NCBI GenBank assembly: GCA_047495785.1
Contig: JBLDXI010000038.1
Location: forward strand, 682,001 to 746,000
Reading direction: 5' to 3'
Source of the DNA: Lepidodermella squamata
Taxonomy: Eukaryota; Animalia; Gastrotricha
Length of the DNA stretch: 64,000 bases
The notes under the pieces were generated by a model. The model was not told the origin of the DNA. It made no database searches and worked only from the letters and a program-made list of their open reading frames with translations. Shown here one piece after another: positions 1 to 64,000 of the stretch; the first letter of the stretch is position 1, and each line of letters opens with the position of its first letter. A program made the position numbers and the translations under genes.

Positions 1-779
1 CTCATTCACAAACCAGCAAAGCATTTCAAGGCACAGCAATAATTAATTTAATCATATGCGCACAAAATGCTGATAAAACGGTGACGCAAGCCGAGGTTAC
101 AGCAGGCGAGCGCAGCAATGCCTTATGATCAAAACGAGGTGAATCCGATTATAGCCGTAAAAGGAGAGTGAAACGAGCCTAGTCGGCGCCAGTCAAGACT
201 TGTCGAAGCAAGAGTGAAACAAGGCGCAGCCAAGAGCAACGAGTATAGAGACGAGTTCAACGTTTCTCATTTTTTCGAGCCACAATTTTGATGTTTTATC
301 GAACGTATTATCGCTGTGCAAGAGACTCACTCATCGTGCAGCGAGTGACAAATTCTCTGAGCTGGACATGTTCGGCAAGGCGCCTGTGCTCCCTTGCAGC
401 AGAACATGTTATTGAAATGAGGTGAAAAACTCGCATTATATGAGGCGCACGTAAAAAACGGTCAATATTGAATCTTTGCTCTTTTTGAAGAAAGCAACAG
501 CAACGCTTATTCACCAATTCGCACCCCCGTTTTTTATCTGAGTAAAAAATACATGGGCCCTTTTCTTGGCGTGCGTCTCGTTTAGTCCTTTTTAAATGAT
601 GGCATCGGAATAAAGTTAGCGAACCGCTGATATAGTCCCTGAAAATTAGATGATGTGCTCTAATGATGTTGGATCACTCGTTTGATCGCCTTCGAAAACG
701 CTCCCCCGAGTAAACTTGAAATTAGATTTTTCTATATATTATATTATATATTATATATCCGAAATAAATAATCGAATAT

Positions 780-2450
780 TAAATTTTGTTAGCGACCGAT
801 TAATGTCGGCTAGACTAAAGATCTATCGTGAGACCTTCAGCGTCATAGTAGTATATGCACCCGCGGCGAATGATGTGAAATTACTGGACAAATTTATCTC
901 TGACTAACAGCTGGAATAGAACAGATTGGTGACACTGAATGGACAAGTTAAAAGCCAGAAAAACTCAAAGAAAAAGTTGTCGGCGAACACACTAATCCAA
1001 TAGGAAACCCAAAAGGCAACTGCTGGGTTGAATTTGCGGCTAGTAATAATGTGTGCTTTGTAAACTCATTTTTTCCTAATTGCGGATACTCTTGGGTGTC
1101 AGGTGACGGTAAAACCGATCGCTAATTGATTACGTACCAACTCCAACTGAGAACAAGCAATTATTCCACTCGTGTCATATTGTTGAAGAACCTGTTTTGG
1201 GATCTGATCATCGGTTAGTAGTTGCTAAACTAAAACTCCCGTATTACAATAGACCCAAAGCACTTAGCTCTGGAAAAATTCTGAACAATAACAGTCTACG
1301 TGCCAGTAATTATCAAGCTGTTTTCAATGAAAAAATCACTGATCTTCGCACTTCGAAAGTCAGTGATGAAGCATCGACATCTACTAGCCTGAGCGCTCAA
1401 TACAAAAATATGAAAACACGCTACTTTCAGCCACTAGAATCGCGTGCGGTGAGCAAGCAAGAAAACTTTTCAACCCAAAACCACCCTGGTGGTGTAAACA
1501 GGCAGCCGAGGCTGTCAAAACAGCCAAAGCCAGCTATCCGCAGTACCAGAAATATCTGATAATTAAGGAAGTGAATAACAAAGTTCGAGACTGGAAGAAA
1601 AAATTGTTGCAAAAACTAGAGAACGATTTCAACATTAGGGAATTACAAGATTTCAACGATTTGAATGAAGGAAATGACTGGAAAAATTTACGAAAATGTT
1701 GGGCTTAAGTTAAAAAACTACGAAACAAGAAAAGCGGCGGCCCAAATAATGGTAACCCCAGAGATGCTGAAAGCCATGGATGACGCCGGTATTGAATGGC
1801 TTGCTCAAATTCTAAATCAGGCTTGGTCGACTAAGACCATCCCTGAGGAGTGGTCGACGGCGATCATAGCACCATTTTATAAGAATAAGGGCGAAAAATC
1901 AGATTGCAAAAATTATTGCGGCATCAGTTTGCAGAGTGGTGTCGGTAAATTATACGCGATCATTCTGGAACGCAAATTGTGAAGCTTAATTGGCGCAGGA
2001 ATTTCAAAAAGTCAATTTGGTTTTCAACCGAGGAAAGGCTGTAGGGACTGCATTTTTGTGCTTCGAAGACTTATTGAAATAGTTAATCGCGCTGCGGCGG
2101 TAAGGAAATGCATTTGGTTTTCATTGACCTGGTAAAAAGCTTTTATAAATGTAACAAAGTAGCAGTCAAAATAAATGATCAACTCTCGGACTTCTTTGTG
2201 GTGAAGAGGGGCTTACGGCAGAGCTGTCCCTTTTCTCCGCTACTCTTCATCGCAACGTTCGATAAAATCTGCCGAAAATTGATGGACACCCAGGGTGGCT
2301 TCCCCATTTTAATAGTGAACAATTTCTGAACCTGCTTTCGCGGATGATGGAACTTTAATCATGAAGAAATTAAATTATTACTCGGTGTTTTCAATAAGGC
2401 ATGTGCGGAACTAGGTTTGAACTAGGTTTGAATTAGTAAAACTCAATACA
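780..2450 (+). mobile_element. Decayed RTE-like non-LTR retrotransposon (APE endonuclease + RT remnants)
   Basis: Fragmented motifs VYAP, IDY, GSDHRLV, IPEEWSTAIIAPFYKNKGEKSDCKNYCGISL, FIDLVK, GLRQSCPFSPLLF with many stops and frameshifts; 2374-2450 matches the RTE fragment at 38198-38272. Boundaries approximate. Confidence 0.85.
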
Positions 2451-2459
2451 TGATTGAAT

Positions 2460-3083
2460 TAATAGAAATTGACCGGCTGTGAGCCCACGTCGACACCTTG
2501 ACATCGACGGTGAGCAATCTGACAACAACGGTGAGCGATCTGTCGCGGCGAACTAATAGAATCGAGGGATGAGGGATACCCCTCTGGTCGAGTTTGGATG
2601 GCGGTATCCCCGAAATGCCACGAGAAACCGAGCAGCCCCTTATTGACACGATCTTCGAGTGTGTGCCGATGCTGTGCGGCGTACCAATGTCGTGCCAGCG
2701 TTTCGGGCCCCCTCGAAGGAATGCAGAAGGAGCCGCAGAAGGAGCACCCAGAATATGGATCTCGAGGTACCTACCGCCCCACAAGCAGGTGATACACAAG
2801 GCCCTTCATGAGCAGCTAGCGAAAATTATTAGTGAGAAATTTAACTCGGCCGAGTTAAATTATCAAATAAACGGCAACAAACTCGTCACTCAGCAGTTCG
2901 GATCATTTGTCTCCAAATCGGCAATCGAGAAATCGAGCAGCTGCCTAACAACGGCGGTCAACAGCCTCAGCGTGACCGATGGGCAAATCGCTCAAAGGCC
3001 GACGAGGCTCAACAGGCTGCGGCAAACAGACGCCAACAGCAGACGCGTCAACAACAACCACCGCAGCAACATCAACAGCCTAT

Positions 3084-3142
<59 letters not shown>

Positions 3143-3960
3143 ACAACCAGGCCGCAGCAAGAGGCCGCTCGGACGGCACCGCTCGGACGGCACCTTCAAT
3201 CGAAACAACGAAATGGGCGATAATGATGACTACTTCGACGACAACGTGGACAAAGGCAACCTCAACCGCAACAACAACTACCAGCAGCAGCAGCAGTGAC
3301 CCCCACTCTTAACCGTACGAATAAGCGCCCCGTGGAAACAACAAAATAGCAGGCTCACAGCCGGCCACGAAATACTGAATCCAGCGCTAAGGCGCCAAGT
3401 ATGAACTACAAAATGCCTATTTTGTAACACTAAATGCTCCGTCTAAAGTTGAAACCATGATTAAATTAATTACTATTCTAGCCTGGAATATTTTTAAATT
3501 TAGCTCTGAATCATATCCTGATAAGACGACCTAGCTCTTGTAAAACTAGTATCAGTAGAAGAAATAGAACCAATTGTAAAGAAAGCTAAATCTAGTTCAT
3601 GTGCGGGCATAGATCAAATCGACTACGAATGTCTCAAATTAGACGGATGCAAGCAAGGTTTATATCCTTTCTTAGCCATATTATACACGAGTATCCTGGA
3701 AACAGGCGAATGCCGAGAGTGCTAGCGCAGAGCATAACTGATTCCAATACACAAAAAGAGTAGCCGTTTAGACCCGAAAATTTCAACAACCTCCTATCTG
3801 TGTTTCTCGAGCATTCTAGAGATAATTGTGCATGGCTAAAGAAATACTGCGACTTGAACAGTTCGGGTTTACTTCAAAAATAGGCACTGTAGACGCGTGC
3901 ATTGAGCTTTGATAACATGGCTGAGGTTGTCAATGCGAACACGAAAGAATTGCCACGTTT
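2460..3960 (+). mobile_element. Second decayed LINE (ORF1-like low-complexity region followed by RT remnants)
   Basis: Q/G-rich ORF1-like stretch, then degenerate RT-proximal motifs (GIDQI, A..IPIHKKSSRLDP); abuts the broken RTE. Boundaries approximate. Confidence 0.5.
3088..3138 (+). repeat. (GGC)17 microsatellite
   Basis: Perfect trinucleotide run read directly. Confidence 0.97.
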
Positions 3961-4575
3961 TTACCCAACATGATCAATCGGTTCACCTCATATTTGCCGC
4001 CAAATACGTATCATTTCCTATTTAATTCTTATTTGGTTAGTAACTAAACCTGCGCTGGCGGATTCTGAGGCAAAACAAGAAAAACGTGGTAATTCGAAAC
4101 ATCGTCTGACAGTCCCCGCAGCAAACCTTCTAATCAAAATCACAAATCGCATATCAACAGACAGCTAAGAACACAAGCATTCGAACGGTGAAAATATTTC
4201 GCTATTATCACCAATGGCATCAGAGATATCGCGGGGACAAACTGTTCAGTTGATGCATTGACGAATAGTTTGAAAAACTTATATTGATCATGGAAAACTC
4301 TAGCTTGACGATTATTTTATGCTTCGAAGTTCTAGACTGAGTAATAATAAAGGAATAAGGTCATTCCTTTTCCTATTTCCTATTCCTTTCAAGATAAATG
4401 AACGACGAGTCGAATGGTATCAAGATTAGCCATCATAGCCATCAAAGCAGCTGAGAAACTTAACTTCACTGTTTACCAGTGAAAACTTCCTCGAGAAAAA
4501 TTAGCGCCCCAATAAGTTACAATAAATCGCGCAGCACCACTATTCACTTGTTAAAGGTCAAAGCAAATTAATTAC

Positions 4576-5581
4576 CTGGTCGAGTGAGGGCGGGGTCGAG
4601 GGTGTCAGGTCTGTTGGTGGCCATAAGCACCTTGATGTTACCGCGAGGGTCGAAGCCGTCGAGCTGGTTGATCAACTCGAGCATAGTACGCTGCACTTCG
4701 TTGTCACCACCAGCGCCGTCGTCGAAACGCGCACCGCCGATCGCGTCGATTTCATCGAAAAAGATGATGCAGGCCTTCTTGCCGCGCGCCATCTCGAACA
4801 GTTCACGAACCATGCGCGCACCCTCGCCAACGTATTTCTGAACGAGTTCAGAGCCGATAACACGGATGAAGCAAGCGTCGGTTCGGTTTGCGACAGCTCG
4901 CGCACACAGCGTCTTGCCCGTACCAGGCGGGCCGTAGCAAAGAACACCCTTCGGCGGTTCGATACCGAGGTTGACGAAACGTTCCGGGTGGAGAAGCGGC
5001 AGTTCAACGACCTCGCGCAGCTTTTCAATCTGCTCCTTGCAACCACCGACATCCGCATACGTGATATCAGGCTTCTCTTCGACCTGCATCATCGTAACGG
5101 TTGGGTCGATTTTAGGCGGGAGAGGCAGGTGGATCTGGTACTTGTTACGATCGACACCAACTCGCATGCCCTCCTCGATATCGGTCGGCGCAACATTCTC
5201 GCTGAGTTCGACCACGAATTTCGCGAACTGCTTAACATTAATGATGTAACGCGGTTCGTCTGGATTGGTGTTGATGATTTTCGTACAGCGAGCGACTTGT
5301 AGCGGCTGTTCGGTCTGCAGCACTTGTTTATCGGCAGCCAAATCCCAGAGAGCGGGCGAGGCAAGACCAGTATCGGACTCTTTAATACCCGATAGTTCGT
5401 TCACCTTCTTCACTAGACCGTCGATTTCTTCCTGGCATTTTTTAATCGAACGGGTGTACATGCCAACGCCATATGTCTTCAAAATTTCAATGTCACCAGC
5501 GTCGAGAGCCTGGATCGGCTTTTCCTCTTCTTCCTTAACCTCATTCGTCTTACGCATGTCGTCCCCCAGGTAGTCAGGCAT
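4576..5581 (-). CDS. PSMC2: 26S proteasome AAA-ATPase subunit 7 (Rpt1), first coding exon; remainder presumably left of the window
   Basis: MPDYLGDD N-terminus, Walker A GPPGTGKT, Walker [24 protein letters not shown]; the ORF reads into a splice donor CCAG|GTAATT at 4575. Confidence 0.96.
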
Positions 5582-5772
5582 TCTGAATATAGGAGATTAA
5601 CACCAAATATAATAAAACCTAGTAAAAGAATTCAGTGTAAGTCGACAAAATTTTAATAATTGAACAGTGACCAGGCAGCGCCATGTCAAAATAGAAACCG
5701 TATATCAAACTTGAACCAATGTTAGTTACCCTGATTTTAGTACTCCGGTGAAAATTAGAAAAGGTCTTGACT

Positions 5773-6594
5773 TCATTCGTCCTTCAGACTAGGGTCGAGT
5801 TGAAACATACACTCGGCTAGTTCGTGACCATCAAGCCAGAAGGATGCGTTGCATTTGAGCTCCGGATCGTTGTCCCGAGGGCGCCGCTTAGATGTCTTCT
5901 TCCCACCAAGACTCTCCGTAATAATCGAATGCAGAGTGTAGCCCGTCCGCGCGAATACGTGATGTTTTTGCGATGGTAGCTGAACAGCAGCGCACCAGTC
6001 GTTCCACCCATCGCCGACGTACCATATTTCCGGCTCGCCAAACTGTCTGAATTCGTTGATTATCCGACTGATTTCCGAGCCTTTGCATAAATTCTCGGGG
6101 CAATCTTGCGTAGGACATGAGCCAGACATCGCCCGAGTCGCCTGTTCCTCCTTCGGACTCACCCGCAGACGACCAACTTCATCGAATTCAGCATGATTGG
6201 TTATCACACACGTAAAATATTGCCGTAATTTATTCGCCTCTAGAGCCGTTTCGATGAACAGAGTATTGGCATCAGAAAGAACCATAAGCCGATGATCAGA
6301 TCTGGCGGCTAATTTGCGTATAAGCTCGGGAATGCCGTTTATGAAGGGTAGGGTGGCTAAAGCGCGGCAAAATTCGTCCTTCTGAACAGAATGATCCACA
6401 TGTAAGTGATCAAAGATTTTGTTCATATGCCCAAGCCATGAGCCGCCCGTATACGTGATTGGGACTGGCTTGCCATTCGTCAGCATCGGGAATATGTGCT
6501 CATCACTGTTGCAGTTGATCAATGTGTGGTCGAAGTCGAAAATGACTAAACGTTTACAAGTATTGGTCGAGCCACCATTGCTTGACTCGGTCAT
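5773..6594 (-). CDS. PHOSPHO1/PHOSPHO2-like HAD phosphatase, paralogue A (intronless; alternative ATG at 6627)
   Basis: Motif I DFDHT, motif II LSDAN, CPENLCKG, motif IV YVGDGWND. Confidence 0.92.
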   Translation of the reverse strand: MTESSNGGSTNTCKRLVIFDFDHTLINCNSDEHIFPMLTNGKPVPITYTGGSWLGHMNKIFDHLHVDHSVQKDEFCRALATLPFINGIPELIRKLAARSDHRLMVLSDANTLFIETALEANKLRQYFTCVITNHAEFDEVGRLRVSPKEEQATRAMSGSCPTQDCPENLCKGSEISRIINEFRQFGEPEIWYVGDGWNDWCAAVQLPSQKHHVFARTGYTLHSIITESLGGKKTSKRRPRDNDPELKCNASFWLDGHELAECMFQLDPSLKDE

Positions 6595-6789
6595 TACAGG
6601 GTAAGAAAATTTCCTATACACAAACATGGAATTAAATTAAAACCAGGTCTCATGCGGCGATGACCTGACATCAGGTGGTGTCATTGCCACTCTTTCCCGC
6701 TACGATAAAGCGGAAGCAACCAGAATTGGAAAGATATTAAATGCGCGAGGCGATACCCGGTATGCAAGATAGAAAGGGCTTTACACATA

Positions 6790-7832
6790 CAGGGTGTTCA
6801 AGAAATAATATCTAATCTAATTATACAATGAACTTTAACCAGACAGCACGCGATAAATATTTTCAAATTTTGAAAGAAACTGGACGGCGAGTGCTTTGAG
6901 TTTTTGAACTAGTTCAAAAACCCGTCTTTCCTCAATACTTTCGCGCCAATATTCAGTCTTTTTTAGGGACAAAGTATTTAAACCCTTAAACCTGAAAAAT
7001 TGAAGTTTAGTAAGTTCAGTAAGACGAGCAAGCAAACGCGTGCCCTGTTAGGAATTCACTGGTTCAAAGTTCAATGGTAAATAATTGTTGAACTATTTTT
7101 GGAGTTGGACATTGGCCAGAAGAAACGTGATATTTTTCCCAAAGTCGCGCTGTCATAGGTCATAGCAGAAAATTATTTTTCATGATAACCGGAATTTTTT
7201 TTTGCTTGAAATTTGCCCAAATCATGCAATTTTTAAATTCAACATATGAAATAAGATTTGAAATATGAAAAAGTAAATCAACGGAGAATAGGATGACAAT
7301 TTTAAAGGACCGGAAGATCATGAATATTTCTTTTTATCAGTATTGGGTGAAAACAGTAGGTTTTCTACCGTGTCGAGGTATGATAGGCTAGGGTTTTCCA
7401 CGGGTCGAAAATCGAGGATCGACCTGGCCCGTCAGTAAATATCTTCAAACAGACCGAGCGGAGAAATATGGCACACTAACCCAGTTACACCTCATCCCGC
7501 CCACGCCATAATTATTGGCGCACTTCTCAACTAACCAGCTATTTTTGGCAGAGGGGACCACCAGTGGTAATTTTGATGCTTGGTACTTGGTAAAACGGAT
7601 AAAACCGTCCAGGCAGAAAACTGCGTTTTGAGTATTAAAATTGCATTTTTTTCATTTGTTTTTTCTTTCTCTTAATCCGGCACACGATAAAAAAACATGC
7701 TAGAAGCAGACGTAAAACGACGAGGTCAAGGTTTGATGTCAAAGTGGAAATAGGTCGCTGTCATCAATCGCGTGTCGTCTGGCCAAAGTTCAATTCCAAA
7801 AATAGCCCAACTATTATTTCTTGAACACCCTG
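6790..7832. mobile_element. Tc1/mariner-type non-autonomous element (MITE)
   Basis: TIR CAGGGTGTTCAAGAAATAA...TTATTTCTTGAACACCCTG with TA on both sides. Confidence 0.9.
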
Positions 7833-7897
7833 TAGTTATAGAAACAAATGCGCAAATATTAAAAAGAAGTGAACACTATAGTGCAGATCGAGCCATT

Positions 7898-8907
7898 TGT
7901 ACAACAAAACATTCAGCAATACATGATAATTTGATACTATTACTGTTGTTACTGTTACTCTAACTGTAACCATATTTGCACATTTCAAAGGTAGATTCGT
8001 GATTTCAAGCAGCCCGAAGCACAAATACGTCTCACGAGCAAATATTCATTGCGTTGAACTTCATCACAATTACATGGTAGTCGAGCGTTTTTAATATAAA
8101 ATAAAAACTAATAAAAACAAAATCCGAGAAATTCACATCAATATTATGGCAAAATTAGTGATACAAATAGTGTATCAAACGCGCATTTCCAGAGTGGGCA
8201 TACAACAATATCTGCAGCATATAAGAGGTTGAGCTACGATATAATAGCCTCTTAGTAAAGCGAGATTGCACTGACTCTAGTTCTTCAATATCTTCTAGGA
8301 GACGGGGAATAATTGGAAAGACAGTAGTCGAGGAGTGAAAATGTATGATTTGTGTACGCCTGAAGCACAACGATTTGGATACTCTAATACGATCATGCAG
8401 CTTGACACTAACTTAGAAATCACGGACAGTAGTAACGCGATTGCAACGATATCAACTTCTTTCGAGAGATCAATATATATAGAACAATCACATTTAGCAT
8501 TGGCGTGTTTCCACATATATCTCACGCCATATCGAGACATCTCACCCTGTAGCAACAAGAATAGACCGATAACGCGCAAGTTTCTCAATGAGAATCGCTG
8601 GTGGATTGTAAGGTCCACCATAGGTTTTTCTTTCATTCCAACAAACAAAGGTGAAAAAATATTCTATAAGTAAACTGTTCTTTGTTATACGCACCAGCAA
8701 ATATTTTCTGAAAACTTCTGCTTTTCATCGATTCATTTTCATACACATAGCCGGTATAGCAGGTCGGGAATTAAATCGAAGCCATCAGTAGTTATAAAGA
8801 TCCCCAATCTTGCTGTTTGACAGTAAGTTCTTATCATACGCCATGCTGTCTCACACTCATCCGGTTTTCAGTTGTAAAGGCAACTAGCAGTTTTGTGGCG
8901 AGCATAA
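7898..8907 (-). repeat. CR1-like LINE 3' relic plus ~50 bp of Gypsy sequence; duplicate of 18831-19826
   Basis: Long near-identical match to 18831-19826; IEELESVQSRFTKRLL motif. Confidence 0.88.
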
Positions 8908-9399
8908 TCCGATGACGTGTTCCATTTTTTTTTACAAAATTAGCAAACAAGCGTTTGTTACGATTTGAGAGTCGCAGTATTCAGAAGTTATACACAACAT
9001 TTTACGTTTTTTGCGCAATTTAGGGTAAAGTGCCCCAAATCTGCAAAAAACTGCAGACTTTTGAAGTGATCTTTATCGAAGGCTGAAGCCTGCGGGATGT
9101 CACTCTTTAGCTGGCAGGGTGTCTTCACCCTCGAACTGCATGATTCCAAAAGGAAATTTTGGAAAAGCTCACCATTTTACATAAATTCAAAAACTGCAAA
9201 TTTTGAGCACTATACCCTACGCCGAGGCACCTCAAACAACAAGACTCCCTTATATAGCCCATGTAGAAAACGAGTGTAACAAAGATCAACAGATAAACCC
9301 AGGTCTCTATCCAGTCAGCAGACTCACCCGGAAGCAGCGTGGTCATAAAATAGAAGCGCCGCTCATCTTCTTCCCAACGTCACAGGTGCTTTGATCACC

Positions 9400-9780
9400 G
9401 CCTGTTTCTTGGACACCACCAAATAAGCCATCTGTTACATCGTAACAACTATCAGGCCGAATAGCGTCGACGAGGCTATATCGGTGGAGATCGGTTCAGA
9501 CAGTCGCTAAACACTTGCGCGAACTCAACTAGTACGGCACGCATGGCGGCGGCGTCGGCGTCACTAAGACCTATCTTTGAGCGAGACTTAAGGTCTTCGA
9601 AGTCGTCCGGCACCGAGTCGGACGCGGAGGGCGGGGCGAACGAGAAGGATCAAACGGTAAGGTTGACCTCGGCCCGGTTCACGAACAGCAATACCGCCGA
9701 GAACAACGCGGTGCTCGTCGCCCCTCACGACAAGGACGGGCTGGTCGAGTGGGTCGAGGTTGGAGGCTAAAATAGCCTAG
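9400..9780 (-). mobile_element. Gypsy pol fragment (protease-RT linker)
   Basis: Minus-strand translation SFAPPSASDSVPDDFEDLKSRSKIGLSDADAAA aligns with SFAPPSQSESFPDDVRALIDRSVVGLNPDDGAA at 32.4 kb. Confidence 0.6.
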
Positions 9781-11855
9781 ACCGAGTGCAGTGACAAAGA
9801 GTCAAAGAGTGTCCAAGCAACACCTAATATCGACATGCAGGCATGTGTGGTGGTCGAGGTGGGCGAGTTGAGCGGTAGTCATGCAGCCTTTAACCAACCG
9901 GCCATCGACGGTACTGAGACCCTAAGTGGCCGAACGGCGGCAAAAGACGGCGCCACTCGACACCGCGAAAGCGGAGATGTAGCAAACGACTACGGCCTTA
10001 TTGCACAGCAAGCGGTTCAGGCCGATGATCAAGTCGTGAAATGATCACGATATCACCTGAAAAACGTATTAAATAATCACTCGAAACAGTATTAAATGAT
10101 ACGGAAGGAGCATAGAGAATAGCATATAGAATAAAATGATAAGAGTAGAAACTCTCGCTATTTGAGACCCGCCAAGCGTCCCCTACAAAGCAGATGGCTT
10201 CAAAGCAGGATAAACCCATTTAATAAAGCGGTGCACATGCCACGCAACAATAAATCGAATTAATTACGATAAAATTATGCGTAATTTTTCTGAATATGGG
10301 ATAATCATAATTTTAAGAGCCCGGCTTATGAATTTTGAAACATTTTCGAAAAACGACTTTTTTGCCCAAATTGAGTTCTGAGCTACATTGCGGAGTTTTC
10401 ATCAAGTTTTCCTAAATTTTGTGTGTTAAAAGCTTGAATAGCTGACCGTCGTGTTAGTACATTGGTTGAAAATGTACTGTAGGCTGAGCCTGAGCGCCTG
10501 TTGGGAGGAATGTTTAGTGCGTTTATCCAGCTTTGAAGCCATCAGCCTTGTATGGGACCCGCCAAGCGATTTCGACCGTATCTCTATCTTCAATCATTCG
10601 AAAATAACGTGTTTTGCAATAATTATTAAGCGTCAGCTGTTGTCTTTTCAAATGACTAGACATGGCCGAAATCGCTTGGCGGGTCTCATTTTAAAGAACC
10701 AATTATTTCGCTTCATTTGGCTTTTTACATGAAAACACACTTTTGGAAAAAAACGTTTACATTGCGAAGTGCACAAATCACAGTAAACAGGGCATGATCC
10801 ACAAATGATGTATACATTCTTAATAATTCTCTTTGGCATAAATCGCATGAGCCTTTTTTGACAGAATGAGAAAATTTCGAATTTGCTAACGGTGTATGAC
10901 TCGAGCTGGGGAATTAAAGAGCGGTTACATAGCGATATGTTTCCTGAACGTTATTTTCCATGCTATTGCATACGGGCTGGATTAAACGTTATGGGCAAGT
11001 TGGCGGTCCTTATTTTCTTATTTTCAGCGAGGAAAGTAGGCCGGCCAACCTGCCACGGACGCAGTTTATCGGTAAAAAAGTTTGCCGCTCGCTCGCTATG
11101 CTCGCTCGCGAACTGCTATACTGTTTCATATTATCAAGTATCGAAAACGCTAGTTTGCGACTTTCATTTTTCCCACAGTTTTTCGCCCCCGATTAGCCTG
11201 AAATAGTCATTTGATTACGAACTTCGAATTTTACTTTTTAACTGTGTTTTGCGAGCGAAGCGAAATTTTTCGAGATTTTGCAGCAAGAATGGCCTGAAAA
11301 TGCTAAAATCTCGAACAATTTCAAAAACAAAAAACAAAATCGAACTTAATTCACCTATAAAAGACTTGAAACTTATCACCTTTTGATGAATAAGTATGTT
11401 ACGAATGAAGTTTCCAACTCAAGTAATACTTATGTTCTGCTCTCAAAGTCGCGAGCAAATTACAAATTAGCATGCGCTATGATTATAGCGAGCGAAGCGA
11501 GCTTAGCTAAAGAGATTTTGCCGTAAATAAGGCTTAAAATAGCCTTTGCCACACTCCTTTTTCGATACAACTACGCCCTACCAGCCAACCTACCAGGGAT
11601 TTCAGCGTCCCTGGCGGGGACGCCTTGACCCTCAAACCTACCAGGTACGCGTCCCTGGTACTACCCTCATCGTCCCTGGCGTCCCTGGTGCTACTTTCCT
11701 CGCTGCTTATTTTTGAGAAGAATCCCGACTTCTCAACTAACCAGATCATTTACTCGCACTCCCAGCACGAAAATTTCTATTCAAAACTGGCAAAAAACTC
11801 ACCCTACTTCTTGGGTTACTAGCCATAGGTATTCAAGTATCTAGGAGATTGTGTA

Positions 11856-12621
11856 CAGGGTGTGCAAGAAATAATGGCTAGCTATATTTAGCATTGAACT
11901 TTGAACGAGTGACATCCGTTTTACAGGGCACGCGTTTTCTTGCTCGTCTTACTGAATTTACTAAACTTCAATTGTTCAGGTTCAAGGGTTTAAATACTTC
12001 GTCCCTAAAAACGACTGAATAATGGCGAAAAAGTATTGAAGAAACACAATGCCGTCCAGTATGTATCTTTCAACATTTGAAAATTTGTATCACGTGCTGT
12101 CTGGTTAAAGTTCATACTACCGTAAATACCGAATTATAAGAGAGTGCCTTATAATAATTTCAAATGCCCCAAATGTCCTGCCTTGTAAAACGGGTCTGCC
12201 TTTTATTTCGGGTCTGCCTTATATTTATTTTTACCGAGCACGAGAAATTCATTCATCATCATCACCAGTTATAATTTCAACCTCATCGTCACTTTGGGAC
12301 ACCAGGGAGGCGCCTGCGTTCTTTACCTCCTTTGCTGCTAGCGACTGTGAGTAAACAAGGGATTAAATTCCTCACAGGTGGATTAAGTACTGCTTAGCTC
12401 TATCAAGTGCGCGAGATTAAGCTTCTTCCATTTGCACAGCTGACGCTTACTCAAGCCGGAAAATAAGAGGCACGTGCCTTATATTTCGGTTCTGCCTTAT
12501 ATTATTTCAATTGACCTGTGACCTCTGCCCTCAATTCCGGTCCTGCCTTAAATTTAGGTGATGCCTAGTAATTCGGTATTTACGGTATAATTAGATTGGA
12601 TATTATTTCTTGAACACCCTG
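11856..12621. mobile_element. Shorter, inverted copy of the 6790-7832 Tc1/mariner MITE
   Basis: TA-CAGGGTGTGCAAGAAATAA...TTATTTCTTGAACACCCTG-TA; internal sequence is the reverse complement of ~6830-7080. Confidence 0.9.
12120..12585. mobile_element. pogo/Tigger-like MITE nested in the previous MITE
   Basis: TIR CCGTAAATACCGAATTA...TAATTCGGTATTTACGG, TA TSD, internal CTGCCTTA repeats. Confidence 0.88.
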
Positions 12622-12974
12622 TACCTAAAAGCGATGGCTTTGTCGTCTAATTGGTGACAGAAACTTTCCACAAAACATGAGCTTGAAGTTGAATTTTTGA
12701 GTGAAAAAAGCTATTTTGGCTGGTCGTGGTTCGAAACTACGACCAATTAGACTATTGCATGATTAATTTGACTTATTAAACATTTTACGTTTGATTTTAC
12801 GATCGTCGAAGTCCTCCTGTTCTTTCCCAAGGGGGATAGCCAATCGGAATGTGGAATAGTTTAGGGCCAGTGGGTCGATTTTCAACCCAACTACCCACAT
12901 TTCTGCCGAATGCCGGAATACCTGTGACAAGCGAAACGAGCTTATCTGACAGTATTTTTTCCGGAATATCTTTT

Positions 12975-13340
12975 AGCGGAACCAAATTTACAGTGAGCGG
13001 AACCTAATTTGCTGTTGCGGAACCAAATATGCTGTAGCGGAACCAAATTTGCTTTTTGCGGAACCAAAGTCGAAATATGCCAAGAGTCATTTTTTGAATA
13101 TTTCTAAGAATTTCAGGCTAAGCATGAATTCTGAATTGAACACCGCGTCTTATAGAGAATGTTGCGCTGAATTCATTAGTGAATTTTCTAGAATTATTGT
13201 GGCCAATTTCGACCTGCAAATAATATCCAAAAATCACTTTCAGGCTACTAGAAAATTCCAAAATTTGGTTCCGCTAGCAGCAAATTTGGTTCCGCTACAG
13301 CATATTTGGTTCCGCTCACCGTATATTTGGTTCCGCTAAC
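12975..13340. repeat. Foldback-type MITE with arms of ~21-bp tandem units
   Basis: Five GCGGAACC(A/T)AAT units on the left and four ATTTGGTTCCGCT units on the right, in inverted orientation. Confidence 0.8.
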
Positions 13341-13929
13341 AGGAGGATCCTATTTTTTCGAGTGAGAGTCTAATAATTAAAGGCATAATTTTGACGAATA
13401 ATGGTCCCGAATCACTAAAATTTTGATTAAACATCAGTTTCCGAGCAAGGTATGACAATGGTCTCTGCCTGCCGTTGAAGATGGCACTGGTGTTAATGAT
13501 CAGAGAATTTTACAGGTTTAATTTTACGGTTCTTAAAAACGGGAAAATAGCGAATTTCCGACTTGTCAAAGGCGAGAGCGATTGGAAATCCACGTTGCTT
13601 ATAAAAAGTGGGAAATGTGTCAATCAACTCGACTTCCATCACACATCGCTCATGGTATTTATTCATAGTAAAAAATCCGAGATGGCTAATCGCAAGCGAA
13701 ATATGGGCACTTTTTGCTTGCTTTCAGTTGCAAAACTATTCTAGCAGGAATTGTATCAACTTCTCGCAAAATTAATTTAGCAAAATTAGCGAGAGTTTCC
13801 ACCCTTAACATTCTATTCTTTATAGGATTATGTACGAAAATGCCACGAAAATGAATCACGATACGAAATGCCATGTATAAACTAACACTTACCTAATCAG
13901 CATCTGCATTATTTTTCTTATCTGCTTAG

Positions 13930-14499
13930 GTCAGGACTAGGCTCCAGTTGCTTCTTGACTAGATAGGCGGCTTGAAGAGCGGACCCAAGTTTGCGCACAA
14001 TCCTGCGAGTGTCGTTCCAGGCTTTAATGTGGCGATGGAAGAACGTGCGTTGACCAGTGGTGTTTACGTTCCACTGGAAGGCAGTCAGTGCCATTGAACG
14101 CGTTCGGGTGTAGTTCCTAGTGTCCCTCGAGAAAACTTCTATCAGCAAGTTGGCACTTCGCCATTCCGAATTTCGCGAATGAGTTTGATAACGTGGAAGT
14201 TTCTTCGTCCGTGGAGCGAAAGCCACTGAAGGTCCCGAGTAGAGGGTCAACGGGGAACTGATACTTCAGCAGCATGGCTCGGATTTCAGCTCGTTGAGCT
14301 TTATCCAGCATGCCATGGGCAGTTTTTGCCACTCGGCCACTCTGAGCGCGAATTGTACGAATCGACGGGTTGAGTAACAGAAGAGTAACAGAAGAATCCC
14401 AGCCCTTTGACGACTGATACAAGCCGCTTGAATATGACCCAGTTTGTGACAAAATGGCGAAAACGAGCGGCGAAGAGTCTTGCCCAAACGTCTAATCTA
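13930..14499 (-). repeat. LINE-3'-like repeat family copy (others at ~30020-30360 and ~40730-41750)
   Basis: RTFFHRHIKAWN LINE C-terminal-like motif; nucleotide matches to 30018-30230 and 40730-41085. Confidence 0.7.
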
Positions 14500-15658
14500 G
14501 TAGTATCAGTATAGTCCCCTAGCGGGGCGCACTGCCTCCTCGCATGCTCTCCTCCACTGGTCCCGGTCCCTGGCCAAGACATGAGCCGATCCCCAGCTCA
14601 GCCCCATGCTGCGCAGGTCATTTTCAATGGTGGCCCGCCATGTAGTTTTTGGCCGCCCCACCGCCCGGCTGCCCTGTGGCGTCCACCGAAGGGCAACTCG
14701 GGGAGTGCGCCTGGCATCCATTCGCAGCACATGCCCCAGCCAGCGAAGTCGACGGAGTCTGATCTCGTCCGATAAAGGGCGACATTTGCAAATGCGGTGG
14801 AGCTCCGCATTCGAAACGATCCTCGGCCAGAAGATGCCTTGGATTCGTCGGAGGCATCTGTTGTGGAAGGCATCAAGCCTCCTTACGTCAACCCCCAACT
14901 CCCGCCAGCACTCCGAGCCATATAACAAGACGGCTTTGACAGTGGAATTGTAGATTCGCACCTTGGTCGCCTTGCTCAGCTGTTTCGATCGCCAGACCGC
15001 TTTCAGCGAGGTAAAGACGTGCCCGGCTTTTTTCAGACGAGAGGCGATATCCGCATGAGCTCCGTCAAGGCTGATGACACTGCCAAGGTACGGAAACGCT
15101 TCAATGTCTTCAAGCACCTGATTGTTGATGCTGATCGGCTTCTTGTCGGTTGTCACGATGCGCATGACCTTAGTCTCAGCGATGTTGATTTCGAGACCGA
15201 TCGTTGCCGCGATTTTTTGCAGCCTCGTCGTCTTCGCCTGCAGATGTTGGGCGCGGGTTGCCAGCAAAGCCAGATCGTCGGCGAAGTCTAGGTCATGGAG
15301 CTGCGTAAACATCATCCACCTGATCCCGTCATGCTGATCTTTGGTGACCGCACGCATCACGAAATCAATCGCGACGCAAAACAAGATCGGTGACAGGATG
15401 CAGCCCTGCCTGACACCGGAATTGACTGAAAAACTCTCGCTCTCCACTCCAGCCTCCATCAGTAAAATTGATGCTGATACCTTGCCGCGGTTTGGGGGCT
15501 TCGTCTCGACGACCCGAAGGGCTATGCCGATGGTTCAACCGATGCGGAGAGGCCGACGGATAGAGACCAACTAACATCAGCGACCCGTCCTCTGGGTTTG
15601 GAGGTTGTGCGCTCGCCCAACGAGCAGCCGCAGAAAAACCCTATTGTTTTCGAAACCT
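14500..15658 (-). mobile_element. Young RTE-clade LINE insertion: intact 3' RT half plus an inverted 5'UTR-like segment
   Basis: 317-aa uninterrupted ORF (GVRQGCILSP, LDFADD, YLGS, LRWLGHVLR); 15-bp TSD CAAACGTCTAATCTA at 14485-14499 and 15659-15673; short TAC tail. Confidence 0.93.
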
Positions 15659-16036
15659 CAAACGTCTAATCTAATGAAACAGAAAGCTTAAGCTAGGACA
15701 ATTCAATAAAAAATAACAAATTACCCGTCATGCACAGAGACAGGCGGATGGCGGACCGGGCAATGGGTAAAATCGAAAAGTAAAATTTGTTCTAAAAAAC
15801 AAAAAAAAGTAAAAAATAGTTACAGAGCGCCACATCTAAGCTTTCAACTAAGAGGCAACGAACTAAGGAACTAAGAGGTCATCATCTGATAGAATTTTTT
15901 GTATAACTTGGTATCATCTGCGAAGCATTTCGCGATATAATTCAAAATCACATCATCTAGGTTCAGAGTATAAATAAGAAACATACCCTAGACTTTGATG
16001 AATGAAAATTACACTTTGATAAAACTAGCTTTAAAA

Positions 16037-16149
16037 AGGGGCACCTCAGCTCCCCTGGGGAAAACTTAGCTGGCAGCTTTTTGAAGACCTTGTGAACGGC
16101 CTCCCAAAAAGCTACCAGCCAGCTTTCCCCAGGGGGCCGAGGTGCCCCT
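16037..16149. repeat. Imperfect palindrome/hairpin, probably a mini-MITE
   Basis: AGGGGCACCTC..CCCCTGGGGAAA..GCTGGCAGCTTTTT pairs with AAAAAGCTACCAGC..TTTCCCCAGGGG..GAGGTGCCCCT; near-flanking direct repeat AAACTAGCTT. Confidence 0.75.
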
Positions 16150-16849
16150 CCAATAAACTAGCTTCATCGCAGTAAACTACTGGAGCGTAAAACGGGCAGA
16201 ATAACTAACCAGCGGTAATGCGTAATCTTCAATCAAAAAGCAATCACCACCTTTTTTAGTGAGATGCGGCAAAGAAATAGCTTTGATTTGCATATGCGCG
16301 ACAGTTTTTACTGCGAAGGACCATCAACAGTACAGCAATTTTAGCGCTAAGAGATCGCTCCCAGCTCTTGTTGCTAGTTTTTTTTTGTCAAATCGCACGC
16401 GCGCAAAGCTTTTTTTGCACACACAAGCAAGTGTGCATATGCAAATCATTGACCAGGAAGTAACGTAACCCATCGTAGCATGGGACCTTAATCAAAAAGT
16501 GTCACTTAAACTTTGGTAATTTCGAAAACTCTCCCCGTACTTATGACTCAACACAAAAGAAACTACCGAGGCCGGCCCACATGCTCGCTCCGCTCGCATG
16601 GTAATGGGGGCAAAGTATTGTCTTGTTGGTTGAGTGATCAGCTATCAGCTGAAATCTCTGACTTAGCGTGTGTTCTCGAAGAGCTGCGCAGCAAAAAAAA
16701 ATCGATAATAATATGATTCATCCACTTATCAAAGTGTAATTTACACAGCCATCAAAGTGTAATTTTCTATCTATCAAAGTGTAATAAACCTCTATGATTA
16801 GTCCCATGACAGAATCCAGCGGAAAACCAGAAGGAGCGTCTGCTCAATC

Positions 16850-17170
16850 AGAACGCACATTGCTCACTGCCTCAAGGAAGCTGAGACCAGTCAGTCGTCA
16901 TGAACCAACCATAAAGTTCGCCGCAGACGTCTATTTCTAACATTTTTGAAGAAGGATATCATGCGGAACCGTGTCGAAAGCCTTTGGCCTTTGACAAATC
17001 AAACTACATTAAATCAACAGTCTCGGCATCGTCAAAAGCAAGTATCCAATCATTCACACAACATTACTAGAAAGATCTTTGCGACTAAACACGAGTTGGT
17101 TTGGCGGAGTCAGATTGTTTTCACGAAGATTCCAATGAACGCGCTCTGTTGTAAAAGTCACAGATAGCAG
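16850..17170 (-). mobile_element. CR1-like RT fragment
   Basis: Minus-strand KAFDTVPHDILLQK motif. Confidence 0.6.
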
Positions 17171-17249
17171 CTGGAAAGCAATCATTCACAAACTTATAGC
17201 GCGTCTTATTGTTGTAGGAGTTTTTGTTATATGCTCCAAAGAAAATGAT

Positions 17250-17900
17250 TTTATTTATTTATTTATTTATTTAAGAGCACAAATCCCAAAGTTGAGAGCT
17301 CATAGAAAAGAAAGTTTGCTTGAAGTAAAAATTAGTAGCAGATTATCTTGTCAATTCGGTCCGTTTCAGCATCAGTATATCCAACAAAGATTCAACAATT
17401 ATAATTTTTTCAGATTAGGTTTAGATAAAAAATATTTATAAACAAGTTGACGGCAAGAAAAGGCATCGTAACATATTTTGAAACCACAATCACATCTTGG
17501 CGGTAGGTTAGTGTAGTTCATAATGTCGATTGGGCGATGATGAGGGCAGTGAAAATATAAAGGTAGAGTGTTGAACAGACTAGGACCGGTGAAGCTAAGA
17601 GAGGCCTGACCGTAGTCCAGACGCATACGCGGTATTTTGAATGAGAGCTGGGAGTAACGAGTGCGAGACGGAGGCTTCAGTACAAAAATAGATTTGATGG
17701 ACACAGGCGCGTCGCCGACAACACAACGGTAATGAGAGTAGCAATGTGTACATTACGCTTGCCTTGTAGGTCGAGCCATTCTAATTCGTCACGAAGAGGA
17801 GAGGCGTCAGCGGAATCAGAAGCATTCATAATTATTCTCACTGCTTTGTCCTGAAGAGATTGCAATCGTTTCAAAGATGTGTCACAAGCTTCACATTTCG
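17250..17900 (-). mobile_element. LINE (CR1/L2-like) 3' end with (TAAA)n tail
   Basis: LQSLQDKAVRII and SLSFTGPSLFNTLP motifs; TTTA repeat at ~17250-17272. Confidence 0.75.
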
Positions 17901-18485
17901 TAATGATACGTAAATCATTGGTTTTGTGAGCATCATTATCATCATGATAATAAGTGAAACTAAGGGGAAATGGCTGAAAGAGATTTACGTTAGAGTAAAA
18001 AGAACCTCAAGAGCGATCGGATATGATTGGATCATCAAATCTTTCTTTCTGATTTCTCTATGCTGTTTGATATGCCGCCCTAGTCGAACAGTATTCTGAG
18101 CTTTCCGTCGGCATCAGTCCAGTACTCTTAAGGTTCTCATAGACCTTGCATCGTTGGTTTCTCTGACGGCGCAATTCACCTGTCATCCATGGAACATGTT
18201 ACACACTTCGCTGTTTCTTTTGCGGGGCGCAAACAGATCGAAATCCAAGTGAAGTCTCAGAAGTCGCATGAAGCAAATATCAACCGATCGAAAAATTGAA
18301 TACTTGAGTAAAAGAAGGCGACGAAGACTAGTCACAGAGCGATTGATAACAAATTGTCGACAACGAAAGGCCTAAATAGTCGACCGATTCACTGGCGACG
18401 ACAGATACAACTGCGCCCATGTCGACCAGCACGAAACAGAACAAATACGGTGCGACAGTAACATTGGTGTATAGGTTATCGAGCT

Positions 18486-18818
18486 GGTTGTGTGCGAAAA
18501 GAGCAAGCGAAATAAGAGCAATGACATAAGAGCTAAACGAAATAAGAGCAACGAGATAAGACTTGTTTTTTTTCGTTGAACAGACAAGTGAATCTCGACC
18601 CTTTAAGTAGCTCGAATTGCTGTTTAACCGCTCCACTAATCACTTGATAATGATGAGGAAAAATATATGATCGCGTGCCATTATTTTTTTGTGATTTATC
18701 ATTAATAATTGCTCTTTCGTCGTTCTGCTCTTATCTCGTTGCTCTTATTTCGTTTTGCTCTTATGTCATTGCTCTCATATCATTGCTCTTATATCGCTTG
18801 CTCTTTTCGCACACAACC
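18486..18818. mobile_element. MITE with long repeat-built TIRs and an 8-bp TSD (Merlin- or Mutator-like)
   Basis: ATCGAGCT-GGTTGTGTGCGAAAAGAGCAAGCGA...TCGCTTGCTCTTTTCGCACACAACC-ATCGAGCT; internal ATAAGAGC repeats. Confidence 0.88.
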
Positions 18819-18830
18819 ATCGAGCTGTGT

Positions 18831-19826
18831 GTACAACAAAACATTCAGCAATACATGATAATTTGATACTATTACTGTTGTTACTGTTACTCTAACTGTA
18901 ACTATATGTGCACATTTCAAAGGTAGATTCTTGATTTCAAGCAGCACGAAGCACAAATACGTCTCACGAGCAAATATTCATTGTGTTGAACTTCATCACA
19001 ATTGCATGGTAGTCGAGCGTTTTTGATATATAAAATAAATCCGAGAACTTCGCATCAACAATATTATGGCAAAATTAGTGATACAAACGCGCATTTCCAG
19101 AGTGGGCATACAACAATATCTGCAGTATATTCTCATAAGAGGTTGAGCTACGATTTAATAGCCTCTTAGTAAAGCGAGATTGCACTGACCACTGACTAAA
19201 GTTCCTCAATATCTTCTAGGAGATAGGCTACAGTAAGACAGTAGTCGAGGTGTCACAGTGTTGTAATTTGTGTAAGCCTGAAGCGCAACGACGTGGAAGC
19301 TCTTTCGATCATGCAGCTTGACACAAACTTTGAAATCACGGATAATAGTAACGCGATTGCAATGCCTTTGACAGGTCAATATATAGAACAATCACATTTA
19401 GCATTCACTTATTTCCACATATATCCCCCGCCATATCGAGACATCTCACCCTGTACAAAGAGTTACAAGAAAGTAGCAACAGGTATAGACCGATAACGCG
19501 CAAGTTTCTCAATGAGAATCGCTGACGGATTGTAAGGCCCACCACAGGCTTTTCTTTCATTCCAACAAAGGTTACCAAATATTCAACAAGCAAACTGTTC
19601 TTTGTTATATACAACAGCAAATTATTATCTGAAAACTTCTGGTATTCATCGATTCATTTTCACACACAGGTATAGCAGGTCGGGAATTAAATCGAAACCA
19701 GCAGTAGTTAGAAAGATCCCCAATCTTGCTATTTGACAATATACGCTCATCATACGCTATGCTGTAATCATACTCATCCGGTTTTCAGCGTCGTAAAGGC
19801 AACTAGCGGTTTTGTGGCGAGCATAA
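18831..19826 (-). repeat. CR1-like relic and Gypsy junction; duplicate of 7898-8907
   Basis: Direct sequence match. Confidence 0.88.
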
Positions 19827-21996
19827 GACGGCCATCGGCAATGCGCATGACGACCTTGTGTACCAGCGGCTGAATAGGTAGAGCGACAAAGGTGCACAGT
19901 TCCGGCGTGACGATGGTCGCATTAGCGCCGGTGTCCAACAGGCCCGAGACGGCGTGTTCAGCAATGGTGAAGACGCAGCAAGCGTCCAGGGCGGCGGATA
20001 AGGTGGCCATCGCAGCATCAGGAGGGCAGGAACGGGCGGCCACCTGGCCCGTCTGCCCTTCTAGTTTGACTGGGGTAAAGGTCGCCTTAACCTGGACCGC
20101 CATCCTGGGGCAAACGAAGTCTCGGAAGCTGTGGTCCGCCGCGCCGCCGCAACGCCAGCAAACTTTGAGCTGGTGGAAATAGGCCACGGCGGTCGCCGGG
20201 GGCCGTTGCGTTGTGCCGGCGGCCGGCCATTTGGACGCAAAGGCGGCGGTTGCGAACTGGGCGGTCGTTGTTGGAACGCCTGCATGCCGTAGCCATCGGC
20301 TGTGCCAGGTTGATGAGCGAACTGGGGCGGCTGCTGTAACGCCTGTATAGCCGGATGTTGGGCGTGCGCAGCCGGCTCGTGATAGGGCTGACCGGCGAAC
20401 TGTTGTTGTGCGTGCGGTAGCCGCTGTTGTTACTGGCGCTGCGAAGGCTGGTTTGCGCCCTTGCGCCGAGGCGGCCTCGTTACATTCTCGCTGGGCGCCA
20501 CTTCGACCGGCGCGATGGTGATGGCCAGCTTCGACTTTGTCTTCGTATCGTCGGCGCGTTTGAGTCGCAACTCGGCTCGTTCGACGGCTGCGGCCCAGTT
20601 GACCAGTACCGGTATTCGCGGCGGGTAACCAAAGTCCGCCTTAAACTCCTCGTACCGTTGAAGAGCTCGGTTCAGGGGTTCGCCGGGACGAAGCCCATCG
20701 ATGAAAAGCTGAGCGACTAACTCGTCGACGGCTTCCTCTGGGAGTTCCGGGTGGGTTTGCTTCATGTGGCGCCGGCACGTGTCGCCGAAGATAACAACCG
20801 ATTCGTCGGCGCCCTGTTTCGGCCGTTCCTCCAGGGCCGTAGACGGGACGCGCCGTTGAAGCTCCTTGAATAACTGGACGATGGTCACTGGCACCCGAGA
20901 TGCAGCGAGAAGGCTACTCGGGGCCGCCTTGCACTCCTCGTTTAGTAGCCCGTTAGATTGCTTGATGACCTCCGGGGTCGATTCCGGGTTCAGATCCTTC
21001 AGGGTCTCGCGGCATCGGGCCGCGAAAGTGAGATGCGGCACGATGGTTGGATAACGTTCACGCACTGCTTCTCGAGCAGGTCCTTCAGCTCGATAGGTGC
21101 CGCCAATGCTGACGCGATGCTAGACGGGGCGAAGTTTATCCGCGACGACGGGACGGCTGCGGTCGTGGGCGAGTCAAAGGCCGAGTCATATCGGGTTGAA
21201 GATCTGTATTTCAGTGAACTGGAGCGCGGCCACTGAGGTGAAGGGTCGCGATATTGCCGAGCTAACGGGTCAATGGCAAGCATCCGCCCTAGAAGCTCGC
21301 GGTCTAGGGCCTCATCTTCCTTTCGTTCCTGAAGATCCAGGAGGCGATGGTAGCGCTGCACCTGGTAGTCGCGCTCCGGGTCTGAATAGGGCTTCGATGG
21401 CCGTTAGCTCCCCGACTAGGAATCGCAGTAGGCTTCGAATTCGTCAGGAGGCAAGGTCGACATAGCTTTGCCCTGTACAAAGCAAATGTTCAAAGGAGCG
21501 TTAAAAGGAATCAAGCGGATCGGCATACCGGGTTCTGACAATGAAAAGTCGAGGCGGCAGAGGCAGACAAAAGATCGGTAAGCACGTCCTGATGATAAAA
21601 TATTTTATGACGGAGAATACAAAAATAAGGTTTGGAACATACCGATTACGTGATAGGCGACGGGAGCGGGCGGTGTATGTAAGTTGTGCTTGGGTCTAAC
21701 TTACAGAAGGCATGAACAGGTGAACATACCAAAGTAATTACCGATGCCGCTGGACAGGAAGGCAGTGCGAAGGCGCGGACCGACGCAAGGAATAACCAAT
21801 ATATATATATATATAAATGTTCTAGTAACGAAAAGGTGAGATTCAAATAAGGTTTTTCAGGGCGATCTGACGGCAAGGTGGGTAAGTTGAAATTCGTGAA
21901 ATTACTATAAAAAAATGATAAGAGAGGGGCAGCGCACGCGACCGCGAATCGCTTGTTCAATGGAGCGTGGCGGGACTACAACCTGTCACCGCCACA
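19774..21996 (-). mobile_element. Truncated Gypsy-type LTR retrotransposon (5' LTR, gag with CCHC knuckle, aspartic protease), copy 1
   Basis: CWRCGGAADHSFRDFVC knuckle, LLDTGA protease, LFIDGL gag motif; probable LTR start TGTGGCGG at 21996. Confidence 0.85.
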
Positions 21997-22688
21997 TGGA
22001 CCTCAACTCTTAAATAAATAAATAAATAATGAATAATTTTGAATTGAGTTAAAACCCAGTCAACATTACTGGTGCTATTCTTGGGCTGAATGCTGAGATA
22101 CCGTAGTTTATCGAATAATATCCAACCTCGAATAAAAGCGTGTCGAAGTATAAATATCTGCCAGCCATGAGGCACGTGATCTATGATAAGACAGTTTAGT
22201 TAGGTCACCCGAACCTCTAACCTAGCGAAAATGAAGGCGTAAGGACGATCACATCAATAAAAATGAAAAATTGACAAATAGACGAAATGTCGGCCCAATC
22301 AGAACGCACATTGTTCACTGCCTCAGCCAACACAGGTTTGCCGTGCTGTGTCGCGCGAACAAGCGCATATACGGCATTGGCTGCTTTCGCTATCTGGCAG
22401 TCCGTCGAGAAGCGATTTAGCCTGCCCATCATGATTTCCCGCCTCATATTGCCGGCAGGCGGAGCACACAACAATGATCATTTTATTTCATAAAAAACGA
22501 TGGTCTGCAGGTAGCGCATAGGCCCCTGTTGCCCGAAGACACAGAATGAATATCTAGTTTTTGTTTACAACAATAGCAGAATTAGGCAAAAAACCACAAA
22601 GGTTGGGTAGATCTAGCTATATAGATGCCGTTGGACAATCACTTTGTTGTCCCTAATCACCGACAGAGCAATATCACAAAGTAAAGAT

Positions 22689-23960
22689 TTAGGCAGACCT
22701 AAGTTTAGAAAAAAGATCAACAACGCCTCGCGTGATGGTTCCGCGGGCTCCGATATAAATACCACTGACAGTTAGGTTTTTCAATTTATAGAATTCAAGG
22801 TAGTAGGGCACGCATGGCTCATACTTGCCACGCTTGACAGCGTCGGCTTGATCGAATTGATCCGGTGCGTTCGTTTCGATCTGGACCGTCGGGTCGAGGA
22901 TCCACCCTTCCTTCGACTCAGGGTTCCAGGCGATGATGTCCGACCGCCGTTCCGCTCCATTCGTCGCAATGCCGCGTCTTTCGACCTGCACCTTCCACCC
23001 TCGGCGAGTGAGTTCGTTCGCGGTGAGACGCCTGACGTTATGACGCTGAAGGTGGTCCCAAGGTATTTGATTTTCTCGCCTTCTTGCAGAGCTGGGATCG
23101 TGGTTGTTTCATCGACGAGTAGAGGCTCGGTTGACAGCTTGCCATCTTCGACGATGATGGCTATCGATTTGTTTGGATTGATCTCCAGGCCGATCGAATC
23201 AAATAAGGACCTTGACTTTCTTACAAGCAGTGACGCAGATTCGCGAGAATTTCCTATTGGCGTCGTGTCATCGGCAAAGCCAACCACTGAGATGCTGGAT
23301 AAGCCTGGGGCTAGCTTGAAACCATACTTCTCGGCGATATCTGGGTCGGCCAGTTCACGGTGGATGAAATCGATCGCGAGATTAAAGAGAGTAGGCGATA
23401 GCGGGGAGCCTTGAAAGACACCTCTCTTCAGCTCTAGGACTTGGGTTTTTAGGCCGCGAGCTTCGATTCTGGTCACATTCCCTTTTGAGAGGGCGATGGT
23501 CATGTTTCGGAGTTTCGAGGGCAGTGGTGCTGCGTCGAGCGTCTTGATCAGATGTTCGTGGCCCATCGTGTCGAAGGCTTGCGTGCAATCGAGCATGACG
23601 ACTGCACAGTCTCTTCCTTCTTCTTTCGCTTTCTTCAAGCAACCTGAGACTAGCGATGAGTTGATGTGAGTATCGGGGGTCGATATGAAACCACGCTGGG
23701 AAGCGGCAAACGAGATGTATTCGCGAAGGCGACAATCAATAATCTTTTCGAAGACGCGCCTAATGGCGGAGCAGATAGACACTGGTCGCCAGTTCTTCGG
23801 ATCCTCAACATCGCCTTTTTTGTATATCAGCACCGTTCGCGCTTCGCGCAGAGCCGCCGGGACGAAATTATTTTTCAGCATAAACGTGAAGATCAGTGCC
23901 ATCAGGCCCGAGCATTTTTCGCTTATAGGTAAAATAGGTAAATTTTGCTTGTTGGCTACA
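22689..23960 (-). mobile_element. RLE-type (R2/NeSL/R4-like) non-LTR retrotransposon fragment with an internal deletion
   Basis: RT motifs NWRPVSI, QAFD, GVFQGSPLSPTLFN, GFADD, KYLG, followed directly by RLE RSDIIAW...ILDPTVQIE...KRGKY; thumb/CCHC region missing. Confidence 0.88.
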
Positions 23961-23984
23961 GAGGTTAAAGTTGAACGGACGTGC

Positions 23985-24330
23985 AATCTCTCCTAAAGCC
24001 GCTTTACATTCCGCGTTTAATTTCATCACATAGATTTGCAGCAACAAAGCGGTCATGCATCGGCACGGCAGATCCAAGTCTGGATCGGCCCAGTCGTGGG
24101 ACGCCGAAGAAGGGTAGTTAACGTTTCGACAGCGCAGTCGGTTGTGTCTGAGTTCGCCCGAAGCATGTGGCGCCGGCCTGTATCACCGAAGCGCTTGACG
24201 ACGCGAAACGGACGATCGAAGCGCGCTTGAGCAGAAGTATCTGGGACGGTAAGCGGCCGTCGACGGGGCGATACAGGAGTTCATGATGGCGCCCTTCCTA
24301 GCGGCGTTTATTCCGATTGGTGTGGTCGAG
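23985..24330 (-). mobile_element. Gypsy gag fragment related to 35789-36646
   Basis: IYVMKLNAECKAALGE vs VYRMKLNAEFKAALGE. Confidence 0.6.
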
Positions 24331-24620
24331 ATCGGCTAGCATGATGGCGAAGATGGAGAGCTCATCGGCCAGGGACCTTTCAAGCGAGGCGCCATCGGCA
24401 AGTGCCAGTAGCCGCAGTAGTAGTAGAACGTAGTAGTAGCGTAGTAGTAGATGACTGTCGCTGGCCAGTTTTCATTAGTTTTCCCGGTCGATGCACCAAT
24501 GTAACAGTGAACGCCTGAATTGGTCTTTATTTCCAAACGAAGGCCCTGAAGATAAAATACAACAAATACAATATAAAATACAGTAACAAACAAAAAAGGT
24601 TGAGTTACACTAGGGAATAA

Positions 24621-26300
24621 GTGCTTGAGACTAATACACTAGAAACACCGAAATCGGCCGTGATTCAACCACCTGAAAAGCCGAAACCTGTCATTCACCC
24701 CAAGCCGAGCGAATTTATCACCGACGCTGACTGGCAAGAACTTCGCGGTAAAGATCCTAAGCACTACAGTTTTAGTGACGAATTTGTTGCCTACGCGATG
24801 GCGCTTCATTTACGAAGTCCCTCGGCTTACTACTATTTGTACGCGTCGAAAATGTTGATTTTGCCGTCCGAGCGTTATCTACAGCTTCTTATACCCGATT
24901 GGGGAGTATTGGGGCGGGCAGTCCGATGTTGCTTACAAGCTGCTCAAGGAAGAAGCAGAGATGAACGGCGACTTCAATAGCAAGAAATGCCTCGTCATTT
25001 TGTCGTGCGATGAAGTTAGCGTTTCAAAGGCCTTGAAATCCACCCCAACCCGGGATGGCCGAGCTGTCAGATTGGCACTGGACAATTCGAATCAACGAGC
25101 TGAAAACATGCTCAGCTTCATGGCGACTTATGTTCAAACTGGCTTGCAAGCAGTTCATCGCCAACTACCCAGTCACCAAAAAATGCTGCGCCAAATTATC
25201 ACCGAGTCTTGCCGTTGTTTGTACGAGTTCGGCTCGCGCGTCATTTGCACAGTCATGGATGGCGGTGGCACCAATTGGTCGTGGATCAACAGCGTAGGTG
25301 GCAACTCGTTCAAGCACCCTTGCAACCCCGGGTGGGACATCTGCATTTTAATAGATGTTCCCCATCTACTCTATAAGACGTAATTTTCGCTGTGCTCTTA
25401 ATTTCGTGATTCAGGTTTTCAACTTCAACTTCAATTTCGTGGTTTTTGCCCTCGATAACGAAAATTTCCGTCATAGCGAAAATTAAGTCGCAACAAAAAA
25501 TACGTCGTATACAGTATTGAAATGTGCACGAAATAACTTCCTCCACAAGCAGTTTATAATGACTATCGGCGGCTGTGTCAGCTGGGACCTCATTCGAGCG
25601 CTATTCGATTGGGACAAAAAGCAGCAGCGGCGAATGATTCCTCGAGTCACTCGCCTTCATGTCCATACAATCTTTCTCAACGCTGCTTCCCCTCAACAAA
25701 TGAGAGTCGCATGCGCTGCACAAGCTTGCTCGAGATCGATGGCTCTAGCTATTATGGCTATGTACGGCCAAAGCGAGCGTAAATTCGACGCTGAAACCCC
25801 AGCCGAACTTTGCTATCTGTTCAATAACTGGTTCGATTGTTTGAAGGGTTCTACCTACGAACGGGCGAAGGAGGTCAGAAATCCAGCCCTACACATCTGG
25901 TGACGACCCTCGTCTCGCTTGGCTTGAGACTGAATTCGTCAATCGAATAACAGCATTGCAAGCTAGAAATCGCCAAAACAAGCGTTTGATAACCCTGAAG
26001 GACGGCAGCCAGCGAAATTACAGTACGGCATTCAACGAGGCCACTGTCAAAGGATTTATTCTCACATCGACTAATTTTCCTTAAGTCGCCCCATTGTGTC
26101 TTCAATTGAACGTTCAGTATGTGAGTACGCTCGGATGCTGTTTTCATCGCGCGCCGTCCGCTACAACCGAGACCACGAAACGATCGACGAGTTGCCACTG
26201 CGAATGCGGCTTTACAACGCTACTGGCAGTTCTTCGTCATGCTCGTCAAAGCTTCAGGGCGAGGGCGTGGCAAGAAGCAGTAGGTGGCTATGAGTTGTCC
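24621..26300 (+). pseudogene. P-element/THAP9-like transposase pseudogene
   Basis: SPSAYYYL..LILPS, LSCDEVSV, VMDGGGTN, DVPHLL|intron|KCARNN, QMRVACAAQ, FNNWFDCL; several frameshifts. Confidence 0.88.
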
Positions 26301-26809
26301 AAATATTTTGGAGCAGTAATTTTCAACTAAGTTCATATCAAGCGTAAGATAAAATCCTGAATTTCATTCTTATGAAAAAATGTCACAATAACAGGTGTTG
26401 CCGAGGAGGAGTTCAAAATAATAATACATACAAATATAAGTACCACCTTCTATATAACTTCTCCAGGCAAGAAGCGAATACTCTAGGCGTCAAACGCGCA
26501 TTTTATTCATTCGTAGTGAAATATACGAGATGACTAATCGCAAAGAAAATATTACCGCGTGTTGCTTGTTTACCGGTGTTTTTCATTGCTTTCAGTTGCA
26601 AACTATTTGAGGTTGAATTTGATTGTGTAAACCTTTTTTGCGTAAACGTCCCGGTTGAGCGCCTTTTTAGCCTTTTTACCTTTGCAACCGGTGGCGTGGT
26701 CGCATCATTTGAGAACGACATTCTCGAAGAGGCCGTTGGCTCCATTCGTGGCTCAAAGAGCCACCTTATTCAATTCTTAAATAAATTGTGTCTCTCATTT
26801 CAACTTTTA

Positions 26810-27533
26810 AGGCTCGTATAAACGGGCAAATATTTTGTCAAACATTGACTTCAAACATGGATGTTTGATAAAAATGTTTGAAATGCATTTACACGAACAA
26901 ACTTGTTTGTCAAACATTGGAAAAGGTGAAAGGTCACTTCTTGAGGCTTCAAACATTTGTTTGTCAAACTTTCATTTACACGTTCAAACAATGTTTGCAA
27001 GAAAACTAGCAAAATGTATGCAAATCATCAAGAAAATGGCATAATTTATGCAAATTAATAAGATAATTTGTTTAATTTATGCAAATTAGGAGAAAAATGA
27101 CATAAACGGGTAGAATGCTTTTACAATTTTGACCGCTGTTATTTGATTTTTTTTCCTTGCCGCATGACCCTAGCAATTTAAGAATCAATGTGATCAAATT
27201 CTATCCATTTTTTTAAGAAGCACATGAAAAGTTGCGCAGATGTCGTCCCGGCTGGCAACTCCGCAGCAGCCACAGCGCCAAATGTTTGCATGTTTGTCAA
27301 ACAAAATCGCCTCGCACAGTGATTTTGTTTGAAGGCGTTTTCAACACGCCTCTCAAACATTTTCTTTCAAACACGTGCATTTAGACGGGCAAACATGTTT
27401 GAAAGCCGTGTTGGTCCCAACAATGTTTGAACCAAAAGTTTGAACGTGTAAATGCAATGTTTGAAGCCGTTGTTTGGCAAACAATGTTTGAGGTCCATGT
27501 TTGGCAAACATGTTTGCCCGTTTATACGAGCCT
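26810..27533. mobile_element. PIF/Harbinger-type MITE
   Basis: TTA-AGGCTCGTATAAACGGGCAAA...TTTGCCCGTTTATACGAGCCT-TTA; many internal CAAACA/TGTTTG motifs. Confidence 0.9.
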
Positions 27534-28534
27534 TTACTCGCGAATCTTACGTGAAGACTTTGAAATTGTATGAGCACTAGAAAAAGCTAAATAAAGTTAA
27601 TTCAAGTGAATAAATAAAATCTATTAAAATTCGATTAATCTATCAGATTATAATCGAGGATTCGTTAAAATCTAGATTGATTTATAGTCGAATCTAATCG
27701 AATCGAATCTATTGACAACACTACTCGCGTCTCATCTGAACTGAACTGAAGGTTCATAATAACAATAAAGCGAATAATGTGGACCCCCAGCCTTTGCCTC
27801 AGCCCGGCCCTAGTTGCGCACAGCACTCAATACCTGGTGTTGAAAACGTTCATTTTTCACTACACAGAACTCAAAACGCGACCCAATGGTTTACTACATT
27901 AGCTCATTATGGCAGAGGTTATAGGGTCACGTGACCGAAGAAACAAATCAGGTAACTGATTGAGATAGCAATCTCGCCGTGTAGCAAAATTAAAATAATG
28001 GCAAAGCATGGAAACAAGTTGAAAACACGGGTTGCAAAAAAGCGCTGAAATAGGCTGGTTACGAAAATTTGATTTGCAAAAAATCCACCTCAATAATTAT
28101 CAAGACTTTTTGTAAACAAAAATTGCATTGAGCTGTCACTCTGGTTAAGCTGATCTCCATGACCATATCAGAAAACTCAACGCTGATTTGGTTTTATAAC
28201 TCACGTGAAGTAATCGATCATAACGGCGGCCCCGACGTAATGTTCTTCTGATCAAGACAGGACAATCAAGTTTACTCCAGCTTAAATAAAAAATGATTTT
28301 AGCAGAAGTACATTAATTTTAGTCACAACAACCCACCTGTAAAAACTTGAAATCAGTTCAAGTCATGAATTGCGATGTTTTTAGTTTCTCGGGGTTACCT
28401 CGGAGGCAATCTTCACATGCGAAGACGCAATTGTTGAAATGCTCACGCATGCCTTGCGAACGTGGCTTGAGACGAGATTTACGGTACGAATTGCCCGCGC
28501 CATCGCCGCAGCTCGAGAATCGAGATGGTGACCT

Positions 28535-28830
28535 TCAATTCAAATAAGCAAGCATAAAAATAAGAACTCCAAGTAATGATATTGAAATAGCTCGTAACCA
28601 TCGCATTTCTTTAAAATGTAGAGCATTTTCAAGGGCTGTGGTTGAATTCCAGGTTTCGTAGGCGTACATGATGGTGGGAATAATAACACAATTCAAAACT
28701 TTCATCTTTGTTTCGATACTAATATGGCCCCTATTACACATGAATTTACTCATGGCTCCAAAACAACTACCTGCCTTAGCTATTCGAGCATTTATTTCCT
28801 TGTCCATGCGCCCTTCATTGATTACTCCCT
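28535..28830 (-). mobile_element. RTE LINE RT C-terminal fragment
   Basis: EINARIAKA, PTIMYAYETW, EMRWLR. Confidence 0.8.
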
Positions 28831-31800
28831 AGGACCGTCGTCCGCAACAAAGTTGCCAATTTCATTTGGATCCATTGGATAAGTGAGATGTTCAAATTTC
28901 ATCAGTTTAGGCCTTTCAAGCAAGAAACGAAGCTCAGATATAAATTGATTATAACAGCGGCTTGATTAGAAACCTAGGCTCAACCATTAAGTGCGACGGT
29001 AAAATTTGGCGAAGGTGGTCTCACTGTTTGCCTTTGACTCCCGATATGAAATCGCTTTTTATACAAGCCTCGTGGTGCAAATGATCCGAGTATTACGGGT
29101 TTAATTTTACCGTTCTTAAAGAAGTTGGAATGCGAGGAAATTTTCTATATTAAGTGCAGGCCTGTCTGCAATCTTTTCTCAACAACCGTAAATCGATATC
29201 TCAATGGACTCAGGAATAGCTCTTTCATCACAAATCGGTTTCAAATAAGTGATGGATTTGGGGTCGGATTTTGGATGTTGTAAGTCGGAAAATATACGAA
29301 ATGAAGGGAAATATGGCCAATTTTTGCGTGTGTTTTCCATTGCTTTCAGTTGCAAAACTGTTCAAGGTGGAATTTCATCGAGCGAAAAGCTTTTTCACAA
29401 AATTCGCAAAGCTTTGCTTCAGGAAATTAGCGCGAGTTTCTACTCTTACCACTATTTTGCCTATGAGGTCAAGTACGAAAATGTCACGATACGCAGGTGT
29501 TTATGAACTAACACTTACCTCATTCGCATCTGCATCATTTTTCATTTTTCCTCAGGTAGTTGGGACTATTACAGCTGCTCTACATTGTAGTCCGGTGTTG
29601 CAGGGTCAAAGTCCGTTTTTACTGCAATCGTTATTTGTATGTCGTGTGGTGGTGCGGTCATGTGGTCGCAAAACTGTCAAACAATATTTATAAAAATGGC
29701 TGTACTTAAATCACTGAAGGCCCTCCTTTATTACTTAATAGCGCGACACGAACGAAGATATTTGCAAGTGAAGATGGGCAATTGAAAAATGCAAGCCACC
29801 ATGTGCAATGTGCCAATATTTCTTGACAGCTGTATTTCGACAGCTACTGCGATTATTGCAAAGAAAAATACGCGCGACCTCACCACCGCACCACCAGCCC
29901 CACCACCCAAACAGGAAAGTACTGCTCACATAAAACTTAGCAATAATAACCAGATGATGATTCATCTGGGTCACTCTGCAAAACCCGGACTACAATGTAG
30001 TTGCTCCCTGCCGAACTCGACTAGATAAGCGGCTTGAAGAACGGCTCGGGAGGGTCAGAGTTTGCACACGACGTTGCTAGTGTCGTTCCAGGCTTTTATG
30101 CGCCGATGGGAGGATTGACCAGTGCTGTTTACACAGGCACGTTCCACAGGCAGGTGGTCAGTGTCATTGAAGCGCGTCGTGGTATAGATACCGGTCCCTC
30201 GAGAAGGCTTCTATTTCTATCAGCAGGTCGGGAGCCTCGACGTGCAGATCTGCACTGGTGAATCTCGTGTTGCAGGTCCAAGAGCACCGATTTGCTTCCG
30301 AAACTCGGTCAAAATTGAATGTACCCCACAGCCACAGTCACCTGCGTCCATCAGCTGGACCAGACGGAGACAGAAGAACAGGATCGATAATAAAATATAA
30401 ACCGAAAATGGAACTGCTGGCTCGGGTATAGCTCTGGGCGGGTATTCAGTAGCCATTGCCGCCACATGGGCCATAATTCTGGTATCCAGCCCCATTGGAG
30501 TTGCCGGACGGAGTCCATGGCTGTTACGCCGGATGTTGCGCCACATGCTGAGGTCTTCCATGGCCTGGTGGTTGCCGGTGCAGCGACTAGTAGGTATTGC
30601 GCGGGCCGCATGCCGCGGAAAGGGTTGATCGACCGGTAATGGCACCTGCCGTGATTACAGCCCTGCTCATGCGGCGCCGAAAGCTGAAGGCAGGCGACAC
30701 GCGAAGTAGCACCAGCGCTCTGCTTCGTCGCCGAAGCAGTTGATGCAGATGCGTCTGCTGCAGCAGTAGCCGGCGCTGGTTTTACGCTAATAGAAGATGG
30801 CACACTCGCTGATCCATTCGCCGCATTCAACGCCTGGGGAGCGGCAGTATCTTCGTCGGTGACTTCCAAGCGCTGCACAGACGCGCCGCTATTCTTCCGC
30901 ATCATGGGTAGATGTAGAACGTTCAATTTATTTCCATAGCACCGTCGACGAATTAATCGATCTTAAATAAGCACCTATATGGGGAGAAACAGAAAATTGT
31001 AGTCACGTAAATAAATGAAAAAATAGTTGGGTCAACACCACAGCGTCACATAAATTGACGCTTTTGGATCAAACTTCAGCGACAACGAAGATGTAGATGA
31101 GGTTGTAAGCGTAAGCGATGAGGAACTCCCCGAAATTGAACTGGATAAGGCAGGGTCGAGCCAAGTGGGATCAAGGTCTGCCTGGGCTTGGCTCAATCTG
31201 GGCTTTCCGAAAATGCCGGGGGTTCCAGTGGTGTGCAGGGTATTGAGAGAGGTCGTAAAATTCAAGCCGGGCTTGGTTAAGACCAAATGAAATAGCCGCG
31301 CCTCGGGGGGTTCTAAGCAAAACCTAGCCAAGTTCATAATTGAAACCACCACCGCGCAGCAGCAACAAATGCTAGAGGACTCGAAAATCATGGCGCAAAT
31401 CGCCAGTTCGTTGACTAGGTAAATCTCGCGATCTTCTTCCAAGCTTATTAGGCTACTTTGAATTAACTTCGCTAGGTCTAATGATACTCCCAGCGCATCG
31501 CCGTATCTCGAGCTAAAGATTAATTAAACCAGAAACCAAAGTGTGTTATTAATTTCAAAATTCGAAAATTGCGCGCTATTAGAGTTGCTCGAGATTGAAA
31601 GATAGAAGGAGGCATCATTTAAGAAAATAATTAGAAAAAATTTCGCGAATTTGCTCGCCGGTTTTCAGTGAGGCCTGCTCTTGTCGGACAGGTTGAAATT
31701 TGATGGCAATTTTCTTCGGCCGGTTGTTTAGCCATTCCTTGTAGCGGCTGCTGGTGAATGATCCTGAAATTGTGTAGAGTGCAAGAGGCCGTGATCATCG

Positions 31801-32210
31801 TTCTTTGGAACTCATGCGATAAGCTGTTGCATGTTAGGTTTCGCTACCAAACGCCCAGGCATCGAACTAATGATTAATGATTCCCTGCCACCTAAGCAGC
31901 AATCTATCCACTAGACTACGAGCGCTGGATAATTCAAGATGCTCAATTTTGGTATTTCAGTGGATTAAGAATTAAGAAAAACCTATTGATCATAGTTGTG
32001 TGGTCACCAGTGGCTCATGGAGTTTATGCTTTTAACATTAGCTTCACGCGTTCGATTCCGTTGGCGCACGGATTTTTTCATTTATAATTTTTTTCTCAAT
32101 TTTTTTAACCAAGTCAGGTTGAATTCATCAGTGAAATAGACCAAAATTATAGGTAACAAGACCAATTACCTACGCGAAAACAATCAGGACATGAGCAACA
32201 ACGGGGTCGA

Positions 32211-35200
32211 TCAGGCCACGCTCGCGCAAGAATCGGAGGTGCTTACGCATTTCGGACTTCTTGCGCGGCCCATGTAGCGGCGAGGCATGTTGTTCGTCTT
32301 CGTAGCCGTCGTCACAATCAGCAGGGGCTGCGTCAGGCGAATGCTCATCGAGCTGTCGCTGAAGATCGGTGCGAACTCGGCGAGGAGCAGTCGGAGCGCG
32401 GCGCCATCATCAGGGTTCAGCCCCACAACCGAGCGATCGATAAGCGCGCGAACATCGTCGGGAAACGATTCGGATTGGCTGGGCGGCGCGAAGGAGAGCT
32501 GACCCGAGGCAAGGTTGAACTCGGCGCGGGTCGTGAACAATACCGTGCCACCAACGGTCAAGCAATGACGGTCGCTTTCAAGAACCGGTAGACTCGCTGA
32601 GTGAGTAGCCGTGTCGAGGCGGACGAAGCCCAGGCCTAAAGGCATGACCTGGCGCCGGAGTCCTACGATAAGGGTGTGGCTAGAATTGGACAGCACGAAG
32701 GCCGGTGAAAATGGGACTCGTCCGAGGAAACGGCGAAGGCAACAAGGCGGTGCGGAGGATGTATCCGGGATCGACAAGACGGCCGTCGCCAGTGCGCATG
32801 ACGACATTGTGTGCCAGCGGCTGTATAGGTAGACCGAGAAAGGTGCAGAGTTCCGGCGTGACGATGGTCGCATTAGCGCCTGTATCCAACAGGCCCGAGA
32901 CTGCGTGCTCGGCAAAGGTGAAGACGCAGCACGTCAAGGGCGGCGGATAAGGTGGCAATCACAGCATCAGGAGGCCAAAGCAGGAATGGGTGACCACCTG
33001 GCCCGTCTGCCCTTCTAGTTTGACTGAGATGTTCATTGTCAAAAGAACCGCCAGGTCATGGCCTACACTTTGCCGTCAGGCATTTTGCCCCTCGACGCAT
33101 CGTTGACCCGAAAAAAATGACTTTTTGACAGACCCAGGAATTAGACCCAAATATCGGACCTCGCAGTCTATTTTTGGCAGTTAAAGTGTTAACCTGGGCC
33201 GGCATCCGGGGGCAAACAAAGTCCCGAAAGCTATGGTCCGCTGCGCCGCAACCCCAGCAAACGTTGAGCTGGTGGTAATAGGCCATCTGGCTGATGTCTT
33301 CAGGCCAAGGCGAGACGGAAAGGCGGTGGTTACGAACTAGGCGGTCGTTGCTGGAACGCCTGCATTTTGTAGCCCTCGGCTGTGCCAGGTTGGTGAGCGA
33401 ACTGGGGCGGCTGCTGTAACGCCTGTATAGCCGGATGTTGGGCGTGCGCGGCCTGGCCTTGACCGTAGATGGGAGGCGGCGGTTGCGAGGAACCCGGCTG
33501 GTGATATGGCTGAAACGACCCGGCAAACTGTTGTTGTGCGTGCGGTGGCCGTTGTTATTGCGCCTGGCGCTGCGAAGGCTGGTTTGCGCCCTTGTGCCGA
33601 GGCGGCCTCGGAACATTCTCGCTGGGCGCCACTTCGACCGGCGCGATGGTGATGGCTGGCTCGTCGACTTAGTCTTCGTATCGTCGGCGCGTTTGAGTCG
33701 CAACTCGGCTCGTTCGACGGCTGCGGCCCAGTTGACCAGTACCGGTATTCGCGGCGGGTAACCAAAGTCCGCCTTACACTCCTCGCACCGTTGAAGAGCG
33801 CGGTTCAGGGGGAGCCCATCGATGACAAGCTGAGGGGCTAACTCGTCGATAGGAGTTCCTCTGGGAGTTCCGGGTGGGTTTGCTTCATGTGGCGCCGGCA
33901 CGTGTCGCCGAAGATAACCGATTCGTCGGCGCCCTCTGTTTCGGACGTTCCTCCATGGCTGTAGACGGGACGCGCCGATGAAGCTCCTTGAATAACTGGT
34001 CTGTTGTGGGCTAACCGATAACAAAGACGTGTTTCCGTTGTCGTTGATTTATTCTGTCACGGAAAGGCCCAGCGACTGAGATGGCATGTTATAGCCAAAC
34101 ATATCGCCCTTGGGCGCAGAGACAAAATTGTTGTGACGTACGAAACGCTCGAAAACTCGTCGCATCCGTTCAATCAGTTCGGGGATGGATGCGCCACAAA
34201 CAAGAACATCGTACTGGTACGCGATACAAATCCGTCGGTCAAGCCCAGCCAACACCTCCTCTTGCATAACCCTCTGTAGAACGGCCGGTCTCACCGAGAG
34301 GCCCATAGGTAGCACCTGAACTCGAGCCGGTTGCCGTCAGGTCCCCAGAAGCCAGAAGGCCGTTATAGGCCAGGAATCGCGATAAAGCGGTACCTGAAAG
34401 AAGGCGGACCTGAGATCGATCTTCACAAAATGCTTAGTAATAACGCATTGCCAGTCGCTTGTTGGTTTGGCGATAATCAATAGTCAGCCGTGTAAGTCCG
34501 GGGGTCGCCTTAGGCACGATGTGCGGGCAGGCGCAGAAGCGTGACCGCGACTCTTGAACTAGGCCATCCGCGCGGAGCTGTTCCACGTGTTTTCGCAGCT
34601 CAGCCTTTTGGAACGGATCCATATAGCGGTGCCGGGTGAATGACGGCCTGTTGTCTACCAGGTCGAGCTTGACTGGTTTGACCTTTGCGCCCATTCTGTT
34701 TTCAACAAAGAGTGAACGGAATTCAGTGGGGAGTTTCGTGACGGCTAGGGCCAGCATACACCGCGGCCTTAACGAGCATCGCCTCGAATTCGGCCTGCCT
34801 AGTCGTGTCATCGGAGGTTTGCGGCGCCGGGGACGCCGACGAGTTGAACACGAGCTTATCGTCCGATAACGAACAAACCGCGCCGTTGGGAACCAAAGCG
34901 TCCGCACCCAACGCGAAGGGCTGCAGCGCGGCGCTACGACGACTGGTACTGTCTGTGCCAACTCTCCGACCTGTAGGTTGACGAACGCCATGCCGCAAAA
35001 CGCGTTGATCGGCCAGACTCCGGCGAAGCTGACCTCGGTAAGCGTCATCGAGTTTAATCCAACCGATCCCCAACTCACGAAGATGCTCGGGATCCGCGGA
35101 CGATATCGGTTGCGTCGACTAGGTGGCCATTGACGACGACTGGGCTACTCAAGTCAGGTTCACCTGCCACTGTGATAGATGACCACTTCCGCTTCCCTGG

Positions 35201-37768
35201 GCAGCGCTCGGCTCGCAAAGGCGATGCGACACTGGCTTCGCCCTGCCTCTGAGACCTGTAGATCAATATTAGCAAAGAAACGGAGCCCGAAGTCGAGGCC
35301 CAGAACAAGCTGCTGGTTAATATTTGATATCGCAATAAATTTGTGGAGAAAGACCTCGTTCCCAATCGTTGCCGCCGTAGTCCGTAGATTGCCCAACATG
35401 ATTGAAACCCTGATGACTGAAGTTGGGCGCGTTGTGAAACGAGGGCGGCGGTGCATGCTGCAGCGGTTGTTGTTGAAAATGGTACTGCTGCTGAGACTGC
35501 TGCTGTCGCTGTTGCGACTGATGGTAGGGCTGATGTTGGTACGCCTGAGAAGGGCGCTGGCGGCGAAACTGGTCGCGGTTACGGTTCCGCTGCTGGTTGA
35601 GCTGTGCGTTGTTGCCTTGCGCCGACAGACTTGGCGCCTGCGAAGTGGCGCTGACGCTCGGCTTGGCCTCCGAGACAGCAGACGGCGAGGCCGAACCGCT
35701 TGGCGCGCCAGCTGCACCAGGCCCTGCTGGAATAACGCCACGAGCCTGAACTACCGCTCTCGCTTGCTCGACCAGGAGCACCAGCTCGTCAACCGGAAGG
35801 GGCTTGTTGCGGCATACTCAACGCGAGCTTCCTTGGCAACCAGTCCGCTAGGCCGTCGATGAAGGATTTTGCTTGCCCATGGGGATTCTCCTCCTCACCC
35901 ATTCGGGTGGCGGCGAAGAACACACGCTGGAAGAACTCGCGCAATGATTCACCCTGCCGCTGCTTCGGGTCCAACTCTACATCAACGTTGGCGATGATGC
36001 GATCTCGCGCAGCTTCGACCGTGTCAATGTGGGCGGCTGCACTTTCACCCAACGCCGCCTTGAACTCGGCGTTCAGCTTCATACGGTACACAATCAGCAG
36101 TTTATGCGGAGGCAGACAGCTGTAGAGCGAAGCTAATTCGAGAAACCCAGAAGTAAACGTCTGGATGGGCTCCTTCGACCCCAGAGAAGTGTATTTCATC
36201 AAGACCCCAAGAGCGGATTGCTCGGCCTTCAGAGCCAGCCGGCTCTGGTAAGAATGAAGCGCGGCGCGGGCATCATACACTGGCGGCCTTTGTCCGGGCG
36301 GAGAAAGTGGCCTGGCGAGCGGGCGGCATGGCGAGACGCGGAATCGCGACGGCGAGGTGGCGAGGCGATCTCCTCCTCCTCCGCAGCAGAGCTGAGAACT
36401 TACTGGCGCTGCGATCCGGTCGGCGTCGGTGGCATCATCATCAGCATCATCCTCGGAAACGGGCAGACGCGCGCCAGCCATAACCGGGGCAACAACAGAC
36501 GCCAGGAACAGGACCTGTGGGCGGAGCAAGTGACTCCGGACCGCCTGGCACCGGAATCGGCGGTGCAGCGGGTGGCACGGGATCGCCCGGAGACGGCGGC
36601 AACGTCGGGTCAGCAGCGAGCGGCGGCGAGACAGGGCGGGCCGCATGACCGATCTTCGCCTTGGCGCGCGGGCGACCAGCTGGAGCGCCAGTCCCCGTCG
36701 TAGTCTTCACATCCGCCGATCCAGTCGGCTTCACTTTCTTCGCAGTGCGCTTCATGCTCAGTCTGTTCGCGTTAGCCGATGCACCAAATGCAGATGCGCC
36801 CGACCCACAACATGGTCGATGGTTACTGGCACCCGAGATGCGGCGAGAAGGCTACTCAGGGCCGCCTTGCACTTCTCGTTCAATAGCCCGTGAATTTGCT
36901 TGATGACCACCGGGGTCGATTCCGGGTTCAGATCCTTCAGGGTCATATCGGGTTTAAGATACGTATTTCAGCGAACTGGACCAAGGCCACTGAGGCGAAG
37001 GGTCACGATATTGCCGAGCCAACGGGTCAATGGCAAGCATCCGCCCCAGAAGCTCGCAGTCTAGGCCTCCTCTTCCTTTCGTTCCTGAGGTCCAGGAGGC
37101 GATGGTAGCGCTGCACCTGGTAGTCGCGCTCCGGGCCTGGATAGGGATCGAGCAAGAGTGGCGCAATCCACACTTTCGTAGAACGCTTCGAATTCGGAGG
37201 CAAGGTCGACATAGCTTTGCCCTGCGTGCCAGGCGGGTTGCCCTGTACAAAGCAAATGTTTAAAGGAGCGTTCAAAGGAATTAAGCGGATCGGCATACCG
37301 GGTTCTGATAATGACAGGTGAGGCGGCAGAATGGGCAGAGGCAGACAAGTGATAGGTAAGCGCGTCCTGATGATAAAATATTGTATGGCGGAAAATACTG
37401 AAAAAACGTTGGGAACATACCGATCACGTGATAGCCGACTGTGTATGTAAGTAGGCTTGGTCTAACTTACAGAAGGGCGACAAGAGAAGGCGTGAACTGG
37501 TGAACCTTGCTGGACAGGAAGGCAGTGCGAAGGCGCGGACCGACGCAAGGAATAACCAACAAATATATATAAATGTTCTAGTAACAAAAAGGTAAGATTA
37601 AAATAAGGTGTTTTTAGGGCGATCTGACGGCAAGGTGTGTAAGTTGAAATTCGTGAAATTACTATAAAAAATGAAAGTTAAACAAAATGATAAGAGAGGG
37701 GCAGTGCAAGCGACCGCGAATCGCTTGTTCAATGGAGCGTGGCGGGACTACAACCTGTCACCGCCACA
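32211..37768 (-). mobile_element. Gypsy-type element copy 2 (LTR-gag-protease-start of RT), split by a nested insertion
   Basis: 32800-34001 and 36813-37768 match 19840-21996; LLDTGA, CWGCGAADHSFRDFVC. Confidence 0.85.
34002..36812 (-). mobile_element. Nested Gypsy-derived element (gag-protease-partial RT) with TG...CA ends and a 5-bp TSD but no paired LTRs
   Basis: TGGTC-TGTTGTGGG...CCCACAACA-TGGTC; RT motifs RLTIDYR, IDLRSAFFQV, LPMGL, AYQYDVLV; PBS-like TGGTGCATCGG ~25 bp from the 5' end. Confidence 0.85.
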
Positions 37769-38197
37769 TTGACCTCAATTCTTAAATAAATAAATAAATG
37801 ACTAATTTTCAATTTAGTTAAAACCCAGTCACCATTACTGGTGATAATCTTGGGTTGAATGTTGAGATACCTTATTTTATCGAGTAATATCCAACCTCGA
37901 ATAATAGCCCCGAAAATTCACCTGAATATTGGGTCCAAAGGTTAATAATAGCCCGCCTTGAATAATAGCCACATGATAGTAGCGATAGGCCTATCATCAA
38001 CTGATGAATGGAATGGGGAAGGTGCGAACGTTCAAGAAGGAGATTTTAACAGCATTGAAGAAAAACTGCGGCAACGAGGACGATTGCGACAGCAAATTCA
38101 AGCTTGGTGATATCGGAGCAGATGAACGTGCTTCACTAAGAATGTCGTGTGATTGATGTGTTGAAGTGATGATGTAGGTTATAGGATAAATAGATTT

Positions 38198-38720
38198 AAT
38201 TATTACTGGATGTTTTCAATAAGGCATGTGCGGAGCTAGGTTTGAAAATCAGAATTAGTAAAACTCAATACAAGGTGATCGGTGAGGGAAGAAACTATCA
38301 ACTTGAATTAGACGGCAAACTATTGGAAAAAGTGACATCTTTCAAATATTTAGGAAGCATCATTACTTCCGATGGGAAAATGGACGAGGAGAACATGGCA
38401 CGCATAGTGAAAGCTGGCGGCTGCTTTGGTGCCCTCAATAAACTTACGTGCAATAGAAAACACGTCAGCTTAGCTACGAAGTTGAAATTTCTCAAATGCG
38501 TTGTTATTCCTACCGTCACCTATGCCTGCGAAACCTGGAACTTGACCACCCAACAACAGCAAAGGCTAAATGTAACTTTAATGCGCTGGCTTAGAACAAT
38601 TATGGGTCTGCTCAGGACAGACCACATTCCCAATGTAGATATTGGACTGATCTGCGACATAACGGAATTGAGTTAATTGAATCGAATAAAAAATTTAGGC
38701 TGAAATATTTTTGTCATATA
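38198..38720 (+). mobile_element. RTE LINE RT C-terminal fragment
   Basis: FKYLGSIITSDG, PTVTYACETW, MRWLRTI. Confidence 0.85.
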
Positions 38721-40029
38721 CTATACTACCATTTTGGTAGGACCTCTTCCTTAAAACTAGCTCTATGGCCTCAACCAAAGGATTAAGCTGGAAGTCAAAT
38801 AACAAGAGCGAGCTCATCCGATTGACTTGAGTGCTTGGCACTCCTAAGCCTAGCGTCATCTGTTTGCAATCTCAGTAGGTGGTCAGCTTAGTGCTCACTT
38901 TGATGTTTGTTAGTCCTGAGGATGATGAAAAACTGGAGAAATCACGCAAAAATTACCAACTGGTTTTGTTAGCTCTTTGAAAATTATTTATCATAGTTGG
39001 CTTTTATGGGAGAAGTGTTCAAAATAGGAAATCATGTCGATTCCGGAAAATAACCAATACAAATCAGGCGTAGTAGACCGAAGGCTCAGCCTTTGTGATG
39101 AAAAATGTTCATTCTTATCCTCATCGAATCATGCTTGCAGGAAAATAGGGTGAAGTCTGAAATTTTCGCGCGTGTCATTTTCGCGCAAAATTAACACTTC
39201 AAGTGCCAAAAAAGTGACCCCAAGTCTGGGAATTAGACCCAATTATCGGACCCAGATTTCTAGTCCAGATTTCGGGTCTGGAAATTTGAGCCAATTTCTA
39301 GACCTTGCAGTATTACGTCATTTTCACGCGTTCTGGCTCTTTATTACTATTGATTATAAATTACTCAAGTATAATAACAACTCATTTTTTACTATCAAAG
39401 AGAAAATGAAGGCAAGATTTCATATTTTGTGCACACAGTGATTGATGAGACATTCACGAGGTGCATTTGCTGATAGCTATTCGAATCAACGTGAATACCT
39501 GGTATTATAATCATAAGAAGGCAAAATTTAGGTTTTTCTGGGCAGATGGCCGGCATAAGCCGAATTAAGAAGTCTCTTCCTCGACTACTACGTAATAAAG
39601 TCTACGCTAATTACTTTTCAATGCCTCAACGTGCTCAACATGTTCGTCCAAGTAGCTACCCATTCGAAAAGCATTCGAAAATGGCCTGGGCTCCAACCAT
39701 TCTACTGAAGAGATGCTTCATTCGGCCGAGTTTCGTTAGGTGCGGTATTATCATCGAAATAGGCTCGGCTTGCAGTGCTCGTCTAATTCTGGCTGGGATC
39801 ATCCATAAAAGGAGAACTTCAAACGTTGCGCTACTACAACATACAACTATGTTCCTACAACTATGAAACTCCGGTTGTTGTGAAGAATAATTCAGATAAT
39901 CTGGAAGCTGGAAATCGAATATGGAATTGTTAGAATCTATGTTATGTGTTATGTATTATGATGAGATACCTAATAAGATAAGATGATGAGATATAAGAGC
40001 AAGCGTAATGGAGATTCTATTACAAGATA

Positions 40030-40270
40030 TAGTTGTATCTTATCAGGGTTCCGTTCTGGGCCCACTGTTATTTCTGGTCTATATTAATGACCTTACCGAT
40101 ATCCTACCTGAAGGTGTCTCCATTAAACTGTTCGCTGACGATTGTAAATTATACATAGTCTTTTGTAAAAATGATTCATCTCTCTCTGAACGTCTATCTC
40201 TATCTCTTGAAAACATCTTTGTCTGGCTTGAAACTTGGCAACTTGGCAACTTGGCTCTCCATTGACAAAA
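40030..40270 (+). mobile_element. CR1-like RT fragment
   Basis: QGSVLGPLLFLVYINDL, LFADDCKLY. Confidence 0.85.
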
Positions 40271-41960
40271 ATTTAGGAATACCTATTTGAATGTGTGATC
40301 TTTAGGGAATCATTTGGCCGTGACGAGTGTTTCGATTTAAAATGGAAAATCTATTGCTGCATGGCGAATAAACCTTGGCCTGACCTAGCGGTGGATTGCG
40401 GTTGGTGTAATCAAGACTTTCTTACCATATCGCTTATAACGGTACGACATATATTACCATCACTATTGTTCATTTGATTAAAAGCCCCCTCGAATAATAG
40501 CCCGATTGTTCCACTATTTTTCGAGTTCGGAAACGATTGGTATCCCAGGGTACTATTCGATAAAATACGGTATTAGAGGAACCCGTTGATCAAAAGTGAT
40601 GGTTTTCAAGGGTGTTCTTGAAAGAGAATCTCAAATCTAAGTAACAAATAACTATGCAGAAAACATAAAATCTAGGGCTCTAATTCAATTCACCGATCAA
40701 ATTGCTCCTTGACGAACTCGACAAGACAGGCGGCTTGACGAGTGGCTCTGGTGGGCTCGAGTTTGCGCACGATGCTGCTAGTGTCGTTTGAGGCTTTAAT
40801 GCGGCGATGGAGGAACGTGCGTTAACCAGTGGTGTTTACGTTCGGCTCGCTGGCAAGCTGCCAGTATCATTGAAGCGCGTTCTAGTGAAGCTAACGATGT
40901 CCCTCGAGAAGGCTTCTATCAGCAGGTGGGGCGCTTCGCCGTGCAGGAACTGCCACATGAGTTGGATAACGTGCACGTTTCTTCGTCCGCGGAGCGAAAA
41001 CCATTGAAGGTCCCAGAGTAGTGAGTCAACGGGGAACTGTGCAGCATGGCTCGGATTCCAGCTCGTTAAGCTTTATCCAGCACGCCTAGCACAACATCGC
41101 AGAAGCCGAAGTTGAAGCAGCCAGGGTTGGCTCAGAATGATAACGCTGAGAAGATATTAATAACAATAATAACCCTCGTCTGTTGGAGCTCCAACTCCGC
41201 TCCAACTCCGGCTCAATATAATCAAAAGCTTCGAAACATGTTGAGGTGAAGAAGAACCAGATATTATTCCCAGCAACTGATCAATAGACGAATTCAACTG
41301 AAGGATTCCAATACGACCGAGCAGATTAAGATGTGCAGAAACATAAAACAAAACGTCCGAAGCGTTTTGCCGACAAGAAACGCCGGCAAGACGACTTTGC
41401 CCAAACAGGTATCGAGTGATTCCGTGCACTTGCGAATCTCGTGTCGCAGGGTTTAAGAGCATGAGAACCGATTTGCTTCCAAACTCAGTCGAAATATATT
41501 TCACCCCACAGCCACAGTCAATTTCGAGCTGGACTAACTGATTTGACACCAATAACGATTGAAAATGGCGTCAATTGAGTTCGATTCACCATCTATCGAA
41601 TTGTCGGGTTAAGTAACAGTAAATGTGTGTTGATCCCAGCCCATTGACGACCAAGACAAGCCGCTTGAATATGACACAGCTAGTGACAAAATTTCAAGAA
41701 CAAAGCAGTCAGCCGGGTGAAAACGAGCGGCGAAGAGTCTAGCCCGTCCAATGACACAGAAAGCGTAAGCAAGGACAATTCAATGAAAAATAACAAATTA
41801 CCCGTCATGCACAGAGACAGGCGGATGGCGAACCGGGCAATGGGTGAAATCGAAAAGTAAAATGTGTTCTAAAAAACAACAACAGTAAAAAATAGTTACA
41901 TAGTACTCTCAAGCTTTCAACTAAGAGGCAGTTAGAATTTGGTAGAAGCTTAGCAGCACT

Positions 41961-42797
41961 TCATACTTTGAGGAACATACCAGGGTCGAGCTCAGCCATG
42001 CAGTTGATCAAATCATGGCCATCCGCCCAGAACGATGCATTGCATTTCAAAGTGGGCTCGTCGTCTGAAAACTCAGGCGTATTCATGTGCTTTTCGATAA
42101 CGGAATGAAGTGTAAAACCACTTCGAGCGAAAACGTGGTGTTTCTTCGAAGGAAGTTGCACTGCGGCACACCAATCGTTCCAACCATCACCGACATACCA
42201 AACCTCGGGCTCGCCAAAACTTTCAAACTCTTGCATCCAATTTGCAATCTCAGAACCTGAAATTCGAAAGAAATTCTGGTTCTGTTCGATTAATTCCCGC
42301 AAAAAGTAACCTTTGCATAGATTGGTATTGCATCGTTTAGAAGGGCATGTTCCTGCTGTGGCTCTTTCCGATAAACTATCAACAGTGCTTAGCTTCAAAT
42401 GTCCATGCTCGTCGAATTCCGCGTGATTAGTCACAATTGATGCGAAGTATTTCTGCAAACCATTTGCTTCTAACGATGTCTCGATGAAAAATTTATTCGC
42501 ATCCGACAGGATCATCAACTTGTGATCTGGCAATGAACCCAGTTTCCGAATCAACTCCGGGATACCGGCGATGAATGGCAGCGATCCAAGGGCCTTTCGC
42601 AAATCTTCTTGTTTCACGGAGTGTTTCTTATGAAGTTCGTCCAACAGTTCGTTCAATTGGTGAATCCACAGTCCTTTGTAATCCTTCCGAGGGCTTCGGC
42701 CGCCAAGCAAAGGAAAAATTGAGTCGCTATCGACATCAATCAGCGTGTAATCAAAATCGAATATAACAAGGCGTTTGCAGAAATTTTCTGAACTCAT
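41961..42797 (-). CDS. PHOSPHO-like HAD phosphatase paralogue B; intron 42257-42310 (54 nt, in frame, stop-free)
   Basis: DFDYT, LSDAN, NLCKG|SEI, GDGWND; GT..TTTCAG intron at the same position as in D and E. Confidence 0.92.
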   Translation of the reverse strand: MSSENFCKRLVIFDFDYTLIDVDSDSIFPLLGGRSPRKDYKGLWIHQLNELLDELHKKHSVKQEDLRKALGSLPFIAGIPELIRKLGSLPDHKLMILSDANKFFIETSLEANGLQKYFASIVTNHAEFDEHGHLKLSTVDSLSERATAGTCPSKRCNTNLCKGYFLRELIEQNQNFFRISGSEIANWMQEFESFGEPEVWYVGDGWNDWCAAVQLPSKKHHVFARSGFTLHSVIEKHMNTPEFSDDEPTLKCNASFWADGHDLINCMAELDPGMFLKV

Positions 42798-42979
42798 AAC
42801 TTCAAATATTCTAGAAAAGAAGAGTTAATAAATTCAGATAAATTTATCACAACTAAAGCACCGGTGCATTCAAAACAATATCCATAAAATATTTTAGGAA
42901 GTCTTGAGTGAGATCGCATCCATTTTTGAGGAAGCGGCTAGAATAACAATAAAAATACAGCTAGCACAGATTTGAAATT

Positions 42980-43753
42980 CTAGTTAGGTAAACAAGATTC
43001 GTCAATTTTAGCCATTCTTTTGGCCAACTCGTGACCATCTTTCCAAAACGAGGTACTGCAGCGGATTATTGACGAGCTCTTCGATCGTTTTTGAAGCATA
43101 GTTTCAAGAGCGTAACCTGATCGAGCGAAGACAAAATGCCGCTTTGAGGGTAATTGGACCGCAGCACAGTAATCGTTCCAACCATCGCCAACAAACCAAA
43201 CGTCAACATCAGCACCCAGCTCCGCCTTCAAACTATCGATTATGTGTTGAATTTCAGAGCCTTTGCACAGGTTATCGGAACATTTGCGAGTCGGGCAGGT
43301 CCCGGCTTTGGCACGAGTCGACTGTTCGTGGCCTGGTCGCAACTTCAAACGGCCATTTTCATCGAATTCTGCATGGTTCGTGATAATAGCGCGGAAATAC
43401 TTGCGAAGATCATGAGCACTCAGTAGAGTATCGATGAAAAGTGTATTGGCATCGGACATTATTATCAAATGTTGATCTGGCACTTGACCCAGACGTCGTA
43501 TTCAGTCGGGCATGCCTTCGACAAACGGTAGTTGTAGAACGGCACGACTGAAATCTGCCTCTTTTACTTTATATTTCGAATGAAGTCTTTCGAACAGGAC
43601 GTTGGTGTGATCAAGCCACGATTTGTTGCCACGTGGCAGGGTTTCTTCAATATCACCATTTGTCAACATCGGCATGACTTCAAAGTAGCAATTGCAGTCG
43701 ATCAGTGTGTTGTCAAAATCGAATATAACCACTCTTTTCAACGACATTTTCAA
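42980..43753 (-). pseudogene. PHOSPHO-like paralogue C, intronless, with a single in-frame TGA at 43502-43504
   Basis: The two track ORFs are in the same frame (GAC TGA ATA CGA CGT CTG GGT CAA GTG); TGA aligns to Leu of GIPELIRKLG in the paralogues; DFDNT, SDAN and GDGWND are intact. Confidence 0.85.
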
Positions 43754-43828
43754 TAAAATCTAGAAATGTCAAAATAAGCTAATTATTCTCTAGAATAAGA
43801 GGCCATGACAATAGAAAGGGAAGGGAAA

Positions 43829-44669
43829 CTAGTTTTCGTTCAATTCAGGGTCAAGTTTGGCCATGCACTCTAACAGCTGGTGCCCGTCGTCCCAAAACGA
43901 GGCATTGCACTTCAAGTAAGGCTCGCTACAATCAGTATTTTCTCGCATAGTTATCATTTTATGCAACTGATAGCCTTTTCTAGCAAAAACATGGTGCTTA
44001 GTCGAGGGTAATTGAATAGCAGCGCACCAGTCATTCCAACCGTCACCAACGTACCAAATTTCAGGCTCGCCAATTTTCTCATACTCCTGCAATAAGCTAT
44101 CGACTTCTGAGCCTGATGAGAATAACATCGCTATAAATAAAGACTTTCGAAGATTGCTGGAGCAAACCTTTGCAAAGATTATCCGGGCATTCGCGAGTTT
44201 GACATATCCCGGCTCTAGCTCGCTTTTGCATCTCAGGAACCGGGCTCAGAATCAAATGACCATTGATGTCAAACTCCGCATGATTTGACAAGATGCGCGA
44301 GAAATATTTCAGTAAACCATTCGACTCCAGTGCAGTTTCAATGAAGTACTTGTTAGCATCTGAAAGCACCATCAAACGATTTTCTGATTGACTGCCAAGT
44401 TTCCTAATCAGTGCAGGGATTCCAGGAATGAGAGGCAATTTCTTCAATGCGGCGTCATAGTCTTCCTTCCCGACTTGATGGTTGCCGTGAAGTTCTTTCA
44501 ATGCCTTATTTACCACGAGAAGCCAAGATCCTCCAGTCCAAGCCCCCTTGAACAAATTTTCTCTAGCTAGATCTGACAAAATTGAATGGCTGTCAATGTT
44601 GGTGAGGGTGTGATCGAAATCGAAAATAACCAGACGCTTGCAAATGTTTGATAACCGTTTGGCAGCCAT
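43829..44669 (-). CDS. PHOSPHO-like paralogue D; intron 44113-44167
   Basis: DFDHT, LSDAN, CPDNLCKG|SEV, GDGWND; splicing restores the frame. Confidence 0.92.
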
Positions 44670-44924
44670 ATCAATCGAATATATTTGTAATATCGACTAT
44701 AATTAAATTAATATATTAAATACCAACTAATTATGAGTATTGTTGAAAGCGTGCTGCAGAAGATTCGAGCATAAAATGAATCAGCATAGTAAAATTCACG
44801 ATTTCTGATTTAACATGAAAGAATTGTAAAACAAAAGAAACCCGGCACCAGAGGCAAAAATACCCAAAAGATCCCAGTTTAAAGCTAACGGCACAGTTTT
44901 CGGAATAATAATGACAACTGGAGA

Positions 44925-45793
44925 TCAAGATTTCGGAAGAGCTAATTTAGGGTCCAATTCGGCCATGATAGCGGCAAGTTCATAACCGTCGCTCCACAGC
45001 GAGATGTTGCATTTCAGTTGTTGTCGAGACCGCGAAGCTTCGCGCTTGAGCAAATCATCGAGTTCAAATCCTCGACGAGCGAAAATTCTGTGACGATCGG
45101 AGGGCAAACTAAGAGCGGCACAGTAGTCGTTTGTTCCATCCCCTACATACCAAATATCGGGTTCGTTGCCTAAACCATAATTTTCGATGATATGGTGAAC
45201 TTCAGATCCTGAAGAAGAAAAATACAGCGTTTTAAACTGAGTGTCTGCTCGTAAATATTGTAATGACGGAAATTACCTTTGCAAATGTGACGTAAACAAA
45301 GTTTAGAAAAGCATGAGCCTGAAGTCGCACGTGATGCCTGTTCTGGGACTGGTATCATCCGCATACAGCCACTCTCGTCAAAAAATCCTTGATTCGCGAT
45401 AATTTGACTGAAAAACTTTCGCAAATTCTTGCTTTCAAGAGCTTGATCAATGAAGAAACCATTGGCATCTGAAAGCACCATTAACTCGTGATCGTTCTGT
45501 TTCCCCAGCGTTTCAATCACTTGGGAAATTCCGGCAGTGAACGGCAATGTTTTCAGCGTGTTACAAATTTCGGTCTTGCCAATGGGATACTTTGATTTCA
45601 AATACTTGAAAATTTCATTTGAATAGTCCAACCAAGTTCCCGAGCTATATTCAACTGGTACATCTTCTCCATTTGTTATTGTCTCGATCACGTGGTAATT
45701 TGTGAAAGCATCGGCTAGAGTGTGGTCGAAGTCGAAAATTACGAGGCGTCTAGGCTTAGAAAACACCTCTTTCATCAAATTCAAAAAATCCAT
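44925..45793 (-). CDS. PHOSPHO-like paralogue E; intron 45209-45276
   Basis: DFDHT, LSDAN, HICKG|SEVHHII..WYVGDGTNDYC; splicing joins the 207-aa and 60-aa ORFs. Confidence 0.92.
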
Positions 45794-46215
45794 CTAAGAA
45801 ACAAGAGGGCGCCAGTCGATTACAATTATTATTAGTTTGCAATACATTTCTTTTTACTTCAAGCACATGAGAAACTTTGTAGAAACAATGAACATATTTT
45901 TGAATCGGTTTTTTCAGAAAAAAGCGCACACGAAAAACGAAATATGATCGCGGAGAACAAATCGCGACTAGGAGAAATTGATGAGAGAAGGCGATCCGAA
46001 CCGCATGCAAAACTAAGTAAAACCCGCGAATGTAGACAGATCAAATTATTCAATCAACCAGCTAATTTCAAATCTAGCAACCAGCCCGAGGCAATCTGTC
46101 CTTGTCAGATAATTTGTTCTCCGAGACTCCGCGGACACAACGTTGATTCAATTTCTTATAGATGACTTAATCAACAGTCAATAGCTTCACATTACTCTAC
46201 CACAAAACCCAACCG

Positions 46216-47418
46216 TTAAGATTGCGACTGGTCCTTCGGGCTCGGAGACGACTCACCCGCAGCGTTGAGGGCAGTGGATTCGGACTCCGGCGGGCTGCTC
46301 GATAGCGCAGTTTGAGATGACTGAGACGCGCCACCGATCGTTGGAATGTTAACGTCATCACTTTGGCTAGCCCCGTTGCTACCCGTGTCCTTTTCGTCTT
46401 TCTTGGGTAACTCCTTCTCTTTGCTGCCTTCCTTCGAGCTGGCATCTGAGCTTGACGCCGCAGTGTTTGACTCAGCCGCAGCTTTTGCGTTTTCAGCCGC
46501 AGTCTTCGCGGCGGCTGCAGCTGCTGCTGCTGCCGCTGCGTTCTTAGCGTTATTTGCACTGGCCAAAGCCGAAAGAGAAGCAGATGAATTCGAATTGTAA
46601 GAGGTGAGAGAGGGCGGTAAAGAATTCGAGTAAGAAGCAGGGCTCAAGCCATACAGTTGACCACAGTACATCGAATCATCAATATTACCCTCGAAAAACA
46701 GTTGTTTGAGTTTGAAAAACGCTTCACCGGTCATCAATGAGTCGGAACCGGCGGTATGTTGAGGACCCTTACGCTGGATTTCCAAATTGTTCGCGAGTTC
46801 CTGCAAACCACCACGCAACGTACGACAGCTCTTCATGATAAACTTGGCATCGTACAAGAACGGAAAGTAGATTCGCAAGAGCTCGAAGAACTCTTCATCT
46901 GAATCAGGCAGCCGTTGATTGGTCATGATTTTAATCATATAACCAAAATCATAGCCACTGTGAAACGAAAGCCATTTCACCCGCTTAGAAAGAACTAGCC
47001 CAGAGGTGATCAGTAGTTCACAGAAATCATCTGGATGAATACCAGAATGAGCAAGCCGAGGAAATTGAATACCACTGTTTTCCAGGAGTGCTACTGATTG
47101 CACACTGCTCATGTCCGAGGCTTGATTGAAGAAAAAATTGAACTGCCAAGAACAAACAGGTGAAGGGGTTTCTCCGTTTTCGTTAAAAAAAGTTAGGCCG
47201 ATTTGAATGACTTTTGTCAAATCAACGTTGACTTTCATGTTGTAGTATTGATATTCTGCAGCGCTTTTGAATGTACCATACGGCTTGGCAACACAACCGG
47301 GAAATTCAGTATCCATAGCAATGTATGGATAGTCATTCATGATACGACGGATATTTCGAAACTCTTGATACAAATTTTCGTACCACACATCAACGATTGT
47401 GTTGGGGCTATAGGTCAT
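46216..47418 (-). CDS. CNOT7: CCR4-NOT deadenylase subunit CAF1 (CNOT7/8) with an Ala/Ser-rich C-terminal extension; coding region intronless
   Basis: DEDD motifs AMDTEFPG, FHSGYDFGY, GGLQELA, GPQHTAGSDSL. Confidence 0.95.
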   Translation of the reverse strand: MTYSPNTIVDVWYENLYQEFRNIRRIMNDYPYIAMDTEFPGCVAKPYGTFKSAAEYQYYNMKVNVDLTKVIQIGLTFFNENGETPSPVCSWQFNFFFNQASDMSSVQSVALLENSGIQFPRLAHSGIHPDDFCELLITSGLVLSKRVKWLSFHSGYDFGYMIKIMTNQRLPDSDEEFFELLRIYFPFLYDAKFIMKSCRTLRGGLQELANNLEIQRKGPQHTAGSDSLMTGEAFFKLKQLFFEGNIDDSMYCGQLYGLSPASYSNSLPPSLTSYNSNSSASLSALASANNAKNAAAAAAAAAAAKTAAENAKAAAESNTAASSSDASSKEGSKEKELPKKDEKDTGSNGASQSDDVNIPTIGGASQSSQTALSSSPPESESTALNAAGESSPSPKDQSQS

Positions 47419-50400
47419 TTTTTAAAATGATTTTCAGCTTTTATTAAAAAATTCTAAAAGAAGAAATAAATCAAATAATCTCTCAGGTAGAAAACAGTTA
47501 CAGATAACAAGATGAGTTGGTAGCCATAGATGGATAAATTCAATCATTATTCACTAAAGATTACTAAAATAGATCTGAAGATTGCTTTAAGAACTAAGGC
47601 ATAACGCATACATGCCGACCAATTAACGGTCAACGTTCAGCTAGTAAGGGATGTAAATCTACAACTTAAATCTTGAATAAATCTAGAGCAAAAGTAACGT
47701 TGCTTGCCAATTACTCTTTTATCAGTGCTACAAGGCAAATAAAACATAAGCGACAACCTAAATGTGAAGGGTATAGGGTATAGTGGCAGGTGCCAGAAGA
47801 ATGTAGATAGCCAATTGAGTGAACGAGACAAGGAACGCTAGAGACAAATAAAACAGGTCAAAATCTAAACTTAGAAGTTTACTGCGAGCATACGCATACA
47901 TCAACGATTAACGGAAACGGGAAACGATTGGGCTAGGGGCTTGTTTGCATATTCACCGTAGCCATGCCAGCATTGAAGTCCTATATGCACTCTCGGCTTT
48001 AGCAACTTAAAACTTAGGGTGAGGTGAAAGATGCAAGAAGCTCGAAACTCGAAACTCAGCTTCGATCTCATAAGTCGGGCGGGGGCTACTGTCAAAACTT
48101 CATTATTTCGTTTTTGCGCTAAGATTTATTTTTCATACATGTTTATATTAAAATTATACAGAAAATAGACGTGTTAACTTTTAAAAAGCTTTACATTTTA
48201 CGGTAATTAATTTTTATAAATTCTCTGGATATCGAGGGTGTGGGAGCTCGTCATTTCCCGGGATCACCTAGGTCGTTGAAGTTAGCCAGAACCGGTGTGT
48301 ACCGAACTTAGCCAGAACGTGAAGCCGGTGAGCTATGGTCTCAAACCCGACTTGGCTGAAGATAGCTGATCGAGCTGAGTTGGCTAATGGAAAGAATTAC
48401 TCAAAAAGTCGTTTCCAAACAAATGATATGTCAGGTTAAAGTGGGAGACAGGGTACCCGGCACGCGGCGAGCACTTTAAACCTGTTTTTCTCGAGTTAGA
48501 AGCGTTTTAAAAATAAAATAAAATAATATTTATATATTATTCGGCGAGATTATTCGGGCATTGCCTCTTGTAAATAATTCTCCAAACTAGTCTTTTGGTA
48601 GCTTTCTTGCTACGACGGCGTTTGTGGGCTTCGCTGAGTGAGTGGAAAAGCCACCTGGGCGCTGATGCCTGGGCCCTGGAGAAACAGTCAGCAATAACTA
48701 GAGTACCAGGGGTAGGGATTTCAATTAAGTAGTTAGTAAACCAGTTCAAACTTTCCTAGAGCGTAAGCTCGCGATTTTCTCACAAGCTCCGCCTTATGGC
48801 GAAAGCTTGAGTCCGTCAGGGCGAGGAGAAATCGTAATTCCTGATCCTGATCCTGATCCTGAGATAATTTTTTTGAGCTATAATTTATTCAATTAGCTCA
48901 GATTGCATTTTTCGCCGTTTTTCGCCCGACATTTGTTGCTAGGGCGACGTTTTGAGGTTGCATACCGAGTTTTTAATGCTCAGGTCAGCGGCTAAGACAG
49001 CATTCAGTCCTAATTAATAGGAGCAATATGAATCTTGCATTTTGCAGACGTCTTCCATAGAAAATCATGATATCACGCTCTCTCATCCTGTTTTACTTGT
49101 GTTTTGGTTGATTATATGGAAAGTTCAACACTTTTACTATATTAGCAGCTTTACTCCGACGTCATTTGGCTTACAGCCAGAACCTATGGTGGTAAACCAG
49201 AGCATTTATCTGAAGTTCTGAAGACTATAAGAGCATTATAAGCTCTTTCTTTATTCACCTGTATATTTTTTCTTGATTTCATGTAGCCAAAAACATTGCA
49301 GCCAGCTAGAAAACAGTCGATTGCCTACTATCGTTTTTGCTACTGCAAATTCGCCCATCCGGAACCTTAGCTATGTAGCCGGAACGCTTAGCTGACTTCC
49401 TAGACACTTATTTTGCAACGCTAGTGCAGATTTTATCTATTCCAATGCTTAGCGCTGTTATTAGGCACGCCGGAACGACGGGTTAGACCTGGTTTGTTGC
49501 AGGATGTCCTCAAACAGTTAGCGTTGAACAATCGTCCATCCAGACCCTTAGCTGGTGAGCCGGAACGTTTAGCTGAAGCTGTCAGCACTTGAACTACTTT
49601 ATTTTATCAAAATTGATACTTGTATGCGCTGAATTATGTGTTTTGCTGCTTCTAAATCGCAGGCCGCAGCTACCAAATGCTCAAACATGTGATGTCAGCT
49701 AGCTCAGCCTTTAGCTCGGTAGCTCAAAAGTCTGAATGAAATTATTATCACTTTTCCCTATGATCTGCATCTTTGTATGTATTTTAAAGCGTAAAACGCG
49801 CTGAATGATAGAGTTGACCGGGTATATAACTCCGTCAGTTAGCTGAACTTGATGCTGATGAGCGAGCAGCATTTCTATATATCAAAATTGAAGTCTCATG
49901 TGATTTTAGACGTTAGACGTTAGAATTGAAACAAGAATTGCGTTGATTGATTCAATTTTCAGCTTCTTAGAGCTTTTAGAGTTTTAAAAGAGTTTGTGTT
50001 GGTATCACATTAATTTATCTTCATAATTGGTCGATGGATGCACACGATGACTGCCAGGTATGCAGTTTCTAGATGTTTTTGAATTTCTTATTTATTTATT
50101 TTACTCAGAGCATAATATGAACCGGATGCTCTCTATCATTGGCGTTGATCAAAGCTTGTTTTTTTCCTTCGCGTTGCCGCATGAAGAAGAAATCAGCAAA
50201 AAAAGAAATTTCAGGTATCAACAATTATTGCTCAATTTAATACGGCTTTATTCTGCCCTGCTTAGACTTCTGCTAATCACCAGTTAACGATGCGGCGAAA
50301 ATACTTGAATAGAGGTAACGGCAAACTTGATGTCGAGTTTTGATTTCATTTTTCTGCATTTTCAGGTCTCATTTTCGAATTTGACATCCTTGATGTCTGC

Positions 50401-50617
50401 CGCCTAACATCGGCAATAAGCTGACTTTTTAACGGAAACTTATCGTATTTACCGCCATTTTAATTCGAGCTTTTGACTGCATTCCTGGTCATATGTTTCA
50501 ATTTCCCAATAAAGCGTATGAAAAGAACACTTTTGTTACGAAAAATGCAAATTTATTTGATCGGCACAGTAAGAATTGGCGTAAAAAATCATGCAAATTA
50601 ATGAGGTGGCACTGGGA

Positions 50618-53600
50618 TTAACCTCCCTTTTTGTAGGCTTTCACTGGTTTTATAGGTTGTGGCGTGGCGATATCGGATTGCTCACGTTGCTTTTTCCGGC
50701 TCATGCGACCAGGTTGAATAGGCGTGTCTTCTGGCGCCTGTTCGATCTCCTCAAGCGGCAACTCGACATCAATGTATCTGTACTCTACCCCCGCCAGTTC
50801 GATGAGAGGGCCGATAGCAGCCGGCTGGTTTGAATCATCACCGCGCCGCCGAACGCTGTAGTAATGTTGGCCGGTGATGTCGATTACCAAGTGACGGTAC
50901 TCCGCGACCTCAGCATTTGCGATGCGAAACTATTCAAGAAACATTATTAGTCAAGTCAGGCGTAAAAATCTCGATGCACTCACAACAACAGCGGTGAGAT
51001 CGGGGGCATAAACTACCAGGTTGGTCCTGTTGGGCAACGACAAGGCCTTCACTTCATTATGGTCTGCGAAATTACCACGGCTTGTGCGAACACGCTCAAC
51101 ATGTTCGTCGAATTGGATGAAATTCTCGACCTCGTCGACATCGAATAGGTCTGCATTTAAGAACATCTCGGGGTATTCGCTTGGAAATTGGCACACAGCT
51201 CGCGATATTGCATGAAGGAGGCTTCGTCTCCATTGTCCTGATCAGCATAAGCACGATACATGCAACTTCTGAAAATGGAAAATGAAATGAAAAATGTAAA
51301 ACGATGAAATTATCAGCTAAAGTACCCATCAGCACCAACAATTCGAAGTTCGAATTTTTTCTTGGAAAGTAAGTTGGCGATTTCGAACAATCCGTCAGGT
51401 AGGCCTGGAATCGCTTTCAGCTTTTTCGAATAAGCATGGTCAGCTGTTGGTTTTTCGATTTTCTCGTCCTTATCACCCTTTTTCTTTTCCACTTCTCCAA
51501 TTAGCTCCACCATTTTCTCATAGACGCCTTCGTAATAACGGGATTTGGTCTTCGGCTTTGACTTCTGCCACTGAGCAGTCAGCTTTTCGGTCTCCTCCAC
51601 CGTTAAATCTTCGATTCGAGACGGTTTCGGCGCGGCTGGCTTGGTCGTATCGTTTTTTGTCGGCTGCTCGTTTCCGACTTCGATTTCAGACCTGATTACG
51701 TTGCGGTGCTTGGTTTGAAAGGCCGTGGAGTCAGTTAAAACTTTGAAGAACACTAGCATGGTGAGGCTGGCATTTTCGCGCAAGATCTCATACACTTTGC
51801 TTAGACACAAATGCAGACGGTGATTGAAAGCTGAATTCTTGCGCTGATTAAACATGCTTTCCTGCGCGGCATTCGCGTAACGTGTCGCTCCGTCCGGTTG
51901 TCGAAATGTCCGACCAGGCGACGCAGCCCCGGTTTTAGATGGGTACCGAATTCCCGCGCAAACGAAGGGCAACAAGGGGGCAAAAACGTCGCGGATATGC
52001 TCGAATGCTACAGGTAAGTAAAGCGGGTTAGCCTCCTGCGACTGGAGCGATTGTTGATTGGGATTCGATAGACCATGCTGTTCACGCAATTCATCAATTT
52101 TTTGGCTACACAGGATAGCAAACGGCGAAATTTTCTTCAGCGGACCAGCCTCAGTGGAGATGAAAGTTTCCTGCGTGTCCGGCAACTCCCCGTCTTCTTC
52201 AGGCTGCGATTGAGCAATAAACTCATCGGAAACCAGTTTGTCGTAATCGACCGTGTCAGGTTTATCGAATTCTGCAATTTTCTGTTTCAGGCTGTCGAGG
52301 GCGCCGGGGACGATAAAATTCAAGCCAAATACGAGATAAATCAGTCCATAAATTTCGATAGCCTCGTCTAAGGTGGTGGCGTTTTGGAGAGCGCCGAAAG
52401 CGGTTAGAGCAATCTTTTTGACGTGTTTGGCAGATTTGGGAGATTTTCGCGCCAAAAATCGTGCCATTGCTGCCATGACATGCGAACAACACAGGTAAAT
52501 CAGGGTGATTAGCTTCAGTTGTTCGTTGCTACAACCGTTTTGCAGGAAATGGAGCAGTTTGGATAAGAAGTCCAACAAATTTGATCGGTTGAAAGCCTTG
52601 ATTATGCCATGCATGGAGGCGTAGCAAAAATCGATGATAATAGCACGTGGTCGCTGAACAGACTGGCCATTTTTCTTCGTTATGGCATCCCACCACATGC
52701 AGAAAAACGCATCGAATTCGTTGGCAGTGTGGGAGGTGGTGATAAGCTCGGCGCAGGCGAACGTTGGCAGGTTTGTTTCTTTCCCGTTAGCGCGAACATT
52801 AACGCTCTCAGACCACGTCAACGTATAATAAAGCGATTTATTATAGTCAGGATCGAACTTCCAAAGCGATCCGGTTCCGTCAAACTGCATGATAGGCCGA
52901 GGAAAGGGTCTAGTGGCTATTTTGCCGTAGGCCTCGAGCATCTCGTCCGTGAATAGGACCAAATGGAACCGGTCGCCGTCGCCAATATCTCGAATGTAAG
53001 GTTTTCCCTCGCTTTGCTCCTCTTTCCGACGCAACAGCATGTCAATGGTCTTGTCAGGATGTAGTCGATCTTTCAGGCTCATTTCGCTATGTGCTTTCTG
53101 ATAAGTGGACAACGCGTGACTTTCGCCAAATCGCTCGGCCATCAGATTTTTCACCTGCTCGAATTTCATTAGTAAGCTATGAATCAAATAATTATCAATA
53201 GCTAATTATACCTTATCAGGCTGTTCCGTTTCCAACAATTTTTTGGCTTCTAGTCTGATAGCTCCTTTCAGCGGACGCCGGATCGGATCTTCAGGTGGGT
53301 GGTTAGGCTCTCCAATACGCTGAAAGTGAAATTCCTTGTGACACAGCTTTTCCTCCTCCTCAAAGTCAGCCGTGATGATGAATTTTTCCGGACACTTGGA
53401 AACCGAACAATGCGCATTTATAACGATTGCCGGATCCAATGTTTTGCGAATTGATTGATTTGAGACTGAAATGGCGCATATTTGCCGCAACTTCTCTTCT
53501 AGCAGCTGATCATCTCGACCCCCTTGTTCAACTTCGAGCTTGGCTGTATGGCGCATGTATTCCTGCCAGCTTCGATTTAACACGTGGCCGTAAGTCTCGC

Positions 53601-54001
53601 CCAGTTCGAGAATGGTTGCCGTTTTTTTCCCGGTTTTCTTCATTTTGCTTGGATAGAAAGTCTGCCACCCTATCTTCCTCAACAACAATGCTGATCGTCG
53701 TCACGGCTGGGTTATTTGCTTGCTCGGTTGATTCGGACGGCATTGATTCAGCTGCGGTCACATCGCTGGACGACCGCTCGATTACGATCAAATGATTGGC
53801 TTTCAGGCGATTGTAGATGTGTTTACGATTTCTTTTCGTATTGGCATCTTTGCCCCAACCACGACCGATCAAGCGGCCCACGCATGACTCAGCCCTGCTG
53901 TGACCATCGCCAGCCGGGATCTTGTCCAAATTTTGCGAGGAAAGCCAGCGTTTAGCTTTGTCGATTATAATTGGGTCAGTATCTTTAATTTCGACTGGCA
54001 T
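50618..54001 (-). CDS. MULE transposase with a C-terminal OTU protease domain (~1070 aa; introns 53155-53211, 51269-51325, 50930-50983; 1-nt frameshifts near 53625 and 51180)
   Basis: CSVSKC...H..H zinc module; DDE core FDGTGS / IIIDF / LCCSH (CxxH) / NAAQESMFN; splicing gives VGADGSCMYRAYA...NFADHNEVKALS..NLVVY...GQHYYSV, the OTU Cys and His boxes. Confidence 0.85.
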
Positions 54002-54146
54002 CTAAAGGAAAATCAATATTTTCGAAAATGGCTCGTCATATTTTCTCAAAGCTCGATCAATCAAGAATCATACATTTTCTCGGTAATATCATTCGCCTCA
54101 TCTCACTCATTTTTTCAACACAAAAACCATTTTTCAGGTTAACTTT

Positions 54147-54758
54147 TCATTCCCTTCTTTCGCGCTTCCGCTTCTGAGCTTCTGAAAACTGCCGCATACG
54201 ATCTAGATCCTGTTGCGAAGCCTTAAGGTGGTCGATTGAAACGCTGATCTCACAGCCAGGACAAGTATCGTCCCATTTCAACGTACGGCCGCAACGGTAG
54301 CATTTTTGTGCTTCTTCGTCGACGAAATCTGGCGACGGCGGGTTTGCATGGACTCTTATACCCGGTCCAAGTTCGAAGGACTCCTATTGGAACATCGGCT
54401 TCTATTGAATACCCATCGACCAATTGTTAGAACTCACGCTAAAGGAAAAATCCGATTTGGTCGGACTAATAGGCTGCGCAGGACCGATAGGATTCGTAGG
54501 ACTGCTGGGCTGCGTAGGTTCGATTGTATTTGAACCTACGGTCTTTTCGATCATGCCGCTGGCTGCTAGGCGATTGTACACCTGTTTTCTGTTCTTCTTT
54601 CTGTTAAAATTTGGTCCAAATGTCTCAGCAATTAACCGGCCAACAAACGACTGGGGCCTTGTGTGGCCATCGCCAGCCGGTATTTTTTCCGGATTTCGAG
54701 AATCGAGCCAGCTTTTAGCTAGCTTAATGAACTCAGCATCGAGTATAAAAGTTTGCAT
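54147..54758 (-). CDS. Transposon accessory protein (~185 aa): transposase-paralogous N-domain, Pro-rich linker and C4 zinc finger; intron 54384-54437
   Basis: AKSWLDSRNPEKIPAGDGHTRPQSFVGRLI..KKNRKQVYNRL vs transposase AKRWLSSQNLDKIPAGDGHSRAESCVGRLI..KRNRKHIYNRL; AGC|GTGAGT..AATAG|GAG splice leads to KCYRCGRTLKWDDTCPGC..QKRKRERRE*. Confidence 0.75.
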
Positions 54759-54966
54759 GACTATTAAAAAAGAAGTTGATATCGATATAACTATATCAGA
54801 ACGTCTGGATCTTTTGAAACAACCATATGAAGATGAAATATTCGAAAAAAAACAACTTCTGCTAGCAATTTTTTCTCGTAATGCGTCCGCCTTAAGAATA
54901 AAGCCGAAAGCAAAAATGTTCAACAAAATGTGTCTTTTTTCGGGGCTGGAATTATTTCGGATAAAC

Positions 54967-57900
54967 CAAATCTGTCGCCCAGAATTAAATAAGTGCGCCC
55001 CTTTTCAAACGTCGCCCCAAAATTAAATAAGTGCGCACACATAGTAAATAACGTCGCCCCTGTTGCGTAATCGCCGCCCACAAAATTTAAATGTGCGCCC
55101 CAAGTGCGCGCCTTAAAATAAAACAGCGGTCAATGCGTGAATGCTGGTTTTCTCGGCTTGAATGCTAGATCACCTTTTTTTTTACCAAACATGCGAATAG
55201 TTTAATGGAAGCGGAAGATAGCGGCCCGTCGTCGACGCATCTTTCAGTTCAGATTACTTGAAATTAGTCCTAAGGCTGAAATGGTATTTTCTGATGAGAA
55301 ATCTTACAACCGATCGTTAGGGCTAATGGCTAACTGCATTTTTAAGACCAGGGAATTGAGACCCGTCAAGCGGTCTCCGCCCTATAGATATATCTCCACC
55401 TTCATAGTCACTATAGAAGACAGCGGCTGACGAATAATTATGATACACCTCGTTTCAAATGAAATTTGAAAATAAGACGGGGCCAAAATCGCTTGACGTT
55501 TCTCAGTTATTCTGGGGGATAGCTCGTCATATAGCATACGTATAGATAATAGAAAATAATATCGCATATTGCTGATTTCTTGAAAAAAAAAATCCTAGGA
55601 TAAGTTGTAAGCTGTTGATTTGTTGTTGCAGCTGTAGGTAGCGCGTTTATGGCGACCCAGTTAATGACCGGACACGGTCCGGCTCATCACGCAGCTAGTA
55701 GCTAAACCTTGGAGGAATAGAGATGGAGTGAGCACTGCCTCGTATCAACGCGCACTATCGTCTGACAAAGGCCGAGTGGCGCAGCAGGGCGCCCGCTCGC
55801 CTCGATCACGTGACACACTTTAACAGCCAATCAGCTCTCTAGCGTCCCTAGTTTTTGCTATGTAACACACGCATTTACGAAAACATAGCTTTATTTAAAA
55901 AGGCGCCGAGTCACTAATCATTTCTTCAGAAGGCGAACGCTTGGCACCTTTAGCACGTTTAAAATCGCTGTTCAGACCAGCGCGAAGATTAATAGAAGTA
56001 GGATTATTATTGTCGCGATCTAATAAAGTTATTCTTTTAGATAAAATATTTTGCAAAATTTTCACAATTGGCTGTACAAATTCCAGATTAGGTGGATAAG
56101 AAGGATTTTTCACAATTAAAGCCTTGTGCAAAATATCTGCGAACTCTTTTTGATACCAGATTTGGCGGTAGGGCGCAGAAATCGCCTCGCGAACAAGAGC
56201 TAGTACGTGCACGTTCGGCTTGACAAGGCCGCCGCGGCTCAGCCATACTTCGGGTTGACTGTTGTCCGGCTCCAGTTTCAGCTGGCGGGTGATATAACCG
56301 GCGACGCTAGCCGTAGAGCGATCGTCGGTGACGAGTTCGGCTGGCAATTCGACGCGCAAAAGCGGCTCGATTCGATTATCGATTTTCGAGAGTTGTTTCA
56401 GTTTTCGAGCAGTAGCGATTTTGAGGCTCTTGATTTTGTGCCGTTGCACATTCGCGCCTTTCGAAATGCCGAAATTTGACCCAACGTACCGTAGAACCGC
56501 GATTCGCTGAAGCAGCCGAGCCATCGTAGGGTGACGAGCTCCGCCCAACCCACACCGGACTTGGCTGAATAGCTGTTCTAGAGGGCCGCTGTTGAAGCGT
56601 GCCGTTAAGACGTATTCAACACCTTCGCCCAGCAACTTCTCCGTCAAACGAACGATGGCTTCGGTCGAAGTGAGAATGCCGTCGAAGGTTTGGGTCGACA
56701 ACTTGTTCTCCGGATTTTTCTGGGCACCCTGTCGGTCGCGGAGCCAGGTGCAGAAATCTCGGAGCCAGGTCAAGCGAGGGTCATTGACGCTGCGAAACGG
56801 GGCGAGGTTGTTGTTGCGCTTGCCAAGAAACCCGTAGCAGGAATTGATGTTGAGGATGTCGAACCACTTGTTGATCATCGAAATCACTGGCGCCATGGCT
56901 TGGGCATGTTGATAAAGAGGATGACCGGGCTGGAACTCGGATCGGCAGGCCTGAGCCATGGATTCGCTGAGAACTTCGGCCGCTCGAGCAACGCTCATTT
57001 TCAGCGAGTTATTCGATAGAATTTTCCGGATGTTGGTCGGATTGAATTTCTTATAGAGTCGCAAAATTCGGCGCGAATCGATGTTGAGGATGGCGTCGAA
57101 AACTTGCCACAGAAACCGCGAGCCATGGTCGTCTAATTCCCAAGATTTCTTTGTTAGATTGTTGCGAAGAGTCTGAAAAATTAATAATATTTTATTAATT
57201 CAAATTTCAAAATAATCCAACAAAATTCGGGAAAATTTAAAAAAAATTGAGAAATATTTTGAAATATTACCTATACCTTGAGCAGATGAGGAACGTCGAA
57301 AATGACCTCGAGAGCTTCGCCGCGGGCGTTTAGAATCGGAATCGACCGGAATCGACCGGAAATGACCCAACGCAAATGGCCAACGGCGACTCGACAAACC
57401 GCAACATGATGCACAGCGCCTTGGTTGCGGCCTCGTCCGGGTTGTCAGCAGCTCGGCCTACAACCATACCGTCGCCTACGACTTCGGTTTTGCCGTTGAC
57501 TGAGACCTCGTCGATTTCGACACCGAAAAAGAGATCAACGTGGCCGGCGAATTACCGGTTATCCGGATTGGATGACTCATGACGCCGGATAACAACCACA
57601 TCCGAGTGTTATCGGTGGATATCGATGTATATTCGCCTTCCAGCCCGCTGTTCCGGTCTTTGAACGCGCCTCTGGCCTGCTAGCCTTCAAGCTGATATTA
57701 ATCGTGATATTCACCCATGATATTCACCCGAATATTACATCATATTATCCTGTAATATTTCGGGTTTTTGTTGGATAGACCTGCATTATTCTCAAGCTTG
57801 TAAGGTAGGTCGCTGCAATTAAACCGGTCAATAACCTTAATATTATGATAATTGATCTATGTAGGATCTTGGCTTTCCGCGACATATAAGCACAAAAGTT

Positions 57901-58155
57901 GAAGTAAAGCAGTCAAAATATGGTCAACATATCCTTATCCCGTCCTGAAAACCATGCGAAAAAAATCGGCGACTCAAGCTTTAAATGGGGCGACATTATT
58001 TATTTTAAGGCGGCGTATTTCAAAATGCGCGCGGCTTAGCGTGTTGCAGCGCGGCGTTGCGTGAACGTGGGCGCGGATTACGCAACCAGCGCGCACTTGT
58101 TTATTAAAGGGCGCAAAACTGGGGCGCACTTATTTAATTTTGGGCGACAGATTTG
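54967..58155 (-). mobile_element. P-superfamily element nested inside the MULE
   Basis: 35-bp TIR CAAATCTGTCGCCCAGAATTAAATAAGTGCGCCCC / GGGGCGCACTTATTTAATTTTGGGCGACAGATTTG (1 mismatch), CA..TG ends, GCGCCC subterminal repeats; no TSD seen. Confidence 0.88.
55895..57700 (-). pseudogene. P/THAP9-like transposase: 3' exon intact (55895-57172), intron 57173-57276, 5' part deleted and disrupted
   Basis: IDEVSV, FDVPHLLK|TLRNN, KMSVARAAEVLS, INKWFDILN, YVLTARFNSGPLEQLFSQVR, VAGYI. Confidence 0.88.
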
Positions 58156-60189
58156 TACCCACCCGAATTATTTTGTTTCCTCCTTCCGATTCTCGGCAAT
58201 TTCTTCCTTCGCAGGAACGTAATGGCGAGTGCAGCTGTATTTGAACTCAATAACACAAAAAAGACAAAACCGGAATCAAGTTAACGTTTTATTTTATTCA
58301 TCGTGAAATAGCGAAAGTGAATACGAACATAAATCGAAAATAAACATAAAATGTGATCAATAACGTGCAATAGTTACAGTGCCAAACAAAAATTTGAAGC
58401 GATTCGGAGAAAAATTCATACCTACAAACCTCAATACTTTTGCAGTAATAATAACGGCAATTGAAATATGCTAAAATGGAAAACAGTTAACAAGAAAATA
58501 GAAATCTGCATTAGGGCCGTTTGAAGTCATTTTGAAATCCATTTTCTAGGAGGTCGGGTATGCGGTCTAGAAGCCGAGATGTGAATCTGTAAGAACATAC
58601 AATTTATTCGAATATCTGCGAAAAAAACGGGAACACGAACCGCTCAAGTTACGGAATTTCTATCAACAGCACTCACGATCATTTCTCATCGTCAAGGTGT
58701 TCCTTGTGCCACTGAAAATTCATAGCTCAGAGCAGGAACCTAGAATGGTGCATCAGTTTCAGTGATAACATAAACGAAATATTTCAGGAATTTCAGGAAA
58801 TTTACAAACCTCTGCTTTCTAACAGGTCCATGGCGTCTTATTCCCAGCGATAATCGAGATATCTAGATAACAGACGGTAACAATTGAGCTCAAACAAAAT
58901 CACAAAAAAAACCTATTGATGGCATGAAACTTGAAAGCTGATAGGCAACAGTGCGATTTCCCGTCATCAAGGGCTATTCTTATACAATCGGGCTGTTGTC
59001 ATACAATTCTCTTACAGTTGAATTTCATGTTCCAGGGGAACGCGGATGTAATAACTAGAAGAGATAAAATGCAACAAATTAGGTATTGATTTAACATTTA
59101 ACATCTTCTTCTCCGATTAGGTAAAAATATGTATCCCATGGCGCCAGTTAATCATCAACAACGATGCACCATCAAAAAGCAAGTTGTCTAGCTGACTTCC
59201 TCGATAACTTGCTCCTCCGGCTTCGTGCCTTCGGTCGGGAAGCGTGTGGGCGGCGGATAAATTGGCAGGTAGATGATAGGGGGCTGATGAAAATTGTCGG
59301 GTTTGATCTCGCCTGTTCCGTCCCAGAATAGCAGAATAACGGGTTCAGGCATTATTAAAAATCAATATGGCTATCTATATGTAAGAATCAGAAAAAGGAC
59401 TGAAAAGAAAGTTAACAATAGTGCAGGAAAATATAACTGTTTAGTGATTAGATAGTCTATAGATAACGGTAGCCATAACACGAATTTACGCTCTGAGCTG
59501 TAAAACAATCGGAACGTTAACGAAGATGCATATGTCATATGATGCCTGCAACACTAGTTTTCATCAGAATCAAAACGCCGTGTTGAAGGCGCTGGTAGTA
59601 AGCAGAAAGAGTCGAATGGAGTCGAAAAACCCGAACCAGGCAGGCCTAATGCATTCAAATTATTGAAATTATGCTTGATACTATGTCAAATCAGTCTGGA
59701 TCGCCAGCCATAGGTCTGGCTGACAAAAAACATGTTCGCGTTTCGGGTAAACCCTTTTAACCGCGTCCAAGTTCAAGACACTGGAGTCGGGAAACGCGAA
59801 CTAGACTCCTATACCCAATCAAATTTAACATATTGTGCTACAATATTATCAGCTAAGCGGTCTGGATAGCTAGTTACAGGTCTGGCTGACGAGAAAACAT
59901 GATCGTCGCGAACTATTCGTCGATGTAACTATTCTAGCCCAAGGTGAAGTTCCTGGAGTCTCAAATATCCGAGCCAGACCCTAATAAAAATGTAATATGA
60001 CAAATTATGTAAGAATACTCTTAGCTAAAGGGTCTGGATGACCAGCTAAGCATGTGAGAACTTTGGATACCTCATAAAATGCGAATAAATACGGTCCAGC
60101 CCGCAAGAAGTCGAGATAATCAGACAAAAACCACACTCTGCATAGTGATATCGCGCCGGAAGTAAGGCCGGAACCTAGAATAAGCATCA

Positions 60190-60435
60190 GATATGGCGAC
60201 CTGCGGCTGCAGAGAGGCGTTGAGTTCCTTCTTCTTTCGCTCGCTCTTCGCCTTGATGATGGCGTCGTGTTTGGCCTGTTCGCGTAGGAATTCGAGCGTG
60301 GCTTGCCGGCACGCCTTTGTGGAAGCAGACAGCCTGATCTTCGCTGGTAGCTGGTTCCACCACTGGATGGCCTTGGTTGGGAACGAGCGCTGGCCTGTGG
60401 CCCGTTTAAATCGCCCGCCCAGTCTATTCAAGGTC
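60190..60435 (-). mobile_element. LINE 3' fragment inside the MULE
   Basis: RSFPTKAIQWWNQLPAKIR motif typical of LINE ORF2 C-termini. Confidence 0.65.
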
Positions 60436-60755
60436 GCGAAATAATATAAAAAATATATTTTCTTTCATAACTCAATCAGCTATTATCAGCTAAATATATA
60501 TTTTTTTAAAATATGGTTCTGGCTAATTTCGTTCTGGCTAACTTCAGGCGGATCACCTGACTCATACTTTCCAGCTCCCCTCAGAATCACCGAAACAACT
60601 TACATCTTGCTTCTAAGTAAACCAATTAGTAAACCATCTATTTCTTCATTGAACTTGGTTGAATTGGCTGAACTGCTGAACTGCGTCTACACGTGACTGC
60701 CCTATAAGTGTGCTGGAATGCTTAACGGCATTACGATTTATGAATGAATTCTGTG

Positions 60756-61103
60756 TTTCAAGATGAGTTTTTGGGCTATTAGTAGTTTTTGAAGCTCAAG
60801 TACTCGATCCGTTTTGATCGATATTCAAATTTGCAGCTGTATTTGAACTCAATAACACAAAAAAGACAAAACCGGAATCAAGTTAACGTTTTATTTTATT
60901 CATCGTGAAATAGCGAAAGTGAATACGAACATAAATCGAAAATAAACATAAAATGTGATCAATAACGTGCAATAGTTACAGTGCCAAACAAAAATTTGAA
61001 GCGATTCGGAGAAAAATTCATACCTACAAACCTTTCAAGATGAGTTTTTGGGCTATTAGTAGTTTTTGAAGCTCAAGTACTCGATCCGTTTTGATCGATA
61101 TTC
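60756..61103 (+). repeat. 71-bp direct duplication (60756-60826 / 61033-61103) enclosing a 202-bp copy of 58230-58431
   Basis: Exact sequence matches read directly. Confidence 0.93.
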
Positions 61104-61615
61104 TTTGTTATTGGGGCGATGGATTGATTTATCTAAGATAAAGTGTTATTATCAGTATGAAGATAGCTATCTGACATCTGGTCCGTGATCCGTTTACTTG
61201 CATTCTATATTTCTATAAGATGCATTGTATTTGCAAGTTGCAAACAGTCATAGAAAGGAAGCATGCGCTGTAGTCATCATCACCCTTATTCCTCATTGAC
61301 CTTCTGTCTGAGCGCCTAGCCCAGTTCGGGTTGAAAAATATGATGTTCGATCTGTTTTACTGCTGCGTAGTGCTATATCTCCTGCCTAAGTTGTGCAATT
61401 TTTGTGATCTTGTAGATCTTTCATTGCTTCCTTCGCATGCACATACTTAATCTCATGAACTTATATTATCTGTTGTCATTTGGCAAGCTGATACTTGGAA
61501 TATCGCCTGAATGCATAACTGAGCTGCATAACTAAGGATTCGACTATAGCCCTTTCGCCTTCGGGCTTCTAGACGGTTGATTCTAATCATACTTCTTTTC
61601 AGATAGTTTAATATC

Positions 61616-64000
<2,385 letters not shown>

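Follow-up and report, generated by a model that had tools for sequence, protein, structure and literature searches.

A very divergent, probably NOF/Rehavkus-type Mutator transposon with an OTU-like C-terminal module, represented by a broken copy in a gastrotrich genome

Background

Proteases that remove ubiquitin or SUMO are carried by many unrelated transposons. A locus in the gastrotrich Lepidodermella squamata offers a further candidate. In a 64,000-nucleotide stretch of contig JBLDXI010000038.1 (positions 682,001 to 746,000, assembly GCA_047495785.1; hereafter the window), a sequence-only reading had proposed that a 624-aa transposase ORF does not end at its stop, but continues through short introns into a hidden OTU deubiquitinase-like domain. 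Here we consider whether the two parts belong to one gene, to what kind of element this gene belongs, what the OTU-like module might do and how far its design departs from those already known.

Results and discussion

Organization of the transposase gene

The transposase gene lies on the minus strand of a region with the characteristics of a small-intron eukaryotic genome, and comprises four exons (Table 1) followed by an AATAAA at 50557. Both introns of the sequence-only reading, one joining RIVGADG to SCMYRAYADQ and the other leading to GQHYYSV, were recovered with GT..AG boundaries and in frame, and the exons have an A+T content of 47-52% as against 63-74% in the introns. The third intron links the zinc-finger exon to the main exon, and an HMM built from homologues only aligns these two exons consecutively, with e-values of 2.7e-9 and 3e-81, respectively. 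On the sequence, the 624-aa ORF continues past its stop as had been claimed, but it does not mark the start of an exon: its TTG lies inside the third intron, and the real exon runs from 53154 to 51326.

The two 1-nt frameshifts that had been reported near 53625 and 51180 are also present in the sequence. By codon usage, the favored frame switches at each break; the signal is weak at break 1 (~4 bits on one side and ~7 on the other) and clear at break 2. Introns that would remove either shift were sought and rejected, since the GT..AG candidates either resemble exons in composition or would take out the Cys-box helix. A programmed frameshift at the A7 run was likewise rejected: the A AAA AAC there has the phase needed for a -1 slip, but the -1 frame stops within a few codons and a +1 change is needed. 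A canonical slippery site accounts for neither break. The gene structure and both frame changes are thus confirmed at the level of the sequence. As assembled, the copy is predicted to be dead and the fusion could not be made from it: at break 1 translation would end ahead of the catalytic core, and at break 2 the OTU domain would be cut after its Cys box.

Upstream of break 1 lies an N-terminal part that we infer to be joined to the transposase. Its domain found no match among the transposase homologues (E > 0.8), and an in-frame ATG with an A at -3 is present at ~53643. Both points would fit a gene model with no first frameshift, in which the ORF from 54001 forms a small gene of its own, paralogous to the gene upstream of it, and the transposase starts at the later ATG. 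Such a model would make the two ORFs share ~115 nt and leave several ATGs upstream, and the preference of codon usage for frame A before the A7 run and for frame B after it would be unexpected; we consider it improbable and retain the joined N-terminus. The C..C..H region that follows represents the N-terminal zinc-finger DNA-binding domain expected of Mutator/MULE transposases, although Pfam did not confirm the type of finger.

Table 1. Features of the element and its genes, in positions of the window
Feature	Position	Strand	Remarks
Whole Mutator-type element	48270..60549	-	12,280 bp; ~9.1 kb without the nested P-like element
Left target-site duplication	48261..48269	no strand	GGATCACCT, 9 bp; 9-mer found only twice in the window
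Right target-site duplication	60550..60558	no strand	GGATCACCT; perfect copy of the left 9-mer
Left terminal repeat	48277..48319	+	16-bp core, its start 7 nt inside the end; TTAGCCAGAAC present twice
Right terminal repeat	60515..60546	-	same 16-bp core, 3 nt in from the end; two motif copies
Left subterminal repeats	49344..49576	+	~180-bp spacing; terminal motif pointing inward
Right subterminal repeats	59617..60050	-	~165-172-bp spacing; inverted relative to the left set
N-terminal part, frame A	53630..54001	-	~80-aa domain 48% identical to upstream small gene, then acidic linker
Break 1, +1 frame change	53620..53630	-	at or near A7 run (~53625)
Exon part, C..C..H zinc-finger-like DNA-binding region	53212..53619	-	kept in homologues; profile E 2.7e-9
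Third intron	53155..53211	-	57 nt, GT-AG, 74% A+T; absent from the sequence-only reading
Main exon	51326..53154	-	RNase H-fold DDE core, charged linker, then OTU Asp (51330-51328)
Main-exon catalytic codons	D from 52881, D 52632, CxxH 52491 and 52482, E 51861	-	
Intron	51269..51325	-	57 nt, GT..AG, 74% A+T; splits Gly codon of D-G-S-C
OTU Cys-box piece	51180..51268	-	candidate for the catalytic Cys, 51264-51262
Break 2, -1 frame change	51175..51196	-	inside OTU domain, near 51180; unshifted frame stops ~51160
OTU middle piece	50984..51179	-	helices, variable loop, strand
Intron	50930..50983	-	54 nt, GTGAGT..AG, 63% A+T; in frame to FRIANAE...GQHYYSV
Last exon	50618..50929	-	OTU His box, His candidate 50866-50864; then low-complexity basic tail
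Second gene inside element	54147..54758	-	two exons, 54-nt intron 54437-54384, open throughout
Nested P-element-like transposon	54958..58165	-	own terminal repeats; 8-bp duplication AATTATTT; TNP-like_GBD E 1.7e-8

The transposase core and its affinities

The main exon is unrecognised by Pfam, and an exhaustive phmmer search with it recovered 393 relatives, the best-scoring of which is 31% identical (E 1e-21). The alignment of these homologues revealed near-invariant DxTG, D, CxxH and NxxxE columns, all of which are intact in the window protein (D94, D177, C224/H227 and E434). The core Cys lies 47 aa after the second D, just beyond the 15-45 aa within which the (C/D)xxH motif is placed in Mutator/MULE transposases (PMC5499845), and we count this RNase H-fold DDE core among them in the broad sense that includes Rehavkus. 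An AlphaFold model of the core, built on the homologue alignment (pLDDT 75), had as its top PDB match ISCth4, a prokaryotic transposase of the IS256 family, which is related to Mutator (VIA Z 12.2, with an rmsd of 5.1 across 250 residues; Foldseek E 8e-4). In a structure search of the ESM Atlas the best named match was the cluster of the NOF-FB 120.7-kDa protein (TM 0.59), with the MULE-Pfam clusters scoring lower (TM 0.38-0.47).

Among accessory and family profiles, the Pfam MULE model PF10551 has no match in the window protein and matches weakly in 2 of the 52 long homologues; a SWIM domain was not detected in the window protein by Pfam. The PHD finger too has no Pfam match there, and is present in 6 of the 52 long homologues, indicating that it is not universal in the clade. 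The relatives, the intact catalytic columns and the structural matches to ISCth4 and the NOF-FB cluster bear out the NOF-FB-type Mutator core that had been proposed, and support its classification as a probable NOF/Rehavkus-type transposase.

The OTU-like tail

The tail was searched exon by exon, as separate pieces. The OTU Asp and Cys (the D-G-x-C box) and the His box occur in order across the in-frame introns. When the 67-aa middle piece alone, which contains neither catalytic box, was used in a language-model search of the ESM Atlas, it retrieved OTU clusters at a score of 0.95 with 206/256 features shared, a score that shuffled proteins attain about once in 100; its ten best family matches all fall within one clan. 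By eye, the same piece follows the OTUD5 pattern of H-x-E-x-x-A and then a V-Y strand. The 31-aa Cys piece gave a weak lead in the direction of OTU, which adds little as it comes from the same tool. No match in Pfam, NCBIfam, PDB or hhalign was found for the separate pieces, misses that are attributable to the pieces being too short and divergent. Searches by tblastn and hhalign with the OTU domains of two homologues were blank or uninformative, and folding the middle piece from its single sequence gave no usable model (pLDDT 52). At the sequence level the earlier identification of an OTU-like tail holds, and with Asp, Cys and His in the expected order we regard an OTU fold as very probable.

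The tail is also probably a ubiquitin-removing protease. In some OTUs an Asp of the Cys loop serves catalysis, and this Asp is present in the window tail. Most OTU enzymes have Asp or Asn two residues after the His, with some exceptions, and here the residue two past the candidate His is Tyr (H-Y-Y), making activity less certain than the fold.

That these exons might be a captured fragment of a host gene or a separate downstream unit, never translated with the transposase, deserves consideration, given that Mutator elements capture host gene fragments (PMC6431247) and that the link between the two parts is made by one predicted intron. This intron is nevertheless in frame and similar in size to the others, the Asp-Gly of the OTU Cys box shares an exon with the DDE core, and two homologues, P0147 and P0141 (residues 297-1009), have the DDE core followed by an OTU at the same place, within one exon. 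Capture or separation is accordingly very improbable, and a single transposase-OTU product remains our reading of the intact gene.

Ends of the element and signs of its age

The chance of a 9-bp duplicate such as GGATCACCT beside both ends of the element is ~0.001, and its length fits the 8-10 bp of Mutator/MULE target-site duplications. The 16-bp terminal cores are inverted to each other and match at 16/16 positions (E 0.001-0.005). The ends are short and asymmetric, with 7 nt outside the core on the left and 3 nt on the right; canonical MULEs of the MuDR type have TIRs >100 bp, in place of which a 16-bp exact core and scattered inverted motifs were found here. Inside these lie 2-3 degenerate subterminal units of ~170-180 bp per end, and the terminal motif is enriched in them and faces inward: CCRGAMC has 8 forward and 0 reverse occurrences in the left arm, against 6 reverse and 2 forward ones in the right. 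Binding and excision by the Muta1 transposase are reinforced by its subterminal repeats (PMC5499845), and with a similar role the repeats seen here would probably be additional binding sites. By analogy with Muta1, the transposase would bind the TTAGCCAGAAC-type motifs at the element ends, excise the element and insert it with a 9-bp stagger. We hold it likely that the whole was once an autonomous Mutator-type transposon of the cut-and-paste kind, belonging to the NOF/Rehavkus group and equipped with an OTU-like C-terminal module.

Whether the breaks exist in the animal bears on the state of this copy. Long-read assemblies typically contain single-base errors in runs of A, and break 1 falls at a homopolymer run; moreover, the duplication is perfect, the catalytic residues and splice sites are intact, and stops occur in frame only where the two shifts cause them. 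These features would suit a gene that is intact in the animal, with one or both frameshifts being assembly errors and the element perhaps still active. Break 2, by contrast, lies outside any long run, the subterminal units are only 70-80% alike, and the insertions described below (a nested P-like element and a 202-bp insert) indicate that the copy has been in place long enough to take two hits. Hence, we consider assembly error an unlikely explanation, and favor a copy that is truly broken.

A second gene, a nested transposon and the neighborhood

The element contains a second gene upstream of the transposase gene. Over its first 80 residues it shares 48% identity with the N-terminal ORF at 54001, and it ends with a CxxC..CxxC zinc ribbon (DZR E 7.6e-4, below the Pfam cut-off) and a basic tail. 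An acceptor-like tract runs right up to the ATG of 54001, with which the donor at 54437 agrees in phase, so that alternative splicing could place two copies of the 80-aa domain in front of the transposase.

The P-like element lies ~200 bp upstream of the start of this small gene; its imperfect terminal repeats start with CGG, and it retains a 389-aa ORF piece with TNP-like domains. A 202-bp sequence is found twice at 100% identity, once inside the Mutator-type element (58230-58431) and once just outside it (60832-61033), where a perfect 71-bp direct repeat stands on either side of it (60756-60826 and 61033-61103). Near the right end, a 103-aa ORF at 60120-60431 on the minus strand has no Pfam or NCBIfam match; its start, FPTKAIQWWNQLP..., is reminiscent of a motif at the C-terminus of LINE reverse-transcriptase ORFs.

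About 850 bp from the left end of the element lies a CAF1/CNOT7-like deadenylase (CAF1 ribonuclease) gene (46216-47418, minus strand), consisting of one intronless 400-aa ORF with an Ala/Ser-rich tail. Four short paralogous genes stand in tandem at 41985-45751, spaced by ~1 kb, and a fifth copy lies 36 kb off, at 5794-6555; their DFDHT motif suggests that they encode HAD-family phosphatases. Further inverted-repeat elements occur at 6788-12623, 10178-10558, 12965-13342, 18485-18819 and 26809-27534, some with internally repetitive arms and nested in one another.

The C-terminal slot in the homologues and its possible function

The C-terminal tail carries a Ulp1 domain in 7 of the 52 long homologues, a USP in 2/52 and an OTU in 2/52, and in the homologous transposases P0081 and P0051 USP and Ulp1 domains occur in tandem at the C-terminus. 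As Ulp1, USP or OTU is found at the same position in these proteins, the slot appears to be kept for a ubiquitin-family protease. The two OTU-bearing relatives are the Brachionus calyciflorus protein CAF0932078.1 (P0141) and the metagenomic P0147. In phylogenetic trees the window protein sits on a long branch and is unplaced. A tree test does not reject the grouping of the three OTU-bearing cores in one clade (p-AU 0.75), and the tree constrained in this way is better by 7.6 lnL, which does not amount to a demonstration of the clade.

A long inverted pair around the Brachionus gene was evaluated as the ends of an element and rejected, as it is without a target duplication. Word-index searches for homologues, scans of metagenome and viral contigs, and tblastn against plasmids were blank or uninformative. 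Three members of the eukaryotic transposase clade (P0153, P0015 and P0016) are labelled Sedimenticola sp. in metagenome bins, and are probably mis-binned animal host DNA.

In intact copies, the tethered OTU would remove ubiquitin, with the transposase itself or proteins at the break as its likeliest substrates, and this removal might protect the transposase from degradation or ease repair. We lean, with some reserve, towards this stripping of ubiquitin from the transposase or break proteins. The same hypothesis exists for the proteases of Ginger, where it dates from 2010 (PMC2836005), and of Helitron elements (PMC9741609). A different proposal, self-processing, comes from the Medicago MULE-OTU fusions (PMC1702500): here too the OTU might cut the long transposase product, or else be a non-catalytic ubiquitin-binding module, and activity could be weak given the unusual residue that follows the His. 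The tails of the homologues are all ubiquitin- or SUMO-family proteases, pointing to a modifier rather than a polyprotein site as the substrate; as these are different protease classes with related substrates, we favor a modifier-removing role, and view self-processing or mere ubiquitin binding as rather unlikely.

A wider generalization can be offered tentatively, as a possibility that we would not presently bet on: the C-terminal slot of NOF/Rehavkus transposases may be exchangeable but obliged to hold an active Ulp1, USP or OTU protease, with the present family being an unpublished OTU-bearing branch shared with rotifers, in which a small partner protein of the same N-terminal domain acts as a built-in regulator. 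If this is true, intact copies in the genome would permit the first direct test of the need for an OTU in transposition. The present copy is broken and so serves to point to such intact sisters; it is not itself the best object for a test.

Comparison with known systems

The closest named counterpart is NOF-FB, whose 120.7-kDa protein is the best structural match and shares the DxTG, D, CxxH and NxxxE motifs, but proteins of its cluster typically have a Ulp1 (45%) or PHD (34%) where the window protein has an OTU tail. Rehavkus elements are described with a 9-bp TSD, a TIR of 26-400 bp, a minisatellite before the 3' TIR, a PHD finger and a single ORF (PMC6446971). The 9-bp TSD, short terminal repeats and subterminal tandem repeats of the window element fit this description; in contrast, its exact TIR core is only 16 bp and asymmetrically placed, it has a second gene and no PHD finger was found in it. 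No paper reporting an OTU in the NOF/Rehavkus group was found in a search that covered mainly the open-access literature.

The combination itself has precedents. MULE transposases of Medicago truncatula with a C-terminal OTU protease were described by Babu et al. 2006 (PMC1702500), and their order of WRKY-GCM1-type finger, Mutator DDE core and OTU is the design seen here. They are of a plant, SWIM-bearing MULE type, whereas the window protein has an animal NOF-type core with no detected SWIM, and the OTU was probably acquired independently in the two. Brachionus CAF0932078.1 and P0147 belong to the same transposase clade as the window protein, with the DDE core followed by an OTU, but are ~18% identical overall in the alignment and have OTU domains unsplit by introns. 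The sequence-only reading had suggested that this could be an undescribed family, a novelty that an already catalogued architecture would refute. Such an architecture is largely provided by the Medicago fusions and by the same-clade rotifer protein, whose layout is already in NCBI/UniRef; the specific family is undescribed, with its best-scoring match 31% identical. The novelty is hence modest: by its sequence, the element is a new, very divergent family of known design, present here as a broken copy.

More distant parallels are found in Ginger1, which carries OTU or Ulp1, in Mutators with Ulp1 and in Helitrons with OTU (PMC2836005). Ginger1 and Helentrons resemble the window element in attaching an OTU or Ulp1 module to a transposon protein, with the same functional hypothesis, and Ginger1 also contains introns, but their mobilising enzymes are unrelated (a Gypsy-like integrase and a Rep-helicase, respectively). 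The VTD domains borne by Helitrons are active deubiquitinases in vitro, and as of 2022 transposon OTUs were without any assay (PMC9741609). To these systems the present element adds a divergent animal NOF/Rehavkus family whose relatives display three protease classes at the same position.

Follow-up and report, generated by a model that had tools for sequence, protein, structure and literature searches.

A small two-exon gene upstream of a transposase gene

The window, the 64-kb stretch of DNA that was analysed and to which all unprefixed coordinates refer, contains a small two-exon gene followed by a large transposase gene. All features of the two genes lie on the minus strand:

54438..54758, minus strand: small gene exon 1, 107 codons; starts with the ATG at 54758 and ends in phase 0 before GTGAGT
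54543..54737, minus strand: small-gene N-terminal domain (N-domain), spanning residues ~8-72 and paralogous to that of the transposase
54384..54437, minus strand: small-gene intron, 54 nt, phase 0, GTGAGT...CCAATAG
54150..54383, minus strand: small gene exon 2, 78 codons, with a beta hairpin, CxxC-x9-CxxC and a basic C-terminal helix
54252..54302, minus strand: four-Cys zinc-ribbon-like motif (C28, C31, C41 and C44 of exon 2)
54002..54146, minus strand: spacer, 145 nt, from the small-gene stop to the transposase ATG, ending in acceptor-like TTTTCCTTTAG
53209..54001, minus strand: transposase exon 1, with N-domain (53780-53974), linker and Cys/His-rich stretch
53158..53211, minus strand: probable transposase intron, 54 nt (or 57 nt, to 53155), with an in-frame TAA
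51316..53157, minus strand: transposase core ORF, part of a 624-aa open frame
50618..51260, minus strand: OTU-like C-terminal exons of the transposase

The small-gene ORF (54758-54147) comprises 185 codons over two exons and is closed by a TGA at 54147-54149. In exon 2, the cysteine motif reads C-Y-R-C, nine residues, C-P-G-C, and the basic tail KRKRERRE lies at the end. The small-gene ATG is located directly 3' of an acceptor-like TTTTTTAATAG|TC, and the transposase ATG at 54001, 145 nt past the small-gene stop, likewise directly follows an acceptor-like sequence. An initial annotation of this DNA had described just such a two-exon, 185-aa gene ending 145 nt before the transposase ATG, the CxxC-x9-CxxC motif with its basic tail, and acceptor-like sequences before both ATGs (TTTTTTAATAG|TC and TTTTCCTTTAG|ATG), all of which are present. 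It had also called the small protein catalytically dead, in agreement with the absence of any catalytic core-like sequence from the 185 codons. Searches and structure models of the small gene were run exon by exon.

The large gene has the features of a DDE, Mutator-like, OTU-tailed transposase, with its membership of the Mutator-like family being putative. D(G)T, vviD, CxxH and ES..K motifs are common to six genome paralogues at 21-24% identity, with a D-to-E spacing of ~258 aa that would fit other DDE superfamilies too. Neither the 624-aa ORF nor five genome paralogues matched Pfam MULE or Transposase_mut, and the 624-aa ORF had no Pfam hit of any kind; some of the paralogues match Pfam OTU just below the cutoff. 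An hhalign comparison of the transposase with a Pfam-positive MULE pair of the same genome was not significant (E=0.47), and its ESM-feature neighbours, which are MULE clusters (0.90-0.92), are a lead only. Within the genome, this transposase type is confined to one locus in two duplicated copies, the window and a second copy on C32, plus one 70%-identical fragment on C26. The intron at 53158..53211 is probable, as judged from its reading frames: its length class fits both copies, being a multiple of 3 in the window and one base longer in the C32 copy with a matching frame change.

In the window, the N-domain ORF of the transposase (54001-53531) is followed by an ORF in a different frame, with a +1 frameshift caused by an extra G in the GGG run at 53668-53670. 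This G is found in neither the C32 copy, where the N-domain continues as a single 264-aa ORF, nor the C26 fragment. As both lack the extra G, the N-domain did begin the ancestral transposase ORF. The initial annotation was thus right that the domain begins the transposase as far as the ancestral ORF is concerned, but not for the window, where the frameshift splits the ORFs. For the same reason, a programmed frameshift between N-domain ORF and transposase was rejected; by these comparisons the window frameshift is a copy-specific mutation or an assembly error. The OTU-like exon of the window is also broken, by a 1-nt deletion in an A run (51176-51177), and both homopolymer lesions could be assembly errors.

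Between N-domain and core, transposase exon 1 carries a Cys/His-rich stretch (minus strand, 53330-53400; C-x4-C ... C-H-x3-H). It has no counterpart in the small gene and could, from its residue pattern, be the transposase's real DNA-binding finger. In the short flanks of the paralogous transposase loci examined, there was no upstream duplicate of their own N-terminus. At the C26 fragment, homology reaches no further than ~100 nt upstream of the start position; the ORF lying just upstream is unrelated, and we took it for a putative reverse-transcriptase fragment.

Both proteins share an orphan N-terminal domain

Exon 1 of the small gene and the first ORF of the transposase are identical at 39/81 positions (48%, BLASTP), and an E-value of 4e-25 places this similarity far beyond chance. 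On this alignment, the two N-domains are true paralogues, as the initial annotation had proposed for a ~65-aa domain; by our comparison, the shared domain measures ~65-80 aa. The domain has four matches in the 121-Mb genome, and the motif K-IPAGDGH-R..S-VGRLI...NRK..YNRL is invariant in all four copies.

An AF2 model built from the four sequences has helices at residues 8-20, 34-47 and 54-66 (pLDDT 69), and the fold models as a generic three-helix bundle. There was no match in Pfam, PDB or Atlas: the best Foldseek hit in PDB had E=3.5, neither the best VIA wide row (Z=4.9, rmsd 4.1, 62 aligned) nor the Atlas structures (TM<=0.53) were usable, and Atlas feature scores of <=0.83 are noise. Several of the weak structural rows are winged-helix or Myb-type DNA binders; at such Z, they would reflect a common helix arrangement only. 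The initial annotation had suggested checking for an HTH/Myb-like fold. The models do give a three-helix bundle, but with no significant structural match, and its view of the N-domain as end-binding was a presumption that a predicted fold of such a generic kind does not bear out.

An exhaustive HMMER search of 1.84 billion protein representatives with the N-domain profile found no true relative; all that it returned were two bacterial Sel1-repeat proteins, which were dismissed as false hits caused by their repeats. Exon 1, the 624-aa transposase ORF and the exon-2 alignment gave no relatives in other organisms when used in word searches.

The second half of the small gene is homologous to a terminal exon of another MULE family

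Exon 2 has 26 matches in its own genome, counting itself and the C32 copy, and its full-length relatives are roughly 45-64% identical. All full-length matches begin at one and the same boundary, E/D-S-F-E-L. At six loci (L026, L027, L029, L030, L031 and L032; five distinct sequences, as L029 and L030 are identical), the preceding exon ends in ..SPTxSDFSF(S/N)|GT, followed by a 49-58-nt GT-AG intron. Conservation of the phase-0 junction in these six other loci gives comparative support to the splice model of the small gene, in which the last ~12 codons of exon 1 (..SPTKSDFSFS) are already part of this C-terminal module. The four Cys columns of exon 2 are invariant or nearly so in an alignment of 11 paralogues.

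The six loci belong to a family that we call family A. Their upstream parts are not IPAGDGH domains and instead comprise a Cys/His zinc-finger N-terminus, an '..ILSTK.LL' block and AT-hook-like GRP repeats. In L031, the module forms the final exon of a gene with a MULE transposase core of another family: the stretch before the module is 44% identical (E=2e-34) to an ORF with a Pfam MULE match of 45 bits (cutoff 27.6), which also has a sub-cutoff SWIM-like stretch. Together, the relatives of exon 2 and the L031 core indicate that the small gene pairs a neighbour-type N-terminus with the C-terminus of another MULE family. The alignments establish its residues ~1-90 as an old paralogue of the adjacent transposase's N-terminal domain and linker, and residues ~96-185 as a conserved C-terminal module homologous to another MULE family's terminal exon, with the junction of the two halves falling within PTNPIGPAQP. 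The best explanation of the small gene at the sequence level is therefore a core-less mosaic 'mini-transposase', and this mosaic make-up is new here.

Because a conserved module naturally ends at the small-gene stop, a reading of the gene as a simple upstream exon of the transposase was rejected as the main one. The separate small ORF of the initial annotation thus stood up well, with its own stop at the native module end and an intron conserved in six other loci. Its intra-element duplication fared less evenly: the N-domains are paralogous, but the event was not a simple duplication, given a proportion of synonymous differences (pS) of 0.69 and a tail from another MULE family.

Exon 2 resembles Pfam DZR below the cutoff (E=8e-4, 20 bits, cutoff 27.3). 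Its AF2 model (pLDDT 73) has a short beta hairpin, Cys knuckles without regular strands and a helix at 57-77; Foldseek returned no match at E<=0.001.

Family A (L026-L032, on C42, C48, C33, C3, C4, C10 and C36; L031 is an example) is a MULE with a dedicated last exon, of beta hairpin, four-Cys ribbon and basic helix, that comes after the AT-hook-like repeats. Most of its copies are ~2-kb internal-deletion derivatives retaining the N-terminal zinc finger and the tail; L026-L028 are such internally deleted versions, of about 2 kb. For the family-A tail, no relatives were found in Pfam or the databases searched. Elsewhere in the genome, L055 (G000:C4:2806000-2815999, minus strand 4415-6879) looks like a full-length MULE (45 bits on Pfam MULE). 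It has a SWIM-like stretch below the cutoff and a C-terminus that is OTU-like by eye; ~650-bp tandem repeats lie after it, at 6750-9600.

The genes lie in a bounded element within a duplicated segment

The gene pair is enclosed by an element whose ends, together with one later insertion, are as follows:

48261..48318, plus strand: left 9-bp target-site duplicate (48261-48269) and left element end with two TTAGCCAGAAC motifs
60516..60558, minus strand: right element end with two TTAGCCAGAAC motifs and right 9-bp duplicate (60550-60558)
54958..58164, minus strand: nested insertion, 3.2 kb, in the window copy only, missing from the C32 copy

The enclosing element has GGATCACCT at both sides and an inverted TGAAGTTAGCCAGAAC with a second motif at each end, that is, the 9-11-bp target-site duplication and terminal inverted repeats of MULEs. 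Homology to C9:2088338-2088614 begins at 48271 and homology to C54:2884522-2884669 ends at 60547, so that similarity to these two independent loci stops within 2 nt of the element ends. The element claimed in the initial annotation is accordingly supported by the GGATCACCT at both sides, by the inverted TTAGCCAGAAC ends and by the point at which homology to C9 and C54 stops. Near the genes, internal copies of the terminal motif did not occur beyond chance. The nested insertion lies 200 bp upstream of the small-gene ATG and includes part of a P-element-type transposase (35 bits on Pfam TNP-like_GBD). It is bordered at 54960-55110 and at about 57970-58130 by repeats of a GC-rich/AT-rich, 'GGGCGAC...TTATTTAATT'-like kind. 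A ~100-bp repeat with >20 genome copies at 95-98% identity has been inserted at 60300-60400, just short of the element's right end.

Positions 28000-64000 of the window are colinear with C32:3785211-3849125 at 92-97% identity, including flanks beyond both element ends. The two segments are inverted relative to each other, extend over >36 kb and have many insertion/deletion differences; the segment is a duplication or an uncollapsed haplotype. As it is colinear, the C32 copy (at 3.79 Mb; L018) is not an independent insertion, the gene pair goes back to one ancestral locus, and 'second copies' of anything within 28000-64000 are to be read accordingly. Independent transposition of the C32 copy was rejected on its colinear flanks.

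An intact small gene occurs once in 121 Mb. The C32 copy lacks 54783-54499, which hold the small gene's ATG and N-domain, and 52759-52557, the second catalytic Asp region of the transposase, and its transposase is missing a further 11 nt and 9 nt close to the 3' end; lesions are therefore present in both transposase copies. The spacer is identical between window and C32 at 145/145 aligned positions, plus one 1-nt gap. Across 54002-54957, differences from the C32 copy number 2/173 in the 5' flank, 0/145 in the spacer, 6/294 in the exons and 4/54 in the small-gene intron (intron versus flanks, Fisher p=0.005).

Selection kept the small ORF open, in place or in its parents

Compared with its nearest paralogue, the small-gene N-domain has pS 0.69 and a proportion of nonsynonymous differences (pN) of 0.31; for exon 2 and its relatives, the values are 0.83-0.96 and 0.27-0.44. 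In a simulation with substitutions only, a neutral 185-codon ORF (both exons) remained open in 12% of runs at 0.1 substitutions/site and in <1% at 0.3. Together, saturated synonymous sites, a pN of ~0.3 and the simulation indicate that selection held the ORF open for most of its history. This selection acted on the ORF where it now lies or on parent genes since lost.

Since the split of the window (C38) and C32 copies, the small gene has 5 nonsynonymous and 1 synonymous change, an omega of ~1.4 that has no power, as it rests on six changes in the remaining 98 codons and one lineage is dead. For the transposase (window 51316-54001 versus L018 6648-9130), 27 synonymous and 24 nonsynonymous differences give an omega of 0.25 (binomial p=2e-6). 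Such constraint is unexpected for same-locus copies of a transposon drifting in situ. Possible sources are conversion by an active copy that has since been lost, constraint at the level of the host, or a window copy that still functions. With the C26 fragment as outgroup for transposase exon 1, 10/13 polarisable codon differences fell on the window branch (6 synonymous, 4 nonsynonymous).

A non-catalytic partner and its alternatives

By analogy with the P-element KP protein and IS1 InsA, the small gene may encode a non-catalytic partner of the transposase, a tentative reading whose likelihood we put a little short of even. The small protein would recognise whatever the transposase N-domain recognises, be it element DNA or a protein partner, and its zinc-ribbon and basic-helix tail would serve in nuclear entry and/or oligomerisation. 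As a repressor or a helper, it would then compete with the transposase or escort it, as KP or InsA. In keeping with this, the gene has a separate stop at the module's native C-terminus, as have all relatives, and the internally deleted family-A genes retain an N-terminal zinc finger together with the same tail. Against it, there is one intact copy, the sister copy has lost ATG and N-domain, there are no relatives elsewhere, no DNA-binding fold could be assigned with Foldseek, VIA wide or Atlas, and both transposase copies have lesions. The broader proposal of a Mutator-type two-gene cassette, in which a module-shuffled partner is kept by element-level selection as regulator or escort and is possibly co-transcribed, is rather doubtful. 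Conservation of the built-in regulator put forward in the initial annotation is at odds with a single intact copy, a sister copy without ATG and N-domain, and an absence of relatives elsewhere. An anti-silencing factor was a further candidate role named there. The associated operon/spliced-leader idea is so far hypothetical: the canonical nematode SL1 is absent from the genome at <=2 mismatches, and family-A genes have no acceptor-like site before their ATG.

The main alternative, quite conceivable if on balance improbable, is that the small gene is an inert relic, left by a second, diverged element of the same type, with an IPAGDGH-kind N-domain and a zinc-ribbon last exon, that lay next to or inside this one and lost its catalytic core by an internal deletion shortly before the segment duplication. 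Its open frame would then be due solely to the recent origin of both halves in transposase genes under selection and to a junction that is in frame by chance, which happens in one of three cases. The family-A MULEs of this genome do commonly have internal deletions that spare the coding 5' and 3' ends, the transposase type is so rare here that a vanished parent is plausible, the sister copy lost the small gene, and the changes since the split are 5 nonsynonymous to 1 synonymous. However, no closer parent of either half survives (best amino-acid identities 48-61% and 62-64%), although many decayed family-A pieces remain; moreover, terminal-motif copies do not flank the small gene, and its ATG context, intron and stop are all intact. 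That the locus is kept by the host rather than by transposition, as a domesticated gene pair, is decidedly improbable. The omega of 0.25 between the transposase copies would fit, as would the nature of the window's two frameshifts, 1-nt homopolymer differences of a kind that assembly errors could produce, but the element still has target-site duplicates and ends common to other loci, the second catalytic Asp region is gone from the C32 copy, none of the databases searched yielded an orthologue, and the small gene itself shows no such constraint. We consider it very improbable that splicing joins exon 1, additionally or alternatively, to the acceptor-like site before the transposase ATG; the product would be a transposase that carries the N-domain twice in tandem, with the small protein as just one isoform. 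The genes do lie on the same strand 145 nt apart, and as the exon 1 donor and TTTTCCTTTAG|ATG are both phase 0, they would join in frame; such a phase match has a one-in-three chance, however, and exon 2, with its stop, forms the natural end of a conserved module.

Should the small gene indeed encode a non-catalytic partner, it would show that exon shuffling between elements can build such partners, which are then maintained; the locus would also give access to two orphan modules without described relatives, the three-helix IPAGDGH domain and the tail of zinc ribbon and basic helix. If the gene is a relic, the locus counts among the ordinary by-products of decaying transposons.

Comparison with known transposon-encoded partners

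Truncated transposases with the targeting domain only are a classic means of self-restraint or self-assistance of DNA transposons. To our knowledge, those described are recent deletion products or frameshift/splice isoforms. As with KP and InsA, the small gene has a transposase N-terminal domain without the catalytic core. Neither deletion nor alternative expression of the element's own transposase gene accounts for it, however, because its N-domain is at synonymous saturation and its C-terminal half comes from a different MULE family.

KP is a 207-aa protein from small non-autonomous P elements and is among their repressor proteins (PMC7776569). According to the primary papers cited in that source, it dimerises, binds P-element DNA and inhibits the transposase. 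KP and the 66-kDa P repressor share with the small gene a transposase N-terminal domain, the lack of a catalytic part and a possible self-association part. However, KP arose by recent deletion, is still nearly identical to its transposase and sits on separate non-autonomous copies, whereas the small gene lies upstream of the transposase in the same element, is only 48% identical to it in this domain, and has a tail from another MULE family and no THAP domain.

In IS1 (InsA) and the IS3 family (OrfA), a small upstream ORF encodes the transposase's N-terminal domain and down-regulates transposition. There, the same codons serve both proteins through programmed frameshifting, whereas here two separate, paralogous coding copies exist in a spliced eukaryotic setting.

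Second genes inside Mutator-type elements have precedents in mudrB, the accessory gene of the maize MuDR element of the Mutator superfamily, and in VANB and VANC of Arabidopsis VANDAL elements, and the small gene is like them in this position. We know of no mudrB, VANB or VANC accessory protein that is a paralogue of its transposase's N-terminus. VANC is sequence-specific, non-catalytic and element-encoded (PMC5735166). In Pfam and database searches, neither the small gene nor the transposase had sequence similarity to any named family.

PIF/Harbinger is a two-gene DNA transposon in which a Myb-like non-catalytic partner provides nuclear import and end binding. The Harbinger partner supplies a domain that its transposase lacks, whereas in the gene pair described here the domain is present in both proteins.
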